A stretch of 64,000 nt of DNA, from NCBI GenBank assembly GCA_038522085.1, contig JBCBKJ010000008.1, positions 23,371 through 87,370 on the forward strand. Reading direction: 5' to 3'. Positions within the stretch are counted from its first letter, which is position 1; each line of letters opens with the position of its first letter. Positions 1 through 64,000 of the stretch are shown here, piece after piece. Source of the stretch: Chloroflexota bacterium. GTDB lineage: Bacteria > Chloroflexota > Anaerolineae > Aggregatilineales > Phototrophicaceae. The position numbers and the translations under genes were made by a program. The notes under the pieces are model-generated. The model ran no database searches and was not told the DNA's origin. It saw only the letters and a program-made list of their open reading frames with translations.

Positions 1-356
1 ATAAGCGCCGGAATCCCCATCATAGTCGCGTTGATGCCGAGTGTGGTCAATCCGCCATGCTGGAACATAACAGCCTGCAAGAATAGACCAACTAAAATCG
101 CTGGTACGGCATACCATCCCAATACAACACCCAGCAAGCCATTCAAGATGAGATGCACACTCGTTGGCGGAATCGGAATATGAATCGAAGATGCCACGAA
201 AAAGGTTGCCGTTAAAAGCGCAGCTTTCGGAACATTTTCGGTAGGGTCAATATTTTGTTTGTTGATTTGCCGGAGTGAGAATGCCGTCAGCGCACCGGCG
301 GCAACGTAGCCCCCTATGACTGCTTCAGGTGTGAGAATGCCGTCTGGAATGTGCAT
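1..356 (-). CDS. cbiM: CbiM/NikM-type metal (Co/Ni) ECF-transporter substrate component, N-terminal part; the gene continues past the 5' edge of the window
   Basis: Reverse-complement translation from the ATG at 356-354 gives MHIPDGILTPEAVIGGYVAAGAL...HGGLTTLGINATMMGIPAL. This has the hallmark Met-His-Ile-Pro-Asp-Gly N-terminus of the CbiM/NikM family followed by hydrophobic TM segments. It is not in the supplied ORF track because the ORF is truncated by the window edge. Confidence 0.75.
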   Translation of the reverse strand, partial: MHIPDGILTPEAVIGGYVAAGALTAFSLRQINKQNIDPTENVPKAALLTATFFVASSIHIPIPPTSVHLILNGLLGVVLGWYAVPAILVGLFLQAVMFQHGGLTTLGINATMMGIPAL

Positions 357-386
357 AATTGTATCCTTCGCGTATGCGTGTGTTGC

Positions 387-1067
387 TTATGCTTTGCTTT
401 TGCCCCGTGAAAAATAAAGTGCTGTACCGATGAGTCCCCAAATGACACTGCCTATCATAACCGCTTGTTGGAGTGGTGTCAGCCCATCTGTGATACCTCC
501 ACCAGAGCTTGACGACACAATCGTGGATGGAGCTTCTGTATTATCTGTGTTTGTATCAGCGTCAGCTAGTGTTTCTGCTTCGGTACTTTCACCCGTATTG
601 AATGTTACTACATCACCTTCTACAGTGAAATCGCTTGTCCCACTGATAGTAACCTCTGTACCATCCGAAAGTGTTACCGTTGTCGTATCCTCAGCATCTG
701 TTTCAGCAGGCACGGCAGAAGGGTCTGGCATCATATCAGCCGTGATTTCGATGTTCACTAAGCCACCGTGTCCGGCTTTGCGCACCTGAACATCCCAGAA
801 GCCTTCAATTTCGTAATCTGGCATGAAGGTATACGAGCCATTTTCATCTGCAACGCCGACTTGCCAAGGATTGATGAGGTCGTTGGGTGCAAAAATAACA
901 ACTTGCCCGTCATTGAGGGCTTCGCCTGTGTCAAATTCTGCGGTGACAGTAACTTCGCCTGTCACATTATCAATAGTATGTGAAATGCGTACGCCATGCG
1001 CTAGAACAGGCACGGCGTACAACATCACGATACTCACTACGCTTAATATAGTTGCGAGTTTTCTCAT
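387..1067 (-). CDS. Secreted protein with a C-terminal membrane anchor; predicted mature N-terminus HGVRISH. Candidate periplasmic or membrane accessory component of the adjacent CbiM/NikM transporter
   Basis: 226 aa. Signal peptide MRKLATILSVVSIVMLYAVPVLA followed by HG. Acidic Thr/Asp-rich middle region. C-terminal hydrophobic helix (AVMIGSVIWGLIGTALYF) followed by SRGKSKA. AGGAG RBS 11 nt upstream. Only 30 nt from the cbiM start on the same strand. Confidence 0.7.
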   Translation of the reverse strand: MRKLATILSVVSIVMLYAVPVLAHGVRISHTIDNVTGEVTVTAEFDTGEALNDGQVVIFAPNDLINPWQVGVADENGSYTFMPDYEIEGFWDVQVRKAGHGGLVNIEITADMMPDPSAVPAETDAEDTTTVTLSDGTEVTISGTSDFTVEGDVVTFNTGESTEAETLADADTNTDNTEAPSTIVSSSSGGGITDGLTPLQQAVMIGSVIWGLIGTALYFSRGKSKA

Positions 1068-1092
1068 GTAGCTTAAATGCTCCTATGCGTTT

Positions 1093-1893
1093 TTATTGCA
1101 ATGACGCTTCGTGGCAGTGACCTTCACCTACGTGACCCAATGAAGGCAGTACATTAACGAAGGTCACATACTCTTCTTCTGTCAGGCTCATTTCGAGGTC
1201 AGCGAGTGTGACATCGAGTACGCCATCGCTTGCCAATGGTGCAAGCATATCGAAACCTGGGGCTTCTGCGTTGAGTGAATCATCGAGTGGTGTTTCTGCA
1301 TCGCCAAAGATATGGTCGAAGTGGAACGTCAACTCAACATCGCCCATTGCACCTGCTTCTACGATACCTTTACGTTCGTCACCAACAAATGCGCCACAGG
1401 TATAGGCAAAAATTTCTTCAATTTTCACGAGAAATTCAACAGTTTCACCATCTTTGGAGGCTGTCCCATCCATCACAACGGTGAAACCTTCGTATTCACC
1501 TTCGGTAGCTGGTGTCATCATCCATGTGACAGCATTATAAAAGCCTGCGGGTGCATCTTCATAAGTATCAATCAGAATGGTATCTGCGTCTGCATCGCCT
1601 TCTGCAAGGTCAATGAAACGTTGGTCTGCTAAACCGACCATCACATCGCTACGTACCAATTCCCCTGCAAATGGGTCATATGGTGGTGTTGTTTGGTGTG
1701 CGCGAATAGCAGACACCGATACATAAACGTGTTCAAAATCAATTTGCCAACCGTCTTTAGAGACAAAGCCCTGACGTACAAAATCTTCACCGTTCGCACG
1801 GAACTCTAGTGTTCCGGTTTCCATTTCGTCCTGCGCGAATGTAACAGACAGCCCTAAGACGAAGATGAGAATGAGTAGAAGAACTTTTCGCAT
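1093..1893 (-). CDS. Secreted protein with a His/Cys-rich C-terminus (HVGEGHCHEA); putative periplasmic metal-binding protein, first gene of the cbiM-containing operon
   Basis: ORF 1093..1920. Start chosen at the internal Met (1893) that gives signal peptide MRKVLLLILIFVLGLSVTFAQ, with an AAAGGA RBS 9 nt upstream. C-terminal motif SLGHVGEGHCHEASLQ. AT-rich promoter-like region upstream (1921-2090). Confidence 0.65.
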   Translation of the reverse strand: MRKVLLLILIFVLGLSVTFAQDEMETGTLEFRANGEDFVRQGFVSKDGWQIDFEHVYVSVSAIRAHQTTPPYDPFAGELVRSDVMVGLADQRFIDLAEGDADADTILIDTYEDAPAGFYNAVTWMMTPATEGEYEGFTVVMDGTASKDGETVEFLVKIEEIFAYTCGAFVGDERKGIVEAGAMGDVELTFHFDHIFGDAETPLDDSLNAEAPGFDMLAPLASDGVLDVTLADLEMSLTEEEYVTFVNVLPSLGHVGEGHCHEASLQ

Positions 1894-2090
1894 ATGGTAG
1901 TATCCTTTTGAGTAGTTCAAATTTATACAAATTACTTACAAGTAGCAAGTGTTGCACATGTAAATTATTACATCAAGCCATGTGGACAGTTCTTAAGCTA
2001 ATCATTATACTTTCCTCGCGTTAGATAAGCCGACTTTATGAAACCACAACGAAACCAATACACAATAGTGTCAAAGAGCATGTATTTCCT

Positions 2091-3770
2091 ATGACAATGA
2101 CAGATAACAGCAATAAGAATGATTCGATTGAAGTCCGTTTAGAGCCTTGGATAGACCGTGCTGAATATATTATCGGGCTGACCATTATTATTATGGCGTG
2201 GAGCGCCGGCTGGGTTGATTTGTTCGCGTTCGAGAGCTTCTCAACGCAGGTATTCGGGCGCTACTCGTATTCATTATTTGCCTTCCTCGTTGTCTTCACA
2301 TTGATGTTTGGGTTTTGGTTATGGCTCATTATTTCAATTAAGGCATTAGATGGGCTACGAAGTTTCCTCGCATTTATGCAACGCTCTCCCCTGTTAGTGC
2401 TAGTGGTGTACATCGGTGTTTTTGGCATCCTGTATTCCATGACGATTGTAAAATACTGGTCGAACTTCACACTCATGCAGGGCATGATACTTACGATTAT
2501 GCTTGTATTCACGGTATTTCTGTTATTCACAAATATGGGTGAAGCACAAATATGGCGTAAGGTTATATGGGGCATTTTAGGCGTGTTCCTGCTTATTGAA
2601 GGCGGAATGCACGCGCTGGCATCACTAGGGACATTACCAGTAGAAAACACGACAGGCATGTATCAGTCCTATGGGCGTGTATACACAACAGGCGAACAGT
2701 CTGTGTATGCTACAACGAATCGCTATGGCTGGTATTATCCTGAGTTTGTCATAGACGATGAAAATTACAACATTGTCCTGAATGGTGATACCTTCATACG
2801 GGGCTTGGAAGTCGGCTATGATGACTTATTGGGTACGCAATTACAAGCACAATTTGAGGGTGACGAAACACAAATCATGCCCATGGGTCAGCCAGGTTTT
2901 GGGGCAAATACTTACCTGAGTACAGAATTTTATGGTTTCATCTGGGAAACGATGCAAGCTGATGAGATGGTAATTTTTGTGCATCTGGCAAATGATTTTC
3001 AGGTTGAGGAAGGGTCGCTAGGTGAGCGTCCTTCTTATGATATAAGAGATGATGGTATCACGATACTGCATCCTGACGATGATATTTTCCAGCATGTGAT
3101 TCATCACGTTATATTTGAAGGGCATCAACCGCTCATATTAATTGAGGTTATCATGAGTCACTCGTTCGTTGTGACGATGATTGAAGATGCGATTGCCAGT
3201 ACGAGACCGGACTTAGCTCCTTATGAATTGCACGCCCCCGTAAATGATTGGGAGCGTGAGCGTGTACCGCAGTATACGGTTGCTATGCCAATTGAATCAC
3301 GCACCGAGGATATGCCTTTCGGTACAGGCACTTTCTTGTTTGAGGTGGATGGTAGCGAGCGTGCAGATGAAAGCTATAAAATCTTGTTTGACCAAATAGC
3401 GATTTTGCGGGCAAGGCTAGAGGAACAAGGGATTTCAATACGTGTCGTGACGATTCCATTTTTCCCAGAAGCCTTCTATGAAACGCAATCAGGTACGAAT
3501 TGGGGTACAGAACTAGATGCCACTTACGATATTTTGTTACCAGAAGTACGCCTGACTGAGTATGCTAATGATGCTGGTATTCCGATTCTGGCGATGGGTG
3601 AATACATGTTTGAGACAGGTATGGATGTGAGTGATATTCAAGCCCTGTTCTTTGAAAATGGTAGTGGTGCATTCACCCCAGCCGGACATGCTTATTTTGC
3701 TGAGGCAGTATTTGGCTGTTTCTATGCAGAGATAACATCCGAAGCGACTGCTTGCTATTCAGACGATTGA
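2091..3770 (+). CDS. Polytopic membrane protein of unknown function with a large C-terminal soluble domain; first gene of the NRPS operon
   Basis: 559 aa. About 5-6 predicted TM helices in the first ~190 aa, then a ~370-aa non-membrane domain with His-rich patches (HVIHHVIFEGHQP) and a C-terminal segment with weak SGNH/DltD-like resemblance (NGDTF...PAGHAYFAEAV). Its TGA stop overlaps the ATG of the next gene (ATGA at 3768-3772). Confidence 0.6.
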   Translation: MTMTDNSNKNDSIEVRLEPWIDRAEYIIGLTIIIMAWSAGWVDLFAFESFSTQVFGRYSYSLFAFLVVFTLMFGFWLWLIISIKALDGLRSFLAFMQRSPLLVLVVYIGVFGILYSMTIVKYWSNFTLMQGMILTIMLVFTVFLLFTNMGEAQIWRKVIWGILGVFLLIEGGMHALASLGTLPVENTTGMYQSYGRVYTTGEQSVYATTNRYGWYYPEFVIDDENYNIVLNGDTFIRGLEVGYDDLLGTQLQAQFEGDETQIMPMGQPGFGANTYLSTEFYGFIWETMQADEMVIFVHLANDFQVEEGSLGERPSYDIRDDGITILHPDDDIFQHVIHHVIFEGHQPLILIEVIMSHSFVVTMIEDAIASTRPDLAPYELHAPVNDWERERVPQYTVAMPIESRTEDMPFGTGTFLFEVDGSERADESYKILFDQIAILRARLEEQGISIRVVTIPFFPEAFYETQSGTNWGTELDATYDILLPEVRLTEYANDAGIPILAMGEYMFETGMDVSDIQALFFENGSGAFTPAGHAYFAEAVFGCFYAEITSEATACYSDD

Positions 3771-4933
3771 TGAGTGCGCCGATGATGAATTTGCATTTTA
3801 CGGATGAGCAACAAGCCTTATGGGATAATATTGTTGCATTTGTTGGTACATCGCTGGATTTAGAAAACACGGTTGAAGCCGATAAACAAGGTGTTTTCAG
3901 CCACGAGAATTGGCGAGCGATTGCACAAAAAGGCATTCTTGGCTACTCTTTTGAAACTGCCTACGGTGGCACAGATTATGATATGGTCACGTCGATGGTG
4001 GCAACCGAAGCCTTGGGCTATGCGTGCCACGATAACGGTTTGCTACTCGCGGTCAACGGACAGATGTGGTCAGTACAATCGACATTGAGTCAATTTGCAA
4101 ATGATGAGCAAAAAGAACGCTATCTCAAACCACTCATTGAAGGCACAAAATTTGGCGCACACGGAGTAACAGAACCAGATTATGGGTCGCATGTTTTTGG
4201 GATGCAAACTCATGCTGAAAAAGTCAATGGCGGCTATGTGCTGAATGGCAAAAAAGCCTATGTTGGGCTTGCGCCAATAGCGGATGTAATTCTTGTTTAC
4301 GCGACGACTAATCCTGATTTAGGGTCATGGGGTATCACTGCATTTATAGTGGATGGTGACAGTGAAGGCATTCAAGCCAGTGCGCCAGCAGAAACAATGG
4401 GACTACGTACAACCGTCTTGGGCAGCATCATGTTTGAGAATGTCTTCGTGCCAGAAGAGAATATTTTAGGCAAAGTCGGTGCAGGTGCGAGCATATTCAA
4501 CAAGAGTGTCGAGCGCGAACGGTGTCTCGGCTTTGGTAGCCACGTTGGAGCGATGCGTCGGCAATTAGAGGCGACAATTGCCTATGCAAAAGGACGTAAA
4601 CAAGGCGACCAACCAATCAGCAAGTATCAAGCAGTATCACACAAAATTGCCGATATGCGCGTGCGTTTGGAGACATCACGCTTATTGCTGTATCAGTGTG
4701 CATCGCTGATAGATACAAATCAGCCGATTACTATGGCATCCGCGATAGCCAAATTGACTATCAGCGAAAATTTTGTTGCGAATAGTATGAACGCTTTGCG
4801 GATACACGGTGCGTATGGCTATCTCTCGGAAAGCGAAGTCGAACGGGATTTACGCGATTCGCTGGGTGGTATTATTTACGTCGGCACATCGGATATTCAA
4901 CGAAACATCATTGCAGGTCTACTGGAGTTATAA
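3770..4933 (+). CDS. Acyl-CoA dehydrogenase family protein; likely acyl/aminoacyl-S-carrier-protein dehydrogenase of the NRPS cluster
   Basis: ACAD fold motifs (GVTEPDYGSHVFGMQT..., C-terminal IYVGTSDIQRNIIAG). ORF track starts at a TTG at 3752; the first ATG at 3770 overlaps the upstream stop (translational coupling), so that start is used here. The stop TAA lies 2 nt before the next ATG. Confidence 0.85.
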   Translation: MSAPMMNLHFTDEQQALWDNIVAFVGTSLDLENTVEADKQGVFSHENWRAIAQKGILGYSFETAYGGTDYDMVTSMVATEALGYACHDNGLLLAVNGQMWSVQSTLSQFANDEQKERYLKPLIEGTKFGAHGVTEPDYGSHVFGMQTHAEKVNGGYVLNGKKAYVGLAPIADVILVYATTNPDLGSWGITAFIVDGDSEGIQASAPAETMGLRTTVLGSIMFENVFVPEENILGKVGAGASIFNKSVERERCLGFGSHVGAMRRQLEATIAYAKGRKQGDQPISKYQAVSHKIADMRVRLETSRLLLYQCASLIDTNQPITMASAIAKLTISENFVANSMNALRIHGAYGYLSESEVERDLRDSLGGIIYVGTSDIQRNIIAGLLEL

Positions 4934-4935
4934 AT

Positions 4936-6528
4936 ATGGAATTTTTGCTACACAAAGGCATGGACGTAACCGCAGAGCTTTTCCCAGATAAGCCTGTGAT
5001 GCGTTATTTAGACACGCAGTTGACCTATTCAGAGCTATCACAACGTAGCAATCAACTTGCAAATTTCTTGGAAGAACGTGGCTCACAACGTCGTGACCGC
5101 CTCGGCATTTTTCTCAATAAGAGCCTCGAAACATCTATCGCCGTATATGGCATTATGAAATCCGGCGGGGCGTTTATTCCGCTTGACCCCCAATCACCAA
5201 AATCACGCTTGCTGGATATTATCCGCAAGACAGGCATGAAGTGTGTGATTAGCCAGCCGGATAAGAAGAAAATCCTTGCGCAGGTTGCAGAAGAAGAGTC
5301 GCCGCTGGAATACGTCATCGGTATTGATACAGATGATGATATTGGCGTGCCGACCTACTCATGGGATGATGTCGCGCAATTTCCTGATAATACGATGCCT
5401 GATTTGCATTTGATTCAAGATGACCTCGCTTATATTTTGTTCACGTCAGGGTCTACTGGCGCACCCAAAGGTATGATGCACACACATGCAACAGGCATGA
5501 GTTATGTGCATATGTCTACTGATTTGTACGATGTGCGTCCTGATGATGTGTTAGGCAATCATTCGCCCCTACATTTTGATATGTCTACCTTCGAGTATCT
5601 AACGGGTCCTAATATCGGGACAACGACGATAGTTGTGCCAGAATCATACACGCTGTTCCCTGCCAATTTAACGCAGTTGATGCAAGATGAGCGTATGACA
5701 TTCTGGTACAGTGTGCCATTTGCGCTAATTCAGATTGTATTGCGTGGCGTACTAGAAAAACGTGATTTGTCGAGCTTCCGCTGGATTATGTACGGTGGCG
5801 AACCCTTCCCACCGAATTATTTAGCCGAGTTGATGAAGCATCTACCCAATGCACAAATCAGCAATGTATATGGTCCAGCCGAGACGAACCAAGTCAGCTA
5901 TTATACGATTCCTGACCCTGACACATGGGTTGACCCCGAAGCGAATATGCCAATCGGGACATTTGTACCGAATCTTGAGGGCTTGGTACTAGACGACGAT
6001 GATTCGATTGTTGAAGACGGTGAAGTTGGCGAGTTAGTCGTTCGCACACCACGCATGACCAAAGGCTATTGGGGACGTCCCGATTTGAATGCACGGGTTT
6101 TCTTCCGGCGCGAAATTATGCCTGATTTTGAGGAAGTATACTATCGCACTGGCGACCTAGTAAAATTGCGTGATGATGGTCTGTACGATTTCTTGGGTCG
6201 CAAAGACCATCAAGTGAAAGTGCGCGGGTATCGTGTTGAATTGCTAGAAGTTGAAAATGCGATGGCAAGCCACGATGCCGTTGAAGAAGGTGCAGCGTAT
6301 GCACTCAAAAATGACGATGGTAGCGATTATATCGAAGTTGCTGTGATTGTCGCTAAAGAAGCTACGCTGACAGTAGATGAGTTAATTGCACACATGAATG
6401 ACCGTCTGCCCCATTACGCTGTGCCTAGCAAGGTGAAGTTCATGGATAGCTTCCCGCGCACCGGCTCGGATAAAGTAGACCGCCGAGGTTTACAAGCAAT
6501 GGCAATGGAAGAAAAGAACAATTCGTAA
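4936..6528 (+). CDS. Stand-alone adenylation (AMP-binding) enzyme; starter-unit activating enzyme
   Basis: Core motifs LAYILFTSGSTGAPKG (A3), YRTGDLVKL (A8), GRKDHQVKVRGYRVELLEVE (A9/A10 region). 530 aa, typical A-domain size. Start ATG 2 nt after the ACAD stop. Confidence 0.9.
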   Translation: MEFLLHKGMDVTAELFPDKPVMRYLDTQLTYSELSQRSNQLANFLEERGSQRRDRLGIFLNKSLETSIAVYGIMKSGGAFIPLDPQSPKSRLLDIIRKTGMKCVISQPDKKKILAQVAEEESPLEYVIGIDTDDDIGVPTYSWDDVAQFPDNTMPDLHLIQDDLAYILFTSGSTGAPKGMMHTHATGMSYVHMSTDLYDVRPDDVLGNHSPLHFDMSTFEYLTGPNIGTTTIVVPESYTLFPANLTQLMQDERMTFWYSVPFALIQIVLRGVLEKRDLSSFRWIMYGGEPFPPNYLAELMKHLPNAQISNVYGPAETNQVSYYTIPDPDTWVDPEANMPIGTFVPNLEGLVLDDDDSIVEDGEVGELVVRTPRMTKGYWGRPDLNARVFFRREIMPDFEEVYYRTGDLVKLRDDGLYDFLGRKDHQVKVRGYRVELLEVENAMASHDAVEEGAAYALKNDDGSDYIEVAVIVAKEATLTVDELIAHMNDRLPHYAVPSKVKFMDSFPRTGSDKVDRRGLQAMAMEEKNNS

Positions 6529-6559
6529 GCACATTTAGCAATACAGAGGAAAAACAACT

Positions 6560-6802
6560 GTGGAAGCACAAGCAAAGCTGAAACAATTCATCGAAGACGA
6601 ATTGCTCATTGGGCGCGATGTTGACCTTGAATATGATGACAATTTGCTCATTAGTGGCTTGGTCAACTCATTGGCGATTATGCGCTTGGTGAGTTTTGCA
6701 GAAGAACTTTACGAAGTAGAGATACCAGCCGAAGAAATCACTATCGAGAACTTCATCAGCATTAGTGCGATGAACACCTATCTGCAAACGCTCAAAAACT
6801 AA
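6560..6802 (+). CDS. Small acyl/peptidyl carrier protein (phosphopantetheine-binding)
   Basis: 80 aa, acidic, four-helix pattern with the putative Ppant serine in ISGLVNSLAIMRLV (GxxSL-like). GTG start preceded by an AGAGGA RBS. Located between the A enzyme and the NRPS. Confidence 0.75.
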   Translation: MEAQAKLKQFIEDELLIGRDVDLEYDDNLLISGLVNSLAIMRLVSFAEELYEVEIPAEEITIENFISISAMNTYLQTLKN

Positions 6803-6813
6803 ACCATACCCCT

Positions 6814-9800
6814 ATGACTAGCTCAATTCCATACGACACAAGCAATCTGACCAATGCACAGCAACTTATGTGGATTGGTCAGCAGTTGCAACCTGATGTA
6901 CCGCTTTACAATATGATGCAGACCTTTATCATACATGGCAATATAGATGTTGATGTCTTTACACAAGCGTTTGAAACCTTGGTCGCACAGTCAGAGAACA
7001 TGCGCCTATCTATCGAAGTCATAAATGACATTCCGATAGGACGTACCGATAGCACGAGCAAAAACGTCGTAGCGTTTTATGACTTTACCCAAGAAAGCGA
7101 CCCGCAAAGCCATTTTGACAACTGGTTGGATATACGACGCGGTCTGCGCTTTGATTTATCAGGTCAACTATATGATTGTGCTTTGATAAAGCTAGGTGAT
7201 GCACACTTTGTATGGTACTTGGCAATGCACCATATCATCACAGACGCAACGGCTTTTAAGCTGATATTTGAGCAAGTCAGTGATTATTACCTACGCCTCA
7301 AAGAGGGTGAATCGCTTAACTTAGCAGGCGAGGCATTACCACAGCATGCCGACTACAAAACGTATGAACAACTAGTTATCGAGAGCAAATCTCATGCAAA
7401 AGCGCGAGCATACTGGCAACAGCAGTTAGCGCATGAAGTCGAGCCAATTCGCTTTTATGCTCCTCAAGATGCCACTGATAAAACAGCATCTGTGCGCGTC
7501 AATGTACCGCTTGCTGATACCACGTGTGAAGCACTCGTAAACTACATTGAGAATGCACCTATCCGCAGTTTCAGCAAAGATTTGATAACCGCAAATGTAT
7601 TTGCTAGTTTGTTATTTTCGTATTTATATCGCATCAGTGGGCATAATAACCTGCGTTTGGGTATGCCATTAGCAAATCGAAGCACACCACAGTTTACACA
7701 GACGATAGGCGCGTTCATTGAAGTGTTATCACTGACATTAGATATTGCTGATGATGATAGCTTTGAAGATGTATTGCGCAAAGTCAACAAGGTAAATCTG
7801 AAAACACTCCAGCATTTATTGCCAGCCGTGAGTAGTGCTGAACACACGCATGCTTATGATGTGGTGATGAATTTCATCCCCTTGCATTTTAGTGATTTCG
7901 CGGAAATGCCAACTGAGGTTGCATGGGTACATTGCGGGCATGGTGACGCCAATCATAAACTCAATGTGCAGATTTATGATATGAATAACACGGGGCATTA
8001 TCAATTTTTCTTCGATTTCAACACGGATATATTCAATGCAGATGACCGTGCGCGTGCAATGACACATTTTGAAGCTGTCATTGAACAATGTATCGCTTCG
8101 CCACAAATCCCGCTATCAGACATTGATTTACTGACATCCGCCGAAAAAGAGGCTTTCTTAGGCGCTTTCAATGCGACAGATACACCTTATCAAGCAGATG
8201 CAACAATTGTTGACCTATTTGAAGCACAAGTTGCAAAAACACCGACTGCTATTACTGTCGTTGATAGCGAACGGCAACTCACCTACGCTGAATTGAACGG
8301 CAAAGCAAATGCTCTAGCACATGAGTTACAGTCGGTTGGTATTCGTACAGAGACATTTGTACCTGTTTGTATGCACCATAGCATTGACCTCGTAGTGGCT
8401 CTGTGGGGCATTCTAAAAGCAGGCGGCGTCTATGTTCCGCTTGACCCACAATATCCGACAGAACGTATGCAATATATTCTGGATGATATAGGTGATGTGC
8501 CGCTGATTATCACCGATGCCGAGCTTGAGGAGCAATTCACTGACATTGGCACAAAAACACGTATTGTTGATGCCGATAGTGTATCACTGCTAGATGACTT
8601 CACACATGATGTAACCCCTCAATCACTGGCTTATGTAATTTACACATCTGGGTCTACAGGCAATCCAAAAGGCGTGTTAGTAGAACATGATGGGCTAAGT
8701 AATTATGTTCAATGGGCAAGCAAACATTATGTACCAGATACTGCCGCTACATTTGCGCTGTACTCGTCGTTGGCGTTTGATTTGACTGTTACCTCTATCT
8801 ACGTGCCTTTGGTGACGGGGGGTAGTATTCGTGTGTATTACGATGCTGAAAACACAGGCACAGTCATTCGGGATATTTTCATCGACGCCGCCGTTGATGT
8901 TGTGAAGCTGACACCATCACATTTAGAACTCGTGCGCGATTTAGATTTATCCGCTACACGCATCAAACGTTTGATTGTAGGTGGGGAAGATTTCAAAGTA
9001 TCGCTGGCAAGGGCAATACATGATACTAGTGCCGGAAATATCGTACTTTTCAACGAGTATGGTCCAACTGAGGCGACAGTTGCTTGCATGTTGCACCAGT
9101 TCGATGCAAAAGGTGATACACAGGAATCCGTGCCAATTGGGACACCTGCTGACAATATGCGCGTTTATGTGCTGGACAAGCATCTGAAACCTGTGCCAAC
9201 GGGCATAGTCGGCGAAATGTATTTGTCGGGCGTAGGGGTAGCGCGTGCATATCTCAATCGTGACGTATTGAGCGCAGAACGCTTTTTGCCTGACCCCTTC
9301 GACAGCACACGACACATGTATAAATCTGGTGATTTGGCACGCTGGTTGCCGGATGGCACACTCACATTTCTGGGGCGTGCAGATAGACAGGTGAAATTAC
9401 GCGGGTATCGCATTGAACTCGGTGAAATTGAAGGACAACTCCATTCTATTTCAGGCGTGGAATCCGCGACGGTGGTAGTGCGGACTGAGCAACTTATTGG
9501 CTACTACGTGGCTGATGAGGCTATCACGGCTGAGATAGTAACATCGTATTTGAGTGAGCGCCTCCCCTCTTATATGATACCGACGCATGTGGTGCGCTTG
9601 GATGCAATGCCTCTGACAATCAACGGGAAAGTTGATTACGATGCCCTGCCAGATATTGTTTCAGGGAATGTAGATGGACATTCTGCTTACGTTGCACCCG
9701 AAAATGATGTGCAAGCAACGGTAGCGCATATCTGGCAAACAATTTTGCAGATTGAGCAAATTGGCATTCACAGTAATTTCTTCGATATTGGTGGACACTC

Positions 9801-9993
9801 CTTACCAGCGATTCGCGTTACCGGACGCATCAATGCTTATTTTGATATTGATATGCCACTAAAAACCTTCTTCACCAATCCAACCATTGCCGGTCAAGCA
9901 GATGCTATTGAACGCATTGTAAAAACAGAAATTGACGCGCTCAGTGATGACGAGGTTTTTCGTTTGCTGGAGGCAATAGACTATGGCGGATAA
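6814..9993 (+). CDS. Non-ribosomal peptide synthetase module 1 (C-A-T)
   Basis: Condensation His motif HHIITDATAF (HHxxxD). A domain: LAYVIYTSGSTGNPKG, YKSGDLARW, GRADRQVKLRGYRIELGEIE. Thiolation: FFDIGGHSLPAIRV. No E, MT or TE domain seen. Confidence 0.95.
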   Translation: MTSSIPYDTSNLTNAQQLMWIGQQLQPDVPLYNMMQTFIIHGNIDVDVFTQAFETLVAQSENMRLSIEVINDIPIGRTDSTSKNVVAFYDFTQESDPQSHFDNWLDIRRGLRFDLSGQLYDCALIKLGDAHFVWYLAMHHIITDATAFKLIFEQVSDYYLRLKEGESLNLAGEALPQHADYKTYEQLVIESKSHAKARAYWQQQLAHEVEPIRFYAPQDATDKTASVRVNVPLADTTCEALVNYIENAPIRSFSKDLITANVFASLLFSYLYRISGHNNLRLGMPLANRSTPQFTQTIGAFIEVLSLTLDIADDDSFEDVLRKVNKVNLKTLQHLLPAVSSAEHTHAYDVVMNFIPLHFSDFAEMPTEVAWVHCGHGDANHKLNVQIYDMNNTGHYQFFFDFNTDIFNADDRARAMTHFEAVIEQCIASPQIPLSDIDLLTSAEKEAFLGAFNATDTPYQADATIVDLFEAQVAKTPTAITVVDSERQLTYAELNGKANALAHELQSVGIRTETFVPVCMHHSIDLVVALWGILKAGGVYVPLDPQYPTERMQYILDDIGDVPLIITDAELEEQFTDIGTKTRIVDADSVSLLDDFTHDVTPQSLAYVIYTSGSTGNPKGVLVEHDGLSNYVQWASKHYVPDTAATFALYSSLAFDLTVTSIYVPLVTGGSIRVYYDAENTGTVIRDIFIDAAVDVVKLTPSHLELVRDLDLSATRIKRLIVGGEDFKVSLARAIHDTSAGNIVLFNEYGPTEATVACMLHQFDAKGDTQESVPIGTPADNMRVYVLDKHLKPVPTGIVGEMYLSGVGVARAYLNRDVLSAERFLPDPFDSTRHMYKSGDLARWLPDGTLTFLGRADRQVKLRGYRIELGEIEGQLHSISGVESATVVVRTEQLIGYYVADEAITAEIVTSYLSERLPSYMIPTHVVRLDAMPLTINGKVDYDALPDIVSGNVDGHSAYVAPENDVQATVAHIWQTILQIEQIGIHSNFFDIGGHSLPAIRVTGRINAYFDIDMPLKTFFTNPTIAGQADAIERIVKTEIDALSDDEVFRLLEAIDYGG

Positions 9994-12900
9994 CACGCAG
10001 ACCATTACCATCGAGGAGGCACGGCGCAAACTACTTGAATATCGGTTACAGGGTAAATCTCTCAATCAAGCCTCTGCTCTCAAGGCAATTCCACCTGTAC
10101 CAGACGATGTAGACCCGCCAACTACCTACGGTCAGCAAGGGATGTGGCTGATACAGCAATCTCAGCCGGATGCTGTACCATACAATTCAGCGAACATTAT
10201 GCGCCTTGAAGGCATGCTGTATACAGATGTATTCAAGCGTGCTGTACAGATAGTCATTGAGCGCCACGCTGTCTTTCGGACGAATTTCGTGCTGGCAGGT
10301 GACGCGATTGTGCAAAGCGTCCGTGATAGTATCGAGGATATTGTTTCTGTAGAGACGATTACCCCCGCGCAACGTGACGATGCCATAGCACGGTATATCG
10401 ACACGCCGTTTGATTTGGCGAATGATGTGTTACTACGTGTCGGCATTTTACGAGAAAGCGAACAAGCCTATACGATTGTCATTTGTGCGCATCACATTAT
10501 TGTGGATAATTGGTCGCTGACTGTATTGTTATGGCAAGAGATTAGCGATAGCTACCAAACCTTGATAACCAACCAACCGATGGATTTGCCAACTATCGAA
10601 GCACAGTATGCTGATTATACCTATTGGCAACGACAAAAAGAATCTACAGAGGCATATCAGAAACAACTTGCGTACTGGCAAAATCAGCTTGCAGATGCCC
10701 CTCCTCTGTTGCAGTTACCCACAGATAGACCACGCCCAGCGAAACAACAATACGATGGCGAAGTCGTTTACATGTATTTGGATGAGGCACTATCTGCACA
10801 GATACACACACTAAGCCGTGATGCCAAAAGCACGCTGTTTGTCACTTTGCTGAGTGCGTACTATGTGTTGCTCAGTCGCTACACCGCACAAGATGATATT
10901 AGCGTGGGTACATCGGTAGATATGCGCACACATCCACAACTAGAGAATACGATTGGCTATTTCTTGAATACGGTGGTTCTGCGCGAAAATATAAAGCCTG
11001 AGCTATCTTTTGGTTCATTACTAACAAAAGTGCGCGATACAACACTGTCTGCCTTTGCGAATCAAAATGTGGAATTTGAGCAAGTCGTCGAAAAATTAGG
11101 TATCGGACGCAATAGTGGGTTCAATCCGCTATTTCAGACGATGTTTGTGATGTGGAACGAAACTTCCTCTGCGCCAAAGATACCGACCTTCACTATGACA
11201 CCCCAACAAGTACATCCTAGTGCATCGAAGTTTGATATATCTTTTTATGCACAGCCGGAGCGCGATGGGCGCATTTTGGTAGCCATTGAATATGCGACCC
11301 ACTTATTCGATAAGGCAACCATAAAACGCATGCAGGGGCATTATAAGACGATTTTGCGCTCTGTGGTCGCTGAACCAGAGACAGCTATTAAAGATATTCG
11401 CTTGTTGACACATGCAGAAAATCAACTGCTGTTAGAGACATGGACAGACACAGCCCAAGATTATCCACGCGAAAAACTTGTACATGACCTTATTGCTGAA
11501 AACCCAGCCGACGCTATCGCAGTATGGGACGAAAGCGGTCAATTGGCATACGGGGAGTTGAACGCACGCGCCAATCAGATTGCGCATCACTTAGTTACAT
11601 TGGGTATCACAGCTGGTACACCCATTGGCATTTGTCTCGAACGTAGCCATGAGATGCTAATTAGCATTGTAGCGATACTAAAAGCGGGGGGTGCCTATGT
11701 ACCCATTGACCCTTCTTATCCGCAGGAACGCATCGAAACCATTGTTGCAGATGCAGGTATCAACATCATTTTGACGCAATCGCACTTGGAAACAACATTG
11801 GCTGACCGCGCACAACATACTATCACGATTGATGATAGCGAGGCGTTCGCTGATTACCCGACAACGCTACCTGATACAGAGGCAACACCCGACACGCTAG
11901 CGTATATCATTTACACAAGTGGTTCGACAGGCAAGCCTAAAGGGGTACGCATCACACATCGTAACCTCGTGCATTCAACAACAGCGCGTGAAAGTGTGTA
12001 TCCACTTCAAGTAGAGCGATTTTTGTTGTTGTCGTCATTTGCCTTTGATAGTTCGCTGGTTGGCATCTTCTGGACATTATGCGGAGGTGGAACGCTCTGT
12101 TTGCCACCACAAGATGCTGAAAAAGATGTCACACGGATTGCCGAATTGATTGCACAGTACAGCATTACGCATTTGTTGGCATTGCCGTCTTTGTATCAAA
12201 TCTTGCTTGAATTTGCCGATGATAATCAACTCGCGTCGTTGAATACCGTTATGGTTGCTGGCGAAGCCTGCCCGATTGCACTGGTGCGGACACATTACGA
12301 GCTTTTGCCGGATGCCACGCTCTGGAACGAATATGGTCCGACAGAAGGCACAGTTTGGTCAAGTGTGTGGGAAGTGCCAGCCGACACCGACAAAATGCTT
12401 ATCGGAAAAGCCATTCCCAATATGCAAACCTATATTTTGGATAGCCAGCAAGTGCCTGTGCCTGTCGGGGTATATGGGGAGGTGTACATCGGCGGTGAAG
12501 GTATCGCACAGGGCTATCACGAGCGTCCCGATTTGACTGCCGAGCGTTTTATTGGCAATCCCTTTGGTACAGGACGTTTATATCGTACAGGGGATATTGC
12601 ACGGTATCTTACAGATGGCAATATTGAATTTGCTGGACGCGATGACAATCAGGTGAAAATTAGCGGATACCGTATTGAGCTAGGTGAAGTGGAGAATGCG
12701 TTCTCACGCTTAGATGCTGTTCAACATGTTGTGGTCGTCGTGCGTGAGATAGCAGGTCAAAAACGCTTGGTCGCCTTTGTATCGACGACAGAAACTGCAA
12801 CTAGTGATGATATTCGTCAGCAAGTGCGCCCGACCTTGCCTGCTTACATGATTCCCACACATATTGAAATTCTTGACGCCTTGCCACGTAATCCGAATGG

Positions 12901-14050
12901 TAAACTTGACCGCAAAGCATTAGAAACATATCCGATTGCACGTGCTGATAACGCACCTGTATCCGCAAAAGCAACCAACGATGTTGAAAAGCAACTACTG
13001 ACTATCTGGCAAGAATTGTTGGGAGCTACTGTGCCGAGTGTCGATGCTGATTTCTTTGAATTAGGGGGCTATTCCCTACTAGCAATTCGGATGTTTGCGC
13101 GCATCAAGCAAGCATTTGATGTGGAGTTACCCATTTCACTGATTATGGAATCACCTACTATTCGCGGTCTGGCAGAGACAATTGCACAAGATGGCATCGG
13201 CGAGAAAACACTTTTCACGCTGGTAGTTGAAGGCGATAAACCGCCGTTGTATTGCTTGCAAGTGAACAAATTTGGCTTGATTCATTACCAGACATTAGCA
13301 CAACAATTGAATGCGAATCGTCCCGTGATTGGCTTGGGTTTGCCAGATGCTCTCGATACGGCGGAAACAACTATCGAGGAAGTTGCCGAACATAATGCAA
13401 GAACGATACTTGCCCATCAAACCGAAGCGCCATTTTACATTGCTGGACTGTCTGTTGCTGGGCTGGTCGCTTATGAAACAGCACGCAAATTAAAGTCAGA
13501 CGGTCATGAGGTATATGTCATCTTATTTGACACACAAGGACCCGATTATCCAACACGCATTGCGCCAATGGATGCAATCAGGAAACGTGCTGGCATCATG
13601 TGGCATCAATTAACGACGTGGGATGGAACAGCACGCGATGAACTCATCGGCTATTGGCGCTGGCTATTGGCATATCGACTGGGGTATCAGGTACAGAAAC
13701 GCAGTAATTGGGTACGCGCAAAACTCGGTTTGCCTGTGGTGACATCAGATGACCAAGAATTTAGGAATGCCATTGATAGCGATGCTATCCAAGCACAGAT
13801 AGATGCCTATTTTGCAGGCAATCGCGCTGATGACATACCGATTTTGCTCTATCGCAGTCATTTGCAACCCATCACCAGCGAACCAGAGTGGGCGCTTGGC
13901 TGGGATAAATTTGTGCCAGAAAATCATATTGATGTGCATCATGTGGGGGCGCCACATACAGATTTACTGAAATCGCAGTATATCAATCAAATTGTGACGC
14001 ATTTGCGCGATTGGCTTACTGAGAAAGACAGCTCACACAAGCAAAAATAA
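9983..14050 (+). CDS. Non-ribosomal peptide synthetase module 2 with terminal thioesterase (C-A-T-TE)
   Basis: Start overlaps the module-1 stop. C: HHIIVDNWS. A: LAYIIYTSGSTGKPKG, YRTGDIARY, GRDDNQVKISGYRIELGEVE. T: FFELGGYSLLAIRM. C-terminal alpha/beta-hydrolase TE with GLSVAGLVAYETARKL (GxSxG). Confidence 0.95.
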   Translation: MADNTQTITIEEARRKLLEYRLQGKSLNQASALKAIPPVPDDVDPPTTYGQQGMWLIQQSQPDAVPYNSANIMRLEGMLYTDVFKRAVQIVIERHAVFRTNFVLAGDAIVQSVRDSIEDIVSVETITPAQRDDAIARYIDTPFDLANDVLLRVGILRESEQAYTIVICAHHIIVDNWSLTVLLWQEISDSYQTLITNQPMDLPTIEAQYADYTYWQRQKESTEAYQKQLAYWQNQLADAPPLLQLPTDRPRPAKQQYDGEVVYMYLDEALSAQIHTLSRDAKSTLFVTLLSAYYVLLSRYTAQDDISVGTSVDMRTHPQLENTIGYFLNTVVLRENIKPELSFGSLLTKVRDTTLSAFANQNVEFEQVVEKLGIGRNSGFNPLFQTMFVMWNETSSAPKIPTFTMTPQQVHPSASKFDISFYAQPERDGRILVAIEYATHLFDKATIKRMQGHYKTILRSVVAEPETAIKDIRLLTHAENQLLLETWTDTAQDYPREKLVHDLIAENPADAIAVWDESGQLAYGELNARANQIAHHLVTLGITAGTPIGICLERSHEMLISIVAILKAGGAYVPIDPSYPQERIETIVADAGINIILTQSHLETTLADRAQHTITIDDSEAFADYPTTLPDTEATPDTLAYIIYTSGSTGKPKGVRITHRNLVHSTTARESVYPLQVERFLLLSSFAFDSSLVGIFWTLCGGGTLCLPPQDAEKDVTRIAELIAQYSITHLLALPSLYQILLEFADDNQLASLNTVMVAGEACPIALVRTHYELLPDATLWNEYGPTEGTVWSSVWEVPADTDKMLIGKAIPNMQTYILDSQQVPVPVGVYGEVYIGGEGIAQGYHERPDLTAERFIGNPFGTGRLYRTGDIARYLTDGNIEFAGRDDNQVKISGYRIELGEVENAFSRLDAVQHVVVVVREIAGQKRLVAFVSTTETATSDDIRQQVRPTLPAYMIPTHIEILDALPRNPNGKLDRKALETYPIARADNAPVSAKATNDVEKQLLTIWQELLGATVPSVDADFFELGGYSLLAIRMFARIKQAFDVELPISLIMESPTIRGLAETIAQDGIGEKTLFTLVVEGDKPPLYCLQVNKFGLIHYQTLAQQLNANRPVIGLGLPDALDTAETTIEEVAEHNARTILAHQTEAPFYIAGLSVAGLVAYETARKLKSDGHEVYVILFDTQGPDYPTRIAPMDAIRKRAGIMWHQLTTWDGTARDELIGYWRWLLAYRLGYQVQKRSNWVRAKLGLPVVTSDDQEFRNAIDSDAIQAQIDAYFAGNRADDIPILLYRSHLQPITSEPEWALGWDKFVPENHIDVHHVGAPHTDLLKSQYINQIVTHLRDWLTEKDSSHKQK

Positions 14051-14797
14051 GCGCAATGGACGTTGTTTGCCATGATAGGCAATCGCACCCATAAATTGCT
14101 CGTTTATGTCGATATGATGCAAGTGCCATTTCAGCCTGTGCATATTGCTGAGACGCGGGTCAATGCGTGTGACGCGTGCTGGCTGGTATGATTTCAGCGT
14201 CACATCAAAAGCATCCAACGGGACACTTAATCCGCGTCCATCTGCTTTAATAAAAGACTCTTTTCGTGTCCAGCAGCGATAAAATGCACCGACTTGTTCA
14301 GCAGACGAGAGGCTAAAAAGTGCAGTCTGCTCTGCTGGTGAAAAATGATGTTTCGCAACTGTCATGAGGTCGGGCAGAGGCTTTATAGCTTCAATATCCA
14401 CACCTATATCTTGCTTACATATTGCAATTAAAACGCGTTCTTCTGAGTGCGATAAATTGAAGAAAATACGCTCTGTATCGAGATAAGGTTTATTATATTC
14501 ACTATACGAAAACGAAAGCATATTCGGTTCACGCTGGAGATAGTTACCAAGCAAGTATCGTAAAATACCCCTGCGGACAGTACCGCGTGCGCGTAGTTGG
14601 GGGGTGTAATAGCGTTGAACACGCTCTTTTTCTCCTACACTCAGCATAGGATACAAGCTATCAACAACACTTTTTGGCTGGTCGTGTGTAAATTGCCAGA
14701 TGTGAATGCTGTCATCAAGCGGCGGTCTGGTATGTACAGATTGCCAATATTCTGTATCAGTATCTGTAATGGGTTGCCATACAAGGGGCAATTGCAT
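14033..14797 (-). CDS. Sfp-type 4'-phosphopantetheinyl transferase
   Basis: PPTase motifs FNLSHSEERVLIAI...IGVDIEAI and WTRKESFIKADGRGL (W/KEA motif). ORF extends to 14950. The start is placed at the internal Met (MQLPLVWQ, 14797), which has an AGGTGA RBS and avoids overlapping the divergent lipoprotein gene. The 3' end overlaps the NRPS stop by 18 nt (convergent). Confidence 0.8.
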   Translation of the reverse strand: MQLPLVWQPITDTDTEYWQSVHTRPPLDDSIHIWQFTHDQPKSVVDSLYPMLSVGEKERVQRYYTPQLRARGTVRRGILRYLLGNYLQREPNMLSFSYSEYNKPYLDTERIFFNLSHSEERVLIAICKQDIGVDIEAIKPLPDLMTVAKHHFSPAEQTALFSLSSAEQVGAFYRCWTRKESFIKADGRGLSVPLDAFDVTLKSYQPARVTRIDPRLSNMHRLKWHLHHIDINEQFMGAIAYHGKQRPLRLFLLV

Positions 14798-14897
14798 CGT
14801 GTTATCACCTACTAAACGAAATGAGCTATCCACTTCATATGTTTTGTACATCATGTTAGCATATGCCAGCGCAAGTAAGATAAGGAGTATGTAATAC

Positions 14898-15560
14898 GTG
14901 CAACGCTGGATATGGATGTGCCTATTCATTTTATGTGCATGTGGTGGCACAGGCGAGGATATTATCGAAATTGATTATGAAGGCGACCTCGTTGCGTATG
15001 CAACAGAAGCATCGCAAATACGCGAGGATATTGTTATCAGCCGTACTGATATTGCGTCTACAGTGGAAGCGGGCAATGCTCAAACATCACAATTTGAGCG
15101 TTACAATGACTTGTTACGCAGTACGGTTGTTGTTGCTATTCCGCCAACATCCGATGCGCGTATTGTAGCGAATGATACGATTGGCGCGCTCCCCGTTGAA
15201 GTATATGATTTGTCTGATGGCGAGATGCGCTTTGTGCAGATTGGTCCGGCTGGAGAAATTAATGATGAAAATTGCTTCATCGCCAAACAACAGTTTTTCA
15301 GAACGGATTCAGTTGCTGTATTCATGACAGCAGTCGCGCTTAATTTGCGTGCAGGTACAACAGTTAGTGCTGAGTGGCGCTATGGTGGGGAGCTTGTATA
15401 TTCTAATTCATGGGTCGCACCACAATCCGTACCCTATCAGTGTGTTTCCTTAACAATGCGCCCATCTGATGCTGAGTTTGCGACAGGGAATTGGACGGTC
15501 ACGCTGTTTGTAAATGGCAACCCTGACGAACCCAAGTCCTTCACCATTTTCAGCAACTAG
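14898..15560 (+). CDS. Hypothetical lipoprotein
   Basis: 220 aa. N-terminal MQRWIWMCLFILCACGGTG, a lipobox-like L-C-A-C after a hydrophobic stretch. No recognisable catalytic motifs. Confidence 0.55.
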   Translation: MQRWIWMCLFILCACGGTGEDIIEIDYEGDLVAYATEASQIREDIVISRTDIASTVEAGNAQTSQFERYNDLLRSTVVVAIPPTSDARIVANDTIGALPVEVYDLSDGEMRFVQIGPAGEINDENCFIAKQQFFRTDSVAVFMTAVALNLRAGTTVSAEWRYGGELVYSNSWVAPQSVPYQCVSLTMRPSDAEFATGNWTVTLFVNGNPDEPKSFTIFSN

Positions 15561-15616
15561 CGGAGGTGAACAGTAGATGGAGATTTCGACATAGGCATGT
15601 TAGTATTGCGCGTTGA

Positions 15617-17317
15617 TTGAGGCTGTTAGAAAGCGAAATTGTGGGTAGATTGCTGCGGTATTTCATTTTATTAGTGCTATGTTGCGTGAGTGCGAGCATT
15701 AGCTTGGCGCAAGATGACGATACATCCTTACCCGATGAGGGGAATATCGTCGTGGTGACGAGTGCCTTCGTGCGCAGTGGTCCCGGTGATAATTTTGCAT
15801 CGGTAGGCGCTGTCTTTGAGGGTGATTTAGTCACACCATTAAATATCAGCAGTGATGGGTCTTGGGTACTCATTATCTACAGTCGGCGTACCGCATGGAT
15901 ACAACGCTCACTTGTCCGCTGGGAAAACAACGAACTCATTTCGCGCTTGCCTGTTTTGCCCGCTAATATCACCCCGACGCCCCGCTTTGCCATTACCAGC
16001 ACACCATTTGTACCGACACTAACCCCAGAGGGAAACTTTGTTGATGTACAGGGGGCAAGTAGTGTCTATGTACGTGGGGGTCCGGGACGTGGCTATTTGC
16101 GCCTAGGGCAATTGCTACCGGGTGATACTGTTGAACCTGTTTCACGCAATGAAGATACAACGTGGATTTTGATTCGCTTCACTAACGAGCCACTTACAGA
16201 TGCCTTCGGCTGGGTCGCTACCGACCTTATTTTCTGGGAAGATATTGAGGCACTAGCAGAATTGCCGATTATCGAGCTAGATAACCTCACACCAACGGCT
16301 GTCGTCAACACACCAACAACAACGCCACGCTTTCCTGATGCTGAGTCGATAGCATCGGCGGGTGATACTCAAGCAACAGCGCGTCCGACCAATACCCGAA
16401 CGGCACAAAATACTGACGCTCCGACGGCTATTGTCATCAATTCGCCAACAGCGACTGCGACCACTGAACCATCACCAACAGAGACAAATACGCTAACAGC
16501 AACCGTAACGGCTTCGTCAACACCAACAGCAACCTCTACAAATACAGCGACGGCAACCAATACAGCGACATCGACGGCGACGAGTTCAGCGACAGCTACA
16601 GTAGAAACTACAGAAGAAATCGAAGTTGTCGAAGCTGTTGGTATCGCCAGTAACACGCCTGTCCCAGTGACGAATACACCGACAGCAACACATACAGCAA
16701 CCAATACAGCAACAGTTACCCCAACGGCGACGCCTACAGCAACAGCTACCGTCACGCCCACAGATATTTTTGCTGTGCAAGGGACAACCATTGCGCTGGA
16801 AGCAACACAACTTGCTGATACGCCATCGTCTGATATACCCGATTTAGAAGCTATCGCCAATGAACCAGCTGAGATTGTGCGTCTGTTACAAGCTATTCCT
16901 ATCGAGGCGTTTGTCGGAGGCGGGTTGCTGATTGCAGTATTGATTTATATCTGGTTCTATTTCCAAGGCTTGGTCGCTGCTGGACGTTACAGCGACGGCT
17001 TCGTAATTGATACCTGTCCTGTTTGCCGACGAGGTGAACTCAGCGTGGAGAAACGTCCTCTGCGCATTATGGGGATTCCAGGGGTGCGTCATACTGTACG
17101 CTGTGATGAATGTCGCTCAATTTTGCGTGAGACAGGCACACGACGCTGGCGATATGCCGTAGACCGCTTAGAAGATTTACGCATGTACAATCAGTTCAAT
17201 GGGCGTGAAGTAACCGATAACGACCTCATCCGCCTAGATAAATCTCCCCTGACTAGCAGTAGTGGTCGCACTTCGCCAACATTTGTAGGAGTAGACGACA
17301 ACAGCGATGATAGTTAA
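15617..17317 (+). CDS. Single-pass membrane protein: signal peptide, 2x SH3b domains, Thr/Ala/Pro-rich linker, TM helix, C-terminal C4 zinc-ribbon domain
   Basis: 566 aa. Two SH3b-like segments (VVVTSAFVRSGPGDNFASVGAVFEGDLVTP...WVLI and VYVRGGPGRGYLRLGQLLPGDTVEPV...WILI). About 150-aa TATATNTAT low-complexity linker. TM (LLIAVLIYIWFYFQGLVAA). Then CPVCRRGEL...VRCDECRS. TTG start at 15617; an in-frame GTG at 15641 gives a cleaner signal peptide. Confidence 0.7.
   Translation: MRLLESEIVGRLLRYFILLVLCCVSASISLAQDDDTSLPDEGNIVVVTSAFVRSGPGDNFASVGAVFEGDLVTPLNISSDGSWVLIIYSRRTAWIQRSLVRWENNELISRLPVLPANITPTPRFAITSTPFVPTLTPEGNFVDVQGASSVYVRGGPGRGYLRLGQLLPGDTVEPVSRNEDTTWILIRFTNEPLTDAFGWVATDLIFWEDIEALAELPIIELDNLTPTAVVNTPTTTPRFPDAESIASAGDTQATARPTNTRTAQNTDAPTAIVINSPTATATTEPSPTETNTLTATVTASSTPTATSTNTATATNTATSTATSSATATVETTEEIEVVEAVGIASNTPVPVTNTPTATHTATNTATVTPTATPTATATVTPTDIFAVQGTTIALEATQLADTPSSDIPDLEAIANEPAEIVRLLQAIPIEAFVGGGLLIAVLIYIWFYFQGLVAAGRYSDGFVIDTCPVCRRGELSVEKRPLRIMGIPGVRHTVRCDECRSILRETGTRRWRYAVDRLEDLRMYNQFNGREVTDNDLIRLDKSPLTSSSGRTSPTFVGVDDNSDDS
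16380..16790. repeat. Low-complexity Thr/Ala/Pro-coding imperfect repeats (ACN/GCN-rich) within the SH3b membrane protein gene
   Basis: Reiterated acagcgacg/acagcaacc-type triplet patterns encoding TATATNTAT...; produces spurious antisense ORFs (e.g. 16369..16860). Confidence 0.6.
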
Positions 17318-17324
17318 AGCAAAC

Positions 17325-17359
17325 AGTGGAATAAGCGTGTATGCTCATTCCACTTTTTA
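17325..17359 (+). terminator. Rho-independent terminator-like hairpin
   Basis: agtggaat-(14 nt)-attccact stem followed by TTTTT, directly after the stop of the 15617..17317 gene and in a convergent gap. Confidence 0.5.
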
Positions 17360-17410
17360 CTTATGGGGCGCAGACACAGCTACGACCCTAGGATGCCTCT
17401 TAGCAGGCGA

Positions 17411-19576
17411 TTAGTTTTCGTACATGCGATAGTTATAGGTGAGATTACCACCAGCCGTTGCGCTAACAATCTCTAGCACACCTAATTTTTGCCCATCGTC
17501 GGTGCGAATGCCAATTAACATCCCAGCCGTGATATTTGGAATGCCAACATTTTGTAGATTCGCGTTGAAAATAGCATCACGATGTACATTGGTAAACACA
17601 TTGAAATTCGTCAGTTGTACGAGTTCAGTTGCCCCAAGAGGCACTAAACCGCCCCCGCCCCACTGAATATCATTTGTGCCACCATCCAGTGTTGCTACAC
17701 CCGTTTCGTTGAGTGTCGTTGCGCCTGTTGCGGGTGCAGTCGTCAGTAGAGGGTCATCTGCTACATAGTTAAAGATGAATGACGAGTTATTGGCTTCTCC
17801 TGCTGTGCCTTCTGCCACTTGGTTATTGAGGTCAGCGATGATAGACACCCGTTGTAAGCCTGTATCACCTGAGAGTGTACCCGTAAGCGTTATGGTAGTT
17901 GATGTACCCGCATTCAAGCCTGTTAGGTTCTGCGCGGAGAAAATTTCACCAGGTTCAAACGAGGCGGCAACCGCAAAGGGACCCGCATTCACACTGCCTT
18001 GATTATTAACCGTGACCGTTACTGTAAAGGGCGTGCCGATAATAACACGCTGAGGCGTTGCGGCTGTGATGACAATATCAGCCACAGGGGGCGCTGTCGG
18101 TGTTGGTGTAACAGGCAACGGTGTTGAAGTTGGTGGTGGTGTTGGCGTTGGCGGTGCAGCGATGACTGGTATCGTATTTTCGTCACCAAATAAGTCGAGA
18201 ATACCTCTCGAAAGCCACCCTTGCGTGCCTCTAAAATTGATAACAACCCATGTTAAATCAATATTCGCGCCAATGACCTCTGCAGAATCACCCTCCTGCA
18301 ATTGACCAAGAATATCATAATTCAAGCCAGGACCTGTACGCACATTTTGTACAGGGCGATTGATGACGATAAAGACACCATCAGGTGTTGCGGTAGCTGT
18401 TGGCATGAGGGGCGTTGCTGTCACATCTACGAAAATGGGTTCATTGAGTTCGACAGGGTTTGCACCATCGTAACGGGCAACCGCGACAGGTGCGCCAAAT
18501 TCACCTAATTGCGTCACGACTGTTTGCGCACTAAATTCGCCGCGTGCCAAGGTCGCAGGTGTCAAATCACCTTGTACCCCTTCGTAGCTTTGTATTGCTA
18601 GCAGATTGTTCTGTAGGCTACCTGCTTGTCCAATAGCTTCGCGCAGTAGGTAGATACCATCATATGCGGCTGCATCCAGCGATGTGGGAACTTCACCATA
18701 GGCACTAAGATAAGCATAAGTGAAAGCGAGGCTATTAGGTTCACCATAGGTATAAGACCATGTATTCGCGCCAATAACGCCTTCTAACAAGCTCTCTTGC
18801 ACATTATCACGGAATCCCTCTTCACGCGCCTGGTTGTAGACAAAACGTCCACCCCAATCATCTTCGCGCAAAAGCGTATATAGGTCAGCCACTTGTTCAG
18901 GTGGTCCATATGTCACGACGTATTCTGTCTGTGCGCCAGCAATTTCGAGTGCAATATCTTCAAGTGTGATTTCATCAGAGAGAAGGTACTCGTTGGAGGG
19001 TGTCAGACCGAGATTCGTAGCAGCGCGACGGAAGCTAATCACGCCAACGGTACTCGCAAGGTCAAGTTGAACGGTTGCCGTTGTGCTGGCGTTTAACTCG
19101 TTGACCAAGTAATCTGCTAATGCCCGTCCTATGAGTGCCTCTTGTGAGCGCAAACGCATGATGAGGTCGGTTGCATCGTTAGCGAGAATCGTATCGTCGG
19201 TTGCTGTGGTCAAAATCGGTACACCCAGTTGGGTGAGTGCATCGCGGTTGCCAAGCACAGTTTCTGAGTCGGCTGGACCAATCACAGCAATGACACTCGC
19301 CGCTTCGATATTCGCAAGTGCGAAGTCCATATCTTCTGGTGATTGGACAACGAGTTGTAGCTGAAATGTCGTCCCATCTGCACCGACAACACCGCCGGAA
19401 TCGTTTATCTCTTGTACAGCAAGTTGTGCGCCGCGTGTCAAAGCGCCATCTACTTCATCTAGAACACCAATTCTGAACACAGGCAAGACTTGTGCCGTCG
19501 TGACGTTGAGCGTGATAATCGCTGTTGTAAGCGCAATCATCACCAAGAAAAGTTTACGCCAATGTGTGCGTACCAT
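17411..19576 (-). CDS. Large secreted protein: type-I periplasmic (Leu/Ile/Val-type) solute-binding domain + SH3b domain + Pro/Thr linker + C-terminal Ig-like/CARDB-like beta domain
   Basis: 721 aa. Signal peptide MVRTHWRKLFLVMIALTTAIITLNVTTAQ. N-terminal half resembles branched-chain amino-acid ABC substrate-binding proteins (FRIGVLDEVDGALTRGAQLAVQEINDSGGV). SH3b-like segment (FIVINRPVQNVRTGPGLNYDILGQLQEGDSAEVIG...WVVINF). PPTPTPPPTSTPLPVTPTPT linker. Confidence 0.7.
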   Translation of the reverse strand: MVRTHWRKLFLVMIALTTAIITLNVTTAQVLPVFRIGVLDEVDGALTRGAQLAVQEINDSGGVVGADGTTFQLQLVVQSPEDMDFALANIEAASVIAVIGPADSETVLGNRDALTQLGVPILTTATDDTILANDATDLIMRLRSQEALIGRALADYLVNELNASTTATVQLDLASTVGVISFRRAATNLGLTPSNEYLLSDEITLEDIALEIAGAQTEYVVTYGPPEQVADLYTLLREDDWGGRFVYNQAREEGFRDNVQESLLEGVIGANTWSYTYGEPNSLAFTYAYLSAYGEVPTSLDAAAYDGIYLLREAIGQAGSLQNNLLAIQSYEGVQGDLTPATLARGEFSAQTVVTQLGEFGAPVAVARYDGANPVELNEPIFVDVTATPLMPTATATPDGVFIVINRPVQNVRTGPGLNYDILGQLQEGDSAEVIGANIDLTWVVINFRGTQGWLSRGILDLFGDENTIPVIAAPPTPTPPPTSTPLPVTPTPTAPPVADIVITAATPQRVIIGTPFTVTVTVNNQGSVNAGPFAVAASFEPGEIFSAQNLTGLNAGTSTTITLTGTLSGDTGLQRVSIIADLNNQVAEGTAGEANNSSFIFNYVADDPLLTTAPATGATTLNETGVATLDGGTNDIQWGGGGLVPLGATELVQLTNFNVFTNVHRDAIFNANLQNVGIPNITAGMLIGIRTDDGQKLGVLEIVSATAGGNLTYNYRMYEN

Positions 19577-19763
19577 CGTGTATCACCCCTATCTACAATA
19601 ATGAGTATTGCAATAAGTATAACACTTTCGCGTGCAAACAGGCACAACGCCTACCCAACGATAGTCATCATTAGCGCATATGGCTTGATTTTCGATGCGT
19701 CCCTGACTATACTCAGTAACCACAATCTTCCATGCTCACATCTCTGTAGGACAATATTATTGT
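19577..19763. promoter_or_regulatory. Divergent intergenic promoter region
   Basis: 187-bp AT-richer gap between the divergently transcribed 17411..19576 (-) and 19764..20624 (+) genes; no specific motif identified. Confidence 0.3.
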
Positions 19764-20624
19764 ATGATGCAACGCGAGCGGGTAACCGAGGATATTTTAG
19801 TATTTACTAGTGATTTATATGTACAAGTTACAGCTAGTGTCGTTATTACAAGTGAGGGTGTCGTTGTTATAGATAGTCTGCTCTATCCAGAGGAGACACA
19901 GCAAATGATACAATTCATCACCGAGCGCGTGAAACAACCTGTGCGTTATGTGATTAATACCCATCATCATGCTGACCACACAACCGGCACGTCTTTATTC
20001 AAAGCTGAACATGTCATCGCACACAAACATTGCCGTGATATTTTAGATTCACGCGGGCGCGAGAGCCTGTTACGGCTACAAGAAAGTTCGCCTGATATGG
20101 CGGATTTAGAGTTGGTATTGCCTGACATCGTATTTGAAGACTATATGTCATTCAAATTAGGCGAAAAGACATTCCACTTAGAGCATTCGCCTGGACACAG
20201 CGATGATTCCATCACAGTATGGCTGGAAGAGGATAATGTTCTCTTTGCAGCAGATACGGTGATGTCTTTACCATATTTTGTAGATGGCAATTTTGAGGCG
20301 TTTCTGGAATCACTCGGACGTTTACAAGATAGGCATTTTGAGAGCATTATTCAGGGACATGGCGAGGTAATCTTGCGTGGTGAAGTGCAAAAGAAGATAG
20401 CGAGCGATATTTCTTATCTAGAGAAATTACGAATTGCTGTCGATAAAGCACTTGCATCGTCTAATGACCCTGAAAAAGTCAAGAAAGCACTTGGCTCTAT
20501 CAAAGTGGGTGCATGTGGAAAAAGCCATATTTTGCTCAATGGTGACGTGACGACCCTACATCATTATAACGTGCTGGCGTTGGGCGATGAGCGCAGTCAA
20601 CACATGTTGATGCCCACAAAATAG
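19764..20624 (+). CDS. MBL-fold metallo-hydrolase
   Basis: HxHxDH motif (INTHHHADHTTG) plus downstream His/Asp ligands (HSPGHSDDS, QGHGEV). Confidence 0.8.
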   Translation: MMQRERVTEDILVFTSDLYVQVTASVVITSEGVVVIDSLLYPEETQQMIQFITERVKQPVRYVINTHHHADHTTGTSLFKAEHVIAHKHCRDILDSRGRESLLRLQESSPDMADLELVLPDIVFEDYMSFKLGEKTFHLEHSPGHSDDSITVWLEEDNVLFAADTVMSLPYFVDGNFEAFLESLGRLQDRHFESIIQGHGEVILRGEVQKKIASDISYLEKLRIAVDKALASSNDPEKVKKALGSIKVGACGKSHILLNGDVTTLHHYNVLALGDERSQHMLMPTK

Positions 20625-20664
20625 TTCGTCAATTAAGTAGACAGTAGTTAGAAGGAAAATCAAG

Positions 20665-21144
20665 ATGGCAGAAGATGTAACTTATTTAACCCCTGAGGGT
20701 AAAGAAGAACTCGAACAAAAGCTGAAGTTACTTCAGGAGGTAGAGCGCCCTGCCCTCGCCCAGAAATTGAAAGATGCTGTTGCGATGGGTGATCTGAAAG
20801 AGAACGCAGATTACCATGATACACGCGAAAAAATGAGCAAGATGGACGGTGACATTGACCGCTATCAGTACATTTTGCGCCATGCACAAATCATCGAAAA
20901 CACAGGCAACAGCGATGCAGTGCATATTGGCTCGACAGTCACGATTCTAATGAAAGAAGATGGCTTCGACGCAGAGGAAGAAGTCTATACCATCGTCGGC
21001 GCGGCAGAAGCGAACCCGCGTGAAGGCAAAATCTCGCAGAGAAGCCCAATTGGTGAAGCCTTGCTTAATCGTCGTGTTGGGGATAAAGTAAAAGTAAAAA
21101 CCCCTGATGGCAAAATCAAAATTGAGATTCTCAACATCGAGTGA
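20665..21144 (+). CDS. greA: Transcription elongation factor GreA
   Basis: 159 aa. N-terminal coiled-coil (TPEGKEELEQKLKLL...), acidic tip residues (DLKENADYHD) and C-terminal FKBP-like domain (VKVKTPDGKIKIEIL). GAAGGA RBS upstream. Confidence 0.9.
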   Translation: MAEDVTYLTPEGKEELEQKLKLLQEVERPALAQKLKDAVAMGDLKENADYHDTREKMSKMDGDIDRYQYILRHAQIIENTGNSDAVHIGSTVTILMKEDGFDAEEEVYTIVGAAEANPREGKISQRSPIGEALLNRRVGDKVKVKTPDGKIKIEILNIE

Positions 21145-21170
21145 GCTATCTCACATATAATCACTAACAA

Positions 21171-21202
21171 AAACGCCCTGCTTATCAACAAGGCGTTTTT
21201 TA
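21171..21202. terminator. Bidirectional rho-independent terminator between greA and the convergent gene
   Basis: aacgccctg-cttatcaa-caaggcgtt hairpin flanked by an A-tract 5' and TTTTTT 3'. Confidence 0.6.
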
Positions 21203-21221
21203 TTCCTACAGTCAAAGCGAT

Positions 21222-22865
21222 TTAGCGCCCACCGAGCGGGGTGAAATCACCTGTTCCGCCAAATGGGTCGTCATCATCGTCATCATCTGGCATGAGCGGT
21301 GGGGGTTGTAGGGGTTGCATCGTGCCAAATTGCCCACTACCACTGGATGGTAGTGGCGGTGGCGCACTGAAATTACCCTGTCCCATACCGGATGAACCCG
21401 ATGGTGGCGCAGGCGGTGGGTCAAACTGAATACCATCATACGTAGACATGTCTGGTAAGCCACTGCTACCCGTGGTCGCACCCGATGGTGGCGCAGGCGG
21501 TGGGTCAAACTGAATGTCATCATATACCGACATATCCGGCGCACCCGATGGTGCTGGTGACGGTGCTGGCATAGTTGGGACGGGTGCTGGCGCAGATGGC
21601 ATAGGTGGTGTACTACCTGCCGTTGCCTCATCTTTGTTCCATGCACGCATCTGTAAGTTAAACTTATCAAAGTTGCCACTAGCATCAAAATTCACACTGG
21701 CGAATTTTGCTTGCAAGCGGAGTTTGTCGGTATCAATCGTCAGTGATTTACTAGGTTCAGCAACAATAATGTCGGTTGCAGGATTATCCACATCAGCTTC
21801 AATGCGACTGCGCACGGATGGGTCACTGTTTGCTGATGGTGTCACGAATACTTTAGCGATATTGCGTGAGCTGAACATATCAAACAGCCAGATTTCGATT
21901 GCCGATGGTGTCGGGTCAACCGCTTCTGCAATAACTGCCCCACTTTGCCCCAAGAAATCACCTGCTTCAGTTTCGATTTCATAGGATTCATCGAAGCTAC
22001 GTCCCGTTTGGAAGATAGCGAGTTGAGTCATAATCGGCTCGCCTAAGTCGGAATCGCTGGCTTGTGCCGCGAGTTCTTCACGCAGACGGCGTTGTTCTTG
22101 CTGAATCTTGAGTTCGTCGCGGGCTTTTTGTGCGCGGGCGGCTTCTTCGGGGTCTGTCGCCTCACGAATGCGCTGTAGAATAGGCGCAACGATGTTGTCA
22201 TATATCAAGAAGCGCCACAATAGAATAAGTACCACAGTGATAACAACCACTAAAATAAGTGGCAAGATGACGACATTCAGCAAATTAATCAAAATACTTG
22301 GGCGAGTAATTTCTTGCGCTGTGCCTTCTGCCGTGTCGATGTCAGCTGGGAGCTTAGTGAGCAGTGTTTGTAGTGCTTGCTGGTCAGAGGGATTAAGTTC
22401 ACCACTGGCAATAAGCGCCTCTATCTGTGCGCGAGGATTCGGAATCGCCTGCGCAAGCGCAATTGCCGTTTCATCACCATAAACACTACCAGAATTGGAT
22501 GCTACTGCGACCATCTGTAACCACTGATTTTGTGCGCCTTCGTTGAGGCGATTCGGGTTGGCATCTACAAAAACGATAGAAGCTGCCGTGTATGCCCATA
22601 TCAGACCGAAGAACATACCGATGATTGCCATCGTGTAGACGACACCTTCCGGCATACGTGGTTTGAGAACAATTTTATAAAGCCCATTGTAGTTATCTAT
22701 GATGGTTTGTCGAATACCGTCTATAAACCCACCACCACCATCATCTTGCTTCTTTTGTTCCTGCGCGGGAGGTGCCGGCACAGCTTGTCCGCTCTGATCG
22801 GGAGGCGTATTTTGACCGGGCATTTGCATGAGCGTAAAAGCCTTTCCTTGAAAAATGAATAACAC
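21222..22865 (-). CDS. Proline-rich membrane protein of unknown function (two TM segments, coiled-coil region, C-terminal PPPAPPSG repeats and poly-Asp tail)
   Basis: 547 aa. TM segments (MAIIGMFFGLIWAYTAASIVFV and ILPLILVVVITVVLILLWRFLIY). QQEQRRLREELAAQ charged helix. C-terminal 28-aa tandem repeat PDMS(V/T)YD(D/G)IQFDPPPAPPSG, then DDDDDDD. The true start may be at MQMPGQ. Confidence 0.6.
   Translation of the reverse strand: MLFIFQGKAFTLMQMPGQNTPPDQSGQAVPAPPAQEQKKQDDGGGGFIDGIRQTIIDNYNGLYKIVLKPRMPEGVVYTMAIIGMFFGLIWAYTAASIVFVDANPNRLNEGAQNQWLQMVAVASNSGSVYGDETAIALAQAIPNPRAQIEALIASGELNPSDQQALQTLLTKLPADIDTAEGTAQEITRPSILINLLNVVILPLILVVVITVVLILLWRFLIYDNIVAPILQRIREATDPEEAARAQKARDELKIQQEQRRLREELAAQASDSDLGEPIMTQLAIFQTGRSFDESYEIETEAGDFLGQSGAVIAEAVDPTPSAIEIWLFDMFSSRNIAKVFVTPSANSDPSVRSRIEADVDNPATDIIVAEPSKSLTIDTDKLRLQAKFASVNFDASGNFDKFNLQMRAWNKDEATAGSTPPMPSAPAPVPTMPAPSPAPSGAPDMSVYDDIQFDPPPAPPSGATTGSSGLPDMSTYDGIQFDPPPAPPSGSSGMGQGNFSAPPPLPSSGSGQFGTMQPLQPPPLMPDDDDDDDPFGGTGDFTPLGGR
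21386..21560. repeat. 84-bp in-frame tandem repeat, about 2.3 copies
   Basis: acccgatggtggcgcaggcggtgggtcaaactgaat occurs at 21386-21421 and again at 21470-21505, with a degenerate third copy from ~21531. It encodes the repeated PDMSxYDxIQFDPPPAPPSG segment on the minus strand. Confidence 0.75.
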
Positions 22866-22964
22866 ACAACACTTGTTAACAGGTGTGTGAGACTGTAAGC
22901 AATTTATACACTAGGAGTATATATCCACACGGGTCTTATCGCAAAGGATTGTATCTTAATGAAA

Positions 22965-22995
22965 GCTAAAATAGGGTGCTTTGATAGCACCCTAT
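22965..22995 (-). terminator. Rho-independent terminator downstream of topA
   Basis: atagggtgct-ttgat-agcaccctat, a perfect 10-bp stem, followed on the minus strand by a TTTT tract. Confidence 0.6.
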
Positions 22996-23005
22996 GAGGA
23001 AAGTA

Positions 23006-25354
23006 CTAGCTAGTTTTAGTGAGGACTTCATTTTCTTCTTCGTCTTCGCCCTCAGTATCGCCATCATCTGAAGCATTCGGATTCTTTGGTAGCTTCCACG
23101 TAGAATATTCACACTCTGGATAGCGTGAGCATCCATAGAAAGTGCGCCCACGACGGGTTTTCTTGACGACGAGTTCGCCTTCGTGTTCTTCACCACAATC
23201 TGGGCATGTCATACCAACATATTCGACATATTGCTCGGTATGGCGACATTCTGGGTAATTCTCACAGCCAATGAATTTGCCATAGCGTCCATAACGGATG
23301 ACGAGTTCACCTTCGTTACAGGTGGTGCAAATACGCCCAATCTTCTCTTCTTGCTTGACCGTTGGCATATTGGCACGGGCATTTTCAAGACGGTTCTCGA
23401 AGGGTGTGTAGAAACTGCGCAACATCGGACGCCATTCACCATCACTTTCGGCGATGTCGTCTAGCTCACCTTCCATCTTAGCAGTAAATTCGTATTGCAT
23501 TTCGTCAGAGAAATACTCCACGAGCAATTCACTGACAATTTTACCTACATCAGTTGGCACAAGGCGTTTTGCCTCTTTGTTCACATAATCGCGGTCTTGA
23601 ATGACTGCGACAGTGGGCGCGTAGGTACTCGGACGCCCAATACCGTATTCTTCCAGCGCCTTGACCAAACTCGCTTCGGTGTAACGCGGTGGTGGTTGCG
23701 TGAAATGCTGTTGAGGGAGCAGTTTTAGTAAGCGCAATAATTCGCCATCTTCCATAATGGGGAACATACGCCCTTCATCACTCTCAGTAGTATCATCTTC
23801 GTCTTTGCTATCTTCATAGACAGCCAAGAAACCCATGAAGTTGATACGGCTACCAGATGAACGGAACAGATATGGCATGTTGTCGTCATTCAGACCCGCA
23901 TCAATTTCAACGCGGATGGTATCGTAAATGGCATTGCTCATCTGGCTGGCGACAAAGCGCAACCAAATTAGTTCATAAAGACGATAATCGTCACGTTTTA
24001 GCACGCCTTTGAGTGAATCCGGTGTGCGCATCACTTTTGTTGGACGAATTGCCTCATGCGCTTCTTGTGCGCCTTTGGATTTCGTCTTATAGGTCGGTGC
24101 TTTCTTCGGCATAAATTCATCGCCGTAGGTTTTGCCAATGTAATCACGCGCTTCCTGTTGCGCGGCTGGGCTGATGTTCAAGCTATCAGTACGCATATAC
24201 GTAATCAGACCCGATGTTTCACCACTAGGCAATTGCACACCTTCGTACAATTTCTGCGCGGCACGCATAGTACGACGCGCATTGAAGCCTAAACGACGCG
24301 ATGCCTCTTGTTGTAGCGAACTCGTTGTAAACGGTGCAGATGGTTTACGACGCCGTTTGCCTCGCTTGATACTGCTGATTTTGTAGATGCTCTGTTCAAG
24401 TGTCTGAACATGGGGCGTCATTTCTTCTTCGCTGCCAATTTCAAAGTTCTCGCCCTCAATTTTGGCAAGTTTCGCGGTGAATGTCTGCATATCCGCGCCG
24501 TTTTCCGGTTGCTTGCTCAGTTCTGCTTCCAATGACCAATATTCAACTGGATTGAACGCCTCAATTTCACGTTCGCGGTCAACAACCATGCGTAGCGCGA
24601 TACTCTGGACACGTCCCGCCGACAAGCGATTGCGTACCTTGTCCCAAAGCAATTCGGTGATGTTATAGCCCACTAATCTATCGAGAATACGGCGTGCTTG
24701 TTGGGCATTAACAAGGCTCATGTCAATTTCACGCGGGTGATTGAACGCCTCTTTAACCGCATCCTTGGTAATTTCGTGGAAGACAACGCGCTTCGCATCA
24801 TCGTCAATATCGGCGGCTGCCATCAAATGCCACGCAATCGCCTCACCTTCGCGGTCAGGGTCAGTTGCGAGATACACTTCATCAGCATCTTCGACAGCGG
24901 CTTTAATCTCTTTGACGACATCACGCTTTTTATTCGGTACACGATATTTTGGCTCAAAGTCATTTTCGACATCAACAGACAATTGCGTCACGAGTAAATC
25001 GCGCACATGCCCTTTAGATGCCATAACAGTGTATCCCTTGCCAAGATACGTGCCGATACTCTTTGCCTTTGCTGGCGATTCGACAATCACGAGCTTGCCA
25101 ACATTGCGTTTACGGCGTTTCGATTTTTTCTTTTTAGATTTGCTCTTCTTACGTTTCGGTGACGCAACCACTTTCGGTTTTGGCACATCAGCATGGGCAT
25201 CAGTTTCACCCATGCGGAACATACCCGTCCCGCAAACAGGACATTCGCCGCGTGTGCCAGGGGTGCCTGTTTTGGTGTAGGTTGCTTCGGGATTTGACAT
25301 CTCCCGTTTATCTTTGCACTTTACGCAATAGGCTTGCACAGTGCTGTCACTCAT
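23006..25354 (-). CDS. topA: DNA topoisomerase I with an unusual N-terminal zinc-ribbon + Lys/Arg-rich extension and two C-terminal C4 zinc ribbons
   Basis: TOPRIM VIVESPAKAK, active-site region GLITYMRTDS (Tyr), C-terminal CTTCNEG...CENYPEC and CPDCGEE...CSRYPEC. The first ~95 aa (CVKCKD...CPVCGTG then KRKKSKSKKKKSKRRKR) precede the TOPRIM domain. Confidence 0.95.
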   Translation of the reverse strand: MSDSTVQAYCVKCKDKREMSNPEATYTKTGTPGTRGECPVCGTGMFRMGETDAHADVPKPKVVASPKRKKSKSKKKKSKRRKRNVGKLVIVESPAKAKSIGTYLGKGYTVMASKGHVRDLLVTQLSVDVENDFEPKYRVPNKKRDVVKEIKAAVEDADEVYLATDPDREGEAIAWHLMAAADIDDDAKRVVFHEITKDAVKEAFNHPREIDMSLVNAQQARRILDRLVGYNITELLWDKVRNRLSAGRVQSIALRMVVDREREIEAFNPVEYWSLEAELSKQPENGADMQTFTAKLAKIEGENFEIGSEEEMTPHVQTLEQSIYKISSIKRGKRRRKPSAPFTTSSLQQEASRRLGFNARRTMRAAQKLYEGVQLPSGETSGLITYMRTDSLNISPAAQQEARDYIGKTYGDEFMPKKAPTYKTKSKGAQEAHEAIRPTKVMRTPDSLKGVLKRDDYRLYELIWLRFVASQMSNAIYDTIRVEIDAGLNDDNMPYLFRSSGSRINFMGFLAVYEDSKDEDDTTESDEGRMFPIMEDGELLRLLKLLPQQHFTQPPPRYTEASLVKALEEYGIGRPSTYAPTVAVIQDRDYVNKEAKRLVPTDVGKIVSELLVEYFSDEMQYEFTAKMEGELDDIAESDGEWRPMLRSFYTPFENRLENARANMPTVKQEEKIGRICTTCNEGELVIRYGRYGKFIGCENYPECRHTEQYVEYVGMTCPDCGEEHEGELVVKKTRRGRTFYGCSRYPECEYSTWKLPKNPNASDDGDTEGEDEEENEVLTKTS

Positions 25355-25390
25355 GCTTGCTCCTCAAATAATGATGGACTGCAGTTCGGA

Positions 25391-26482
25391 CTACAGGTAG
25401 TCTTTCATTTCATTTTCGCGCAGGTAATTCACAATTTGCTTGACATCTTGGGCGCGGTCTTTATGACAAATCATCAAGACATCATCTGTTTCTACCACTA
25501 TGATGTTATCGACACCGATTGCCACTGTCAATTTGTCAGAGTAGAGCAAAGCGTCTTCAGCATCAAGGATAATACGTTTGTCATCACCATTTTTGCCACA
25601 ATTTCCGAAGCGGTCTTGGTCAAGAATATCATATAGTGATGCCCATGTACCGACATCACTCCAGCCAATATCGACAGGGATGACGACCATGTTGCGTGCG
25701 CCTTCCATAATCGCATAATCAATCGACACGCGGGGCATCGCTTCCCAAATTTCGCCTAGCGTCGCCTCAAAACTAGGAGTATCGACAGACGGTTGTAAGC
25801 GTTGCAACAGCGTGTACATATCAGGACGTTGGCGTTCAAATTCACTCATGGCAGTGGATACTTGCCAGATGAACATACCACTATTCCAACTGTAACGCCC
25901 GGATGCGACAAATTGGGTGGCTCTTACAAGATTAGGCTTTTCTGTGAATCTTTCAGACTTGGCAAAATCAAAGCCATTGGCAGTGCCGATGATGTCGCCT
26001 TGTTCAATATAACCGAAACCTGTTGATGGAAATGCAGGAGAGATACCAAGCGTTACAATGCGTTGCTCTTGTGCAAGCTCGTATGCTGCTTCTAAGACAT
26101 CTCGAAAAACATCAATCTTACTAATATGATGGTCTGCCGTAAGCATTGCCACCGTTGCATCGGGAATACGTTTCTGAATAATCGTCAGCGCCAAACCAAC
26201 TGCGGCGGCGTTATTGCGTGCCGATGGTTCAGTGATGAAATTCTCTGCTGGTACTTGCGGACACTCTTGTTGCAAGTCTTCTGCATAATCAGCCGTCGTC
26301 GCTACATAAACCCTTTCCGGCGGGAAAAGTGGCATCAGACGTTCAACACTCACTTTAAACATAGAGTGGTTTGTCACTAATGGCAACATCTGTTTGGGTT
26401 TTTCTTTGCGACTGAGAGGCCAGAGGCGCGTCCCACCGCCACCAGCAAGAATCAGCGCAACATAATTTTCCATCTTTTGCAT
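25391..26482 (-). CDS. manC: Mannose-1-phosphate guanylyltransferase (GDP-mannose pyrophosphorylase)
   Basis: N-terminal nucleotidyltransferase motif ALILAGGGGTRLWPLSRKEKPKQ. 363 aa, typical of ManC/CpsB without a PMI domain. Confidence 0.85.
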   Translation of the reverse strand: MQKMENYVALILAGGGGTRLWPLSRKEKPKQMLPLVTNHSMFKVSVERLMPLFPPERVYVATTADYAEDLQQECPQVPAENFITEPSARNNAAAVGLALTIIQKRIPDATVAMLTADHHISKIDVFRDVLEAAYELAQEQRIVTLGISPAFPSTGFGYIEQGDIIGTANGFDFAKSERFTEKPNLVRATQFVASGRYSWNSGMFIWQVSTAMSEFERQRPDMYTLLQRLQPSVDTPSFEATLGEIWEAMPRVSIDYAIMEGARNMVVIPVDIGWSDVGTWASLYDILDQDRFGNCGKNGDDKRIILDAEDALLYSDKLTVAIGVDNIIVVETDDVLMICHKDRAQDVKQIVNYLRENEMKDYL

Positions 26483-26501
26483 TCACTCCCTCATTCTCGG
26501 A

Positions 26502-27650
26502 TTAGCGCGTGTGGCAATATTGCATAGCTCCTACCATTTGTGCAAGCCCCTTTAACTCTAGGATGGCAAGCGTGGAGGAAACTTCAGCAGTCGACAAACC
26601 TGTCTGTCGGATGATGTCGTCAATGTGTAAAGGTTCCATATCCAGTATAGAAAGTACCTTTTCTTCGTTAGTAGATGCAGGCGCAAGTGTCTCTGTTTGC
26701 TCTTGCACAACTTGATTTGAATAGGCGACATTGAGTTCATCCAGCACATCACTGGCACGCGCAACGAGCTTCGCTCCTTGTTGGATGAGTCGATTACATC
26801 CTGCACCCACACGATTGAAAATATTCGCTGGTACAGCAAATACCTCACGCCCTTGTTCGAGTGCAAAATCAGCCGTAATGAGTGACCCACTTTCTTTGGG
26901 AGCTTCTGCCACGAGTACTCCCAGCGACAAACCACTGACCAGCCGATTCCGCCGCGGGAAGTTTTTTCCTGATGGCGGCGTACCGAGTGGAAATTCACTG
27001 ATGAGCGCCCCGTTTTCTGCAATTTGGTCTGCGAGCCTATCATGCTCACGCGGGTAAATAACATCAATACCACACCCAAATACCGCAATGGTGCGCCCTT
27101 GTGCATCAAGTGCGCCTCTATGAGCCGCAGCATCAACGCCTTGTGCCATGCCAGAAACAATCGTCACATCCTGTGATGCCAACCAGTAACCCATTCGATT
27201 TGCCACGTCCAAGCCATAACGTGTGGCTCGACGTGTGCCTACAATGCTCAACGCCAGTCGGTCTGTTGGTAACAACTCACCGCGCACATAGAGCATTGGG
27301 GGTGGGTCGGAAATATGCCGTAGGCTCTCTGGATAGTCGGAATCTGCCCATGTGACAACATGCGCTCCAACAGCATGAACTTTCTCTAGTTCAGCATCCA
27401 AATCAATTTTAAGCCTTTGCTGGAGCAGAGATGCCTCAGCAGAAGGTGGTAAACCGACTTGTTTTATCGCGTCATCTGGGGCATGCCATGCATCGCGGGC
27501 TGTACCAAACGTGCTGACCAAATGCTGAATACGCACCGCACCTAAATGCGGTATCATACTCAGTCCGATCCAATATTTCTGATTCGTCAAAAGGGATTCG
27601 CCTGATTCACAATTGAAAACACAATAACAGCATTTTCTTTCGCTTGTCAA
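26502..27650 (-). CDS. dprA: DNA processing protein DprA (Smf)
   Basis: N-terminal SAM-like region (WIGLSMIPHLGAVRIQHLVSTFG), Rossmann DprA core (TIVSGMAQGVDAAAHRGAL...AVFGCGIDVIYP), C-terminal winged-helix. Confidence 0.85.
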   Translation of the reverse strand: MTSERKCCYCVFNCESGESLLTNQKYWIGLSMIPHLGAVRIQHLVSTFGTARDAWHAPDDAIKQVGLPPSAEASLLQQRLKIDLDAELEKVHAVGAHVVTWADSDYPESLRHISDPPPMLYVRGELLPTDRLALSIVGTRRATRYGLDVANRMGYWLASQDVTIVSGMAQGVDAAAHRGALDAQGRTIAVFGCGIDVIYPREHDRLADQIAENGALISEFPLGTPPSGKNFPRRNRLVSGLSLGVLVAEAPKESGSLITADFALEQGREVFAVPANIFNRVGAGCNRLIQQGAKLVARASDVLDELNVAYSNQVVQEQTETLAPASTNEEKVLSILDMEPLHIDDIIRQTGLSTAEVSSTLAILELKGLAQMVGAMQYCHTR

Positions 27651-27661
27651 GCAGAGGTACG

Positions 27662-28213
27662 TTACGATTTGTCGGGTAATAAACCTTCTGGCAGACGCAT
27701 TGTGATTTTTTGCGCCTCAAAATCAACGTCTACAAGTGTCTCTTCATGGGAAGGCACAAGGACTTCGCCATAGGTTGTCCCACGCACAACATAAACATCA
27801 TTTGCGCCTGTTTCAATCACATCTTTAACTTTACCCAGTTGGATGCCCGCTTCTGTTTCGACTGCCATGCCGATGAGTTGGTAAAGATAAAATTCATCGT
27901 CTTCTAATGGGACAGCATTTTCCATGTCTATCATGACAAACTGCCCACGCAAGGTTTCAGCAACATTTCTATCGGTGACATCCACGAGTGTGAGGAGGAG
28001 ATATTGCTTGTGAAAACGGGCTGCTTTGACTGTGTAAGGTTCAGGGCTATCATCTTCTGGCGAACTACCTAGAAACACGGTGTCAATATCATCCGTGATG
28101 AAGCGTTCAGGATAGTTCGTGAGAATTTTCATGCGCAATTCACCACGAATGCCATGTGGTCGCAGTATTTCGCCAAGTGTGAGATAGTCAGGTTGTGGGA
28201 TTGGTTTTGCCAT
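27662..28213 (-). CDS. rimM: Ribosome maturation factor RimM
   Basis: LTLGEILRPHGIRGELRM N-terminal motif and PRC-barrel C-terminus; in the ffh-rpsP-KH-rimM context. Confidence 0.9.
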   Translation of the reverse strand: MAKPIPQPDYLTLGEILRPHGIRGELRMKILTNYPERFITDDIDTVFLGSSPEDDSPEPYTVKAARFHKQYLLLTLVDVTDRNVAETLRGQFVMIDMENAVPLEDDEFYLYQLIGMAVETEAGIQLGKVKDVIETGANDVYVVRGTTYGEVLVPSHEETLVDVDFEAQKITMRLPEGLLPDKS

Positions 28214-28235
28214 AGGTTATTGAGTAAGTCGCTAT

Positions 28236-28475
28236 CTAATCAATTTCAAGGATAATGCGTCCACGTCCGCGACGCGGGTCAGATGCACGCAATAATGCAC
28301 GAATCGCGTTTGCTACACGTCCGCCTTTGCCAATGACGCGCCCCATATCGTCCGGCGCAACTGACAAATGCACGATGATATTGCGTCCTTTTTTCTGTTT
28401 GGTGATTTCTATTTTTTCAACGTCGTTCACTAGATTTTCTGCGATATAGCGAACGGTATTTTCTTCCATTTTCAT
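28236..28475 (-). CDS. KH-domain RNA-binding protein (KhpA/YlqC-like)
   Basis: 79 aa with VIGKGGRVANAIRAL (GxxG KH loop); conserved position between rpsP and rimM. Confidence 0.85.
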   Translation of the reverse strand: MKMEENTVRYIAENLVNDVEKIEITKQKKGRNIIVHLSVAPDDMGRVIGKGGRVANAIRALLRASDPRRGRGRIILEID

Positions 28476-28589
28476 GAGATTGTTTTGCTTCCTACAAAAT
28501 ATTTTTCGTCTTGCTTATATTATAAACAATCACCGGATGTACACAACAAGGTCATGTCATCCGGTGCAATGGTAATCTTAGGGTGAAGA

Positions 28590-29075
28590 CTATTCAGCGT
28601 CTTCGTCTGTGGTTTCTTCCTCGTCCTCGTCTGCTGCTTCAGCTTCGGCGGCTGCCGCTTCTGCTGCCGCTGCTTCTTCAGCAGCCAGACGTGCAGCTTC
28701 GCGGGCTTTGATTTTACTTTCACCGTCGGCTGGTGCTGGGAACTGGGTGCGTGGGTCTGGCAAGTCTGCGCGGTTTTCGTCCGCTTCTTTTACCAGTGCT
28801 TCCATATCTTCGCCTGCTTTGAGGCGAGCGAAACGTTCCAGTGTACCCAGACGTTTCAGGATGCGATTCACAGCGTCACTTGGTTGTGCGCCAACGCTCA
28901 ACCAGTACAAGGCACGTTCTTCATCAATCGATTCGGTTGATGGACGTGTACGTGGGTTATAGAACCCAATATTTTCGATGGATTTGCTATCGCGTGCGTT
29001 ACGTTTATCTGTTACCACAATGCGATATGAGGGTTGCTTTTTCGAGCCAACCCGCGTCAGGCGAATACGAACCAT
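28590..29075 (-). CDS. rpsP: 30S ribosomal protein S16 with a long Ala/Glu-rich C-terminal extension
   Basis: MVRIRLTRVGSKKQPSYRIVVTDKRNARD...IGFYNP. Start set at the internal ATG (29075) with a GGAG RBS; the ORF track extends 19 codons further upstream. About 90-aa acidic AAEEAAAAEAAAAEAEAADEDEE tail. Confidence 0.85.
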   Translation of the reverse strand: MVRIRLTRVGSKKQPSYRIVVTDKRNARDSKSIENIGFYNPRTRPSTESIDEERALYWLSVGAQPSDAVNRILKRLGTLERFARLKAGEDMEALVKEADENRADLPDPRTQFPAPADGESKIKAREAARLAAEEAAAAEAAAAEAEAADEDEEETTDEDAE

Positions 29076-29135
29076 ATTCTTCGTTGCTCCTTCAGTTGGT
29101 ATATGCTTTATCTGTTTTTCGAGAGTGGACAAGCA

Positions 29136-30500
29136 TTATAAACCAAAGTTACCCAAATCCCCTAGACCTGGTATGTTAGGAAGTTTACCTTTTCGTAAAC
29201 CATCCATCATTTTTTCCATCTGACGGTACTGCTTGATAACGTCATTGACATCACGCACCTGTACACCACTACCCTGTGCGATGCGTTTACGACGGCTGGC
29301 ATTGAGAATCTTGTAATTATTACGTTCCTCAATGGTCATTGAATTGATGATGGCTTCCACCATCTTGAGGCGACCTTCAATTTCTTGGTCATTTACTTGT
29401 CCCTGCATGCGAAGTTTACTGAAACCTGGCATCATATCAAAGACTTTACCAATGGGACCCATTTTCTTGATTTTCTGGAGTTGTTCCAAGAAATCTTGCA
29501 AGGTGAACTGATTGTTCAGCATCTTCTCTTGCAGTTTTATCGCTTCTTCTTCTTCATAGAGACTTTCTGCTTGCTCCATGAGGGTCAGCACATCGCCCAT
29601 ACCCAAAATGCGGTCAGCGATACGGTCTGGATGGAAGCGTTCAAAGGTATTGCTACTGATTTTTTCGCCTGTACCAATGAATTTAATTGGTACGCCTGTC
29701 ACAGCACGCATCGAAAGTGCCGCACCACCACGCGCATCACCATCGACCTTTGTCAGTACAAGCCCTGTGATACCAACACGGTTATTAAAACCTTCTGCGA
29801 TGTTGACCGCTTCCTGACCTGTCATGGCATCTGCAACGAGAAGCACTTCGGCTGGGTTAGTGCGCGATTTAATCTCTTCAAGCTCGCTCATGAGCGTATC
29901 ATCAATTTGCAGACGACCCGCCGTATCGACAATCACAACATCGGCATTTGCCTTGCGGGCTTCTGCCATACCACGCTTGACGATGTCTTCTGGTTTTGCG
30001 GAAACACCCTCTTCGTAATAATCAATGCCAATTTGCTTGGCAAGCGTTACGAGTTGGTCAACAGCCGCCGGACGATAGGTATCTGCCGCAATCAAGAACG
30101 GTTTACGATTTTGCTCACCGCGCAAAAAGAGCGATAATTTAGCTGCGCTAGTCGTTTTACCCGACCCTTGCAGACCAACCATCATGATGACGTGTGGTTT
30201 TTGACTGCGCGAAAAATCAAGGTTGCCAGGTTCACCAAGCGTTTCAATGAGTTCTTCATGCACAATTTTGAGAACCTCTTGTGCAGGAGTACGTGTTTTG
30301 TGGATTTCTGCACCAGCCGCTTTCTCGCGGGCGCTCTTCACAAAGTCCTTGACGATAGGGAGCGCGACATCCGCTTCTAGGAGTGCCATACGCACAGCAC
30401 GCATCGCATCTTTTACGTCATCTTCAGTGACGCGCTTCCCCTGTCCTAAGCTATCGAAAGCATCATTTAGTCGTTGGCTGAGACTCTCAAACATTGCCAT
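29136..30500 (-). CDS. ffh: Signal recognition particle protein Ffh
   Basis: N domain MAMFESLSQRLNDAF, GTPase P-loop GLQGSGKTTSAAKL, DTAGR, TKVDGD, Met-rich M domain. Confidence 0.95.
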   Translation of the reverse strand: MAMFESLSQRLNDAFDSLGQGKRVTEDDVKDAMRAVRMALLEADVALPIVKDFVKSAREKAAGAEIHKTRTPAQEVLKIVHEELIETLGEPGNLDFSRSQKPHVIMMVGLQGSGKTTSAAKLSLFLRGEQNRKPFLIAADTYRPAAVDQLVTLAKQIGIDYYEEGVSAKPEDIVKRGMAEARKANADVVIVDTAGRLQIDDTLMSELEEIKSRTNPAEVLLVADAMTGQEAVNIAEGFNNRVGITGLVLTKVDGDARGGAALSMRAVTGVPIKFIGTGEKISSNTFERFHPDRIADRILGMGDVLTLMEQAESLYEEEEAIKLQEKMLNNQFTLQDFLEQLQKIKKMGPIGKVFDMMPGFSKLRMQGQVNDQEIEGRLKMVEAIINSMTIEERNNYKILNASRRKRIAQGSGVQVRDVNDVIKQYRQMEKMMDGLRKGKLPNIPGLGDLGNFGL

Positions 30501-30656
30501 TGGTTATTTTCCTTGGGTAACACTTGTGTATTAAAAAACGGGTTTGGGAGCAAATCACTATCATTTTTTACAGTGACCCCCTAACTATTAGGGTATAGTA
30601 CATCATGGACACAATCTATAATAGGTGTGTAAGAAAGTTAGACGAAAGGGTTTGGT

Positions 30657-31208
30657 GTGGTATCAATCAATACAGTGATACCGTTTGCTATCACCTTATT
30701 CGGTGGCATTTTGGCGGCAGGCGCAGTGTATATCGTTGCCCAACTGTTCTTAGGTGGCATGTCAGATGTCGGCGGATTTGATGCAGATGGGTTTGATGCC
30801 GATTCTGGCGAAGGTGAAGCAGTCGGCATTAGCTTGAATGTCATTGCAGCATTTTGTGTTGGTGTGGGGTCAATGGGCTTGGTCGCATCGCTCAATGACT
30901 GGTCGGTTCTGTTGACCATTTTGACCAGCTTGCTATTTGGTTTATTGATGGGACGCTTTTTCCAAGTTGCATTCAGCTATGTGTTACGCCAACAACACAG
31001 CGGACTCATCCAAGATGATGCGTTGGTTGGTACTATTGCCCGTGTCACTGTGGACACCCCAGCCGGAAAACTCGGTGAGGCATTACTGGAAGAACCAGAA
31101 CGTATGAAATATCCAATTCGACACATTGACGATACACCTTTAGCAAAGGGTGATGAAGTCATTGTTGTCAAAGTGGAGGGTGGACGTTTGCATGTTCGTA
31201 AGCGATAA
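30657..31208 (+). CDS. NfeD-family membrane protein (OB-fold C-terminus), partner of flotillin
   Basis: Two to three TM helices then C-terminal beta domain (GDEVIVVKVEGGRLHVRK); immediately upstream of an SPFH/flotillin gene. Confidence 0.75.
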   Translation: MVSINTVIPFAITLFGGILAAGAVYIVAQLFLGGMSDVGGFDADGFDADSGEGEAVGISLNVIAAFCVGVGSMGLVASLNDWSVLLTILTSLLFGLLMGRFFQVAFSYVLRQQHSGLIQDDALVGTIARVTVDTPAGKLGEALLEEPERMKYPIRHIDDTPLAKGDEVIVVKVEGGRLHVRKR

Positions 31209-31255
31209 GCACAATTTTTAACGTGTAATTTAGTGATTTAAGAGAGGACAAAACT

Positions 31256-32746
31256 ATGAGTGGCGCATTATTGATTGGTGGTGCAATCGCACTCGTCGTC
31301 ATTTTCTTAGTGGTGCTGGTGAGCCGTTATTATCACCAAGTACCCCCTAGTGAAGTGATGGTGGTTTTCGGTGGTGGTGGCACACAATATGTAACCGATG
31401 GCGGTGTATTAGTTGTACCTGTTATCCAGACATTTAAACGGCTGGACTTACGTATTATCACAATAAAGACAGAAAAAGATGAGGTATATACGCTCAGTGG
31501 TGTGCCAATTCGTTTGGATTGGGTATCACAGGTACAAGTAGACAGCACAGATTCGGGTGTACGCACCGCAGCAAAAGCCTTTTTGGATAAAACACCGGAT
31601 GAAATTAAGCAAATCATTGAAGAGACATTGAGTGCTAATTTCCGTGCGATTGTGGGTCAAATGACTGTTGAAGCAATTCACCGTGACCGCGATGAATTTG
31701 TCCAACGGGTGCAAGACCTCGCCAGTGATGATGTCGCGGCGATGGGCGTCAAAATCATCTCGATGGGTATTGAGGAAATCACGGATGAACAAGGCTATCT
31801 CGAAGCGATGGCGGCACCTCAAATTGCGGCAGTCAAGCGGGATGCACGGATTGCAGAAGCCGAAGCAGACCGTGAAGCGCGTGTGAAAGCGGCGGATGCA
31901 GGCTTAGTAGCTGAACAAGCAGAGGTCGATGCACAACGTGAAATTCTAGCACAGCGCGAAGCCTTAGAACTGCGCGAGGTACAAGTTAAGCGTCAAGTAG
32001 GCATGAGTCAAGCAGAATCTGACCGCGAAGTGCAAAAGCAACGCGCTCTTGCTGTGGAGCAACAACAGGAAGCGGAAGTCCTCGTACCAGCCCGTGCAAA
32101 ACGCGAAGCAACTGAAATCGAAGCCGAAGCCGAACGCAAACGGATTGAAATTGAAGCTGAGGCGAAGGCGAACGCTACAGAGCGCACTGCGGCGGCAAAT
32201 GCGGAGGCTACCGAGAAAAAAGGTAAAGCAGATGCGGCGGCGTTACGTGCTCAGAAAGAAGCTGAAGCGGCGGGTGAACGCGCCAAATTACTCGCAGAAG
32301 CTGAGGGTCGGCGCGAAATTGCGGCGGCAAGTGCGGCAGAGGGCGAAATCAACTTGCGTCAGTTTGTCATTGAGCAAGTAACCCAAGCGGACATCCAGAA
32401 AGTCCAAGCCATTGCCAATGCTTTAGCAGGACTCGGCAACAACGTGAGAATCGTGCAATTCGCGGGTGGCGAAAATGGCAATAGCCACACAGGCAACACG
32501 CTCATGGATATGCTGATGAACATCCCTGAGTTGAGCGAAGTTTTCATGGCGAAAACCGAAGCCCTCAGCGGCGAAGATTTTGAGCAAACCCTGATGAAAG
32601 CATCGCAATTGTTCAATACCTTACGCACGATGCAATCCGACGCGCCACAACTGGTAGATTATAGTAACGAAGCAGACGACGAAGAGCCTCCACTACCTCC
32701 AGAAATTGAAGAGATCAGTGGTGAAAACGGTGTAGCCTCTTCCTAA
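31256..32746 (+). CDS. Flotillin-like SPFH (band 7) domain protein
   Basis: N-terminal TM anchor, SPFH domain, long Ala/Glu/Arg-rich coiled-coil (EAEAERKRIEIEAEAKANA...), typical of FloT/YqiK. Confidence 0.85.
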   Translation: MSGALLIGGAIALVVIFLVVLVSRYYHQVPPSEVMVVFGGGGTQYVTDGGVLVVPVIQTFKRLDLRIITIKTEKDEVYTLSGVPIRLDWVSQVQVDSTDSGVRTAAKAFLDKTPDEIKQIIEETLSANFRAIVGQMTVEAIHRDRDEFVQRVQDLASDDVAAMGVKIISMGIEEITDEQGYLEAMAAPQIAAVKRDARIAEAEADREARVKAADAGLVAEQAEVDAQREILAQREALELREVQVKRQVGMSQAESDREVQKQRALAVEQQQEAEVLVPARAKREATEIEAEAERKRIEIEAEAKANATERTAAANAEATEKKGKADAAALRAQKEAEAAGERAKLLAEAEGRREIAAASAAEGEINLRQFVIEQVTQADIQKVQAIANALAGLGNNVRIVQFAGGENGNSHTGNTLMDMLMNIPELSEVFMAKTEALSGEDFEQTLMKASQLFNTLRTMQSDAPQLVDYSNEADDEEPPLPPEIEEISGENGVASS

Positions 32747-32777
32747 ATCGCCTACACGCAAGCAGTTTGTAAATATG

Positions 32778-32808
32778 AAAGACCCTGTTGACATCAGGGT
32801 CTTTTTTA
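32778..32808 (+). terminator. Rho-independent terminator after the flotillin gene
   Basis: aagaccctg-ttgacat-cagggtctt followed by TTTTT. Confidence 0.7.
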
Positions 32809-32841
32809 CAGGTAATGAAAAAAACATTCTGTAAGCTGGTT

Positions 32842-33783
32842 TTAATCTCCGAATAGATAGTGTGTCATGCGTGGCACGAAATCCACTAACTGCGCAAAGC
32901 CCTCTGCAAATTCACCTGCATCATTTCCAATAATCAACGTTGGCACATCATTTTCAGTGTGCTTACCATGATTCATCGCTTCCATATTGCCGTGGTCACT
33001 CGTGATAATGATTAAGCCTTCGTCATCTTGCCATGTATCTAACACCCCTGCCATCACTTGGTCGAACGTTTCCATGAGGCTAACAGCTTGCTCTAATGTA
33101 CCACGATGCCCGACATAATCTGTCATCCAGTGTGAGTGCATCGCAAAGTGATACTGCCGGCTGATTTCGACGAGTTTTTGCCCAGCAGTGTAGGGGTCAT
33201 AATAGGGAATATCATCAATCTTGAGATGGTCACGCCAAGGATAGCCTGTGTACTCAGGCGTGAGTGCGTACCCTTGTTTCACATCCTCTTTTGTGAAGAG
33301 ATTTTGCCCTGATGCGATAGCGGCATATTGCACACTCGATGGCAGGCGTTTGCCACTGTTGATGCCCCGTAATCGTTGGGGCGGATAGGCACTAATGAGC
33401 GCGGCATCTGCGGCGTTGTCGCGGGCAGTGATGAAGAAATTTGTCTCATCTAGCAATTCGCGGATGGGCGCATTCGGGAGCGGTCCATAATGACGACCCA
33501 GCATTTCCGGCACATTTTGTCCCGTGAGGATGACCGCTTGTGATGAGCCACTCTGGGGGCGTCCCTCGACACCTAAGCGCGGGTCAGTCGGCACGAACAC
33601 GGCGCGTTCATTCGTTTGTCTTGTCGTCGTTTCCAGCCAGCGATGTCCATTTGTCAGTGCAGTGAGTGTTGGCATCTCTGCAACTGAAAACGGATTATGC
33701 TCGTCATCATCCACGCCTAAACCAATACCATCCACAAAGAGCAGTAGAATGTGTTTCTCGTGGGCAGGGAGCAACGCACTCAT
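32842..33783 (-). CDS. Alkaline-phosphatase-superfamily metalloenzyme (cofactor-independent phosphoglycerate mutase/phosphopentomutase-like)
   Basis: LLLFVDGIGLG N-terminal metal-site motif and TSDHGNMEAMNHGKHTENDVP C-terminal metal-ligand motif. 313 aa. Overlaps the upstream MBL gene stop by 4 nt. Confidence 0.6.
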   Translation of the reverse strand: MSALLPAHEKHILLLFVDGIGLGVDDDEHNPFSVAEMPTLTALTNGHRWLETTTRQTNERAVFVPTDPRLGVEGRPQSGSSQAVILTGQNVPEMLGRHYGPLPNAPIRELLDETNFFITARDNAADAALISAYPPQRLRGINSGKRLPSSVQYAAIASGQNLFTKEDVKQGYALTPEYTGYPWRDHLKIDDIPYYDPYTAGQKLVEISRQYHFAMHSHWMTDYVGHRGTLEQAVSLMETFDQVMAGVLDTWQDDEGLIIITSDHGNMEAMNHGKHTENDVPTLIIGNDAGEFAEGFAQLVDFVPRMTHYLFGD

Positions 33784-34415
33784 AAGAACGGATTATTCTG
33801 GCGCTCGAAGCCGATTGTGGTCTGGCGCATGTGTCCAGGAAGCACCGTCACATCATCACCCAGTGGGAACAATTGCTCACGGATAGATTGGAGCAAGCGT
33901 TCATGATTACCACCCGGTAAATCAGTGCGACCAATACTGCTGAAAAAGAGCGTATCCCCACTGAAAACCATCTTTCGTGATGGCATGTAGAAACTTAAAT
34001 GCCCGTCTGCGTGTCCGGGTGTGTAGAGTGTTTTCAATTTGATGCTACCAAGTTCAATGGTTTCGGATTCACTTTTCAGTAGTCTATCCGGTGTCGCGGC
34101 GACTGGAAATTCGCCTAAGCCGAATCGCCTACCCTGCTGTGGTAAATTTTCCAACATCGATACACAGTCTTCATGAATCCAGAACGGCGCGTTCGTCAGG
34201 TTTTTGAGTTCTTTACTCGCCAACACATGGTCAAAATGAGCATGTGTGGCAAGGATGAGCTTGATTGTCCAACCCGCATCATCGGCTGTCTTTTTGAGCA
34301 AGGGTGCGTCGGCAACAGGGTCAATGAGAATCGCCTCTTTCGTCTCTAAATCACCTATGAGATAGCTATTCGTCGCTACCATGCCGAGCGTCATCATTTT
34401 AATTTCTGTGGTCAT
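33780..34415 (-). CDS. MBL-fold hydrolase (glyoxalase II/hydroxyacylglutathione hydrolase-like)
   Basis: THAHFDH motif, TPGHADGH, typical ~210-aa GloB-like size. Confidence 0.8.
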   Translation of the reverse strand: MTTEIKMMTLGMVATNSYLIGDLETKEAILIDPVADAPLLKKTADDAGWTIKLILATHAHFDHVLASKELKNLTNAPFWIHEDCVSMLENLPQQGRRFGLGEFPVAATPDRLLKSESETIELGSIKLKTLYTPGHADGHLSFYMPSRKMVFSGDTLFFSSIGRTDLPGGNHERLLQSIREQLFPLGDDVTVLPGHMRQTTIGFERQNNPFL

Positions 34416-34446
34416 ATGATGCCTATATGTTTGTACAATGCGTTTA

Positions 34447-36096
34447 TCAGATGGTTTCGAGTTTGGCTTTATTACGTCGTAGAAGCAAGCGTATCATATC
34501 TTTGACTTCATCCATGCCCAGTAAAAGCGTAGAAATCAAGAAGACTGCCCCGCCAACGGCAACCTGCACACTTAGCTGTGCAATCGTGTAAAGCAGACGG
34601 TCTTGCAAGCCAAGCATCGCAAAGACTTCCGCAACAGCCACCACAGCAAAGCCCATCACGATACTGGCAACAATTGTTTTACCTGTGGTGATGAGGATAC
34701 TCTTCTCATTGAAGCCATTCCAACGGCGACGACGCAGAACAATAAGCACCAATACTTGAAAAGCGATACCTAATGAATTACTGAGCGCCAGCCACATCAC
34801 ATTTTCTGTGGGTGGACTTTCATTCGTGAGGATACCTGTCAGCCACAGCGCCAAAATGACATTGATAGCCGCCCCAGCGAGCGATGCGTAGAGTGGCGTC
34901 CATGTATCTCTATCCGCATAGAAACTGCGTGCTAGGACCTCTAGCATACTATAGACGATGATCCCTAAAGTGAATGCGCTCAGGGTTGTGTATACCAATT
35001 GTGTGGCGCTAGCGTCGAATGCACCCCGTTCAAGCAGAGATAGTAACGGTTGCCCGACCAGTATCAAGCCCAACGCTGAGGGTAAACTCAAGATGAGTAT
35101 GAACTTGAGTGCGCCAGAGAGTGCATTACGTTTGCCGAAATCGTCTTTCACTTCACTGAGGGCGGCGAGCGTGGGGAAAATGACAATCCCCATCGCCGTA
35201 CCAATGAGTGTCTGCGGAATTTGCATCAAGCGCCAACCCCAATCAAAGGCTGATACGCTCCCTTCACCGAGACGTGATGCAATATTGGTCATGAAGATGA
35301 AATTGAACTGGAAAACGAACAAGCCAATAACACGCGGTAGCATGAGCCGGAAAACTTCCCAGAGCATCGGGTCACGAATACCAAATTCAGGAAACCATTT
35401 TGCCCCATTACGGATGAGTCCGGGAACCTGGATGAGTAAGTGTCCGAGTGCGCCTAAAACCGTGCCGATAGCAACACCGTAAACACCGAATGGCTCTAGC
35501 AAGAATACGACACCGAACAGAATCCCCAAATCGTACATGATAGGCGCGACGGCTGGTAACAAAAATTGATTATGGCTATGCAGAATACTACTGAAAATAC
35601 CACTCACAGAAAAAATAATCGTGCCAAGAAGCAACATCCGCATCATGACGACGGTCTGCTCAAAAGTTTGCGGATTTTCCACAAAACCAGGCGCAATGAC
35701 ATTGGCAACGAGCCATGGCGTAAACATATAAACAACGGCACTGATGATTAAGGCAACTGTAAATACGACGTTGACAAGACGACTCGCAAGCCGATACCCA
35801 TCGACTTTATCTCCCCGTGCAAGAAAACCACTGAAAACAGGTATGAACGCAAAGCCTAACGCGCCACCTGAAATTAAATCTACGATAGTGGCAGGAACGC
35901 GGTTAGCCGTCACATAAGCATCCCATTCGGGTCCTAAGCCAAAAAATTGCGCAATGATAACGGTCTGCCCCAAGCTGATGGCTTTCGCAATCGCAAACAG
36001 CGCCATAAGCATGAGCGTTGACCGCGCAATGTTGTTCATCCGTTTTTGTTTTTCTTCGGAATCGTCCGGTGGGGGTGTGGTGTCGATAGTCGTCAT
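34447..36096 (-). CDS. murJ: Lipid II flippase MurJ (MviN)
   Basis: 549 aa, about 14 TM, N-terminal conserved region RSTLMLMALFAIAKAISLGQTVIIAQFFGLGPEWDAYVTANRVPATIVDLISGGALGFAFIPVFS. Confidence 0.85.
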   Translation of the reverse strand: MTTIDTTPPPDDSEEKQKRMNNIARSTLMLMALFAIAKAISLGQTVIIAQFFGLGPEWDAYVTANRVPATIVDLISGGALGFAFIPVFSGFLARGDKVDGYRLASRLVNVVFTVALIISAVVYMFTPWLVANVIAPGFVENPQTFEQTVVMMRMLLLGTIIFSVSGIFSSILHSHNQFLLPAVAPIMYDLGILFGVVFLLEPFGVYGVAIGTVLGALGHLLIQVPGLIRNGAKWFPEFGIRDPMLWEVFRLMLPRVIGLFVFQFNFIFMTNIASRLGEGSVSAFDWGWRLMQIPQTLIGTAMGIVIFPTLAALSEVKDDFGKRNALSGALKFILILSLPSALGLILVGQPLLSLLERGAFDASATQLVYTTLSAFTLGIIVYSMLEVLARSFYADRDTWTPLYASLAGAAINVILALWLTGILTNESPPTENVMWLALSNSLGIAFQVLVLIVLRRRRWNGFNEKSILITTGKTIVASIVMGFAVVAVAEVFAMLGLQDRLLYTIAQLSVQVAVGGAVFLISTLLLGMDEVKDMIRLLLRRNKAKLETI

Positions 36097-36172
36097 AGCT
36101 CATCCCATTCGTTAAAAACGGTGAATGACGCTCAGGCATCATCCACCGTTGATAGACACAATTGTTTACGTA

Positions 36173-37630
36173 TTATTGCAATTCAGCGAGGGCGGTTTGT
36201 GCCGCTTCAAAATTCGGGTTATAGCGCAGTGCTTGACGCAGGTCAGCGATTGCTTCAGAGGTTGCGCCTTGTCCAGCATATGCCATTCCGCGCCAATAGT
36301 AGCTCTCTTCGAGTTCCGACGCTAAGTTGAGGTTGCTATTCGCAAAAGCAATCACATCGCTATAGCGCCCTGTATTGTAATATGCCTCAAACAAGCCAAA
36401 TTGATACCACAAGATGCGCCAAGGCAATGTGTTAATGGAGATAGCACGGTCAAAAGCAGCACTCGCTTCTTCGTAACGTCCCATAGCCGCCCATGATGAG
36501 CCGAGATTATGCCATGCGTAGGCATCGTCTATATTGGCGTTTGCTTCAGCTTGGGCAGTTTCGGCTGCGATGAGCAGGGCTTGGTCTTCGTCCCAATAAT
36601 CACCGAGAATATTGCGAAGTTGCGTCTCTTGCTCATCAGAGTAGACAACAATGAAGGTGCGATTGAAATGTCGCCATGTGCTATCGAGTTCAGCGTATTC
36701 TTGCAAGATACCCGAACCATTAACGCCATTACCTAAGAAACTATCGTAAGCATAAAAGCCGTTGCTACCATCATCATAGGCAACGAGTGCTTGATAGTGT
36801 CCTGTCCATTCGTAGCCCTCAAAATACATACCACGCTCAACAATGACGGGAAAGCCACCCGCGATGAGTGCTTGCAAGAGGTCAACTGTGCCACCTACAC
36901 GATAAATCGCATTCACGCCTGTCTGCTCGTTGACATAATCAACCAACTCTTGTGGACTGACATTTTTATCCTCACGGTTGGGGCGCAAAAAGGATTTGGC
37001 ATAATCTTGGTCTTCTTGCCAACCAAAGTAGCTGAGTGCAGTGGTGATAGTCGCTGGACCACAGTTGTTCCATGTTTGTCGCGCCCAACTAAACCCCGTG
37101 TTGCGATGCGAGGCAGGCAAATTTAGAAAAGCTGTGTTCGCGGAAACGACTTGTGAATTTGTTCCAGCATTCGCGTCAGACGGTAGCGGGGTATTGGTTG
37201 GTAAAGGCGTATTCGTAGGCAGAGGCGTGTTGGTCGGCAAAGGGGTATTCGTCGGCAAGGCAGTGCTTTCTGCGCTGGCTGGCTCACTAGCTGTATCTGG
37301 TTCGCTAGTTGCCACGGTAATGGGTGTCTGTAACAAGTCTAGCGGATTGATGCCCCCTGCTTGCGACGCATCAACTGTTGGGAGTACCCCACCCTCCGGC
37401 GTTGGGTTGCGTTGTAAAAACACATCCATGAATGGCGCATTGTTGATGACACGCACTTGCTGTCCGGCAGTGAGTACATTATTGAATGCCCAAATGCCAG
37501 AGAAGAACCCGATGACAATCAACATAAAGAGAATCATCACGCCCCATAACAAGAATGCTGGCGGACCCTCTGTGCGGTTCGCACTGACGGGCTTCATTTT
37601 TGGTTCCGTTTTATCTTGCGGAAAGGTCAT
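36173..37630 (-). CDS. Membrane-anchored C39-like cysteine peptidase domain + TPR repeat protein with (LPTNTP)x5 linker
   Basis: N-terminal TM (FLLWGVMILFMLIVIGFF), hexapeptide repeats, Peptidase_C39-like motif WNNCGPATITTALSYFGW, C-terminal TPR-like helices (AWHNLGSSWAAMGRYEEASAAFDRAI...). Confidence 0.7.
   Translation of the reverse strand: MTFPQDKTEPKMKPVSANRTEGPPAFLLWGVMILFMLIVIGFFSGIWAFNNVLTAGQQVRVINNAPFMDVFLQRNPTPEGGVLPTVDASQAGGINPLDLLQTPITVATSEPDTASEPASAESTALPTNTPLPTNTPLPTNTPLPTNTPLPSDANAGTNSQVVSANTAFLNLPASHRNTGFSWARQTWNNCGPATITTALSYFGWQEDQDYAKSFLRPNREDKNVSPQELVDYVNEQTGVNAIYRVGGTVDLLQALIAGGFPVIVERGMYFEGYEWTGHYQALVAYDDGSNGFYAYDSFLGNGVNGSGILQEYAELDSTWRHFNRTFIVVYSDEQETQLRNILGDYWDEDQALLIAAETAQAEANANIDDAYAWHNLGSSWAAMGRYEEASAAFDRAISINTLPWRILWYQFGLFEAYYNTGRYSDVIAFANSNLNLASELEESYYWRGMAYAGQGATSEAIADLRQALRYNPNFEAAQTALAELQ
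37182..37260. repeat. 18-bp tandem repeat, about 4.5 copies
   Basis: ggtagcggggtattggtt / ggtaaaggcgtattcgta / ggcagaggcgtgttggtc / ggcaaaggggtattcgtc ...; encodes LPTNTP hexapeptides on the minus strand. Confidence 0.7.
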
Positions 37631-37861
37631 TGGTCTAATCCTGTACTGAATATTGGTAGACAGTATAGCGATACTGTCCGTTGTTTTACAGCAAAAATCT
37701 TACACGTAGGTTAGGCGTATATGGTGTATCATGCTCAGTGTGCCATAAATCATAATTCATGAAAATGCGTGAGTGCCAGCGTTTAGCATTCGTTCACCCT
37801 ACGCGAACACACGGACTTTGCTATAATCCGCGCTCGGCATTGTTTCTGGAGATAGTCCCAT

Positions 37862-38998
37862 ATGCGTAAATATCAGAATCAAATTTTACTCGGAATCATC
37901 GGTGCATTGGCAATTTATATCGGTCTGCTCCTCTTTGCAGATAGCCAAGGGCGCTTGGAAACAGACGGCATCATAGAACAAATTCAATCATTTCCGCTAT
38001 GGCTGATTGTACCGCTTATTTTCTGTCAGCTAATGGTGATTGCATTCCGCTTTTTGGAATGGCATTACTACTTGGGCGTGATTGAAGCACGTCACCGTAT
38101 TAGTGTAGCGAACAGCCTGATTATCTTCGTTGCCTCCTTCACGATGGTGGTTAGTCCAGGTAAAGCTGCTGAACTGCTCAAATCTGTTTTGCTGAAAATC
38201 CAGACAACAGAAAAAGCAAGCGACGATGACGAAAAAGGCAAAGCGGGTGTACCAGTCGCCCGAAGTGCGCCGATTGTGATTGCAGAACGTGTTGTTGATG
38301 GCATTGCAGTCTTATTATTGATGACAGCGACGCTGATTATCGCGGGGGATAACCTCAATTTAGGCACATATGCCGGTATTGATTATGCCGTACTGAGTCG
38401 CACCCTAATTTTCTCGTCTACAGCAATCATCCTGACAGGATTAATCGTCATTCAGATTAAGCCACTCGCGTATTTTTTCCTGAATTTGCTAGAGAAAATC
38501 CCCGTTCTAAATCGTCTGCATCAACCACTCACAGATTTTTATGAAAGCAGCCGTGAAGTTTTTGCCCTGCATCATGTGTTGCTCATGTCGATGGTTGGCG
38601 TCGGCGTTTATATATCTAGTGCGGCGGGCTTTGTGATTGTACTCTACGGCTTCGGCTTAGAAATCACAGGGCAGTTAATCTTGCAAGCATTATTTATCGT
38701 CGGTGTATCATCCGCTATCGGGGCATTGAGCTTTGTCCCCAACGGCGCAGGCGTGACTGAAATATCGAATACGGGCATGTTGCTGGCATTGGTCGCGCCC
38801 ATTCAGCCGATGGTCACATTGCCACTCGCGGCAGCAGCAGCACTCATACAAGGCTTTTTCCACAAGTGGTTCAGAGTATTGGCAGGCTTGCTAGTCGCGT
38901 TTTTGTTTCGCAACCGTTTGTTTGGCGAAGATTTAGAAGCCGAACTCGCCAACGCGGATGCTGAAAAAGACAGTGTAGCTATCTCAGCTACGGCTTAA
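37862..38998 (+). CDS. UPF0104/flippase-like (lysylphosphatidylglycerol-synthase-TM-type) integral membrane protein
   Basis: 378 aa, about 8 TM, conserved SPGKAAELLKSVLL segment typical of this family. Divergent from the C39/TPR gene. Confidence 0.55.
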   Translation: MRKYQNQILLGIIGALAIYIGLLLFADSQGRLETDGIIEQIQSFPLWLIVPLIFCQLMVIAFRFLEWHYYLGVIEARHRISVANSLIIFVASFTMVVSPGKAAELLKSVLLKIQTTEKASDDDEKGKAGVPVARSAPIVIAERVVDGIAVLLLMTATLIIAGDNLNLGTYAGIDYAVLSRTLIFSSTAIILTGLIVIQIKPLAYFFLNLLEKIPVLNRLHQPLTDFYESSREVFALHHVLLMSMVGVGVYISSAAGFVIVLYGFGLEITGQLILQALFIVGVSSAIGALSFVPNGAGVTEISNTGMLLALVAPIQPMVTLPLAAAAALIQGFFHKWFRVLAGLLVAFLFRNRLFGEDLEAELANADAEKDSVAISATA

Positions 38999-40480
38999 TT
39001 ACTCCTGCGATGCCGTCGCGTCTACAGTGCTTTCGAGAATCAGTCCGCCAATGCGTGCGGCTTCACTGGCATCGTCGGTATTCTCTAGCACAACCGCAAT
39101 GGCAATGCCTCGATTTTCGGCAACGGTGGTGAAGCCAATGAACCATGCTTGCGTTTCATCACCAGAAACAGCCAATGCAGTATGTCCACCAATCGTTATG
39201 CTCGCGCTAGAAGCAAGCACAGAAGCACTATCGTCTATTTCGACATTACTCAACATCAATTGGCGTAGACGACGGGCGGCTGTTGCTGTCATGAGGGGCT
39301 GGGTTGGCAAATCCGCATCAACCGTAATCCACGCATTTTCAGGTGCTTCTGGCAGACGATAGGCATTCAGCGCGAATGGTTGTGGCGCATTGCCCGCATT
39401 GATGACCGCAGAGGCAACAGTCGCCATATTAAGCGGGTTAATCGTCAAGTCACCTTGCCCTACCAAATCTTCTACTAGTGAAAGCGTCGGTTGATTGGCA
39501 TCAACGGTTGGGGTGCTTTCGGGCGTGGCTTCTTCTGTTGCAGACGACGAAATTTTATCGGTTGTTTCCGGCTCTACGATGAAACCTGCAAGCGTCGGTT
39601 GGGCATCTAAACGAAAAGCACTTACGATATTTTGCAATGAAGTCGGATTGATGTCATTTGCCAGTAGCGAAAATGGCACCGGACAACCATAGGCATAAGC
39701 CTGACTATACGTTAAATCCGGCTGGGGTGGCTCAACAGCACAGGTGAGCGTGCGGTCATCAATCATCAATGGGCGATTCGCATCGGCTGTCAATACATCG
39801 AAAGGCTGATCCGTGAGAATACCTGCAACCATGAGCGGTGTTTGTAGCATGCCACCGGGTTGATATTGCCCTTGTAGAGCGCGATTGAAGAATAAATCGC
39901 CTTCTTGGACAATCAAATTATCCCATTCAGCATCAAGTGTATTCGGGTCGTAAGTCGGCAAACTCATCATCCCTAGCACTGCCCCATCCGGTACACTCAA
40001 TACCACGACTGCCCCTGTACGTCCTGAGAGCGCATCAGCGATAGCCTCCTGTACGTCAAGGTCAAGCGTAAGGCGAACATCTGCACCCTGTGCTGGCAAG
40101 TGCAAGACATTTTGTTCAATGATCGTTGCCAGTGGGTCAGAATCTACTTCACCACGCAGATAATCGTTATAGGCGGCTTCTGCACCTGCAACCCCATAAC
40201 GAAAGCTGAAATAGCCTACGATACTATTCATCGCTTCGTGCGGATACTGGCGCACTGTTTGCTCATCTACAAGAACGGATTCTGCTAAAACGTGATTATC
40301 GGCATCGTAGATACTCCCACGCTGAATCGCAATTTCTGCTTCGACAAGACGCGGGTTATCATCACGGAGCAAAATAGAATCTGCCCCAACGACTGCCCAG
40401 TAACTTGCCGAGCCAACGATAGCAAAAAACGCTAATAACAAGCCAAACATGAGCCGATTAATCTCGCGTGTGAAAGCCAC
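38999..40480 (-). CDS. Class B penicillin-binding protein homologue (PbpA/PBP2-like) with apparently degenerate active-site motifs
   Basis: N-terminal TM + PBP dimerisation region. The conserved context YDPNT...W...NRALQGQY-PG precedes GMLQ where STFK (SxxK) is expected. An IGGHT sequence sits where KTGT is expected. Adjacent to, and abutting, the SEDS gene. Confidence 0.75.
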   Translation of the reverse strand: MAFTREINRLMFGLLLAFFAIVGSASYWAVVGADSILLRDDNPRLVEAEIAIQRGSIYDADNHVLAESVLVDEQTVRQYPHEAMNSIVGYFSFRYGVAGAEAAYNDYLRGEVDSDPLATIIEQNVLHLPAQGADVRLTLDLDVQEAIADALSGRTGAVVVLSVPDGAVLGMMSLPTYDPNTLDAEWDNLIVQEGDLFFNRALQGQYQPGGMLQTPLMVAGILTDQPFDVLTADANRPLMIDDRTLTCAVEPPQPDLTYSQAYAYGCPVPFSLLANDINPTSLQNIVSAFRLDAQPTLAGFIVEPETTDKISSSATEEATPESTPTVDANQPTLSLVEDLVGQGDLTINPLNMATVASAVINAGNAPQPFALNAYRLPEAPENAWITVDADLPTQPLMTATAARRLRQLMLSNVEIDDSASVLASSASITIGGHTALAVSGDETQAWFIGFTTVAENRGIAIAVVLENTDDASEAARIGGLILESTVDATASQE

Positions 40481-41791
40481 TTAGCGTACCTCAGCCGATA
40501 AACGTAAGAGTAGACCAATGATGATAAAACTCGCTAGAAGTGAACTGCCTCCATAGCTCATAAATGGCAAAGTGACGCCTGTCAGTGGCAATAGCTTTAA
40601 TACCCCACCCATGATGAGTAGACTTTGAATGCCGATGAGCATACTCAAGCCGAGCGCAAGCAAACTATAAAAGGGACGGGATTCATGCTTAACGGCAATA
40701 CGCATCCCTCGCATGACGATAATTGCCATTGTCGCAATCATCACGGCAACGCCTAACAAGCCATATTCTTCTGCAAGGGCTGAGAAAATAAAATCAGAAT
40801 GCACCACAGGAATATAGGTCGGTGAACCTTGCCCGATACCTTGTCCAAAAATACCCCCTGCTCCGAACGCCATCAAACTCTGGACAATCTGGTAAGCGCG
40901 TCCATCGGCTTCTAGCCAAGGATTGAGCCAAATATCCACACGCAACTCAACCACAGCGAATAGGTTATAGGCGACAAATCCCGCTACAGCTAATAAGCCC
41001 GCTCCACCCAGCAGAATACTCACTTGCCCGCTAGCGACATACAGCAACACCAAAAAAACAGCGAAAAATAACGCCGCCGTCCCTAAATCCCGTTGCCAGA
41101 CAACGAGTAAAATACTCAAGCCCCACATCAACAAGATAGGACCCAAAATACGAGGCGATAGCCATGCGCGTTGATAACCCATGCCCTGTGCTTTGAGCTT
41201 AGATTGCGTACGCATCGCCGGAAATTGTTCTGAGAGATAACTCGCTAAGAAAATTACTAGAATGACTTTGAGTGCCTCTGATGGTTGAAAAAAGACATTT
41301 CCGAAACCAAGCCACAATTCCGGCGCACCCGCCAAACCAGACGGATTCTGTCCGAGAACAATGGTACTCACGAGCAAGACAATCCCCGTAATCAGCACCA
41401 AATAGCGATACGCACGTAACCAGCGCAAAATCTGTGGGATACGCACGACTACAAGCATCGCGGCGACAGAAATCAGCAACCAAATCGTTTGCCTATCCGA
41501 AAAATTGGGTGCGAGACGGTCTATCAGTACGAGTCCCCATCCGCTGAGAAACATCACCAACGGAAATAGCACAGGGTCACGTAGCGGCAAGAGACGGTCA
41601 AGCACCCATGAACCACCTACCGCACACACTATCCACACAGCAAGATGCCACCAAAGGGCAGTATCGGTAATATCTTGCAATGCCAGCGCCACGAAATTGA
41701 CCAACACAAACGCCCCTGTCAGCCAGAGGAGTTTACGCTCAGTATTCGTGACGATGGTATGTTGGTCTAACGGAATACGATTTTCAGCCAT
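40481..41791 (-). CDS. SEDS-family peptidoglycan polymerase (FtsW/RodA)
   Basis: 436 aa, about 10 TM, C-terminal conserved LPLTGVTLPFMSYGGSSLLASFIIIGLL. Confidence 0.9.
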   Translation of the reverse strand: MAENRIPLDQHTIVTNTERKLLWLTGAFVLVNFVALALQDITDTALWWHLAVWIVCAVGGSWVLDRLLPLRDPVLFPLVMFLSGWGLVLIDRLAPNFSDRQTIWLLISVAAMLVVVRIPQILRWLRAYRYLVLITGIVLLVSTIVLGQNPSGLAGAPELWLGFGNVFFQPSEALKVILVIFLASYLSEQFPAMRTQSKLKAQGMGYQRAWLSPRILGPILLMWGLSILLVVWQRDLGTAALFFAVFLVLLYVASGQVSILLGGAGLLAVAGFVAYNLFAVVELRVDIWLNPWLEADGRAYQIVQSLMAFGAGGIFGQGIGQGSPTYIPVVHSDFIFSALAEEYGLLGVAVMIATMAIIVMRGMRIAVKHESRPFYSLLALGLSMLIGIQSLLIMGGVLKLLPLTGVTLPFMSYGGSSLLASFIIIGLLLRLSAEVR

Positions 41792-41813
41792 GTATATTTA
41801 TCTCAAGCATAAT

Positions 41814-42689
41814 CTACAAACTCAACACCCGCTTCACGACATGATAGAGACGCTCTTTTGCACTCTCAGCAATCATGTTGCGATTCGTCGTCAATGCCAT
41901 TTGCAGAGCCATATGCGAGGATGTTTCGGTATCTAGGTCAATCGTATCCAGTAAGGCAACTAAGGCTTTTTTGATGATTTCGACATTCGCATTCACGACT
42001 TTTCCTACTTGTTCAGCCGTAACTGGTTCTTCGTCTTCGTGCCAAGAATCAAAATCGGTGACATGAGCAATCGAGGCATATGCCATCTCTGCTTCGCGTG
42101 CCAAAAAACATTCCGGCGCAGCAGTCATGCCGATGAGGTCGCAGCCCCATGCACGGAACATATGGCTTTCTGCACGGGTCGCAAAACGGGGACCATCTTC
42201 AATGAGAAATGTCCCACCATCATGCACAGTTGCATCAACCGAATTGAGCGCAGCAATTAGTTGCTCACGCAAATAAGCATCAAAGGGATCAGCGACAGAG
42301 ACATGGGCAATCAACCCTTCTTCGTTGAAAAAAGAGCGTTCGCGGATGCCAATGTTGTAATCAATAATTTGGTCAGGTACGGCAAGATGCCCAGGTGCTA
42401 TGTGTTCACGGAGACTACCGCACGCATTCGCAGAGACAATGAACCGCACGCCGATAGATTTCAGTGCATACATATTCGCCCTCTGAGGGACAAGTGCCGG
42501 ACTGAGGACGTGTCCTGTGCCGTGTCGTGCCAAAAACGCTATCCGCGTGCCTTTGAGCGTGCCAACCATGATAGGATTGCTGGGTTTGCCGAACGGGGTA
42601 TCAATATCGAGCGTGCTAACATCGCTAATATCCGGCAGATTGTATAAGCCAGTGCCACCGATGACCGCTAGCTTGATGGGGTCTGTCAT
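41814..42689 (-). CDS. mtnP: S-methyl-5'-thioadenosine phosphorylase
   Basis: IKLAVIGGTGLY N-terminus, PNP/MTAP family motifs (ARHGTGH, GMTAAPE). 22 nt upstream of the SEDS gene on the same strand. Confidence 0.85.
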   Translation of the reverse strand: MTDPIKLAVIGGTGLYNLPDISDVSTLDIDTPFGKPSNPIMVGTLKGTRIAFLARHGTGHVLSPALVPQRANMYALKSIGVRFIVSANACGSLREHIAPGHLAVPDQIIDYNIGIRERSFFNEEGLIAHVSVADPFDAYLREQLIAALNSVDATVHDGGTFLIEDGPRFATRAESHMFRAWGCDLIGMTAAPECFLAREAEMAYASIAHVTDFDSWHEDEEPVTAEQVGKVVNANVEIIKKALVALLDTIDLDTETSSHMALQMALTTNRNMIAESAKERLYHVVKRVLSL

Positions 42690-42828
42690 TGAAACTTACT
42701 CCTGAGAATGAATGCAAATTAAAATTGAAATCCTTGTAAATGATGAGGATTTGTAGGAAGAAAGCGCAGACATTATATAATCGGCTTGCTAACTCGCACA
42801 ATAATAGCATTCATCAGAGGATAAACGT

Positions 42829-44910
42829 ATGTTTGGCAAAATGCAGTATCCGAAAGCAAAACGTGTCGATGTGATAGATGACTTTTTCGGCAAAGAGGTC
42901 GCTGACCCCTATCGTTGGCTAGAAGATGCCGATGCAGAAGAAACCGTGGAATGGACACAGGAACAACATGATTTTGCATTCGAGCTACTTTCGACGATGC
43001 CAGGGCGTGAGGCATTCCGTTCACGTTTAACAGAAGTATGGGACTATCCCAAGTATGGCATTCCACGCCAACGGGGTGAGCGACTGTTTTTTACGAAAAA
43101 TGATGGTTTGCAAGCACAGCCGACGCTCTATGTACAAGATGGCGATGCTGAACCGCGTGTTCTGCTTGACCCCAACACCCTCAGCGATGATGGCACGGTG
43201 GCGATGGTCGATTGGCAACCCACTGATGATGGCAAATACCTGATGTACGCCGTATCAGAGAGTGGGCTCGATTGGCGGACGTTCAAAATTCGGGACGTAG
43301 ATACAGGCGAAGATTTATCAGACGTACTCGAAAATATCAAATTCTCGTCTGCGGCATGGCGACGCGATAAGTCTGGTTTTTACTACTCGCGCTTCCCTGA
43401 AGGCACACACGATGAAGGCGAAGATAATCAGAAAGTCTCGCACAATTTATTCTTTCACACACTCGGCACAGAGCAATCCGAAGACCGTTTAGTATACAAA
43501 CATCCCGATTTAGAAGGCGTCAATTTTTGGTCGTATGTCAGTCATGATGACCGCTTTTTGTTCGTGCATGTGACAGGTGATTCATTTGTGTTCAATCGCC
43601 TGTACTATAGTGACATCACGCGAGATGATACCCAGTTCGTTCGCTTATTTGATGAGCTTGATGCCAGTTATGGCGTGGTACATGTAGATGGTGACATCTT
43701 CTATATTTTGACCACAAAAGATGCGCCAAACAAACGCTTGATGGCACTCGATATTAACCAACCTGATAATTGGCAAGAAGTTATTCCAGAAAGTGAAAAT
43801 GTTATCAATGGCGTTGCCTTTGCCAATGACCAGTTCATCATCACCTATATGCAAGATGCCCATCATATTGTAAAAATCTTTGCTAAAGATGGTACGTATA
43901 TCCGTGATATAGAATTGCCAACCATCGGCTCTACCGGATTCAGTGCCGGCTGGGGTAGCTCGCCTACCGATACAAGCATCTTCATTCCGTTCATGTCGTA
44001 TTTGCAACCCCTGAGCATCCTAAAGTACGACTTAGAGTCTAACGAGATGACAACCGTTTTTGATACCTCTGTACCGACATTTGATGTGGATGCCTACGAA
44101 ACAAAACAAGTCTTTTTTGAATCCAAAGACGGTACACGCGTGCCGATGTTCATTACAGCGAAAAAAGGCATCGAGCTAAATGGTGATAACCCAACGATTC
44201 TCTATGGCTACGGTGGCTATGACATCAGCTTGACTCCTGGATATGCGTCTCATCTACCTGTGTGGCTCGAAAATGGTGGTGTTTATGCTGTGGCAAATAT
44301 TCGCGGGGGTGGTGAATACGGCGAATCTTGGCATTTGGATGGCATGCTCGATAAAAAGCAAAACACGTTTGATGATTTCATCGCGGCGGCAGAATGGCTC
44401 ATCGACAATGGCTATACATCCAGCGAAAAACTCGCTATTGAAGGCGGTAGTAACGGCGGTCTGCTAGTGGCTGCTTGCATGGTGCAACGCCCTGACCTCT
44501 ACGGCGCGATATTGTGCCATGTCCCTGTGATTGATATGTTGCGCTTTCAGCATTTCACTGCCGGACGCTATTGGACATCTGAATATGGCGATGCCAATAG
44601 CACCGAAGATCATTTCGACTTTTTGATGCAGTATTCGCCCCTACACAATATCGAAGCGGGTGTGGATTACCCGCCCCTACTCATCATGACCGCTGACCAT
44701 GATGACCGTGTTGTACCTATGCACTCAAAGAAATTCGCGGCGGCACTACAAAACGCCGATACAGAAGCTGAAGATAGTAACAATGTCATCTTGCTACGCA
44801 TCGACACCAAAGCCGGACATGGTATGGGCAAACCAACCGCAAAAATGATTGACCAGCGTGTAGACATTTTCGCCTTTTTAAATGCCCTCTTTGAGATGGG
44901 CGTGAAATAG
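42829..44910 (+). CDS. Prolyl oligopeptidase (S9A family)
   Basis: N-terminal DPYRWLED motif, beta-propeller region, catalytic GGSNGGLLVAAC (GxSxGG), Asp and His (KAGHG) near the C-terminus. Confidence 0.9.
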   Translation: MFGKMQYPKAKRVDVIDDFFGKEVADPYRWLEDADAEETVEWTQEQHDFAFELLSTMPGREAFRSRLTEVWDYPKYGIPRQRGERLFFTKNDGLQAQPTLYVQDGDAEPRVLLDPNTLSDDGTVAMVDWQPTDDGKYLMYAVSESGLDWRTFKIRDVDTGEDLSDVLENIKFSSAAWRRDKSGFYYSRFPEGTHDEGEDNQKVSHNLFFHTLGTEQSEDRLVYKHPDLEGVNFWSYVSHDDRFLFVHVTGDSFVFNRLYYSDITRDDTQFVRLFDELDASYGVVHVDGDIFYILTTKDAPNKRLMALDINQPDNWQEVIPESENVINGVAFANDQFIITYMQDAHHIVKIFAKDGTYIRDIELPTIGSTGFSAGWGSSPTDTSIFIPFMSYLQPLSILKYDLESNEMTTVFDTSVPTFDVDAYETKQVFFESKDGTRVPMFITAKKGIELNGDNPTILYGYGGYDISLTPGYASHLPVWLENGGVYAVANIRGGGEYGESWHLDGMLDKKQNTFDDFIAAAEWLIDNGYTSSEKLAIEGGSNGGLLVAACMVQRPDLYGAILCHVPVIDMLRFQHFTAGRYWTSEYGDANSTEDHFDFLMQYSPLHNIEAGVDYPPLLIMTADHDDRVVPMHSKKFAAALQNADTEAEDSNNVILLRIDTKAGHGMGKPTAKMIDQRVDIFAFLNALFEMGVK

Positions 44911-45702
44911 CTAAAAAGTCGTGCGGGTCGCGCCACCATCAACGGCGAGTGCTGTCCCGTTGATGAATCCAGCGGCGGGTGAACACAAAAAGACTGCCGC
45001 ATTCGCAAATTCCATAGCATCTCCAAGTCGCTTAATCGGGATAGATTGGGCGGCTTTTTCGCGTTCGGTTGCGGGGTCAGTATTATTTTTATCTGCGCGA
45101 GCTTGCATCAGCTTATCGACCCGCGCTGTTTCCGTGACGCCAGGCAAAATGCTATTGAAGCGAATATTCTCTGCACCAAGTTCGAGCGAGAGCGTTTTGG
45201 TGAGTCCGACAACAGCCGGACGAATCGTATTGGACAGTGTGAGATTTTCGACAGGCTGTTTAGCGGCAATCGAGACAACTGCCAACACCGCCGCCCGTGA
45301 TGATTGCTTGAGATGCGGCAAAGCAGGCTTAATGAGATTCACAGCACTGAGCAAAGTGAGGTCAGTAGCACTGCGCCAATCCTCATAATCGAACTGTTCA
45401 AACGTGCCTGCAGGGGGTCCACCTGCGTTGGTGATGAGAATATCCAATCCACCGAGCATAGACACCGCATTATCTACTACTTTTTTTGCAGATTCAGGAT
45501 CAGATACATCAGCGGCATAAGTGAAAACCGCATTACCTGTTGCCGAGTTGATTTCACGCGCTGTTGCTTGCAATTTATCAAGGCTACGGCTGTTGATGAC
45601 GACAATTGCCCCTTCTTGGCTGAACACTTTGGCTGTTGCCGCACCTAAGCCTCCACTCGCCGCCGTGACTAGCACTCTCGCCCCACGCAGACCCAAATCC
45701 AT
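44911..45702 (-). CDS. SDR-family oxidoreductase (FabG-like)
   Basis: MDLGLRGARVLVTAASGGLG Rossmann motif, NAG, catalytic S...YxxxK region. Start placed at the internal Met; the ORF extends to 45717. Confidence 0.8.
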   Translation of the reverse strand: MDLGLRGARVLVTAASGGLGAATAKVFSQEGAIVVINSRSLDKLQATAREINSATGNAVFTYAADVSDPESAKKVVDNAVSMLGGLDILITNAGGPPAGTFEQFDYEDWRSATDLTLLSAVNLIKPALPHLKQSSRAAVLAVVSIAAKQPVENLTLSNTIRPAVVGLTKTLSLELGAENIRFNSILPGVTETARVDKLMQARADKNNTDPATEREKAAQSIPIKRLGDAMEFANAAVFLCSPAAGFINGTALAVDGGATRTTF

Positions 45703-45776
45703 AGCACAATCTCCCATATCTGAAACGAAATAAGAACGAGTATACCATTTTCTAGGGATGTAAAATACAAATGGAC

Positions 45777-46220
45777 TTAGGCATCCAGCGTAATTTTGAA
45801 GTGACTATTACCGATGCTGATGATGTCTTCATCGGTGATGATGATAGGCGAGGAAACGCGGTCTCCGTTGAGGAGTGTACCATTACGACTACTGCGGTCT
45901 TCTAGCCACCAACGCCCCTCTTTGAGGCTTACCAGCGCATGTTCGCCACTGGCAAAATCATCTTGAATGACGATACTGTTGGTGGGCGAACGACCAATGC
46001 TAGTTAGCGGGCGTAACGGAAACGTATCACCTGTAGGGGCGAGCATATTATCAACTTCGATATGCTTGGCAAGCGTGCCATAGGTGCGCCGTGTAATTTC
46101 GACTTGGGCGGCGGCACTACGATAATCACGCCACAGCACAACAAAAAACGCACCCAAAATCAGCATCAAAATGATACCAGAGAGCAAGCGTAACCCAAAT
46201 AATATCAGTGCCATATCCAC
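45777..46220 (-). CDS. FHA-domain membrane protein (FhaB/FipA-like)
   Basis: N-terminal TM (LILFGLRLLSGIILMLILGAFFVVL) + C-terminal FHA (IGRSPTNSIVIQD...SGEHALV...NGTLLNGDRV). Confidence 0.8.
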   Translation of the reverse strand: MDMALILFGLRLLSGIILMLILGAFFVVLWRDYRSAAAQVEITRRTYGTLAKHIEVDNMLAPTGDTFPLRPLTSIGRSPTNSIVIQDDFASGEHALVSLKEGRWWLEDRSSRNGTLLNGDRVSSPIIITDEDIISIGNSHFKITLDA

Positions 46221-46229
46221 AGGTTTACT

Positions 46230-46994
46230 CTACTCCACCGGTTCGAGGGTTTGCGTCGTGTGATGTGTACCACCTTCAACGACATAAGTGATATTAGTCG
46301 AGCCAATCGTGATGACATCGCCTGACTGAAGTTGATGTTCTGTCACAGGCACATTGTTGACGAGCGTGCCACCACGGCTATTTACATCAAAGAGTGTATA
46401 TGTCCCAAATCGTAAGCGCAATTGCACATGATGCCGAGAGCAATAGGAGTCATCTAATACAAGATGATTATCCGCACTGCGCCCAATGTTGAGCAAGGGT
46501 TCTGTCAGGGTGATTACCCGCGTACCGTTATTGATGATAAGTTGAGGCTTACGAGGTACTTTAGTTTGCTTTGCAGGGATGGGTTGCATTTTTTGCGTGC
46601 TGGCATCCGCATCAACCGTGTGTTTTGCATGCACCTGTACATCCGCCACATCAAGGTCATCATCTGAGACAAAATCGACAACAGGTTCAGCCGCCAAGCG
46701 ATAGCCGGATTGCATCACCAAATCGACAATATGGCTTGATAACGTCGTCTTGAGTTGTGGGAGTGTTGGCTCTAGCTGTTTGGCAATAGATGGATGCATC
46801 ACAATCGTGTAAGCATCCGGCGCAAGCGGACGTTTATCTGCGTCAGGCATAAAGCGCAAGGCATTTTCCATGCTACGCGCAACTTGCATAGCAAGGTCAT
46901 GGGCGCTGACGCGCTTACGAAATAGATTCGTGAATGCCCCTTCCACGAGTTTTTCTAAACGGGCTTCGAGTTTTGCAATGTGTTTTTCATTCAT
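46230..46994 (-). CDS. FhaA-like protein (DUF3662 N-terminal domain + C-terminal FHA domain)
   Basis: N-terminal LEARLEKLVEGAFTNLFRKRV (DUF3662-type) and C-terminal FHA (IGRSADNHLVLDD...SRHH...NGTLVNN). Start set at the internal Met 46994; the ORF extends to 47030. Confidence 0.75.
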   Translation of the reverse strand: MNEKHIAKLEARLEKLVEGAFTNLFRKRVSAHDLAMQVARSMENALRFMPDADKRPLAPDAYTIVMHPSIAKQLEPTLPQLKTTLSSHIVDLVMQSGYRLAAEPVVDFVSDDDLDVADVQVHAKHTVDADASTQKMQPIPAKQTKVPRKPQLIINNGTRVITLTEPLLNIGRSADNHLVLDDSYCSRHHVQLRLRFGTYTLFDVNSRGGTLVNNVPVTEHQLQSGDVITIGSTNITYVVEGGTHHTTQTLEPVE

Positions 46995-47082
46995 AGTTGC
47001 ATTATAGACGAGAGCCTTACTCACTGACAATGAACGAGTTATAGCGTTGGGTGAACGTCACTATCTGTTAAGAATTGAGAAA

Positions 47083-47115
47083 CAAAAAAGCGAGTACATT
47101 ATTGAATGCACTCGC
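47083..47115 (-). terminator. Rho-independent terminator downstream of the PpiC-type isomerase gene
   Basis: gcgagt-(14 nt)-actcgc hairpin followed on the minus strand by TTTTTT. Confidence 0.5.
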
Positions 47116-47140
47116 CTGTATTTAAAATCACTAGCTAGTT

Positions 47141-48517
47141 TTAGCCATCAAGGAAATCTGTCCAGTTTTCGTTGATGGTCACATTACCAGCATCTTCGGC
47201 TGTTTCGCGTTGTCCTTCCAACCAGTTACCAAAACGTGATTGTTGAATTTGTGATTCAACTTGATCAGTCACTTCGCGTTCTTCACGCGCATTGACCTGA
47301 ATGATATGGAAACCAAATTCGGATTCCACAGGGTCAAGTACCACGCCGATTTCTGCATCACGCACCGCATTGGCGAATGGTTCAACATACAAATCAATTG
47401 GTTGCCAACCTAGTTCACCACCACGTTGCCCAGAACCCGTGTCTGTCGATTGCGCACGCGCAAGCAAAGCGAAGGATTCACCTTCTTGCAATGCGGTGAT
47501 GACAGCAGTTGCTTCTTCTTCTGTTTCTACGAGAATATGACGCACGTTGGCGTAGATTGCCATTTCGATGTCACCCGCAATCGCATCAGCAACCGCCGTG
47601 CGGATAGCTTCGCGTTCCCAGAAGTTTTCGAGTGTACCGCGATTCACTTCCCCTTGAAGCACGTTATCTTCAAAGAAGCCAACCGACTCTTCGTAATTTT
47701 CAAAGGCTTCGGTTTGGCTGGTAGTCGGTGTTGGTGGAATTTCCACTGTACCAGTTACTTCTGCTTCTGCTGTCGCTTCGGCAGTCATTTCAGGCGTTGC
47801 TTCTGGGTCAGGTGTGTTGGTTGGCACAACCGTTGGTGTGTTCGTTGGCAATGGTGTTGGGCTTGGTGTTGGCGATACCAACGGCGTCGGGCTGACAGTT
47901 GGCGTCAGCGTGGCGGTTGCTGGCACACCGATGAGCGCAACCTCTGTTGTATCAAAGCTAAAGAAATTTTGTTGTGCGAACTCAACATCAGCATCTTCCA
48001 ACGACAGTCCAAGTGCTTCAAATTCTTGTGCGATGAGCAAGTCATCAACCATATCATCAATGACACGATTACCAAGAATATCAACTGAACTCAGTTCATT
48101 TTGCCAACGAGTCAGTTGGGGGTCATTCTGTGCTAATTGTTGCACATCGACACCAAACGCAGCGGCTTGCTGTTGCAATTGGTTGATACGTGCTTGGTAA
48201 TTTTGTAAGGTCAGTGTTTGCTCAAATGCTACACGCTGACGAAACTCGCCGACGGTAATGCGTTCACCATTAACGGTTGCAACAGGCAGTTGAGGCACAA
48301 TAGCGAGGTCGTAAATCAACACGCTGGCAATGATGATGACCACGAGCGCGACAATACCAGCCGTCCCACGTTGGATGAGGCGGTTAAGTGCTTCTTCGCG
48401 TTCAGCGCGTGATTGCGGATTACCTAAAAAGTTATCTATAAAACCGGAGTTTTCTGGCGTATCGTCGCTCTTGCGATTTTTACGCGGCATCCCCGTTGTT
48501 TGACGTCTTCTAGCCAT
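47141..48517 (-). CDS. Membrane-anchored SurA/PrsA-like chaperone with a PpiC-type (parvulin) peptidyl-prolyl isomerase domain
   Basis: N-terminal TM (IVALVVIIIASVLIY), SurA_N-like helical region, Thr/Pro linker, parvulin motif ANVRHILVETEEEA...GGELGWQ...FGFHIIQV. Confidence 0.8.
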   Translation of the reverse strand: MARRRQTTGMPRKNRKSDDTPENSGFIDNFLGNPQSRAEREEALNRLIQRGTAGIVALVVIIIASVLIYDLAIVPQLPVATVNGERITVGEFRQRVAFEQTLTLQNYQARINQLQQQAAAFGVDVQQLAQNDPQLTRWQNELSSVDILGNRVIDDMVDDLLIAQEFEALGLSLEDADVEFAQQNFFSFDTTEVALIGVPATATLTPTVSPTPLVSPTPSPTPLPTNTPTVVPTNTPDPEATPEMTAEATAEAEVTGTVEIPPTPTTSQTEAFENYEESVGFFEDNVLQGEVNRGTLENFWEREAIRTAVADAIAGDIEMAIYANVRHILVETEEEATAVITALQEGESFALLARAQSTDTGSGQRGGELGWQPIDLYVEPFANAVRDAEIGVVLDPVESEFGFHIIQVNAREEREVTDQVESQIQQSRFGNWLEGQRETAEDAGNVTINENWTDFLDG

Positions 48518-48615
48518 AAAACAGCTCCTACATTTTCGAACAACTCGATATATTACTAACAGTGTCTCATATCAAAACGATGTCATGATACCAATATCGC
48601 CACGATGGGTCGATA

Positions 48616-48647
48616 CAAAATCAGAGCATAGTCAGGTCACTATGCTC
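48616..48647 (-). terminator. Rho-independent terminator downstream of rpsR
   Basis: gagcatagt-caggtc-actatgctc, a 9-bp perfect stem followed on the minus strand by TTTT. Confidence 0.55.
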
Positions 48648-48674
48648 ATCAAGAATTGTTATAGGGGTGTTTGC

Positions 48675-48917
48675 TTAGTCCGATGTATTGATGAACGGAA
48701 GCAGTGCCAGAATACGAGCGCGTTTGACTTCGCGTGCCAATTCACGTTGGCAACGAGCGCAATTACCTGTCTGGCGACGTGGTTTAATCTTGCCAACTTC
48801 GTTGACGAAACGTTCCAATACTTCGACATCTTTGTAGTCGAAGCATTTTCCTTCTGGACAATATTCTGAACGGCGTCCACGTCCGCGACGACGTGGGCGA
48901 GGTCTACGGTTTCCCAT
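48675..48917 (-). CDS. rpsR: 30S ribosomal protein S18
   Basis: [19 protein letters not shown]...[34 protein letters not shown], a canonical S18. Confidence 0.95.
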
Positions 48918-48940
48918 GTTGTTTTCTCCTAGTTAGCGTA

Positions 48941-49330
48941 CTAAAACGCATAATCATCTGTTGAATTGTCATCATCAGTGACAGGTGGCTGTGCCGTTCT
49001 ATCACCGAGCATAATCATTTCATTGGCAACGAGTTCGGTACGGAAGTGCTTTTTACCACTCTCATCTTCCCAACCGCGTGTTTGCAAGCGTCCTTCAATG
49101 TAAACTTGCTGTCCTTTACTAAGATAGGTATTGCATATTTCAGCAAGATTGCCCCACGCTACCACATTGAACCATTCAGTTTCTTCGTGTCGTTCCCCTT
49201 CAGCAGATGTCCATGTTCTCGATGTGGCGACACTAAAACTTGTCACCGGACGCCCACTGGGGGTGTAGCGCATTTCGGGGTCACGCCCCACGTTACCAAT
49301 AATCATTACTTTGTTTAATCCGCGTCCCAT
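48941..49330 (-). CDS. ssb: Single-stranded DNA-binding protein
   Basis: MGRGLNKVMIIGNVGRDPEMRYTPSGRPVTSFSVA OB-fold N-terminus; acidic C-terminal tail DDNSTDDYAF. Confidence 0.9.
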   Translation of the reverse strand: MGRGLNKVMIIGNVGRDPEMRYTPSGRPVTSFSVATSRTWTSAEGERHEETEWFNVVAWGNLAEICNTYLSKGQQVYIEGRLQTRGWEDESGKKHFRTELVANEMIMLGDRTAQPPVTDDDNSTDDYAF

Positions 49331-49405
49331 AATAAACCTTCCCTCAAGGTGTATAGAAAACTATACCATTAAGTATTCCGGTTTATTATAACGCAGACAG
49401 CGTTT

Positions 49406-49825
49406 TTATTCGTCCGATTCGGCAGTTTCTTCTGCTTCTTCAGTGACTTCTTCTACTGGCTCTTCAGTAGCGGTGATTTCTTCTACAATAGAGGTTTCCT
49501 CTTCTACAAACGCCACTTCATCTTCGCGGATGACGAGGTAACGCAATACACCATCATAGAGACGCATATTCGTCTCGAAGTCTGGCACATGCTCAGATTT
49601 CATGTTGGCATAGAAGAAAATGTAATTACCGTCACGTTGTCCATCAATTTCGTAAGCGAGGCGACGACGTCCAAAGCGGGTACGGTCAATGCGGGTAACT
49701 GACCCCGGCTCATCAACGCCTTCGGTGCTGTTTTCGATCCAAGTGGTCACTTGGTCGATAGCTGTTTGGGTTTCCTCGTCTGGCATGACGCGAAACACCA
49801 CAGGAATCTCGTAAGATCTAATCAT
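49406..49825 (-). CDS. rpsF: 30S ribosomal protein S6 with an acidic C-terminal extension
   Basis: MIRSYEIPVVFRV... S6 N-terminus. Start at the internal ATG; the ORF extends 12 codons upstream. rpsF-ssb-rpsR gene order. Confidence 0.85.
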   Translation of the reverse strand: MIRSYEIPVVFRVMPDEETQTAIDQVTTWIENSTEGVDEPGSVTRIDRTRFGRRRLAYEIDGQRDGNYIFFYANMKSEHVPDFETNMRLYDGVLRYLVIREDEVAFVEEETSIVEEITATEEPVEEVTEEAEETAESDE

Positions 49826-49948
49826 AGGGGTTGTATCTCCTTCCCATGAATATAGCCCCACTTTACACTAGCATGCCGTATGGGGCGGAAAGTTGTTGGT
49901 TAATGCGCTGATTATCAGCGACGTTGTAGTTTAGAGTATCGGACAGCT

Positions 49949-51439
49949 TTATTCAACAGTTGATTCGCTAGATTCTGTCACTTGCGCACGTTGCAGTACC
50001 AAACGCGAACTCGCTAACGCCAACGCCACAATCAACCAGAACCATGTGATAGAGGCTTGGAAATCCAGCCGGAAAAAATATAAATCGGCAACGGCATTGA
50101 TGAGGGCTGTTACCAGTGCGACATTGAATCCCAAATGAATAGAATCTAATTCGGGGTCGCGCTGAGAAGAGCGCCAGCCTTTCCACGCATAGAGCAAAAC
50201 ACTCCCCATCGCTACTAAGAAAATGACAACGCCCGTTAAACCAATTTGATTCGCCATGATGAGGTACATATTGGCAACATCAGTGTAGACGTCATTAGTG
50301 GGCGTGCCAGTGAACCCGATACCCACAAACGGATACTGCTGAATAAGATTAAGCGAATCTGTCCATTCCCCAATGCGCATCTGCGTGGCAAGGTCTTCCC
50401 CTCTGAATGCTTGAAAAATGCGGTCAATATAGAACTGTGTCTGTGGCAAAAACAAGAAAATAATGCCTAAAACAGACAAATACGGAATATATTTACGATA
50501 ACGCAAGAGAACAATCAAGCCGATGCCCCCACCAAACGCCAGCGCCGACGCCCGCGAGTTACTCAGAAAAAGTGCTAATGCGACAACACCCAAAACAATA
50601 AAGGTCAGCCAGCGATATTTGAGAACGGGTTTCTGTGCGAATAACTGTGGTGCAATCATGACTGCCCCAGCCGCCAACAAGCCACCTAACGAGTTAGGGT
50701 CAATCCATGTACCGATAGCACGTTCGCCTAAATCGGGTGTCGCTTCGATGTAGCGAATGACGAAGCCACCCGGATAGCCAATGCGCGTCAAAATATTGAG
50801 CAATTGATTAGCTGTCTCGTCATTGAGAACGTATAGTCCAACGGCAATGATGCCCTGTGCGCCCAGCAATGCCATCACTAGCAAAACCAATCGGCGTAAG
50901 GTGCGCGTATCACTCAGTAAATCGACCAGCACAAATGCCATGCTGATACTCAACAGCGTCTCGGCAAATTGGCGAAGTGTGGTAGCAGATGGACTGCCAT
51001 AACGCATCCCGAGTACAAAGGCGAATATCAGCCACATGAGATACAGCGCAATAAAAATGTGAGGCGAAACAAGCGTCAGATTACGCCGTACCCCTGTTAC
51101 CCACTGCACAATATAGACAAATACGAATGCCGCCAATGTTAAATCGAGCAAAGTCGGTGTGATACCAATATCAACGGGAAACGTCCCAAAGGGTACCAGA
51201 ATCATGACTGCCATCGTGCCATAGAGCGCGGGTGTGACGTCAGTCAGGATGTAGAGTGCGCCCAATACACCTACAACAATCGCCGCTGTGAAAAGTGGAC
51301 CGAGTGTCGCCAGTGATAAGCCAACTAAGCCACCGATAATGCCGATACACAAGCCGACCATGATTGCCAGTAAGCGATTATCCAGCGAGACAATCCACGC
51401 TTTGAATGTTGCAACGCTGGTTGTTTGTGTGTTGACCAT
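49949..51439 (-). CDS. O-antigen ligase/Wzy-like polytopic membrane protein
   Basis: 496 aa, at least 10 TM, central larger loop; last gene of the overlapping glycosyltransferase operon (its start overlaps the YfhO stop). Confidence 0.55.
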   Translation of the reverse strand: MVNTQTTSVATFKAWIVSLDNRLLAIMVGLCIGIIGGLVGLSLATLGPLFTAAIVVGVLGALYILTDVTPALYGTMAVMILVPFGTFPVDIGITPTLLDLTLAAFVFVYIVQWVTGVRRNLTLVSPHIFIALYLMWLIFAFVLGMRYGSPSATTLRQFAETLLSISMAFVLVDLLSDTRTLRRLVLLVMALLGAQGIIAVGLYVLNDETANQLLNILTRIGYPGGFVIRYIEATPDLGERAIGTWIDPNSLGGLLAAGAVMIAPQLFAQKPVLKYRWLTFIVLGVVALALFLSNSRASALAFGGGIGLIVLLRYRKYIPYLSVLGIIFLFLPQTQFYIDRIFQAFRGEDLATQMRIGEWTDSLNLIQQYPFVGIGFTGTPTNDVYTDVANMYLIMANQIGLTGVVIFLVAMGSVLLYAWKGWRSSQRDPELDSIHLGFNVALVTALINAVADLYFFRLDFQASITWFWLIVALALASSRLVLQRAQVTESSESTVE

Positions 51440-53703
51440 TAGCTTGCCCTTTCATCCTGAGTGACACTATCGGCTGGTATCCGACGACGCAGTAGCCCAT
51501 AAACAACGGTTAGCCCGATAATGCTCCATGTGAGGATACTCATCCCTGCGCCGATGTAATAAATGCGAGGCGCAAACGTGAAAATCACCTCATGTTCGCC
51601 AGCCGGAATTTCGACTGCGGAAAGGCTACCATAGGCACGCAATATATCAACCTGCTCACCGTTGAGCGTAGCCTTCCAGCCGGGATAATCCACAAGTGCG
51701 AGTGACAAAATCGCATTTTCGGGCGTATCGACAGAGACAACAATACGTTCTGGTGCAAACTCCGTAATCGTCGCAGAGGCATCATCCGGCGCACTATCCG
51801 GCAAAGCAAGCGATGGCTCAGTTTGCAAGATGATAGTTTCGCGGGTTTGAAAATTGGGGTTAAGCAAAAGTTCGCGGGCATGACCATCACTACCAACGAC
51901 TGCAATATCATACACGAGATGCGCAAATGGACGCGGGTCACGCAGTTCATGGACAAATACCTGCCCCATGCTATCTGTCCCTGTACTGATGACATCTGTT
52001 TCGACACTACCGAATGCCTCTTGTCCGCTGTACACATAACGCACCGCAAATATTTCCCATGCTTGCGGGTTATTCGTGTAATCACGATAGACAATTTGCC
52101 AAGTACTATCCAAAAATAGCGGACTGATACCACGCATATCCATCTGCCCGTAGAGACTACCATAATTCGCCTCTAAGCCACGAAAGCCATCCACACGGTA
52201 AAGTTGCATAGGTGCATCATCGAATACAGATTGAACAGTCGGCGGTGGATTGAATGCGAGTTGTTCGGAGGCTGGTATAGAATCATAATTCGTCTCCGCA
52301 TCCATATTAACACTGAATAGCTCAAAGACAATCAGCGCAACGAGCAATGGCAAAACATAAGGATGAGACTGTGTGATTTGCCAGCGAACAAGTGCATAGA
52401 TGGCAACCATCACCATACTACTCAACGCGGCTGTACCAACCAACGCACCAAAGCCATCACCGATATTGCCCCACCAGCCAACATATATGAGCAAAGTCAA
52501 GCCAACGATTAGCGCGAGTAAACCATTCATAAAGTACGTGAGTGTCGTCGTTTTTTGTTCTGATGACCAACTCGCTAGCACACTTGTCCCGATGCCTGCG
52601 AGAATCGCCAGACTATTCATCACAATGAACGCGGCACGTTCCTGTCCACGAAAGAACCGCAAGCCCGGTAGCGGGTTATAGAGGCCATAATAAAAGGCTG
52701 AGTTTGCGCCAAAACTGAGCAATAAGCCAAACAATGCCAGAACCAACCAGAAACGACTATCACGCCAGCGGAAACGTCCGGCAATAAAAATCAAAATCAG
52801 TGCAGGGATACCCACATATAAAGGCGAAAAGGCACTCACCGAACCCGGAAAAATGAACTGGGCAATATCCTGAAATGGAAATCCGTTGCCCTTCGCATCA
52901 ACGCCAAGATTGCTGCGGACTGTCAGCGTTAGATATTGAATACCTGGTAAAAATGTGACTGCCGTTGCACCCAACGTCACGATGCCCATGAGGGATATCC
53001 CACCGAGAAATGCTATCCAGCGGTGTGCTATGTCTCCTATAAACACACGATAGCCAAGCCAAGCGACTAACACATATGTCGCAAACCAACTTGTCTGTGG
53101 ATGCCCTGCTAGCCACGACAAGCCAAGTGCGCCACCTGCAAAAATCAACCACTGCCAGCGTACCTTGTCGTTTTCGGTTGCTATCAATACGCACCAACAC
53201 GCGAGGGGCAACCAGATAGCGGCTTCTAGTAGCGCAAGCTGTAACGGGGGATAGCCAGAGATAAAGCCCCCATACGATGCAACAATCGCCGCAACCAATG
53301 CGCCCCATATTGATTTTGTTAGCCGATGCACAAATAGATACATCAGCAATGAGAGTGCCAGCACATGCGCAATCGCTTCTAGTTGGAGCAGATAATAACT
53401 CATACCCCCTGTTTGCGTGCCGATAGCGAGGGTCAGCAAACGTGGTGGATAAAAGACAGCCGCTTGCGTATCCGCAATGAAAGGCATCCCGCCGTTGTTA
53501 TACGGATTCCACAGGGGAATTTCCCCATCTGCAAAACGCTCATACTGATAAGCGGCAAAGGCTACAAATTGCCCTGAGAAATCACCCTGTTTGAACGATG
53601 CTTGGTCAGCCGTGATAGGTGTTAGAACACGCCAGAAAAATAGCATCCACAGTACAAATAACAGCGCAACCGCACGCATATGATGGGATTTGAGTATGCT
53701 CAT
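51439..53703 (-). CDS. YfhO-family membrane glycosyltransferase-like protein
   Basis: 754 aa. N-terminal region FAAYQYERFADGEIPLWNPYNNGGMPFIADTQAAVFYPP, characteristic of the YfhO family. Many TM helices plus a C-terminal extracytoplasmic domain. Confidence 0.75.
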   Translation of the reverse strand: MSILKSHHMRAVALLFVLWMLFFWRVLTPITADQASFKQGDFSGQFVAFAAYQYERFADGEIPLWNPYNNGGMPFIADTQAAVFYPPRLLTLAIGTQTGGMSYYLLQLEAIAHVLALSLLMYLFVHRLTKSIWGALVAAIVASYGGFISGYPPLQLALLEAAIWLPLACWCVLIATENDKVRWQWLIFAGGALGLSWLAGHPQTSWFATYVLVAWLGYRVFIGDIAHRWIAFLGGISLMGIVTLGATAVTFLPGIQYLTLTVRSNLGVDAKGNGFPFQDIAQFIFPGSVSAFSPLYVGIPALILIFIAGRFRWRDSRFWLVLALFGLLLSFGANSAFYYGLYNPLPGLRFFRGQERAAFIVMNSLAILAGIGTSVLASWSSEQKTTTLTYFMNGLLALIVGLTLLIYVGWWGNIGDGFGALVGTAALSSMVMVAIYALVRWQITQSHPYVLPLLVALIVFELFSVNMDAETNYDSIPASEQLAFNPPPTVQSVFDDAPMQLYRVDGFRGLEANYGSLYGQMDMRGISPLFLDSTWQIVYRDYTNNPQAWEIFAVRYVYSGQEAFGSVETDVISTGTDSMGQVFVHELRDPRPFAHLVYDIAVVGSDGHARELLLNPNFQTRETIILQTEPSLALPDSAPDDASATITEFAPERIVVSVDTPENAILSLALVDYPGWKATLNGEQVDILRAYGSLSAVEIPAGEHEVIFTFAPRIYYIGAGMSILTWSIIGLTVVYGLLRRRIPADSVTQDERAS

Positions 53704-54836
53704 GCGTTGACTTTCTCCGCAATGACGCTCTCAAAAAATGCGAGTGTCTCATCAACGATGCGTTCCCAATCGAAATGCGGATGGAGGGCTGTAATCGCCT
53801 CACTCAGTTGTTTACACTTTTCTGGTGATTTTTGTAGAGACTGAATCGCCGCCGCGAGTGTATTTGGTTTTTCTGGCGTGATGAGGAGCATATTATCTGG
53901 CGTAAATTCGGGGATAGGCACGGTGGGTTTCGTCGTGATGATAGGACAGCCTTGCTGAATCGCCGCCATCAAGCTCCCACGCCGGAAAGACGCGCCATCG
54001 CGGTATGGCAACGCAACCACATCACTCGCTTGTAAATAAGAGGCGACCTCTGTTTCGGTGACGTAGCCCGTCCAGATAACGCAGTCATAAATAGCGAGCG
54101 AGGCAATCAGTTGGTCAATCTCTTGCGCATAGGGATGGTTTGTGGGGTCGGCTGTGCCAGTGCGTCCGCCTATCATGAGTAATTTAATGCGTTTATCCGG
54201 CAACATAGCAATCGCTTTTAAGAGGGTATCTATGCCTTTGCTATGATTGAGGAAGCCAAAATGCCCGACTACAAAATCATCGTCATTTAGCCCCATCCGC
54301 GCACGATACGCCCGTGTATCAACATCTGACTGGTACGGAATATTGCTACCAATTGGCAACTGTACGTGATGCAGATTAGCAACACGGGTAGTATCCTCAT
54401 GATTCGTGACAATAACCCCTGCCGAACTTTTCGCAAGGTGCATCACAATCCAATCGCGCAAGAATCCAGCTTTCGGGAACAGATACGGAAAGCGTAAATC
54501 ATGAAAGGTCGTCACGAGTGGCACAGATAGCCGACGTGCCAAAAAATGAATCCAAGGCGACATCTCATACGCGGCAGTCTGGAATTGCAAATTCACAATA
54601 TTAAGGTGATTTTCGATAGTCCATTGGTTGATTTCAGCGAGGGTCTGCCATGTCCATTTGGTGACATGATTTTCAACGGGGATTTGAGAATGTTGTTTTT
54701 GGGCGTTGCTGTTGCTAAATACATGCACAGCGGACACGTCATCATTCTCTAGCATGTGTTGGGCGACGATGTGCGTATATGCACCTACTCCGCCTCTGAG
54801 TGGTGGATATTCGCCGGTGACAATTCCTATACGCAT
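53700..54836 (-). CDS. Glycosyltransferase family 4 (GT-B, group 1)
   Basis: MRIGIVTGEYPPLRGGVGAYT N-terminus; C-terminal GT1 motif region (GGRTGT...E...). Stop/start overlaps with neighbours. Confidence 0.8.
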   Translation of the reverse strand: MRIGIVTGEYPPLRGGVGAYTHIVAQHMLENDDVSAVHVFSNSNAQKQHSQIPVENHVTKWTWQTLAEINQWTIENHLNIVNLQFQTAAYEMSPWIHFLARRLSVPLVTTFHDLRFPYLFPKAGFLRDWIVMHLAKSSAGVIVTNHEDTTRVANLHHVQLPIGSNIPYQSDVDTRAYRARMGLNDDDFVVGHFGFLNHSKGIDTLLKAIAMLPDKRIKLLMIGGRTGTADPTNHPYAQEIDQLIASLAIYDCVIWTGYVTETEVASYLQASDVVALPYRDGASFRRGSLMAAIQQGCPIITTKPTVPIPEFTPDNMLLITPEKPNTLAAAIQSLQKSPEKCKQLSEAITALHPHFDWERIVDETLAFFESVIAEKVNA

Positions 54837-55822
54837 CAGTTACCTTTGAGTCCGCTACGAACAACTTTCCAATAGGTCTGTACCCGTTCACGACGCATTT
54901 CCCGCTTGTGTCCGAGCGCCCCTTTAGCAGATTCAATTGCTATTTGCCACAGATAACTCACCAGCAAAAACAGACGCAGTAGCGTTGCAAAACCTGTCCC
55001 GTGATGCTTACGGAAATAGCGCACTTTGCTCTCTTGAAACCAGATATGCTTATGTGCGCCAACTTGTTCACTGCTTTTGCCCCCATGATGGATAATTTGT
55101 GCTGTACCAAGATATGTCGCGTTCCACCCTGCATCCCGCGCCCGTTTGCACCAGTCCATCTCCTCAGAATACATGACATAACCTTCATCAAGTCCACCAA
55201 TGTCTGCATAGACCTCACGGCGTGCTATCAAGGCTGACCCCTGTACCCAATCAACAGGTATTACGGCATCATCCGGCATATTGGCAATGGTGTAATGGTC
55301 AAGTATAGATTGAGGCGCTAAGGGTTGTAGCCATGTGCTTTCAAAGAAGGCAAGTTGTTTGGTCGGAAAATGACGCCGTGATGACTGCGTTGTGCCATCC
55401 GTATTGAGCGTGTGAGGTCCAACGATACCTACGGCTGGATGGTCACCCAAATAAGCAACCATCTGTGGAATAGCATCGTTAAGCACTTCGGTATCAGGAT
55501 TGAGCAAGAACAAATAGCGTCCGCGTGCTACCTCTAATCCGATATTGTTACCCCGTGTGAAGCCGACATTCTCTGTCTGCGCTAGCAATGTCACCTGCGG
55601 ATACTGCTCTGCTATCACACGCACAGTATCGTCTGTGCTGGCAGAATCGACAACGATAATTTCAACTGTCATGTGGTCAGTTAATGGCATATCGTCATCA
55701 TCCGAGACAGCGTTAACAGGTGATGCCAGAATCGTATCCAAGCATTGAGTCAGTAGATCACAGACGTTCCAACTCACAATAATGATAGACACATCCACGG
55801 TTGAATTTGAGTTTACGGTCAT
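54836..55822 (-). CDS. Glycosyltransferase family 2
   Basis: VSIIIVSWNVCDLLTQCL...VVDSASTDDT (GT-A DxD region); first gene of the operon. Confidence 0.85.
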   Translation of the reverse strand: MTVNSNSTVDVSIIIVSWNVCDLLTQCLDTILASPVNAVSDDDDMPLTDHMTVEIIVVDSASTDDTVRVIAEQYPQVTLLAQTENVGFTRGNNIGLEVARGRYLFLLNPDTEVLNDAIPQMVAYLGDHPAVGIVGPHTLNTDGTTQSSRRHFPTKQLAFFESTWLQPLAPQSILDHYTIANMPDDAVIPVDWVQGSALIARREVYADIGGLDEGYVMYSEEMDWCKRARDAGWNATYLGTAQIIHHGGKSSEQVGAHKHIWFQESKVRYFRKHHGTGFATLLRLFLLVSYLWQIAIESAKGALGHKREMRRERVQTYWKVVRSGLKGN

Positions 55823-55957
55823 AGAAATTCACAGTATTTGGCAAATGCGAGAGCAGTTTACCATCATTTTACAAATAGACAGAGTTTTGATTACATCTAT
55901 CCCGCATCATAGGGTTAATGAACACGAAAAATAAAGCATAACGCTAAGGAGCTAAAC

Positions 55958-56731
55958 ATGAAAATCAAAGCAAGCATCACTATTCTCGTCATTGCTATTA
56001 TGGCAGTATTCGCAGGTGTCGTCAGCGCACAAGAAGATGATACGACAAGCACAGACCGTCCCAATCGTCCCCATGCCCTGCGCGTCATCGGTGCGGATGT
56101 GCTGGGGGTGGTATCAGAGGCGACAGGCTTAAGTAATGTTGAAATTCTACAGCAAGTGCGCGACGGCTCAACATTAGCAGAGGTCATTGCCACTACCGAT
56201 GCTGACCTAGACACAGTTATCGAAGATGTGACAACCGCTCTCACGGAACGTATTGAAACCGCACTTGCCGAAGACCGCATCACCCAAGAACGAGCAGATG
56301 AAATGCTCGAAAATTTACCAACATTGGTGGATACCACTTTTAACACCGTCCCTGATTTTGAAAATCGTCGGGGTCGTGGTGATGGCATCCGCAACCGTGC
56401 TGGCAACCTGACGCAACTCATCGTTTTTGATGCTGTTATGGAAGCTACCAACCTCAGCTTGCTCGATCTTATGACCGCATTAGGTGAAGAGGGTACAACA
56501 CTCGCGGACATCGTCACTGAAAATGGCGCAGACGTAGACACCGTTATCAGCGACGTTATCGCTACTATCACCGAAGAAGTGAATATCCGTGTCGAAGATG
56601 GCACGCTGACACAAGAACAAGCCGATAATCTACTCGAAAATCTTGAAGAACGCCTGATAGAACGTTTCAATGGGGAACTACGCATTCAAGGTTTCGGTGG
56701 TGAGCGCGGACGTGGGCGTAGCAATCGCTAA
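55958..56731 (+). CDS. Secreted acidic protein with two ~85-aa internal repeats, unknown function
   Basis: Signal peptide MKIKASITILVIAIMAVFAGVVSAQ. Repeat 1 (VIGADVLGVVSEATGLSNVEILQQVRDGSTLAEVIATTDADLDTVIEDVTTALTERIETALAEDRITQERADEMLENL) and repeat 2 (LIVFDAVMEATNLSLLDLMTALGEEGTTLADIVTENGADVDTVISDVIATITEEVNIRVEDGTLTQEQADNLLENL). C-terminal RGRGRS. Confidence 0.65.
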   Translation: MKIKASITILVIAIMAVFAGVVSAQEDDTTSTDRPNRPHALRVIGADVLGVVSEATGLSNVEILQQVRDGSTLAEVIATTDADLDTVIEDVTTALTERIETALAEDRITQERADEMLENLPTLVDTTFNTVPDFENRRGRGDGIRNRAGNLTQLIVFDAVMEATNLSLLDLMTALGEEGTTLADIVTENGADVDTVISDVIATITEEVNIRVEDGTLTQEQADNLLENLEERLIERFNGELRIQGFGGERGRGRSNR

Positions 56732-56757
56732 AATAACGTCACCATAGTGAGTATCTC

Positions 56758-56787
56758 AACAGGTCGTCGGCTGGCGACCTGTTTTTG
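56758..56787 (+). terminator. Rho-independent terminator
   Basis: acaggtcg-tcggctgg-cgacctgt followed by TTTTT, 27 nt after the stop. Confidence 0.7.
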
Positions 56788-56869
56788 TGTCTGCGGATGT
56801 TAAGGGTATGTACCATAAATGGGGATTAAAATGAGCATATAACACACACAGCACTGAGGATTCCCACAT

Positions 56870-58108
56870 ATGGCAGACACACACGCAACAGATATAAACA
56901 TCAACAAGTTATCTGCGGATGATTTTAAAGCACTGGATAACATCATCAGTGAGCGCGTCGAAGATGGCACAACCCCTGCTGTTGCGCTGGCTATTTTTCA
57001 GCGCGATACGCCACTATTAAACGCGGCGTGGGGTTCACTTGCCCCCGATGAACACACGCAAGCGACACAAACTAGCACGCTATTTGACCTCGCATCATTG
57101 ACAAAACTCTACACAACTATCGCATTTTTATCGTTGGTGAGCGAAGAAAAACTCTATCTGCATACGCCTGTCGTCAATGTGATACCTGAATTCGGGAAGA
57201 TCAACCCACGTCCGATGGGTGGTGGACAAGACCCGCATAGCAAAGAGCTTTTTCCTGTAAACGAGGATTTTGCAGGACAATCCGTTGATGTGGCACTCGT
57301 CAATTGCTTTCACTTGCTGACGCACACATCGGGGTTACCTGCTTGGCGCGATGTGTACACCGTTGCCGATGCACCCGTTGAACCACCAGCGGATGACCCA
57401 CTCACACAATCAGAACGCTGGTCGAAGGCAATCGAACGGCTAGTTTCCTATGATTTCATTGCCCCACCCGAACACGCCGTTATCTATAGCGATATTGGTT
57501 TGATGTTGCTAGGCGAAATTGTCCGGCGTACACACGACGAAAATGGCACGCTGGAAGATGCTATCAAGGCGCGGGTGCTAGGGGATCGTTTCCCAAACAC
57601 GCTGTTCAATCCACTGAGAAAGGGTTTTACACAAGAGCAAATCGCCCCTACCGAACAAGATACAACGTGGCGTCAGCGTAGGGTACATGGCGAAGTTCAC
57701 GACGAAAACGCGCACGGTGTCGGAGGCATCGCCGGACATGCTGGCTTGTTCTCGACAGCGATGGAAGTTGCCCTGCTTGGCAATATTTGGCTGAACCATA
57801 GTGAGCGTATGCTACGCATTGACCCCGAACTGGCTGGTGCATCCGTTGAACTACAAGCACAGACAGGCGCAGATAGACGAGGCTTAGGCTGGATGCTCAA
57901 ATCTGCTGAAAATTCGTCGGCTGGGGATTATTTGAGCGCATCTAGCTACGGGCATACCGGTTTCACAGGAACATCACTCTGGATTGACCCTGACAACAAA
58001 TTATCTATTGCCCTGCTGACGAACCGTGTTTACAACGGACGCGAGCACATCGGCATTCATGCACTCAGACGTGCTGTTCACGATGCGATTGGTAAAGCAC
58101 TCACGTAA
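56870..58108 (+). CDS. Serine hydrolase of the beta-lactamase/PBP4* (class C-like) family
   Basis: SxxK motif in FDLASLTKLYTTIAF. 412 aa. Downstream HTGFTG (KTG-like) region. Confidence 0.75.
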   Translation: MADTHATDININKLSADDFKALDNIISERVEDGTTPAVALAIFQRDTPLLNAAWGSLAPDEHTQATQTSTLFDLASLTKLYTTIAFLSLVSEEKLYLHTPVVNVIPEFGKINPRPMGGGQDPHSKELFPVNEDFAGQSVDVALVNCFHLLTHTSGLPAWRDVYTVADAPVEPPADDPLTQSERWSKAIERLVSYDFIAPPEHAVIYSDIGLMLLGEIVRRTHDENGTLEDAIKARVLGDRFPNTLFNPLRKGFTQEQIAPTEQDTTWRQRRVHGEVHDENAHGVGGIAGHAGLFSTAMEVALLGNIWLNHSERMLRIDPELAGASVELQAQTGADRRGLGWMLKSAENSSAGDYLSASSYGHTGFTGTSLWIDPDNKLSIALLTNRVYNGREHIGIHALRRAVHDAIGKALT

Positions 58109-58109
58109 T

Positions 58110-58919
58110 TTATGCCACGGGCGGAATCTTGAAGAGTCGTTCAGCATTGGCTGTCGTATGCTGAGCGATTTCTTCTAATGTAGTCTGATGCAATGCTGCC
58201 AATCTATCGGCAATGAATGGGATATAGGCAGGGCTATTGCGCTTGCCACGATGGGGTTCAGGTGTCAGATACGGACCATCTGTTTCGACCAGTATACGGT
58301 CAAGAGGCATCTGCACAGCGACACGGCGCAAGCTATCTGCGTTTTTGTAGGTAATGGGTCCACTGAAGCCCAAGTAGAAGCCAATTTCTAAAGCTCTTTC
58401 AGCAATCTCAAGCGGCGCGGAAAACGAATGCAACACCCCTGCGCGGTCTTTCAAGGATTCTGGCAGTGTGGTTGCCCAACTTTCGAGAATCGCTATCACA
58501 TCGTCACTTGCTTCCCGATTATGAATGATGACAGGCAATTCACGCTCGGTGGCAAGCTCGAGTTGTTTCTCAAAGGCGACTTTCTGCTTCTCTGGTGGTA
58601 CGGTATCCCAATGATAATCCAGCCCAATTTCACCAATAGAGACAACATGCTCATTGTGCGAGAGTTCAGCAATCGTCTGTAGCGTCTCATGTGTGAAATC
58701 ACCTGTACTATTCGGATGCACACCCACGCCAACCGTGATATTGTCGTAAGTATCAGCCAGTGCCAGCGCACTTTTTGACGTGCCAACATCGACTGATGGA
58801 ATCAGAATCCGCGTTACGCCTGCTCTTTCGGCAGATTTAACAACTTTCTCGCGGTCTTTATCGTATTGTTCAAGATTGAGATGGCAGTGCGAATCTATCA
58901 GCGGTGTTTGGTCAGCCAT
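58110..58919 (-). CDS. tatD: TatD-family metal-dependent hydrolase/DNase
   Basis: LIDSHCHLN N-terminal metal-binding motif, TIM-barrel His/Glu/Asp ligands (GEIGLDYH, VETDGPY). Confidence 0.85.
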   Translation of the reverse strand: MADQTPLIDSHCHLNLEQYDKDREKVVKSAERAGVTRILIPSVDVGTSKSALALADTYDNITVGVGVHPNSTGDFTHETLQTIAELSHNEHVVSIGEIGLDYHWDTVPPEKQKVAFEKQLELATERELPVIIHNREASDDVIAILESWATTLPESLKDRAGVLHSFSAPLEIAERALEIGFYLGFSGPITYKNADSLRRVAVQMPLDRILVETDGPYLTPEPHRGKRNSPAYIPFIADRLAALHQTTLEEIAQHTTANAERLFKIPPVA

Positions 58920-58965
58920 AGTGTTGTTGTGTTCTCCTGTGTGAATCTATATACGAGCGATTGAG

Positions 58966-58999
58966 CCAAAAAGAGCGTTACCGTTGCGGATAACGCTCT
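58966..58999 (-). terminator. Rho-independent terminator downstream of gmd
   Basis: agagcgtta-ccgttgcgga-taacgctct hairpin followed on the minus strand by TTTTT. Confidence 0.6.
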
Positions 59000-59017
59000 C
59001 TCGATGGCTATGTCTGT

Positions 59018-60971
<1,954 letters not shown>

Positions 60972-61069
60972 TAGCTTGTGTCCTTTCGTGTTTTACACTT
61001 GAAAACTCGGATATGGGCGAAAAACCATCACCCGCAGAATTATATCGAATCGCGCAAGTCGGTCTAGGG

Positions 61070-61112
61070 GAAATGAAAATGCTCCATGACAAGACACGCC
61101 ACAGAGCATTTT
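61070..61112 (-). terminator. Terminator-like hairpin downstream of the DUF4397 gene
   Basis: aaatgctc-(18 nt)-gagcattt stem with T-rich flanks on both strands. Confidence 0.45.
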
Positions 61113-61134
61113 TGGGTTGTAGAGCGAAAAGACT

Positions 61135-63657
61135 TTAGTTGCCAATCGTTTCGTCTACAGGAATTTCGGTAATGTCTTCAATGAACGCACCGTTGAAAGT
61201 GACACTCACAAATTGCGATGAAATCCAACCAACTTCACCCTCGAACGTGACCTGCAACCATTCAGCGTCTGCTGTGCGGGCTTCGACAATCAAGAATGTA
61301 CCACTCGGAATCTGTACAATCACTTCACTGTCTACATTTGGTGTGCGGCGCAAGTTGAGATTCGCATCCGCATCCAAGATGACCTCTGCCACGTAAGCAT
61401 CGACTTGTGGGTCTGGCGTTGCCACAGTAACAGGTGCGGCACCAGCCGTCACTTGCCCGATGGCATCTTCTGTCGATTCTTCGATGAGATTTAGCAAAAT
61501 CAAGTCTTCAAGCGATTCATTTTCGCCGTTGAGTTGGTAGTTGATGAAACCTGTACTCACCCAACCGGTGATAACACCACCACTATCTGGTGCATACGAT
61601 ATGAATGCCCAGTCTGCATCAGCAAGTACGCTCTCGACAGGAAGCAAGCCAAGTAATTCAACCCGTGTCCCAAGAGGCAATTGTGCAAGCACTTCGCTGG
61701 CGGCATCAGGATTACGGCGTACATTGAGATTTGCATCCGAGTTGATGTTAATCACCGTTGCCGTCACAAGGTCTTCTTGTTCGCTTGGTGGTGTCACATC
61801 CGTGTTGAGTGTTTCACCTGGAATATTACCAGCAACTGTTTCAAGGTCACGCAAGCGCACGAAGCCTTCATCGTCAGTAATGATGAGGAATTGGCTGAGT
61901 GTCCATGCGATAACAGACCCACCATCTGGCGTGTTGTAAGTCACGTTCACCCATGTTTCGGATGGGTCAAGGTCTGCGTTTTCATCTTCCAGCAGTGTTA
62001 CAGGGTCAACAAAATCTTCAGCTTCTGGTGGCGGGTCTTGCCCTTCGACCAATGCCACTGGAATCCCTTCACGCCCATTGATAATCAGGCTTGCACCAGA
62101 TGGCGCTTGTGCCAGCACAAGTGCATCCGAACTTGGGAATTGGCGCAAATTAAGGTTCGCACTTGGGTCAAGCGCAACTTCACCTGTGATAACCTCTGGT
62201 GGCGCTTCTGTTGGTGGTGGCAATGCTACTGGCTGGGTTGGCGCGGCAGTTGCTTCTTCAGCCACCGTCTCTTCTTCTGGGCTGGTATCACCTGTATCGG
62301 TTGTTTCGCTGGTATCTGTCGTCGTTGTTGTAGCCAGCGTCACATCACCTGCACCAGGCGCACTTTCGAGTGTGCGTGCAAGTGCGGTTGGGATAACAAA
62401 CAAGCTCGGCGCACCGAAGCTAGAACCATCTAAAACGATGATGTTGTAGTATGTACCACCGTAGAAAACGGTATTTCCAGCATTGAGTGTGGCTTCATCA
62501 TCACCAAGTTCTAGCGTAAACGAGAGTTCACTCACAATTGGATCGTTAGCCGTTGCATCAGACGCATCACCTACTTCAATTTCATCAGCAAAGGTCGTGC
62601 CATCTGCTGATTCGACGGTGACGGTTGCACCATCAATGGTGTTCAACACAGTTGCGACGGCTGTTGTCTCATCTACATCAGTGATGTCATCTTCAAAATC
62701 ATTGATTTCAATATCACCATCTTCGAGATAGGCTGCAATCGTCTGTGCCGCACCTGCTTCAACCTCGATTTCAATATCGCCAAGTTCATCACCGCTTTCA
62801 GCATCGACAAACACAACTTCGTGTTCGCCTTCTGGCAGAGCGATATGTTCAGTTGGGGTTTCTGGGGTAAAGGCTGGAATAATCAGCGTGTCATTGATGA
62901 TAACATCTACCGCAGGACCACCAACGATACCGTGTACAAAGCGCACGAAGCCTGTATCTTCGGCTGGTGCTGTTGCCGCAGATAGTAAGAGCGCACGCGG
63001 ATTACTAGCTGTGCCGTACACAACAGCCATGTAAGACGTATTACTGGTCAAAGCCAAAGAAACATCATCAAGAATTACATCGCCAGACGCCACTGCTGCA
63101 ACATCAACAACATAATTCTGTGATGGCACATCAAATTCGCCAAATTTAACACCATAGCTGATTTCTGGCGCAAGTGGCGTACCCTCTTCTTGCGTTGCAC
63201 CAAATAAATCAATCGGCTCGGCAAGCGCCACACCCACATCAGGACCACCTGCAATGGCATGGACAATCGCCAAACGTGCAACACCAAAGTTGCTCGTGGT
63301 GACATTATCTATGAACGCATCGAATTGAGGGCTAGCAGGATTGGAAGCGATGAAAGTTGTCGCAGACCCGCCACTCACAGAAATAGCTTGTTCCCATAAG
63401 GCAGTTTGCAAGCCTGCCGCCGTTGCCGTTACAACATGGTCGCCGGCTGGTACAGAAATATAAGTAGTCGCTTCGCTATAGGCAATATTACGCGCAGTGA
63501 GCGTTCCGTTGACGTAAACATCAATCGGCACTGCATCTGGAATAACATGGACAAAACGTACTGATGCGCTGTCCTGTGCGCTAAAACTGCTGACGCCTAG
63601 CAGAAGCAAAAGAAGCGCCACCACACTTTTTGTCACTATAGATGTCAGTCGGGTCAT
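61135..63657 (-). CDS. Large secreted protein: N-terminal DUF4397-type repeats, acidic linker, C-terminal SH3b domains
   Basis: Signal peptide MTRLTSIVTKSVVALLLLLLGVSSFSA. DUF4397-like segments (VRFVHVIPDAVPIDVYVNGT..., VRFVHGIVGGPAVDVIINDT...). SH3b-like segments (NLNLRQFPSSDALVLAQAPSGASLIINGR, NLNVRRNPDAASEVLAQLPLGTRVELLG, NLNLRRTPNVDSEVIVQIPSGTFLIVEAR). Confidence 0.7.
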   Translation of the reverse strand: MTRLTSIVTKSVVALLLLLLGVSSFSAQDSASVRFVHVIPDAVPIDVYVNGTLTARNIAYSEATTYISVPAGDHVVTATAAGLQTALWEQAISVSGGSATTFIASNPASPQFDAFIDNVTTSNFGVARLAIVHAIAGGPDVGVALAEPIDLFGATQEEGTPLAPEISYGVKFGEFDVPSQNYVVDVAAVASGDVILDDVSLALTSNTSYMAVVYGTASNPRALLLSAATAPAEDTGFVRFVHGIVGGPAVDVIINDTLIIPAFTPETPTEHIALPEGEHEVVFVDAESGDELGDIEIEVEAGAAQTIAAYLEDGDIEINDFEDDITDVDETTAVATVLNTIDGATVTVESADGTTFADEIEVGDASDATANDPIVSELSFTLELGDDEATLNAGNTVFYGGTYYNIIVLDGSSFGAPSLFVIPTALARTLESAPGAGDVTLATTTTTDTSETTDTGDTSPEEETVAEEATAAPTQPVALPPPTEAPPEVITGEVALDPSANLNLRQFPSSDALVLAQAPSGASLIINGREGIPVALVEGQDPPPEAEDFVDPVTLLEDENADLDPSETWVNVTYNTPDGGSVIAWTLSQFLIITDDEGFVRLRDLETVAGNIPGETLNTDVTPPSEQEDLVTATVININSDANLNVRRNPDAASEVLAQLPLGTRVELLGLLPVESVLADADWAFISYAPDSGGVITGWVSTGFINYQLNGENESLEDLILLNLIEESTEDAIGQVTAGAAPVTVATPDPQVDAYVAEVILDADANLNLRRTPNVDSEVIVQIPSGTFLIVEARTADAEWLQVTFEGEVGWISSQFVSVTFNGAFIEDITEIPVDETIGN

Positions 63658-63754
63658 CTGAGTCTCCTTGACTTGTTGCGATTACAAAACGAAGGACGAG
63701 GTTTTATGCCTCGCCCCACTGTATACATCCGATTATAACAAATCGGGTCTAGCT

Positions 63755-64000
<246 letters not shown>

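Follow-up and report, generated by a model that had tools for sequence, protein, structure and literature searches.

Positions 1–1976 of the analyzed window (a 64-kb stretch of genomic DNA), read on the minus strand, have been identified with high probability as the first half, promoter included, of a NikK3-NikL2-NikM-Nik(QO) operon, which would encode a nickel importer of the group-I ECF type in a Chloroflexota (Anaerolineae-like) bacterium. As judged from its sequence, this operon is an ordinary member of a type of nickel importers known since 2009. By homology and synteny, NikM is its membrane S component, in which both Met1-His2 and the pocket histidine of the metal site of solved NikM2 are retained; the fused NikQ-NikO is the T component and ATPase; and NikK3 and NikL2 stand in for NikN/CbiN. 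For the latter two proteins we infer metal binding and a relay mechanism of transfer to the membrane component. The features of the locus are listed in Table 1.

Table 1. Features of the nik locus within the window.
Feature	Coordinates	Strand	Evidence
nikM, 5' part (cbiM family; S component of ECF transporter)	1..356	minus	Pfam CbiM (PF01891), E 9.4e-40
nikL2, 226 aa	387..1067	minus	BLASTP to Lyngbya NikL2, motifs
nikK3, predicted secreted beta-sandwich protein, 266 aa	1093..1893	minus	BLASTP to Lyngbya NikK3, motifs
Putative nik operon promoter	1948..1976	minus	Block conserved among nine Anaerolineae-type loci

Gene Content and Order of the Locus

The layout given by the original prediction, that is, a CbiM/NikM gene at the window start with genes of two secreted proteins upstream of it in the same orientation and separated by gaps of 25–30 nt, is present on the minus strand, the intergenic gaps of nikK3-nikL2-nikM being 25 and 30 nt. 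The window holds the first 118 codons of nikM, starting at 356 (MHIPDGILTPE...), and the rest of the gene lies beyond the window start. The upstream ORF is open from TTG at 1920, which yields the 275 aa proposed earlier, but the likely start is ATG at 1893, yielding 266 aa; AAGGA is found 9 nt 5' of this start codon, and gene callers assign 266 aa to the product on public copies. The nikK3 product ends with ...LGHVGEGHCHEASLQ.

Beyond the window, on the same contig (copy L001), the remaining part of nikM is followed by genes for a fused CbiQ-CbiO protein, a regulator of the Fur family, HupE/UreJ, and an exporter of the CDF type. The regulator gene occupies 12913–13338 of L001. The CbiQ/CbiO-like genes, for which the original prediction pointed outside the window, are found there straight after nikM, fused into one 501-aa ORF (CbiQ-ABC), and hence both dedicated components of a group-I ECF transporter, T (CbiQ) as well as A (ABC ATPase), are encoded in the same operon. 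Three further loci (L005, L006, and L007) have the identical gene order, and no CbiN-family gene is seen among the called genes of these three and L001. The remainder of the 64-kb window is occupied by an NRPS cluster, housekeeping genes, and cell-wall genes.

The same arrangement recurs in other genomes. Out of 80 loci with a NikK3 gene, NikL2 is present in 75, NikM in 75, NikQ in 71, and NikO in 69, the NikL2 and NikM relatives being located on the same strand directly 3' of NikK3 in nearly all of the 75. As 75 of 80 loci hold all three genes, the NikK3-NikL2-NikM arrangement is not due to chance.

The full-length NikM (218 aa, from L001) is 48% identical to NikM of Synechococcus JA-3-3Ab (E 2e-64), and in an alignment with the solved NikM2 chains 4m58/4m5b its M1-H2 coincides with M1-H2 of these chains and its H68 with their pocket His.

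Assignment of the Predicted Secreted Proteins to NikK3 and NikL2

In BLASTP comparisons, NikK3 is 52% identical to Lyngbya ZP_01622757.1 over 241 residues (E 2e-92), and NikL2 matches Lyngbya ZP_01622756.1 with E 1e-33 at about 30% identity, with a linker gap. The NikK3 and NikL2 subtypes were defined by Zhang, Rodionov, Gelfand, and Gladyshev (2009; PMC2667541), who record NikK3L2MQO systems from both cyanobacteria and deltaproteobacteria and whose supplementary sequences carry identical LGHVGEGHC, HGV.../AGHGG, and TM motifs. The assumption that the two proteins are accessory components of a Ni/Co ECF system agrees well with these data, the families being NikK3 and NikL2. The further suggestion that their sequences are distinct from NikK/NikL proves correct with respect to the NikK1 (DUF4198) type only, as both proteins match NikK3/NikL2.

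An assignment of NikK3 to classical NikK1 (DUF4198) was considered and rejected, the hhalign probability between the NikK3 alignment profile and NikK1 being 0.5%. DUF4198 (PF10670) gives no match to NikK3 at E ≤ 1, and Prosthecochloris NikK1 matches the same model with E 4.8e-61. As NikL2 is at best distantly related to NikL1, scoring 29 bits (E 9e-07) with the NCBIfam NikL model of the HI1622 type (NF058648, cut-off 100 bits) and 38% hhalign probability with a NikL1 sequence, it has been filed as L2 rather than L1.

Only sub-threshold matches are obtained for both secreted proteins in Pfam and NCBIfam: DUF4382 (PF14321) on NikK3 with E 0.2 and 12.3 bits against the gathering cut-off of 25 bits, the above NikL match, and ExtJ with E 5.5e-4. 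Neither protein matches the CbiN, CbiQ, or CbiO families in these databases, consistent with the earlier statement that they do not resemble these components. Searches of the PDB with the NikK3 and NikL2 family profiles yield no meaningful sequence relative among solved structures. Homologues of NikK3 are labelled in NCBI records as DUF4382 domain-containing proteins and those of NikL2, mostly as hypothetical or carboxypeptidase-regulatory-like proteins, while the JGI labels are “nickel transport protein” or “ABC-type cobalt transport system substrate-binding protein.”

The lack of both above-threshold domains and solved relatives could fit the original prediction of novel, previously unrecognized periplasmic metal-capture components. 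This reading fails because NikK3 and NikL2, matched here at E 2e-92 and E 1e-33, had been named, with sequences in the supplement, by Zhang et al. (2009; PMC2667541), and the Synechocystis operon of this type was tested genetically in 2018 (PMC5904137); moreover, JGI already labels the homologues as nickel/cobalt transport proteins. We consider it extremely improbable.

As a discovery, the operon is minor: its type has had a name since 2009, and genetic data already support its role in nickel import. The practical value comes from NikK3 and NikL2 having neither a solved structure nor a passing Pfam/NCBIfam model: the invariant ligand candidates, the NikK3 model, and the Anaerolineae operator provide starting points for the biochemistry of NikN-less ECF nickel transporters, and the results would help to correct the annotation of nikK3 and nikL2 genes in Chloroflexota and cyanobacterial genomes.

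Metal Specificity

Genetic evidence identifies the operon type NikK3L2MQO as the high-affinity importer of nickel in Synechocystis (Gutekunst, 2018; PMC5904137). Deletion of sll0381-0385, where the whole operon was removed at once, abolished growth under NTA chelation of Ni and Co, with growth restored by Ni and not by Co, and left about one tenth of hydrogenase activity and undetectable urease (PMC5904137). In the literature searched, we have found no measurement of Ni(II) binding by any NikK3 or NikL2.

An importer of cobalt, or of both nickel and cobalt, rather than a nickel-specific one would agree with the match of the full-length S component to the NCBIfam equivalog NF004906, “cobalt transporter CbiM,” which is above the cut-off (289.8 bits, cut-off 205). 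It would also agree with the 64-kb window containing no nickel enzymes (urease, hydrogenase, NiSOD, CODH), and with the observation that a few NikK1ML1QO systems adjoining B12 genes or riboswitches may import Co (PMC2667541). Against it, all K3L2 systems carrying a NikM have been predicted as Ni systems (PMC2667541), and the Synechocystis deletion was rescued by Ni only, as described above. A cobalamin riboswitch is absent: no Rfam family is found in the whole window at the gathering score, nor in the leader (1850–2150) at E ≤ 10, in line with the original prediction of no B12 or NiCo riboswitch. Of the solved structures of Fur-family proteins, the one nearest to the adjacent regulator is Nur, the nickel-responsive repressor of Streptomyces coelicolor: its best PDB match is 3eyy (E 2.6e-19, 73 bits), compared with 64 bits for H. 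pylori Fur. Overall, cobalt or mixed specificity seems unlikely, and nickel is retained as the predicted substrate.

Candidate Metal-Binding Residues of NikK3 and NikL2

The N-terminus of NikK3 consists of MRK, a hydrophobic stretch, and TFA/QDE, resembling, by eye, a Sec signal, with a helix at 2–19 in the AF2 model; the mature protein would begin with Q21. No lipobox is found in any of the 50 closest homologues (Chloroflexota NikK3). An alignment of 54 sequences shows no variation at H191, D193, H194, H254, E257, H259, or C260, and C166 also belongs to the invariant set. The motifs containing most of them are nearly universal, with FHFDH present in 120 of 120 homologues and the C-terminal LGHxGEGHC, in 119 of 120.

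The NikK3 model is confident and has a beta-sandwich, MbnP-like fold. MbnP (PDB 7l6g), a periplasmic copper-binding protein of methanobactin operons, shows 12% identity to NikK3, with no match at the sequence level. Differences from MbnP include the absence from NikK3 of the WxW motif (the kynurenine precursor), the absence of an MbnH/MauG-like partner gene nearby (MbnH being a dihaem peroxidase), and the candidate ligands and presumed metal of NikK3, which are not those of MbnP.

The 226-aa NikL2 is organized as originally predicted: a predicted signal peptide ending with VLA is followed by HGVRISH as the predicted mature N-terminus, and the protein ends with a single TM helix (198–225) and a basic RGKSKA tail. 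Between them are an Ig-like beta-sandwich ectodomain (about 24–108, from His24) and a linker (about 110–195) that is acidic, rich in Thr, and unusually long. It exceeds the family median by about 60–80 residues, the lengths compared being 226 aa here and a median of 164.5 aa. The pLDDT of the AF2 model is 81, rising to >95 within the sandwich. Among 98 homologues, AGHG is found in all 98, the TM motif in 96, and [AGS]HG near the N-terminus in 91; accordingly, the His that had been placed at the first mature position (H24) is near-invariant, being about 90% conserved, and H100 of AGHG is invariant.

These residues bear on whether the two proteins bind metal at all. CbiN/NikN, which they replace, are thought from work on CbiMN to act on the S component and not as classical binding proteins. 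By analogy with the CbiN loop for CbiM, NikK3 and NikL2 could be structural or assembly partners that stabilize or gate NikM without binding metal, and their generic beta-sandwich folds, matched also by adhesins, pilins, and macroglobulin domains, are compatible with that. Yet the unvarying residues of NikK3 (four His and one or two Cys) and the conserved N-terminal His and H100 of NikL2 are typical Ni ligands, and the sole strong structural neighbour of NikK3 is a metal-binding protein. A purely structural role is therefore considered improbable, and we favor NikK3 and NikL2 as candidate metal-binding proteins.

Regulation

The putative nik promoter comprises the –35 box TTGATG (1976–1971) and a –10-like AACACT (1953–1948), with the palindrome TGTAATAATTTACA (1972–1959), of the TGTAA-N4-TTACA type, inside the spacer. 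When the sequences upstream of nine Anaerolineae-type loci are compared, this promoter block is the sole conserved stretch. In the 64-kb window, the exact palindrome is present once, which by itself is not significant; its support comes from the conservation across loci. Scanning of the window and L001 for further TGTAA-N4-TTACA copies yielded just the promoter copy and a one-mismatch match at the chance level. The short palindrome was missed by a repeat finder applied to the leader. A Fur-like ATAATGATTA noted by eye beside TATAAT at about 2000–2010 is not conserved in relatives and was dropped.

We consider the palindrome a candidate repressor operator, to which the neighbouring Nur-like regulator could plausibly bind, a link suggested by the proximity of the Fur-family gene; the palindrome is present also at loci having no adjacent Fur gene (L006). 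As with Nur, the regulator adjoins a nickel uptake system, but the candidate operator differs from the reported Nur box, TTGCAA-N5-TTGCAA.

Proposed Mechanism

In most descriptions, ECF transporters operate without solute-binding proteins. In the proposed mechanism, secreted NikK3 would capture Ni(II) outside the membrane via H191, H194, H254, H259, C260, and possibly C166. NikL2, held beside NikM by its C-terminal TM helix, would contribute a site formed by the amine and imidazole of the new N-terminal His and by His100 of the AGHGG hairpin. From NikK3 and NikL2, the metal could then be handed on to the Met-His site at the N-terminus of NikM, and its release into the cytoplasm would be powered by ATP hydrolysis by NikO. 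The operon is probably kept silent through the TGTAA-N4-TTACA operator within its promoter, the likely repressor being the Fur-family (Nur-like) protein encoded after the operon.

The complete scheme, with NikK3 genuinely binding metal outside the cytoplasm as the partner of an ECF transporter (MbnP-like fold, His4/Cys nickel site) and feeding an N-terminal-residue relay from NikK3 to the NikL2 His and to the NikM Met-His, and with a Nur-like repressor switching the Anaerolineae operon at TGTAA-N4-TTACA, is tentative, and we regard it as possible rather than probable. More remote is a variant where NikK3 would recognize nickel bound to the product of the neighbouring NRPS cluster.

Comparison With Other Transport Systems

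The closest described relatives are the cyanobacterial NikK3-NikL2-NikM-NikQ-NikO systems (Synechocystis sll0381-sll0385; Lyngbya ZP_01622755-57), which share the K-L-M-Q-O order and the motifs FHFDH and LGHxGEGHC (K3), [AG]/HGV, AGHGG, and WGxxGTALYF (L2), and MHI... (M). In contrast to them, NikQ and NikO are fused here into one ORF, the operon is followed by genes of the Fur-family regulator, HupE/UreJ, and CDF protein, and NikK3 has a plain predicted signal peptide, whereas a lipoprotein signal is common in cyanobacterial NikK3.

The NikK1-NikM-NikL1-NikQ-NikO systems (the Brucella ure2 locus, Desulfovibrio, Prosthecochloris) are likewise ECF nickel transporters without NikN, whose two extracytoplasmic partners are a soluble protein and a membrane-tethered one, and both NikK1 and NikL1 are predicted to begin with His once mature. 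Unlike the K-L-M order observed here, their gene order is K-M-L; NikK3 is unrelated to NikK1 in sequence, and NikL2 shows no more than marginal similarity to NikL1.

With the group-I ECF transporters CbiMNQO/NikMNQO (solved structures: NikM2 4m58/4m5b and CbiMQO 5x3x), the system shares the S, T, and A modules and the Met-His site, but CbiN/NikN is replaced by two unrelated extracytoplasmic proteins.

Identity and Gene Content of the nik Operon

The operon at the start of the window adds a new Chloroflexota representative to the known NikK3L2MQO systems. Its genes are co-oriented and separated by 25 and 30 nt, and the third one, cut by the window start, encodes a CbiM-family substrate (S) component, NikM (Pfam, E 9.4e-40). 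The original prediction recognized it as CbiM/NikM and accurately described the two proteins encoded before it: NikK3 has a signal-like sequence at the N-terminus and ends in ...LGHVGEGHCHEASLQ, while NikL2 reads VPVLA/HGVRISH in its N-terminal region and ends in a hydrophobic helix followed by RGKSKA. NikK3 was described as a 275-aa protein; its frame is indeed open upstream to TTG 1920, but the likely start at ATG 1893 yields 266 aa, the length also given by gene callers in four public copies of the locus. Rfam has no match in the window or in the operon leader, in agreement with the reported lack of a riboswitch.

Coordinates of features of the nik locus, its homologs and neighboring genes
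Feature	Sequence	Coordinates	Strand	Remarks
nikK3	window	1893..1093	minus	likely start ATG 1893, AAGGA 9 nt upstream; 266 aa
nikL2	window	1067..387	minus	226 aa
NikL2 linker	window	within 387-1067		residues ~110-195
nikM, 5' part	window	starts 356	minus	MHIPDG...; 118 codons, then cut by window start
Promoter block	window	1976..1948	minus	also upstream of nikK3 in L006, L007, L010, L011, L013, L014, L018
Palindrome in promoter block	window	1959-1972		TGTAATAATTTACA
Degenerate second copy	window	1926-1940		TGTAAGTAATTTGTA
NikQ-NikO fusion, ~500 aa	L001	11352-12857		just past window start
NikQ-NikO fusion, ~500 aa	L006	8158-9657
NikQ-NikO fusion, ~500 aa	L007	8173-9648
Fur-family regulator, permease, CDF exporter	L001	12913-15611		right behind importer genes
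Leader of nikK3	L005	5895-5955		more distant NikK3 locus
NRPS cluster	window	2091-14950		559-aa multi-TM protein, acyl-CoA dehydrogenase, stand-alone AMP-ligase, 80-aa carrier protein, C-A-T module, C-A-T-TE module; PPTase on opposite strand
SH3-domain proteins	window	15617-19576, 61135-63657		secreted

Looking up the exact protein sequence retrieved the same contig from a Logan assembly and from two Chloroflexota MAGs (L001, reaching past the window start). There, the full-length CbiM has 218 aa and is followed by a 501-aa ORF combining CbiQ (T component) and the ABC ATPase, so the downstream genes are cbiQ/cbiO-like, as expected of such a transporter in the original prediction. NikQ and NikO are fused in the clade of L001, L006 and L007 and separate in L005, and in most cyanobacterial loci the Q and O matches are separated by a gap. 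Next after the fusion in L001 are genes for a Fur-family regulator of 141 aa, a permease of the HupE/UreJ type and a CDF exporter, which has 526 aa and a long extension at its C-terminus; a CDF gene is seen again in L006, L009 and L018. Genes for transition-metal uptake and efflux are thus clustered.

ECF nickel transporters that lack NikN have accessory components, NikK and NikL, which have been split into K1–K3 and L1–L2, with NikK3L2MQO systems listed for cyanobacteria and some proteobacteria (Zhang, Rodionov, Gelfand, Gladyshev, BMC Genomics 2009, PMC2667541). The idea of NikK and NikL as periplasmic nickel-binding partners goes back to Rodionov et al. (2004). All three supplementary NikK3 sequences, from Lyngbya, Synechococcus JA-3-3Ab and Synechocystis (NP_442316), end in ...LGHVGEGHC..., and the NikL2 ones contain A/HGV..., ...AGHGG... 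and ...WGCxGTALFFS... (PMC2667541). In BLASTP, the window NikK3 matches that of Lyngbya with 52% identity (E 2e-92), NikL2 matches its Lyngbya counterpart with a single long gap at the linker (E 1e-33), and NikM has 48% identity to that of Synechococcus JA-3-3Ab (E 2e-64). Pfam and NCBIfam have no passing model for NikK3 or NikL2. NikK3 has no sequence relation to the classical NikK1 (Pfam DUF4198), and NikL2 is marginally related to NikL1 at most, which explains why both proteins had seemed distinct. The observation is confirmed and the proposed role as accessory components of a Ni/Co ECF-type transporter is right, but the suggested novelty is wrong, both families having been named in 2009. 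The locus shows four minor variations: NikQ and NikO are fused, NikK3 is not a lipoprotein, the linker of NikL2 is long, and there is a Fur-family regulator with a conserved candidate operator.

In Synechocystis, sll0381-sll0385, identified as NikK3L2MQO by Zhang et al., were deleted by Gutekunst et al. (2018; PMC5904137). The mutant did not grow when NTA chelated nickel and cobalt; nickel restored growth and cobalt did not, hydrogenase dropped to roughly a tenth, and urease could no longer be detected (PMC5904137). Cobalt or mixed specificity of the nik system is less likely than nickel specificity. Homology, synteny and these genetics in a homologous system support reading the window operon as an ECF-type nickel importer, with K3 and L2 in place of NikN.

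Distribution

NikK3 has more than 2,100 relatives in a 90%-clustered database (364 representatives at 50% clustering) and is encoded in at least 540 loci of the GTDB species set, mostly in Anaerolineae, Dehalococcoidia and filamentous cyanobacteria, with some in Bacillota. Among the best 80 of these loci, 75 have L2 and M homologs in the same orientation, in nearly every case immediately 3' of K3, and Q and O are found in 71 and 69, respectively. In a few genomes (L043, L049, L053, L076), neither NikL2 nor NikM is found within 5 kb of the NikK3 gene. Some relatives are tandemly duplicated, with two or three copies per polypeptide (P0219 of 748 aa; P0222, P0231 and P0242 of about 565 aa).

Conserved Residues and Possible Mechanism

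Invariant polar residues of NikK3 in 54 diverse sequences are C166, H191, D193, H194, H254, E257, H259 and C260; motifs FHxDH and GHxGEGHC are present in 120 and 119 of 120 homologs. The confident AlphaFold2 model (pLDDT 93.2, pTM 0.85) is mainly a beta-sandwich, followed by a C-terminal helix and the His/Cys segment. The fold is in common with MbnP, a periplasmic copper-binding protein whose site comprises His, Met and a kynurenine made by MbnH from Trp of a WxW motif. NikK3 has no WxW and its gene no MbnH-like neighbor; the MbnP site is not shared.

In NikL2, His follows the predicted signal-peptide cleavage site in 91 of 98 homologs, the TM motif WGxxGTALYF is found in 96, and H100 (AGHG) is invariant. 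In the model, residues 25-108 form an Ig-like sandwich of seven strands (pLDDT >95), followed by an acidic, largely disordered linker and a TM helix (198-225). As Ig-like sandwiches have the N-terminus and the F-G hairpin at one end, His24 and His100 could form one site. At 226 aa, the window NikL2 exceeds the family median of 164.5 aa, owing to its linker. The latter is Thr/Asp/Glu-rich and of low complexity, with a small predicted beta-hairpin (146-157), and is far longer in the window and close Anaerolineae relatives than in typical homologs of about 146-165 aa. NikM retains Met1-His2 and a His aligned to the pocket His of the solved NikM2.

An N-terminal amine with His is a recurring nickel ligand set, seen in NikM, the NiSOD Ni-hook and HypA, and the predicted first mature residue is His in both NikK1 and NikL1 of Prosthecochloris. 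A purely structural role of NikK3 and NikL2 seems less likely than metal handling. Ni(II) would be captured by the His/Cys cluster of NikK3, held at the N-terminal-His site of NikL2 tethered beside NikM, and taken from there into the N-terminal Met-His site of NikM, with translocation driven by the NikQ-NikO module.

Candidate Regulatory Site

Upstream regions of nine Anaerolineae-type loci have almost nothing in common except the block cTTG(A/T)TGTAAnAnnTTACATnTGCAATAnT, which can be read as a -35 hexamer and a -10-like hexamer whose spacer contains a 5-4-5 palindrome (TGTAA-N4-TTACA). The window has one exact copy of this palindrome, a count not significant by itself; support comes from the phylogenetic footprint. 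A degenerate second copy is also seen. A Fur-family gene is located 3' of the operon in six of the nine loci (seven with L008, the second copy of L007) and adjoins it in 21 of the best 80 of at least 540 genome loci. The best solved relative of this regulator is 3eyy (E 2.6e-19), the nickel-responsive Nur of Streptomyces coelicolor. It is a reasonable inference that a Nur-like repressor, encoded after the operon in several loci, could act at the candidate operator.

The L005 leader has a perfect TTGACA-17-TATAAT promoter followed by TTGCAA-ATAG-TTGCAA, resembling, spacing excepted, the reported Nur box; this element adjoins genes of a divergent DtxR-family regulator and feoABC.

Neighboring Genes

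A small NRPS cluster, divergent from the nik operon, looks like a lipo-dipeptide pathway; its 559-aa multi-TM protein has no Pfam or NCBIfam match. In Ca. Flexifilum affinis (L006), too, the nik operon is flanked by an NRPS cluster. Several large secreted proteins with bacterial SH3 domains, unrelated to the nik genes, include one with Peripla_BP_6 and CARDB and another with DUF4397 repeats.

What the first reader, a model, noticed from the sequence alone, without database searches (positions are those of the whole stretch)
2091..14950. Compact NRPS cluster with an ACAD / stand-alone A enzyme / carrier-protein starter cassette: predicted N-acyl (pyrrolyl- or unsaturated-acyl-) dipeptide
Six genes are translationally coupled (ATGA and TAA-nn-ATG overlaps) in the order membrane protein, acyl-CoA-dehydrogenase-like, adenylation enzyme, 80-aa carrier protein, C-A-T, C-A-T-TE, with a convergent Sfp-type PPTase. 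Two known systems use a contiguous ACAD + A + carrier trio to build a dehydrogenated starter on a carrier protein. One is the pyrrolyl-S-PCP type made from proline (PltE/PltF/PltL, AnaB/AnaC/AnaD, Bmp3/Bmp4, RedW/RedM). The other is the LipA/LipB/LipD-type cassette for delta-cis-3 or epoxy fatty-acyl starters of friulimicin/CDA-like lipopeptides. The ACAD-A-ACP order seen here is identical to anaB-anaC-anaD. With only two elongation modules and a TE, the product would be a small dehydro-acyl dipeptide, possibly cyclised. The A-domain pocket residues I can read next to the A4 FD motif are D-M-..-F for the stand-alone A, D-L-..-T for module 1 and D-S-..-V for module 2. These do not obviously match the proline code (D-V-Q...), so the starter identity is open. 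No regulator or classical transporter is encoded in the cluster.
Basis: partly seen in the sequence, partly recalled or inferred. Interest (0 to 1): 0.8.

Follow-up and report, generated by a model that had tools for sequence, protein, structure and literature searches.

The report
Metal-linked NRPS tripeptide gene cluster
An intact seven-gene cluster in a Chloroflexota genome should make a small peptide (an oxidised cyclic imino acid, then asparagine, then histidine); it belongs to a large, apparently unstudied family found in more than ten bacterial phyla, nearly always beside nickel/cobalt-type transporter genes, so it may encode a new kind of metal-binding molecule.

Summary
Window 2091-14950 holds a membrane protein, an acyl-CoA-dehydrogenase-like flavoenzyme, a stand-alone adenylation (A) enzyme, an 80-aa carrier protein, C-A-T, C-A-T-TE and a convergent Sfp-type PPTase. 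All are intact and tightly packed.

The starter trio is of the prolyl-carrier-protein type. The flavoenzyme's best matches are AnaB, Bmp3 and PigA, and the A enzyme's best match is PltF. It is not the fatty-acyl LipA/B/D type. The A pocket (DMFYMGVQVK) differs from the experimentally proline-specific stand-alone code (DLFYLALVCK in AnaC) at every substrate-contact position. Most relatives carry a lysine-cyclodeaminase-like gene, so pipecolate rivals proline as the starter.

The two modules read as Asn (DLTKIGEVAK) and His (DSVLMAEVWK).

The cluster is a minimal member of a family with 478 hits across at least ten phyla, all sharing the same three codes. In 52 of 63 informative loci a HupE/UreJ-type permease gene lies nearby.

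A CbiM/CbiQO ECF transporter, a Fur-family regulator, HupE and a CDF pump lie immediately upstream, partly outside the window.

My best reading is a Ni/Co-binding X-Asn-His peptide. That function is inferred. I found no characterised member.

The parts
1..356 (-). 5' part of the CbiM/NikM-type ECF S-component gene (N-terminus MHIPDG). The rest of the gene, plus the CbiQ-CbiO fusion, Fur-family regulator, HupE/UreJ and a 526-aa CDF pump, lie beyond the window start.
   Evidence: Exact contigs L001 and L088. NCBIfam: CbiM 290 bits (cutoff 205); CbiQ 141 bits (cutoff 112); CDF 218 bits (cutoff 82); Fur family below every equivalog cutoff. Sequences.
387..1067 (-). 226-aa secreted protein with a C-terminal membrane anchor and a weak NikL-like match. 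Probable accessory subunit of the Ni/Co ECF transporter.
   Evidence: NCBIfam NF058648 E 9e-7, 29 bits, below cutoff 100. Co-occurs with CbiM/CbiQO next to the homologous NRPS clusters in L007 and L011.
1093..1893 (-). 266-aa secreted protein of unknown family (ORF extends to a TTG at 1920). It travels with the ECF transporter genes.
   Evidence: No Pfam or NCBIfam hit. 64-68% identical homologues sit next to CbiM/CbiQO in L007 and L011.
1894..2090 (.). Divergent intergenic region between the transporter operon and the NRPS operon. It contains one sigma-70-like site (1983-2011) and a 6-4-6 palindrome ATGTAAATTATTACAT (1958-1973), a weak candidate operator.
   Evidence: The palindrome is unique in the window, but 22 of 100 shuffles give a match, and it is absent from L007 and L011. 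Not established as functional.
2091..3770 (+). 559-aa membrane protein: N-terminal bundle of about six TM helices plus a C-terminal SGNH/GDSL-fold domain with degenerate catalytic blocks (GDT / GQPGFG / ANDF; the block-V His is Ala here). Function unknown.
3785..4933 (+). FAD-dependent aminoacyl-carrier-protein dehydrogenase of the AnaB/Bmp3/PigA group (alternative starts at 3752, 3770 and 3782).
   Evidence: 38.8% identical to AnaB and 39.2% to Bmp3. The catalytic Glu of the AnaB/Bmp3 'WER' motif is kept (VERERC), and there is no Glu at the MCAD-E376 position.
4936..6528 (+). Stand-alone amino-acid adenylation enzyme. Specificity code DMFYMGVQVK: a prolyl-type scaffold with an enlarged, more polar pocket.
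   Evidence: The best match over the specificity region is PltF (E 1e-27). 37.8% identical to AnaC.
6560..6802 (+). Free-standing 80-aa carrier protein. The phosphopantetheine site is Ser37 (nt 6668-6670).
   Evidence: Motif GLVNSL; the Ser is invariant in 71 homologues. 35% identical to AnaD.
6814..9993 (+). NRPS module 1: C (6841-8157, HHIITD), A (8218-9630, code DLTKIGEVAK = Asn-like), T (9718-9909, GGHS).
   Evidence: DLTKIGEVGK is an Asn code in PMC12283262. The best solved relatives of this C domain are 7c1h/7c1k (82 bits), with CDA-C1 further down the list.
9983..14050 (+). NRPS module 2 with release domain: C (10124-11434, HHIIVD), A (11495-12904, code DSVLMAEVWK = His-like), T (12992-13183, GGYS), TE (13247-14047, GLSVAG).
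   Evidence: DSALIAEVWK is a His / beta-OH-His code in PMC12283262.
14033..14854 (-). Sfp/HetI-type 4'-phosphopantetheinyl transferase (ORF extends to a GTG at 14950), convergent with NRPS2.
   Evidence: Pfam ACPS 6.5e-18. NCBIfam HetI 154 bits, below cutoff 370. Gene call of 273 aa.

Best explanation
The six co-directional genes plus the PPTase form an assembly line for a small N-capped tripeptide.

Proposed steps:
1. The PPTase primes three carrier sites (inferred).
2. The stand-alone A enzyme loads a cyclic imino acid onto Ser37 of the free carrier protein. The substrate is L-pipecolate or L-proline; the pocket is a prolyl-type pocket widened at the contact residues.
3. The AnaB/Bmp3-like flavoenzyme dehydrogenates the tethered ring. 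The product would be a cyclic imine/enamine or, after further oxidation, a pyrrole- or pyridine-2-carbonyl.
4. C1 joins the starter to Asn, C2 adds His, and the TE releases X-Asn-His.

Domain content and residue predictions are shown by sequence. The chemistry of each step is inferred.

Function (inferred from gene neighbourhood): the peptide is a ligand for Ni(II)/Co(II), possibly also Cu(II). It would work with the adjacent CbiM/CbiQO ECF importer, HupE/UreJ permease and CDF efflux pump, under a Fur-family regulator.

A heterocycle N, two backbone amide N atoms and the imidazole of a His in position 3 would offer the same 5-5-6 four-nitrogen chelate as ATCUN peptides such as Gly-Gly-His.
For: Assembly line:
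- Domains and core motifs are intact.
- The carrier Ser is invariant in 71 homologues.
- The ACAD is closest to prolyl-carrier-protein dehydrogenases and keeps their catalytic Glu (role of the Glu in PMC10849742).
- The A enzyme is closest to PltF.
- Codes are DLTKIGEVAK (Asn) and DSVLMAEVWK (His), matched to the literature codes DLTKIGEVGK and DSALIAEVWK.

Starter identity:
- AnaC (DLFYLALVCK), PltF (DLLYLALVCK) and PigI (DLFYIAWVCK) share the stand-alone Pro code L(L/F)YLALVC. Pro contacts positions 236, 301 and 330 (PMC3874040).
- Here these positions are M, G and Q, with L322 replaced by V.
- The 'OCD' gene of relatives scores 300-314 bits to lysine cyclodeaminase and 128-135 bits to ornithine cyclodeaminase.
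- All 38 loci that carry this gene have Gly301. The four loci with Ala301 lack it.

Family:
- 478 relatives in one-genome-per-species GTDB contigs, spanning at least ten phylum-level groups.
- In 81 non-duplicate loci, the other A domains that could be read are Asn-like (55 loci) and His-like (45 loci), with five exceptions.

Metal link:
- A HupE/UreJ-type gene is present in 52 of 63 loci that have at least 4 kb of upstream sequence. The median distance is 2.3 kb, and 39 are on the same strand as the A gene (Pfam HupE_UreJ_2 at 150-163 bits).
- The CbiM/CbiQO/p226/p266/CDF block adjoins the NRPS genes in three Chloroflexota loci in two different arrangements: L001 and L007 upstream and divergent, L011 downstream.
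- A Fur-family gene lies inside that block here.
Against: - No metal binding has been shown, and none of the usual chelator-building genes (catechol, hydroxamate, beta-OH-Asp/His) is present.
- HupE and ECF CbiM/NikM systems are known as importers of free ions, not of metallophore complexes. No substrate-binding-protein ABC importer, TonB receptor or obvious exporter was seen in the sequence examined for this cluster (about 10 kb upstream and 50 kb downstream).
- Most relatives carry a methyltransferase in the His module and a PP-loop insertion in the Asn A domain. If the methylation is on the alpha-N, it would remove one of the four nitrogen donors, so the ATCUN-like geometry cannot be general for the family.
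- The ECF/Fur/CDF block is seen only in a few Chloroflexota loci.
- No lysine cyclodeaminase gene lies within about 10 kb upstream or 50 kb downstream here.
- The ACAD is below the PigA and RedW equivalog cutoffs.
- No riboswitch and no convincing operator tie expression to a metal.
Confidence: 0.5

Rival explanations
1. Same assembly line and product, but the peptide is not a metal ligand. It could be an antibiotic, a signal or a protease-inhibitor-like molecule. The conserved HupE/UreJ-type membrane protein would then serve as exporter or immunity protein, and the ECF/Fur/CDF genes in this genome would be neighbours by chance.
For: - No chelator-type tailoring genes are present.
- HupE-family proteins are not known to move peptides or complexes, so their role here is open.
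- The ECF block accompanies only a few Chloroflexota loci.
- Relatives methylate and otherwise modify the peptide. The relatives' insertion resembles the one in the antibiotic albicidin's AlbIV.
- An ABC exporter-type gene flanks HupE in L058.
Against: - A Ni/Co-family permease is kept next to the cluster in 52 of 63 loci across many phyla.
- The ECF + CDF block re-associates with the cluster in two different arrangements.
- A His residue is strictly conserved in the product.
Confidence: 0.3
2. One reading: the starter is L-proline, oxidised by four electrons to pyrrole-2-carbonyl-S-carrier protein as in PltE/F/L, giving pyrrolyl-Asn-His.
For: - Best NCBIfam hits are PigA and RedW. Bmp3 and PltF are among the best solved structures.
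- No cyclodeaminase gene lies in or near this cluster, so a primary-metabolism substrate such as proline is the simplest supply.
- Lysine cyclodeaminases can also act on ornithine (my recollection, not checked here).
Against: - The code differs from the stand-alone Pro consensus at all three contact positions, and this difference is conserved family-wide.
- Relatives carry a lysine-cyclodeaminase-like enzyme, not an OCD-like one.
- Family ACADs have a median 48% identity to AnaB, a two-electron oxidase, against 40% to Bmp3. Pyrrole formation is therefore not implied.
Confidence: 0.35
3. The trio is a lipoinitiation cassette (LipA/LipB/LipD or MbtM/L/N type) that makes an unsaturated fatty-acyl starter.
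For: The ACAD + adenylating enzyme + ACP gene content is superficially the same. C1's solved relatives include the acyl-accepting starter C domain CDA-C1.
Against: - The A enzyme has Asp235 and Lys517 and passes TIGR01733 for amino-acid adenylation (348 bits, cutoff 317).
- MbtN scores 51 bits and FadE-type models are far below cutoff.
- The best structural relatives are prolyl systems.
Confidence: 0.02
4. The A enzyme, the carrier protein and the SGNH-fold membrane protein act as a Dlt-like system that aminoacylates a cell-envelope polymer, independently of the NRPS.
For: - The A enzyme scores 255 bits to the DltA subfamily model, below cutoff 476.
Against: - The membrane protein occurs in only 18 loci, whereas A/CP/ACAD always travel with C1 and the two NRPS modules.
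- There is no DltB/MBOAT gene.
- The SGNH nucleophile is Thr and the block-V His is missing here.
Confidence: 0.05

Closest known systems
AnaB/AnaC/AnaD, the anatoxin-a starter cassette of cyanobacteria
   Same: - Identical gene order: ACAD, stand-alone A, carrier (L087).
- AnaB is the best solved relative of the ACAD (297 bits).
- Family ACADs have a median 48% identity to AnaB.
- The catalytic Glu is shared.
   Different: - AnaC has the canonical Pro code DLFYLALVCK, against DMFYMGVQVK here.
- Identities to the window proteins are only 38% (AnaB, AnaC) and 35% (AnaD).
- The ana cassette feeds a PKS, whereas this one feeds two NRPS modules.
Thiotemplated pyrrole cassettes: PltF/PltL/PltE, RedM/RedO/RedW, PigI/PigG/PigA, Bmp4/Bmp1/Bmp3
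   Same: The logic is the same: imino acid loaded on a free carrier protein, then oxidised by an ACAD-fold flavoenzyme. PltF is the best solved relative of the A enzyme. The PigA and RedW models are the best NCBIfam hits for the ACAD.
   Different: - Scores are below both equivalog cutoffs (341 vs 500; 320 vs 650).
- The pocket residues differ at positions 236, 301, 322 and 330.
- Relatives pair the cassette with a lysine-cyclodeaminase-like gene.
- The extent of oxidation is unknown.
Chalkophomycin (Streptomyces Cu(II) metallophore)
   Same: It is a Cu(II)-binding natural product containing an N-hydroxypyrrole that is made from carrier-protein-bound proline by ACAD-fold enzymes (PMC10849742).
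   Different: It has a different scaffold (N-hydroxypyrrole plus diazeniumdiolate), two ACAD-like enzymes, an actinomycete host, and no HupE/ECF context reported in the passages I read.
Opine metallophores staphylopine, pseudopaline and yersinopine (Cnt systems)
   Same: They are small His-containing ligands for Ni/Co/Zn, encoded next to dedicated metal transport genes. This rests on my general knowledge and on the reviews listed.
   Different: They are made by nicotianamine-synthase-like and opine-dehydrogenase enzymes, not by an NRPS. They are imported as complexes by an ABC system with a binding protein.
ATCUN (amino-terminal Cu/Ni) peptides such as Gly-Gly-His or Asp-Ala-His
   Same: His sits at position 3 of a tripeptide with a nitrogen donor at the N-terminus. 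That arrangement would allow the same four-nitrogen square-planar chelate. This is inference from the predicted sequence.
   Different: ATCUN is a ribosomal or synthetic motif with a free alpha-amine. Here the N-terminal donor would be a ring nitrogen, and binding is untested. Methylated relatives may not be able to bind this way.
Albicidin AlbIV: Asn A domain with a 342-aa AANH-superfamily insertion giving beta-cyanoalanine
   Same: The Asn code is the same (DLTKIGEVGK). Most relatives of this cluster have an NRPS1 about 345 aa longer, with QueC/ThiI-like PP-loop hits inside the A domain.
   Different: The window's module 1 (1059 aa) has no such insertion, so plain Asn is expected here.

Membership tests
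Modular NRPS (C-A-T, C-A-T-TE) | Condensation HHxxxD, A-domain core motifs, carrier GGxS, and a thioesterase domain | tested here: met
   - Pfam hits E 1e-14 to 6e-102.
- Condensation motifs HHIITD and HHIIVD.
- A-domain motifs TSGSTGxPKG, NEYGPTE and NGK(V/L)D.
- Carrier motifs GGHS and GGYS.
- The TE has GLSVAG rather than the canonical GxSxG.
Thiotemplated prolyl-to-pyrrole/pyrroline cassette (Plt/Red/Pig/Bmp/Ana) | Stand-alone A enzyme with the proline code D-L-(L/F)-Y-L-A-L-V-C-K | tested here: not met
   The code here is DMFYMGVQVK, and the family consensus is DM(F/L)YLGVQCK. It differs at positions 236, 301, 322 and 330 (and at 331 in the window). Reference codes were read from AnaC, PltF and PigI and from PMC3874040.
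Thiotemplated prolyl-to-pyrrole/pyrroline cassette (Plt/Red/Pig/Bmp/Ana) | ACAD-fold flavoenzyme of the prolyl-carrier-protein dehydrogenase clade with the helix-G catalytic Glu | tested here: inconclusive
   The best hits are PigA, RedW, AnaB and Bmp3, and the Glu is conserved. Scores are below the equivalog cutoffs (341 vs 500; 320 vs 650).
Thiotemplated prolyl-to-pyrrole/pyrroline cassette (Plt/Red/Pig/Bmp/Ana) | Free-standing carrier protein with a modifiable Ser, adjacent to the A enzyme and the ACAD | tested here: met
   Ser37 lies in GLVNSL and is invariant in 71 homologues. The gene order is the same as anaB-anaC-anaD.
Thiotemplated prolyl-to-pyrrole/pyrroline cassette (Plt/Red/Pig/Bmp/Ana) | Substrate is L-proline and the product is pyrrolyl- or pyrrolinyl-S-carrier protein | not testable with these tools
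   This needs loading and oxidation assays. Indirect evidence (a lysine-cyclodeaminase-like gene in 38 of 63 relatives) points partly away from proline.
Lipoinitiation cassette (LipA/LipB/LipD; MbtM/MbtL/MbtN) | Fatty-acyl-AMP ligase (no alpha-amino-binding Asp235) plus an acyl-ACP dehydrogenase | tested here: not met
   Asp235 and Lys517 are present. TIGR01733 scores 348 bits against a cutoff of 317. MbtN scores 51 bits against a cutoff of 700.
NRP metallophore BGC (as recognised by chelator-biosynthesis rules) | Genes for a known chelating group (catechol, hydroxamate, salicylate, beta-OH-Asp/His, and so on) | tested here: not met
   No such families appear among the Pfam/NCBIfam hits of the cluster or its flanks. 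The genome-mining paper PMC12971057 does not mention pyrrole, proline, nickel or HupE.
NRP metallophore BGC (functional sense) | Co-localised, co-conserved metal transport and regulation genes | tested here: met
   A HupE/UreJ-type gene occurs in 52 of 63 loci. CbiM/CbiQO, a Fur-family gene and a CDF pump are adjacent here.
Ni/Co ECF transporter (CbiMNQO / NikMNQO-NikKL) | M, Q and O components plus an N or K/L accessory subunit | tested here: inconclusive
   - CbiM and CbiQ pass their cutoffs.
- The CbiO half scores 183.5 bits against a cutoff of 211.8 for TIGR01166.
- No CbiN is present.
- p226 is only weakly NikL-like, at 29 bits against a cutoff of 100.
SGNH/GDSL hydrolase | SGNH fold with catalytic Ser (block I), Gly, Asn and His (block V) | tested here: not met

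The most novel reading that the evidence does not exclude
This cluster is the minimal member of a phylum-spanning, uncharacterised family of NRPS-made nickel/cobalt (and perhaps copper) ligands. Their N-terminal donor would be made by oxidation of carrier-protein-bound pipecolate, a thiotemplated pipecolyl dehydrogenation towards a piperideine- or picolinyl-cap that I could not find described. The X-Asn-His core would bind metal in an ATCUN-like four-nitrogen site and hand it to HupE/UreJ or CbiM/NikM importers. If so, it would be the first NRPS 'nickelophore/cobaltophore' class. It would also be a candidate source of the strong, structurally unidentified Ni/Co/Cu-binding ligands reported in seawater (my recollection of the oceanographic literature, not checked here).
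Probability: 0.25. Interest if true: 0.85.

Novelty: new variant of a known kind. Interest (0 to 1): 0.62.

Why it matters
All the individual parts are known kinds: NRPS modules, a prolyl-type starter cassette, and Ni/Co transporters. What is new is how they are combined and how widely that combination is conserved.

- At least 478 species-level genomes in more than ten phyla keep the same three adenylation codes, next to a HupE/UreJ-type permease.
- I found no characterised product for this family.
- Known small-molecule Ni/Co carriers are opine-type and NRPS-independent.
- A conserved His-at-position-3 peptide with an N-heterocyclic cap gives a concrete hypothesis for how many marine and aquatic bacteria handle nickel and cobalt. 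It can be tested by mass spectrometry.
- Cultured carriers exist: Leptolyngbya sp. PCC 7375, Leptolyngbya sp. Heron Island J, Adonisia turfae CCMR0081, Dapis sp. BLCC M126 and Flavilitoribacter nigricans DSM 23189.
- The possible pipecolyl-carrier-protein dehydrogenase would extend the enzymology of AnaB/PltE-type oxidases.

Tried and rejected
- **E. coli genomes.** A megablast of the region found nothing, as expected for a Chloroflexota sequence.
- **Riboswitches.** An Rfam scan at E<=1 of the extended locus and two relatives found no NiCo or cobalamin riboswitch, nor any other RNA. An earlier attempt exceeded the size limit.
- **Operator search.**
  - No inverted repeat of 8 nt or longer lies in the divergent intergenic region.
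  - The 6-4-6 palindrome at 1958-1973 is not significant (22 of 100 shuffles match) and is not conserved in relatives.
- **Literature.** Eight searches found no characterised member.
  - The searches combined metallophore/HupE/nickel, ATCUN/NRPS, the specificity codes, OCD/ACAD/HupE, nickelophore, AnaB/PigA/Bmp3, AnaC and lysine cyclodeaminase/pipecolyl.
  - I suspected leptochelins because Leptothoe/PCC 7375 carries the cluster, but that paper mentions neither pyrrole nor proline.
  - PMC3194866 is not held.
- **Local cyclodeaminase.** None is present in the 64-kb window or in the 10 kb upstream.
- **Azetidine-2-carboxylate as starter.** One literature AZC code, DMQLVSQQVK, shares M236/Q330/V331. 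I did not pursue this: no AZC synthase gene is present, and the pocket is enlarged rather than reduced.
- **Aminomalonyl/hydroxymalonyl-ACP (Zma-type) cassettes.** Considered and rejected, because there is no PKS and the ACAD's best matches are prolyl systems.
- **2-electron versus 4- or 6-electron oxidation.** This could not be decided from sequence.

Full report
**What is there.**

ORF listing and Pfam/NCBIfam scans confirm the reported gene set.

| Window coordinates | Product |
|---|---|
| 2091-3770 | 559-aa protein with no family hit |
| 3785-4933 | ACAD-fold enzyme (earlier in-frame starts at 3752, 3770 and 3782) |
| 4936-6528 | stand-alone A enzyme |
| 6560-6802 | 80-aa carrier protein |
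| 6814-9993 | C-A-T |
| 9983-14050 | C-A-T-TE |
| 14033-14854 (ORF to 14950), minus strand | convergent Sfp/HetI-type PPTase |

- Junctions are short gaps or overlaps.
- Core motifs are present: HHxxxD in both C domains, GGHS and GGYS in the T domains, and an unusual GLSVAG in the TE.
- The small carrier protein misses Pfam. It has GLVNS37L, and that Ser is invariant in 71 homologues.
- The same proteins occur on two independent assemblies of a Chloroflexota MAG (GCA_039815725.1 and a Logan contig).
- The rest of the window, 15-64 kb, is housekeeping, so the PPTase marks the right-hand edge.

**The starter trio.**

- *Flavoenzyme.*
  - Its best NCBIfam models are the prolyl-carrier-protein dehydrogenases PigA (341 bits) and RedW (320 bits). 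Both scores are below their equivalog cutoffs. The next model, acryloyl-CoA reductase, scores 247 bits, and MbtN scores 51 bits.
  - The best solved structures are AnaB (4irn, 297 bits) and 6cxt (264 bits). PMC10849742 identifies 6cxt as Bmp3.
  - It is 38.8% identical to AnaB and 39.2% to Bmp3.
  - It keeps the Glu of the AnaB/Bmp3 'WER' motif and lacks the MCAD-type C-terminal Glu.
- *A enzyme.*
  - It is an amino-acid adenylation enzyme: TIGR01733 is above cutoff, and Asp235 and Lys517 are present.
  - PltF is its best single-domain structural relative. Over the specificity region PltF gives E 1e-27 and PigI gives 4e-18.

**Which imino acid?**

- I aligned the three A domains to GrsA-PheA. 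This gave DMFYMGVQVK, DLTKIGEVAK and DSVLMAEVWK.
- Reference codes:
  - PltF reads DLLYLALVCK and PigI reads DLFYIAWVCK.
  - I recovered a genuine anaB-anaC-anaD locus (L087) by searching with the AnaB sequence, and read AnaC as DLFYLALVCK.
  - PMC3874040 gives the stand-alone proline consensus L(L/F)YLALVC. It states that proline contacts positions 236, 301 and 330, and lists AnaC among enzymes with measured kinetics on L-proline.
- The enzyme here has M, G and Q at those three positions, and V at 322. The scaffold is prolyl-type, but the pocket is larger and more polar.
- In relatives, the gene directly upstream of the ACAD was called OCD_Mu_crystallin. It scores 300-314 bits to lysine cyclodeaminase structures and 128-135 bits to ornithine cyclodeaminase.
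- All 38 loci with that gene have Gly301. The four loci with Ala301 lack it. This correlation is weak, because those four loci are probably related to one another.
- The window cluster has no cyclodeaminase within about 10 kb upstream or 50 kb downstream.
- I therefore rate pipecolate at about 0.5, proline at about 0.35, and something else for the remainder.
- Whether the oxidase stops at the imine/enamine (as AnaB does) or goes on to an aromatic ring cannot be read from sequence.

**The two modules.**

- DLTKIGEVAK is one conservative change from DLTKIGEVGK, an Asn code.
- DSVLMAEVWK is two changes from DSALIAEVWK, a His / beta-hydroxy-His code (PMC12283262).
- The predicted product is X-Asn-His, released by the TE.

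**A large conserved family.**

- The stand-alone A enzyme has thousands of database relatives. The best 120 are 47-61% identical, apart from one 99% identical copy from the same organism.
- A pattern scan of one genome per GTDB species found 478 relatives. The 80 fetched loci come from Chloroflexota, Cyanobacteria, Gamma- and Alphaproteobacteria, Desulfobacterales, Calditrichaeota, Acidobacteriota, Myxococcota, Planctomycetota, Bacteroidota, Verrucomicrobiales and Rhodothermales.
- Gene content of the fetched loci (all 86 fetched loci plus the window, duplicates included):
  - ACAD and carrier protein in 80 each.
  - A C1 homologue in 76.
  - The cyclodeaminase in 44.
  - A HupE/UreJ-type gene in 63.
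- The three codes are almost invariant:
  - Starter: DM(F/L)YLGVQCK.
  - Module 1: DLTK(I/V)GEV, in 55 of 81 non-duplicate loci.
  - Module 2: DSxLxAEVW, in 45 of 81 non-duplicate loci.
  - The shortfalls are mostly truncated contigs. There are only five other codes.
- Most relatives are more elaborate than the window cluster:
  - NRPS1 is about 345 aa longer, with a QueC/ThiI-like PP-loop insertion in the Asn A domain. This parallels albicidin AlbIV, which makes beta-cyanoalanine.
  - The His module carries a methyltransferase of about 260 aa.
- The window cluster and its closest relative L007 lack both features. They are the minimal form.

**Metal context.**

- The window starts inside a CbiM gene. 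The exact contigs L001 and L088 show what lies beyond. Divergent from the NRPS operon, in order:
  - p266;
  - p226 (weakly NikL-like);
  - CbiM (above cutoff, N-terminus MHIPDG);
  - a CbiQ-CbiO fusion;
  - a Fur-family regulator;
  - HupE/UreJ;
  - a 526-aa CDF pump.
- The same ECF + CDF block lies upstream of the NRPS genes in L007 and downstream of them in L011.
- Across phyla, 52 of 63 non-duplicate loci with at least 4 kb upstream carry a HupE/UreJ-type gene. Its median distance from the A gene is 2.3 kb, and it is usually on the same strand. Pfam HupE_UreJ_2 scores about 150-163 bits in L071, L020 and L058.
- In most of the Chloroflexota loci examined in detail, the order is HupE, then the 559-aa protein's homologue, then (cyclodeaminase), ACAD, A, CP.
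- This is the strongest functional clue.

**The first gene.**

- An alignment-based AlphaFold model (pLDDT 80, pTM 0.77) shows about six N-terminal TM helices and a C-terminal SGNH/GDSL-fold domain.
- The catalytic blocks are degenerate: GDT replaces GDS, and the block-V His is Ala in the window protein. H335 and H339 are invariant.
- Its role is unknown. It is not part of the pan-phylum core.

**Interpretation.**

The biosynthetic logic is well supported by sequence.

- The metal-ligand function is an inference from conserved neighbourhood and from the invariant His.
- The ATCUN-like four-nitrogen geometry is a further inference. It fits the unmethylated window product, but it may not hold for methylated relatives.
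- Nothing ties expression to a metal yet. There is no riboswitch and no significant operator.
- Eight literature searches found no characterised member.
- The nearest concept is chalkophomycin, a Cu(II) metallophore with a thiotemplated proline-derived N-hydroxypyrrole.

**Verdict.**

- It is a new variant of a known kind: an NRPS with a prolyl-type starter cassette. It belongs to a large, unexplored family linked to Ni/Co transporters.
- It is a good, testable genome-mining lead rather than a demonstrated novelty.

Noticed in passing
L088 15608-20681 (beyond the window start, just past the CDF gene): A LysW/LysX/LysY/LysZ/LysJ/LysK-type amino-group-carrier operon (Zn_ribbon_LysW, RimK/LysX, semialdehyde dehydrogenase, AA_kinase, Aminotran_3, Peptidase_M20). 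It encodes lysine or ornithine biosynthesis, that is, the precursor of pipecolate or proline, and it lies next to the metal/NRPS region. This may be coincidence.
   Followed up: no
L020 223-5848 and 20519-21493 (Gammaproteobacteria MAG): Directly upstream of this relative's HupE_UreJ_2 / cyclodeaminase / ACAD / A cluster lie ergothioneine/selenoneine-type genes. They are an EgtD-like histidine methyltransferase, an EgtB-like FGE-sulfatase/DinB protein, a glycosyltransferase and a Pyr_redox_2+AIRS (SelD-like) fusion. A Cupin_8/JmjC-like gene follows the NRPS.
   Followed up: no
L003, L004, L071 and most other relatives (e.g. L071 11959-17433, residues about 950-1060): The Asn A domain carries an insertion of about 345 aa with QueC/ThiI-like PP-loop hits. 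This resembles the AANH insertion of albicidin AlbIV, which converts Asn to beta-cyanoalanine. A methyltransferase of about 260 aa sits in or next to the His A domain. Cyanobacterial NRPS1 proteins also have an extra C/E-like domain. None of these features is in the window cluster.
   Followed up: partly
L007 5658-7151; similar genes in L008 and L010: The C-terminal A subdomain, T and TE of the His module are encoded as a separate 498-aa gene, far upstream of the C-A(N-terminal) gene, next to the membrane-protein or HupE gene. This is a split module.
   Followed up: partly
L003 11578-12291 (homologues in L018, L021, L022, L023, L028, L029): A 237-aa membrane protein lies between the A and carrier genes. 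It has weak MsrQ / ferric-reductase-transmembrane similarity (E 8e-7 NCBIfam, 1e-4 Pfam, both below cutoffs). It hints at a redox or metal-reduction partner in some Chloroflexota versions.
   Followed up: no
ACAD homologues across L003-L086 (alignment): In 30 of 78 family flavoenzymes the catalytic Glu of the AnaB/Bmp3 'WER' motif is Asp (LEYDRC). The window enzyme keeps Glu (VERERC). Family members are clearly closer to AnaB (median 48% identity) than to Bmp3 (40%).
   Followed up: partly
window 1958-1973: A perfect 6-4-6 palindrome, ATGTAAATTATTACAT, lies in the divergent promoter region. It is unique in the window, but it is not statistically significant and not conserved in L007 or L011.
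   Followed up: yes
window 14898-15560, 15617-17317 and 17411-19576: Just past the PPTase lie three genes. One is a 220-aa lipoprotein-like ORF with no homologue in the related loci fetched. The other two are large SH3_3-domain proteins, one of them with Peripla_BP_6 and CARDB domains. Their relation to the cluster is unknown.
   Followed up: no
L001 522-2102 (CDF gene): The CDF pump has a C-terminal extension of about 190 aa beyond the usual cytoplasmic domain, and a His-rich N-terminus (GHQHQD...HDH). No family was assigned to the extension.
   Followed up: no

Follow-up and report, generated by a model that had tools for sequence, protein, structure and literature searches.

A predicted pseudo-transpeptidase of the PbpA type encoded beside an intact SEDS polymerase in a Chloroflexota lineage

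The analyzed window, a 64,000-nucleotide stretch of a Chloroflexota bacterium genome (contig JBCBKJ010000008.1), contains a gene for a degenerate penicillin-binding protein of class B (bPBP), hereafter termed pseudo-PBP, placed next to a gene for a SEDS glycan polymerase. The genes identified in this region are as follows:

34447–36096, minus strand: MurJ lipid II flippase, a conserved neighbour (PF03023, 273 bits)
38999–40480, minus strand: degenerate PbpA-type class B PBP (pseudo-transpeptidase), ORF of 493 aa with a GTG start
40481–41791, minus strand: SEDS glycan polymerase (RodA/FtsW family), catalytically canonical (PF01098, 260.3 bits)
41814–42689, minus strand: MtnP (5'-methylthioadenosine phosphorylase), first of three co-directional genes (TIGR01694, 284.1 bits; cutoff 274.85)
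42829–44910, plus strand: prolyl oligopeptidase (S9), on the opposite strand (PF02897 and PF00326)
44911–45717, minus strand: short-chain dehydrogenase/reductase (SDR), between FhaB and MtnP (ORF)
45777–46220, minus strand: FhaB/FipA-like protein, N-terminal TM helix plus FHA (PF00498, 68.1 bits; N-terminal hydrophobic helix)
46230–47030, minus strand: FhaA, FhaA_N plus FHA (PF12401, 67 bits; PF00498, 68.3 bits)

The ORFs are spaced exactly as the sequence-only reading of this DNA had described them: 22 nt separate the mtnP stop codon from the ATG of the SEDS gene, and the SEDS and pseudo-PBP genes meet with a 0-nt gap (TAA GTG). A GAGG element is located ~8 nt upstream of the pseudo-PBP GTG, and the two genes appear to be translationally coupled. 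The GTG start is supported by conservation of the N-terminal residues E6, I7, R9 and L10.

Comparison with related loci revealed that mtnP lies directly upstream of the SEDS gene in L003, L004, L005, L007, L008 and L011, that an adh_short gene occupies the position equivalent to the SDR gene in L003–L005, L007 and L011, and that MurJ is likewise encoded downstream in L003–L005. The order FhaA-FhaB-SDR-MtnP-SEDS-PBP is contiguous in relatives L003–L005, L007 and L008, all of which lack the S9 gene that the window shares with L009 and L011; this gene is best read as a lineage-specific insertion splitting an ancestral cluster of this order.

FhaA and FhaB are encoded upstream of, and co-directionally with, the adjacent SEDS-PbpA pair. 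This gene order (FhaA-FhaB-...-SEDS-PbpA) resembles that of the M. tuberculosis cluster fhaA-fhaB-pstP-rodA-pbpA-pknA-pknB, which differs from the window in that SDR and mtnP genes replace pstP in the latter and kinases are missing. Homology to this module (fhaA-fhaB-pstP-rodA-pbpA-pknAB) is supported by the nearest catalytically intact relatives, since these sit in FhaA-FhaB-SEDS-PbpA clusters, one of them (L006) with a PASTA Ser/Thr kinase. Pkinase and PP2C domains were detected neither among the window ORFs scanned nor within ±10 kb of the FHA-type loci of the degenerate clade. The proposed resemblance of the locus to a rearranged actinobacterial module minus its kinases and phosphatase is supported by the contiguous order in relatives, the clusters of intact relatives and the lack of kinase or PP2C domains among the window ORFs scanned.

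PF01098 assigns the SEDS protein to its family, as do the conserved catalytic Asp within H-S/T-D-F and two further signatures, QPSE..K and SYGGSS. Its segments QPSEALK, WQRDLG, HSD333FIF and LPLTGVTLPFMSYGGSS align to the structures of P. aeruginosa FtsW (8bh1) and RodA, and the catalytic signatures are kept in all SEDS partners and fusions compared. The protein scores below the cutoffs of both subfamilies: 256 bits for FtsW (TIGR02614, cutoff 337.5) and 203.5 bits for RodA (TIGR02210, cutoff 336.7). A SEDS gene adjoins the pseudo-PBP gene in 10 of the 10 contexts examined, including a bactofilin context in Promineifilaceae. In addition, SEDS and pseudo-PBP are fused at full length into one polypeptide, through a linker that makes sense topologically, in at least three lineages (three independent clusters).

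The following features were mapped on the pseudo-PBP gene:

40370–40477, minus strand: cytoplasmic tail at the N-terminus plus a single TM anchor helix, aa 2–37 (continuous helix in the AF2 model)
40124–40321, minus strand: PbpA-type pedestal PF21922, aa 54–119, the presumed SEDS-contacting/activating module (Pfam)
39056–40015, minus strand: transpeptidase-fold (TP) domain PF00905, aa 156–475, catalytically degenerate
39842–39853, minus strand: former SxxK, now G210-M-L-Q213, nucleophile Ser to Gly and general-base Lys to Gln (phmmer and profile-profile alignment)
39740–39742, minus strand: C247, probable disulfide partner of C266, tethering the beta-hairpin lid (conservation; comparison with M. 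tuberculosis PbpA)
39680–39688, minus strand: former SxN, now G265-C266-P267 (phmmer and profile-profile alignment)
39479–39580, minus strand: Ser/Thr/Glu/Pro-rich low-complexity disordered insert, aa ~301–334 (pLDDT <50 at residues 306–327)
39176–39184, minus strand: former KTG, now H433-T-A435 (phmmer and profile-profile alignment)

Taken together, the TM anchor, PF21922 and PF00905 place the protein structurally within the PbpA subfamily (Pfam, AF2, Foldseek). In the Pfam search PF21922 scored 44.6 bits (cutoff 27) and PF00905 71.8 bits (cutoff 22.1), the latter compared to 178–219 bits in canonical relatives; the PBP2/MrdA equivalog TIGR03423 was not reached (132.7 bits, cutoff 455). The AF2 model is confident (pLDDT 87.4, pTM 0.85), and its best Foldseek matches were PbpA proteins of Atopobium, Eggerthella and M. 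tuberculosis (target-normalized TM 0.78–0.81, E ~1e-27). M. tuberculosis PbpA (Rv0016c), the partner of RodA (Rv0017c), shares the TM anchor, the short PF21922 pedestal and the TP fold, and its structures 3un7 and 3lo7 are among the best structural and sequence matches. In contrast to the window protein, which has none of the three motifs, it possesses SxxK, SCN and KTG, and beta-lactams acylate it (acyl-enzyme structures 3upn, 3upo, 3upp).

Motif loss was examined by phmmer alignment to PbpA-type structures (4mnr, 4jbf/4ra7 and 3un7 of M. tuberculosis). P-G-G210-M-L-Q213 stands opposite P-G-S-T/S-F-K, G265-C-P267 opposite S-S/C-N, and G-G-H433-T-A435 opposite G-K-T-G, with high posterior confidence at all three sites. 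When the degenerate family (A1) was aligned with the nearest canonical family (A2) profile to profile, the probability was 100% (E = 1.3e-82) and the motif columns paired one to one, which rules out a displaced serine; no alternative Ser or Lys was found near the former catalytic sites in this alignment. None of the SxxK, SxN and KTG motifs of an enzymatic class B PBP is retained in the window protein, which is therefore a predicted pseudo-PBP devoid of acylation machinery. The sequence-only reading had reported the SxxK and KTG losses (GMLQ, at codons ~39840–39855, and IGGHT); both were confirmed at the positions given above, and the profile alignment it had called for showed the serine to be lost rather than displaced. 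The third loss, SxN to G-C-P, is missing from that reading, so that the observation is stronger than first stated.

The degeneracy extends across the clade. Approximately 360 homologs, down to ~31% identity and all with an intact ORF, were found in three NCBI classes (Anaerolineae, Ardenticatenia and Ca. Thermofontia); all are degenerate, which answers the earlier call for a check on conservation in orthologs. The former nucleophile is G, S, T, A or L, the SxxK Lys Q, E, Y or H, and the KTG Lys H, Y, Q or F (V also in a deep subclade), and this variability of the catalytic positions argues for loss rather than re-tooling. The SxN Asn is absent from 137/137 and 119/119 members, with C-P as the clade signature, and the KTG Lys is kept in only 2 of 137. 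A point against a dead enzyme is that Ser occupies the nucleophile position in 20 of 137 sequences, although the Lys of SxxK, the Asn of SxN and the Lys of KTG are all missing from these. In a neighbour-joining tree, the 137 Asn-less sequences (137/137) formed one clade containing no canonical member, and all fully canonical sequences (27/27) fell outside it. L010, an independent MAG contig belonging to the same species, carries an identical pseudo-PBP gene; since this copy and the ~360 degenerate homologs agree, the motif losses are not a sequencing artefact.

For the TP domain, dN was 0.17–0.21 with dS saturated, indicating that this domain is under purifying selection and not decaying; it is never deleted or truncated within the degenerate clade. 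The disordered insert is the least conserved and fastest evolving segment (dN 0.57). Residues N42, R44, R54, G55, R77, G89, Y90, E101, L108, G110 and G132 of the pedestal region are 93–100% conserved among 131 deep degenerate members and are common to canonical PbpA. At matched pedestal divergence, TP identity was 0.33 in the degenerate clade versus 0.49 in canonical relatives, showing that at depth the constraint on the TP domain is relaxed relative to the SEDS-facing pedestal. With its motifs lost, ~360 sequences conserved and dN far below saturated dS, the protein is a pseudoenzyme in the operational sense.

Class B PBPs are known to activate lipid II polymerization by SEDS proteins. The pseudo-PBP is most likely a non-enzymatic SEDS partner, because its motifs have been lost yet it is always kept beside, or fused to, an intact SEDS; a partner or activator role predicts both this selected retention and the fusions. 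In the reading considered probable, the protein is a naturally occurring pseudo-transpeptidase that has been retained because the adjacent SEDS needs it as an obligate partner or activator, while another enzyme performs the cross-linking; its DD-transpeptidase/penicillin-acylation site would have been inactivated once, in an ancestor of Anaerolineae, Ardenticatenia and Ca. Thermofontia, the pair having been retained since. Judging from what is known of the family, the TM helix and juxtamembrane pedestal would bind the SEDS protein and license or activate its polymerization of lipid II. Cross-linking of the nascent glycans would fall, in trans, to another enzyme, whether class A PBP, second bPBP or L,D-transpeptidase; none of these three was detected among the window ORFs scanned. 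A role confined to the TM helix and pedestal would be insufficient, since the TP domain is conserved and never deleted. Given the purifying selection on it, the TP domain probably serves some non-catalytic purpose in its own right, which may be positioning at the wall, ligand or partner binding, or docking, the lid remaining tethered by the probable C247-C266 disulfide. The sequence-only reading had suggested a purely scaffolding or allosteric-activator role: adjacency, fusions and the intact SEDS favor a partner or activator, whereas "purely" scaffolding goes further than these data, given the selection on the TP domain.

Several known systems are comparable to such an arrangement. The polymerase activity of FtsW requires the cognate bPBP, including its TM helix (10.1101/358663). 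The complexes of FtsW with PBP2x/FtsI and of RodA with PBP2 (6pl5, 8tj3, 8bh1) resemble the window pair in the canonical motifs of the adjacent SEDS and in the TM helix and conserved pedestal kept by the pseudo-PBP, both of them elements to which SEDS binding and activation have been ascribed (10.1101/358663). They differ in that the PbpA-type pedestal, whose activating role is presumed, is much shorter than that of PBP2/FtsI, and in that the pseudo-PBP clade contains natural single-chain SEDS::PBP fusions. Transpeptidase-dead PBP2b of B. subtilis and SpoVD of C. difficile function with their SEDS proteins if another bPBP cross-links (PMC12713402). In these engineered pairs, PBP2b(S309A)/PBP3 and SpoVD(S311A)/PBP3, the inactive bPBP is, as proposed for the window protein, necessary and functional with SEDS (PMC12713402), and an inactive bPBP is likewise reported to be needed with SEDS while another enzyme cross-links (PMC5656894). 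However, PBP2b(S309A) and SpoVD(S311A) were made in the laboratory by point mutation of enzymes that are canonical in all other respects, whereas the loss in the window clade is natural, ancient, fixed at class level and affects all three motifs, and its trans cross-linker is presumed. Pedestal-only bPBP-like proteins without a TPase domain, also found in Chloroflexota, are another non-canonical bPBP derivative unable to cross-link (PMC12516126); these have lost the whole TP domain, whereas the pseudo-PBP keeps a folded, selected TP domain minus its catalytic residues. The survey describing them worked at the domain level and would score the window protein as an ordinary bPBP (PMC12516126). 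No earlier description of a clade-wide pseudo-transpeptidase beside SEDS was found in the literature.

Three other explanations were weighed. The purifying selection on the never-truncated TP domain could also be explained if this domain had become a sensor or receptor that binds, for example, un-cross-linked stem peptides, lipid II or a regulatory protein non-covalently, such binding rather than SEDS activation accounting for retention of the protein. The cleft architecture appears to be maintained, since C247, C266 and the C-P signature are 99–100% conserved; Q207, P267 and W384 are new clade-specific conserved residues, and the PASTA kinase beside an intact relative, with none at the degenerate-clade loci, would mean that a sensing function has fallen vacant. 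A conserved ligand pocket would not be expected to vary as the former active site does (nucleophile and KTG-Lys columns, see above), however, the constraint on the TP domain is clearly relaxed at depth, the ligand or partner is hypothetical, and pedestal conservation, adjacency and fusion point primarily to SEDS. Retention for binding instead of activation is accordingly judged unlikely. A sensing TP domain is compatible with the SEDS-partner explanation, and the two are not mutually exclusive.

It is far less probable that the protein is still an enzyme, performing transpeptidation or another peptidase reaction by means of a nucleophile that has shifted position or of a newly formed Cys-His pair, C266/H433. 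Some pseudoenzymes are reported to have migrated catalytic residues (PMC10211241, as a general point), C266 is nearly invariant, and 86 of 131 members of the window's subclade have His at the KTG-Lys position, more than any other residue there. Nevertheless, C266 derives from the S-C-N motif that canonical PbpA proteins carry: in the alignment, M. tuberculosis PbpA shows S-C-N together with a Cys further upstream, a likeness to the C247-C266 pair, and in 3un7 a disulfide links the x-residue of SxN to the beta-hairpin, facing away from catalysis (PMC9974482). Moreover, C247 is conserved equally to C266, H433 is replaced by F, Y or V in the deep subclade, no alternative Ser or Lys lies nearby in the profile-profile alignment, and Leu occupies the nucleophile position in 100 of 119 deep members. 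A functionless pseudogene in decay, or an artefact of assembly or annotation, would account for the absent motifs and the low PF00905 score, and is the least credible of the three. It was refuted by the conservation data: the intact ORF in ~360 homologs of three classes, dN far below saturated dS, the confident fold, the identical sequence in an independent MAG, and conserved synteny, translational coupling and fusions.

A broader form of the SEDS-partner explanation, which seems doubtful, holds that the morphogenetic SEDS has been uncoupled from DD-transpeptidation throughout the lineage. The sole cognate bPBP would be a pseudoenzyme, cross-linking of the SEDS-made glycans would depend only on unrelated enzymes such as class A PBPs or L,D-transpeptidases, and the TP domain would serve as a wall-binding or regulatory module. 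If true, the clade would represent a natural separation-of-function experiment for bPBPs, and its SEDS machine would be predicted to be intrinsically beta-lactam-insensitive. The Anaerolineae, Ardenticatenia and Thermofontia are described as filamentous bacteria. The SEDS-pseudo-PBP pair is found in morphogenetic contexts, with FhaA/FhaB in the window and with bactofilin in Promineifilaceae.

The gene order proposed in the sequence-only reading, i.e. an MTA phosphorylase gene followed after 22 nt by a SEDS gene that adjoins a class B PBP (bPBP) gene without a gap, was upheld by ORF calling and by inspection of the DNA. The three ORFs are co-directional:

41814–42689 (−), MtnP, 291 aa, scoring above the TIGR01694 equivalog cutoff, in agreement with the proposed MTA phosphorylase identity
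40481–41791 (−), SEDS protein, 436 aa (PF01098, 260 bits)
38999–40480 (−), PBP, 493 aa, GTG start, with a PbpA-type pedestal (PF21922) and a transpeptidase (TP) domain (PF00905)

The MtnP stop codon is separated from the SEDS ATG by 22 nt, while the SEDS stop directly abuts the PBP start (…TAA GTG…), with a GAGG element ~8 nt 5′ of the GTG. The PBP scored well under every NCBIfam equivalog cutoff (e.g. 132.7 bits vs 455 for pbp2_mrdA). A promoter scan of the operon gave no more matches than were obtained with shuffles, and a terminator scan gave just weak terminator-like matches, all intragenic; these scans therefore add nothing to the operon call.

The PBP was compared, by means of phmmer alignments, with solved PbpA-type structures (Eggerthella 4mnr, Atopobium 4jbf and 4ra7, M. 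tuberculosis 3un7). At high posterior confidence, (i) P-G-G210-M-L-Q213 stands opposite P-G-S-T/S-F-K of the SxxK site, (ii) G-G-H433-T-A435 opposite G-K-T-G of the KTG site, and (iii) G265-C-P267 opposite S-S/C-N of the SxN site. The first two losses had been predicted from the sequence; the third had gone unremarked. It had been considered that the serine might be displaced rather than lost, but in an alignment of the degenerate family profile (46 sequences) with that of the nearest canonical family (7 sequences; probability 100%, E = 1.3e-82) the three motifs match column for column; the serine is therefore lost and has not moved. An assembly error is excluded, since an identical gene is found in the same species on an independent MAG contig. 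PF00905 scores are 68–94 bits in the degenerate proteins, compared to 178–219 bits in canonical relatives. As judged from these alignments, the window PBP appears to have lost every element needed for acylation.

Analysis of the distribution of such proteins revealed degenerate motifs in all of the best 120 database homologues (45–99% identity), which originate from Phototrophicaceae, Anaerolineae and Chloroflexota MAGs. When 1.84 billion cluster representatives were searched exhaustively, 439 matches fell below 1e-30, and the best 150 of these (to ~31% identity) were degenerate in all but four cases. The same was true of 119/119 further sequences from the most divergent subclade (Ca. Promineifilaceae, Ardenticatenaceae, Ca. 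Leptofilum, Anaerolineales and Anaerolinea sp.), 100 of which carry Leu at the nucleophile position. Neighbour-joining grouped the 137 sequences without the SxN Asn into one clade that includes no canonical sequence, and placed 27/27 fully canonical sequences outside it, a topology indicating that one ancient inactivation lies behind the degenerate clade. Residual catalytic residues are scattered among its members (SxN Asn 0/137, SxxK-Lys 1/137, KTG-Lys 2/137, SxN-Ser 6/137), with the nucleophile Ser still present in 20/137; such a mosaic of leftovers is typical of drift after loss of function. Motif loss thus extends to the orthologues throughout the clade, though the replacing residues vary (Ser to G/S/T/A/L, SxxK-Lys to Q/E/Y/H, KTG-Lys to H/Y/Q/F). 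Outside the clade, the otherwise canonical PbpA relative P0257 has S-T-F-T where S-T-F-K is expected, which could reflect an independent partial degeneration or a quirk of the alignment or sequence.

The expectation that the PBP is kept beside a canonical FtsW/RodA-type partner was also confirmed. Alignment of the window SEDS protein with P. aeruginosa FtsW and with RodA structures showed that QPSExxK, WQRDLG, H-S-D333-F and LPxTGxTLPFxSYGGSS are all canonical, and the same signatures are present in the partners of five relatives and in three fusion proteins. A SEDS gene adjoins the PBP in every context examined. Moreover, three proteins of ~905 aa from independent 50%-identity clusters (P0221, P0241 and P0254) are full-length fusions of SEDS, PbpA pedestal and degenerate TP domain. 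One of these fusions was confirmed on a 40-kb contig (L007, 10001–12736), in the usual FhaA-FhaB-SDR-MtnP context. The fusion linker is cytoplasmic, spans ~25–35 residues from the last SEDS helix to the TM anchor of the PBP, and is topologically coherent. Gene fusions of this kind are classic evidence that two proteins work as a 1:1 complex, and natural single-chain SEDS::PbpA proteins are potentially ideal for structural work on the SEDS-bPBP complex.

A GTDB genome search with the PBP alone found only two loci, both distant and from Oscillospiraceae; the genomic contexts of relatives were gathered through exact-protein look-ups. The contiguous, co-directional order in relatives is rpsF-ssb-rpsR, a SurA/PpiC-like gene, FhaA, FhaB, SDR, MtnP, SEDS and PBP, followed downstream by an LPG_synthase_TM gene, a C39-like/TPR protein gene and MurJ. 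In the window this ancestral cluster is split by the insertion, between SDR and MtnP, of an S9 prolyl oligopeptidase gene (42829–44910, +), which runs in the opposite direction and is common only to the window and its closest relatives L009 and L011. Among the matches listed, the nearest catalytically intact relatives belong to Dehalococcoidia and unclassified Chloroflexota, and they are located in FhaA-FhaB-SEDS-PbpA clusters, one with an adjoining Pkinase+PASTA gene. These clusters speak for homology to the actinobacterial fhaA-fhaB-pstP-rodA-pbpA-pknA-pknB module. Loci of the degenerate clade have SDR and MtnP at the phosphatase position and no kinase nearby, and the window ORFs scanned include neither a kinase nor a PP2C phosphatase, a YkuD domain or a second HMW PBP; the proposed likeness to a rearranged actinobacterial module lacking kinases and phosphatase is supported. 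In a locus of Ca. Leptofilum (Promineifilaceae; L013, 6865–11350), from the most divergent subclade, a 599-aa bactofilin precedes the SEDS-pseudoPBP pair and replaces FhaA/FhaB/MtnP. Since the same pair occurs in FHA-type and bactofilin contexts, this suggests that the pair itself is the invariant unit, set under different morphogenetic scaffolds.

MtnP lies directly upstream of SEDS in every FHA-type locus of the clade (the window, L003, L004, L005, L007, L008 and L011). It is usually preceded by the SDR gene, and both stand where Actinobacteria have PstP. A methionine-salvage enzyme is thus locked into a cell-wall operon. Besides MurJ (34447–36096), two genes at 36173–37630 (−) and 37862–38998 (+) are conserved neighbours of the PBP gene in relatives. 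One encodes a Peptidase_C39_2-like protein that is anchored in the membrane, has TPR repeats and a linker rich in Pro/Thr, and could be a peptidase of the envelope that works on the same wall. The other, a convergent gene, encodes an LPG_synthase_TM (MprF flippase-like) protein.

An AlphaFold2 model built from the family alignment (mean pLDDT 87.4, pTM 0.85) begins with a long TM helix at the N-terminus, followed by a pedestal and a TP domain, and its best Foldseek matches are actinobacterial PbpA structures (target-normalised TM 0.78–0.81). The juxtamembrane and pedestal residues N42, R44, R54, G55, R77, G89, Y90, E101, L108, G110 and G132 are 93–100% conserved and common to canonical PbpA proteins. 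The TP domain carries a disordered, low-complexity insert rich in Ser/Thr/Glu/Pro (residues ~301–334; 39479–39580, −), which is poorly conserved, fast-evolving and variable in length among relatives; canonical PbpA proteins are structured in this region.

Codon comparison with the 69%-identical relative L011 revealed saturated synonymous sites (pS ~0.75), as in every available pair but an identical one, so that dN is set here against saturated dS. The dN values were 0.24 for the pedestal, 0.17–0.21 for the TP domain and 0.57 for the disordered insert, with 0.156 for the SEDS gene as a comparator. The low TP-domain value against saturated synonymous sites shows that purifying selection acts on this domain. 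In deeper comparisons, the domain is less constrained than the pedestal: when pairs are matched at ~42% identity in the pedestal, the identity of the TP domain is 0.33 for the degenerate clade vs 0.49 for canonical relatives, and the TP/pedestal identity ratio falls from 1.14 to 0.80.

The activity of the FtsW polymerase requires its bPBP, including the bPBP TM helix (10.1101/358663). TP-dead B. subtilis PBP2b and C. difficile SpoVD function with their SEDS proteins if another bPBP cross-links in trans, which their authors interpreted as allosteric SEDS activation (PMC12713402). The window PBP retains the elements for an activator role (TM helix, conserved pedestal, and tight genetic or physical coupling to an intact SEDS). 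Given these precedents and the loss of the acylation elements, it is probably a natural pseudo-transpeptidase kept as an obligate SEDS partner. It would act as activator via its TM helix and pedestal, with the SEDS product cross-linked by another enzyme. A pedestal-only role does not explain purifying selection on the inert TP domain, which probably has an additional non-catalytic function such as positioning, docking or binding. The main rival, in which ligand sensing is the primary function of the degenerate PBP, is unlikely.

An alternative nucleophile is poorly supported and very improbable, as the variability of the former catalytic positions speaks against a re-tooled site. A candidate Cys-His active site was rejected: other residues replace the His in the deep subclade, and the Cys derives from the ancestral S-C-N, a known disulfide tether to the β-hairpin lid. 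C266 (the x-residue of the former SxN) and C247 are both 99–100% conserved in the clade, and S-C-N with an upstream Cys occurs in canonical relatives and in M. tuberculosis PbpA. The SxN x-residue fastens the β-hairpin lid above the active site, and in M. tuberculosis PBPa (3un7) the link is a disulfide (PMC9974482). The two cysteines are best read as a structural staple that was inherited, rather than as a new nucleophile, and the fact that they are retained suggests that cleft and lid still keep their architecture. That the protein is a non-functional relic, also poorly supported, is hardly credible.

Class B PBPs are thought to do two jobs, i.e. to activate the SEDS polymerase and to cross-link its product, and the evidence for activation as a job of its own is drawn from engineered point mutants. 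In this clade, evolution would have acted as the experimenter: one ancient inactivation, kept very long across hundreds of lineages in which the partner polymerase is intact and in some cases covalently fused. The closest characterised protein, M. tuberculosis PbpA, differs in being catalytically canonical, and in terms of function the nearest precedents are TP-dead mutants made in the laboratory. In the freely accessible literature, no account was found of a bPBP clade that lacks the motifs by nature; a recent domain-level bPBP/SEDS census reports pedestal-only proteins and not motif-less TP domains (PMC12516126). In public records these proteins are named “penicillin-binding protein 2”, “peptidoglycan D,D-transpeptidase” or “peptidoglycan glycosyltransferase”, and domain-level censuses would take such pseudo-PBPs for active enzymes. 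The clade offers a natural system for asking (i) which bPBP surfaces SEDS activation needs, (ii) what an inert TP domain contributes, and (iii) how polymerisation and cross-linking are coupled when one complex does not house both. A further prediction is that, in abundant Chloroflexota of wastewater and sediment, β-lactams would not target part of the machinery for wall synthesis. The finding would be considerably more interesting if the genomes held no other intact bPBP.

Elsewhere in the window, a PF00144 serine β-lactamase-fold protein (56870–58108, +; 412 aa) has intact S76-L-T-K and H362-T-G but lacks an obvious signal peptide; instead of cross-linking the wall, it probably acts in the cytoplasm as a serine hydrolase or esterase. 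Bacterial SH3_3 domains occur in several large secreted or membrane proteins encoded at 15617–17317 (+), 17411–19576 (−) and 61135–63657 (−), one adding Peripla_BP_6 and CARDB and one three DUF4397 repeats; these may be wall-binding. A small NRPS cluster (3752–14950) comprises an acyl-CoA dehydrogenase, a stand-alone AMP-binding enzyme, C-A-T and C-A-T-TE modules, and a convergent 4′-phosphopantetheinyl transferase.
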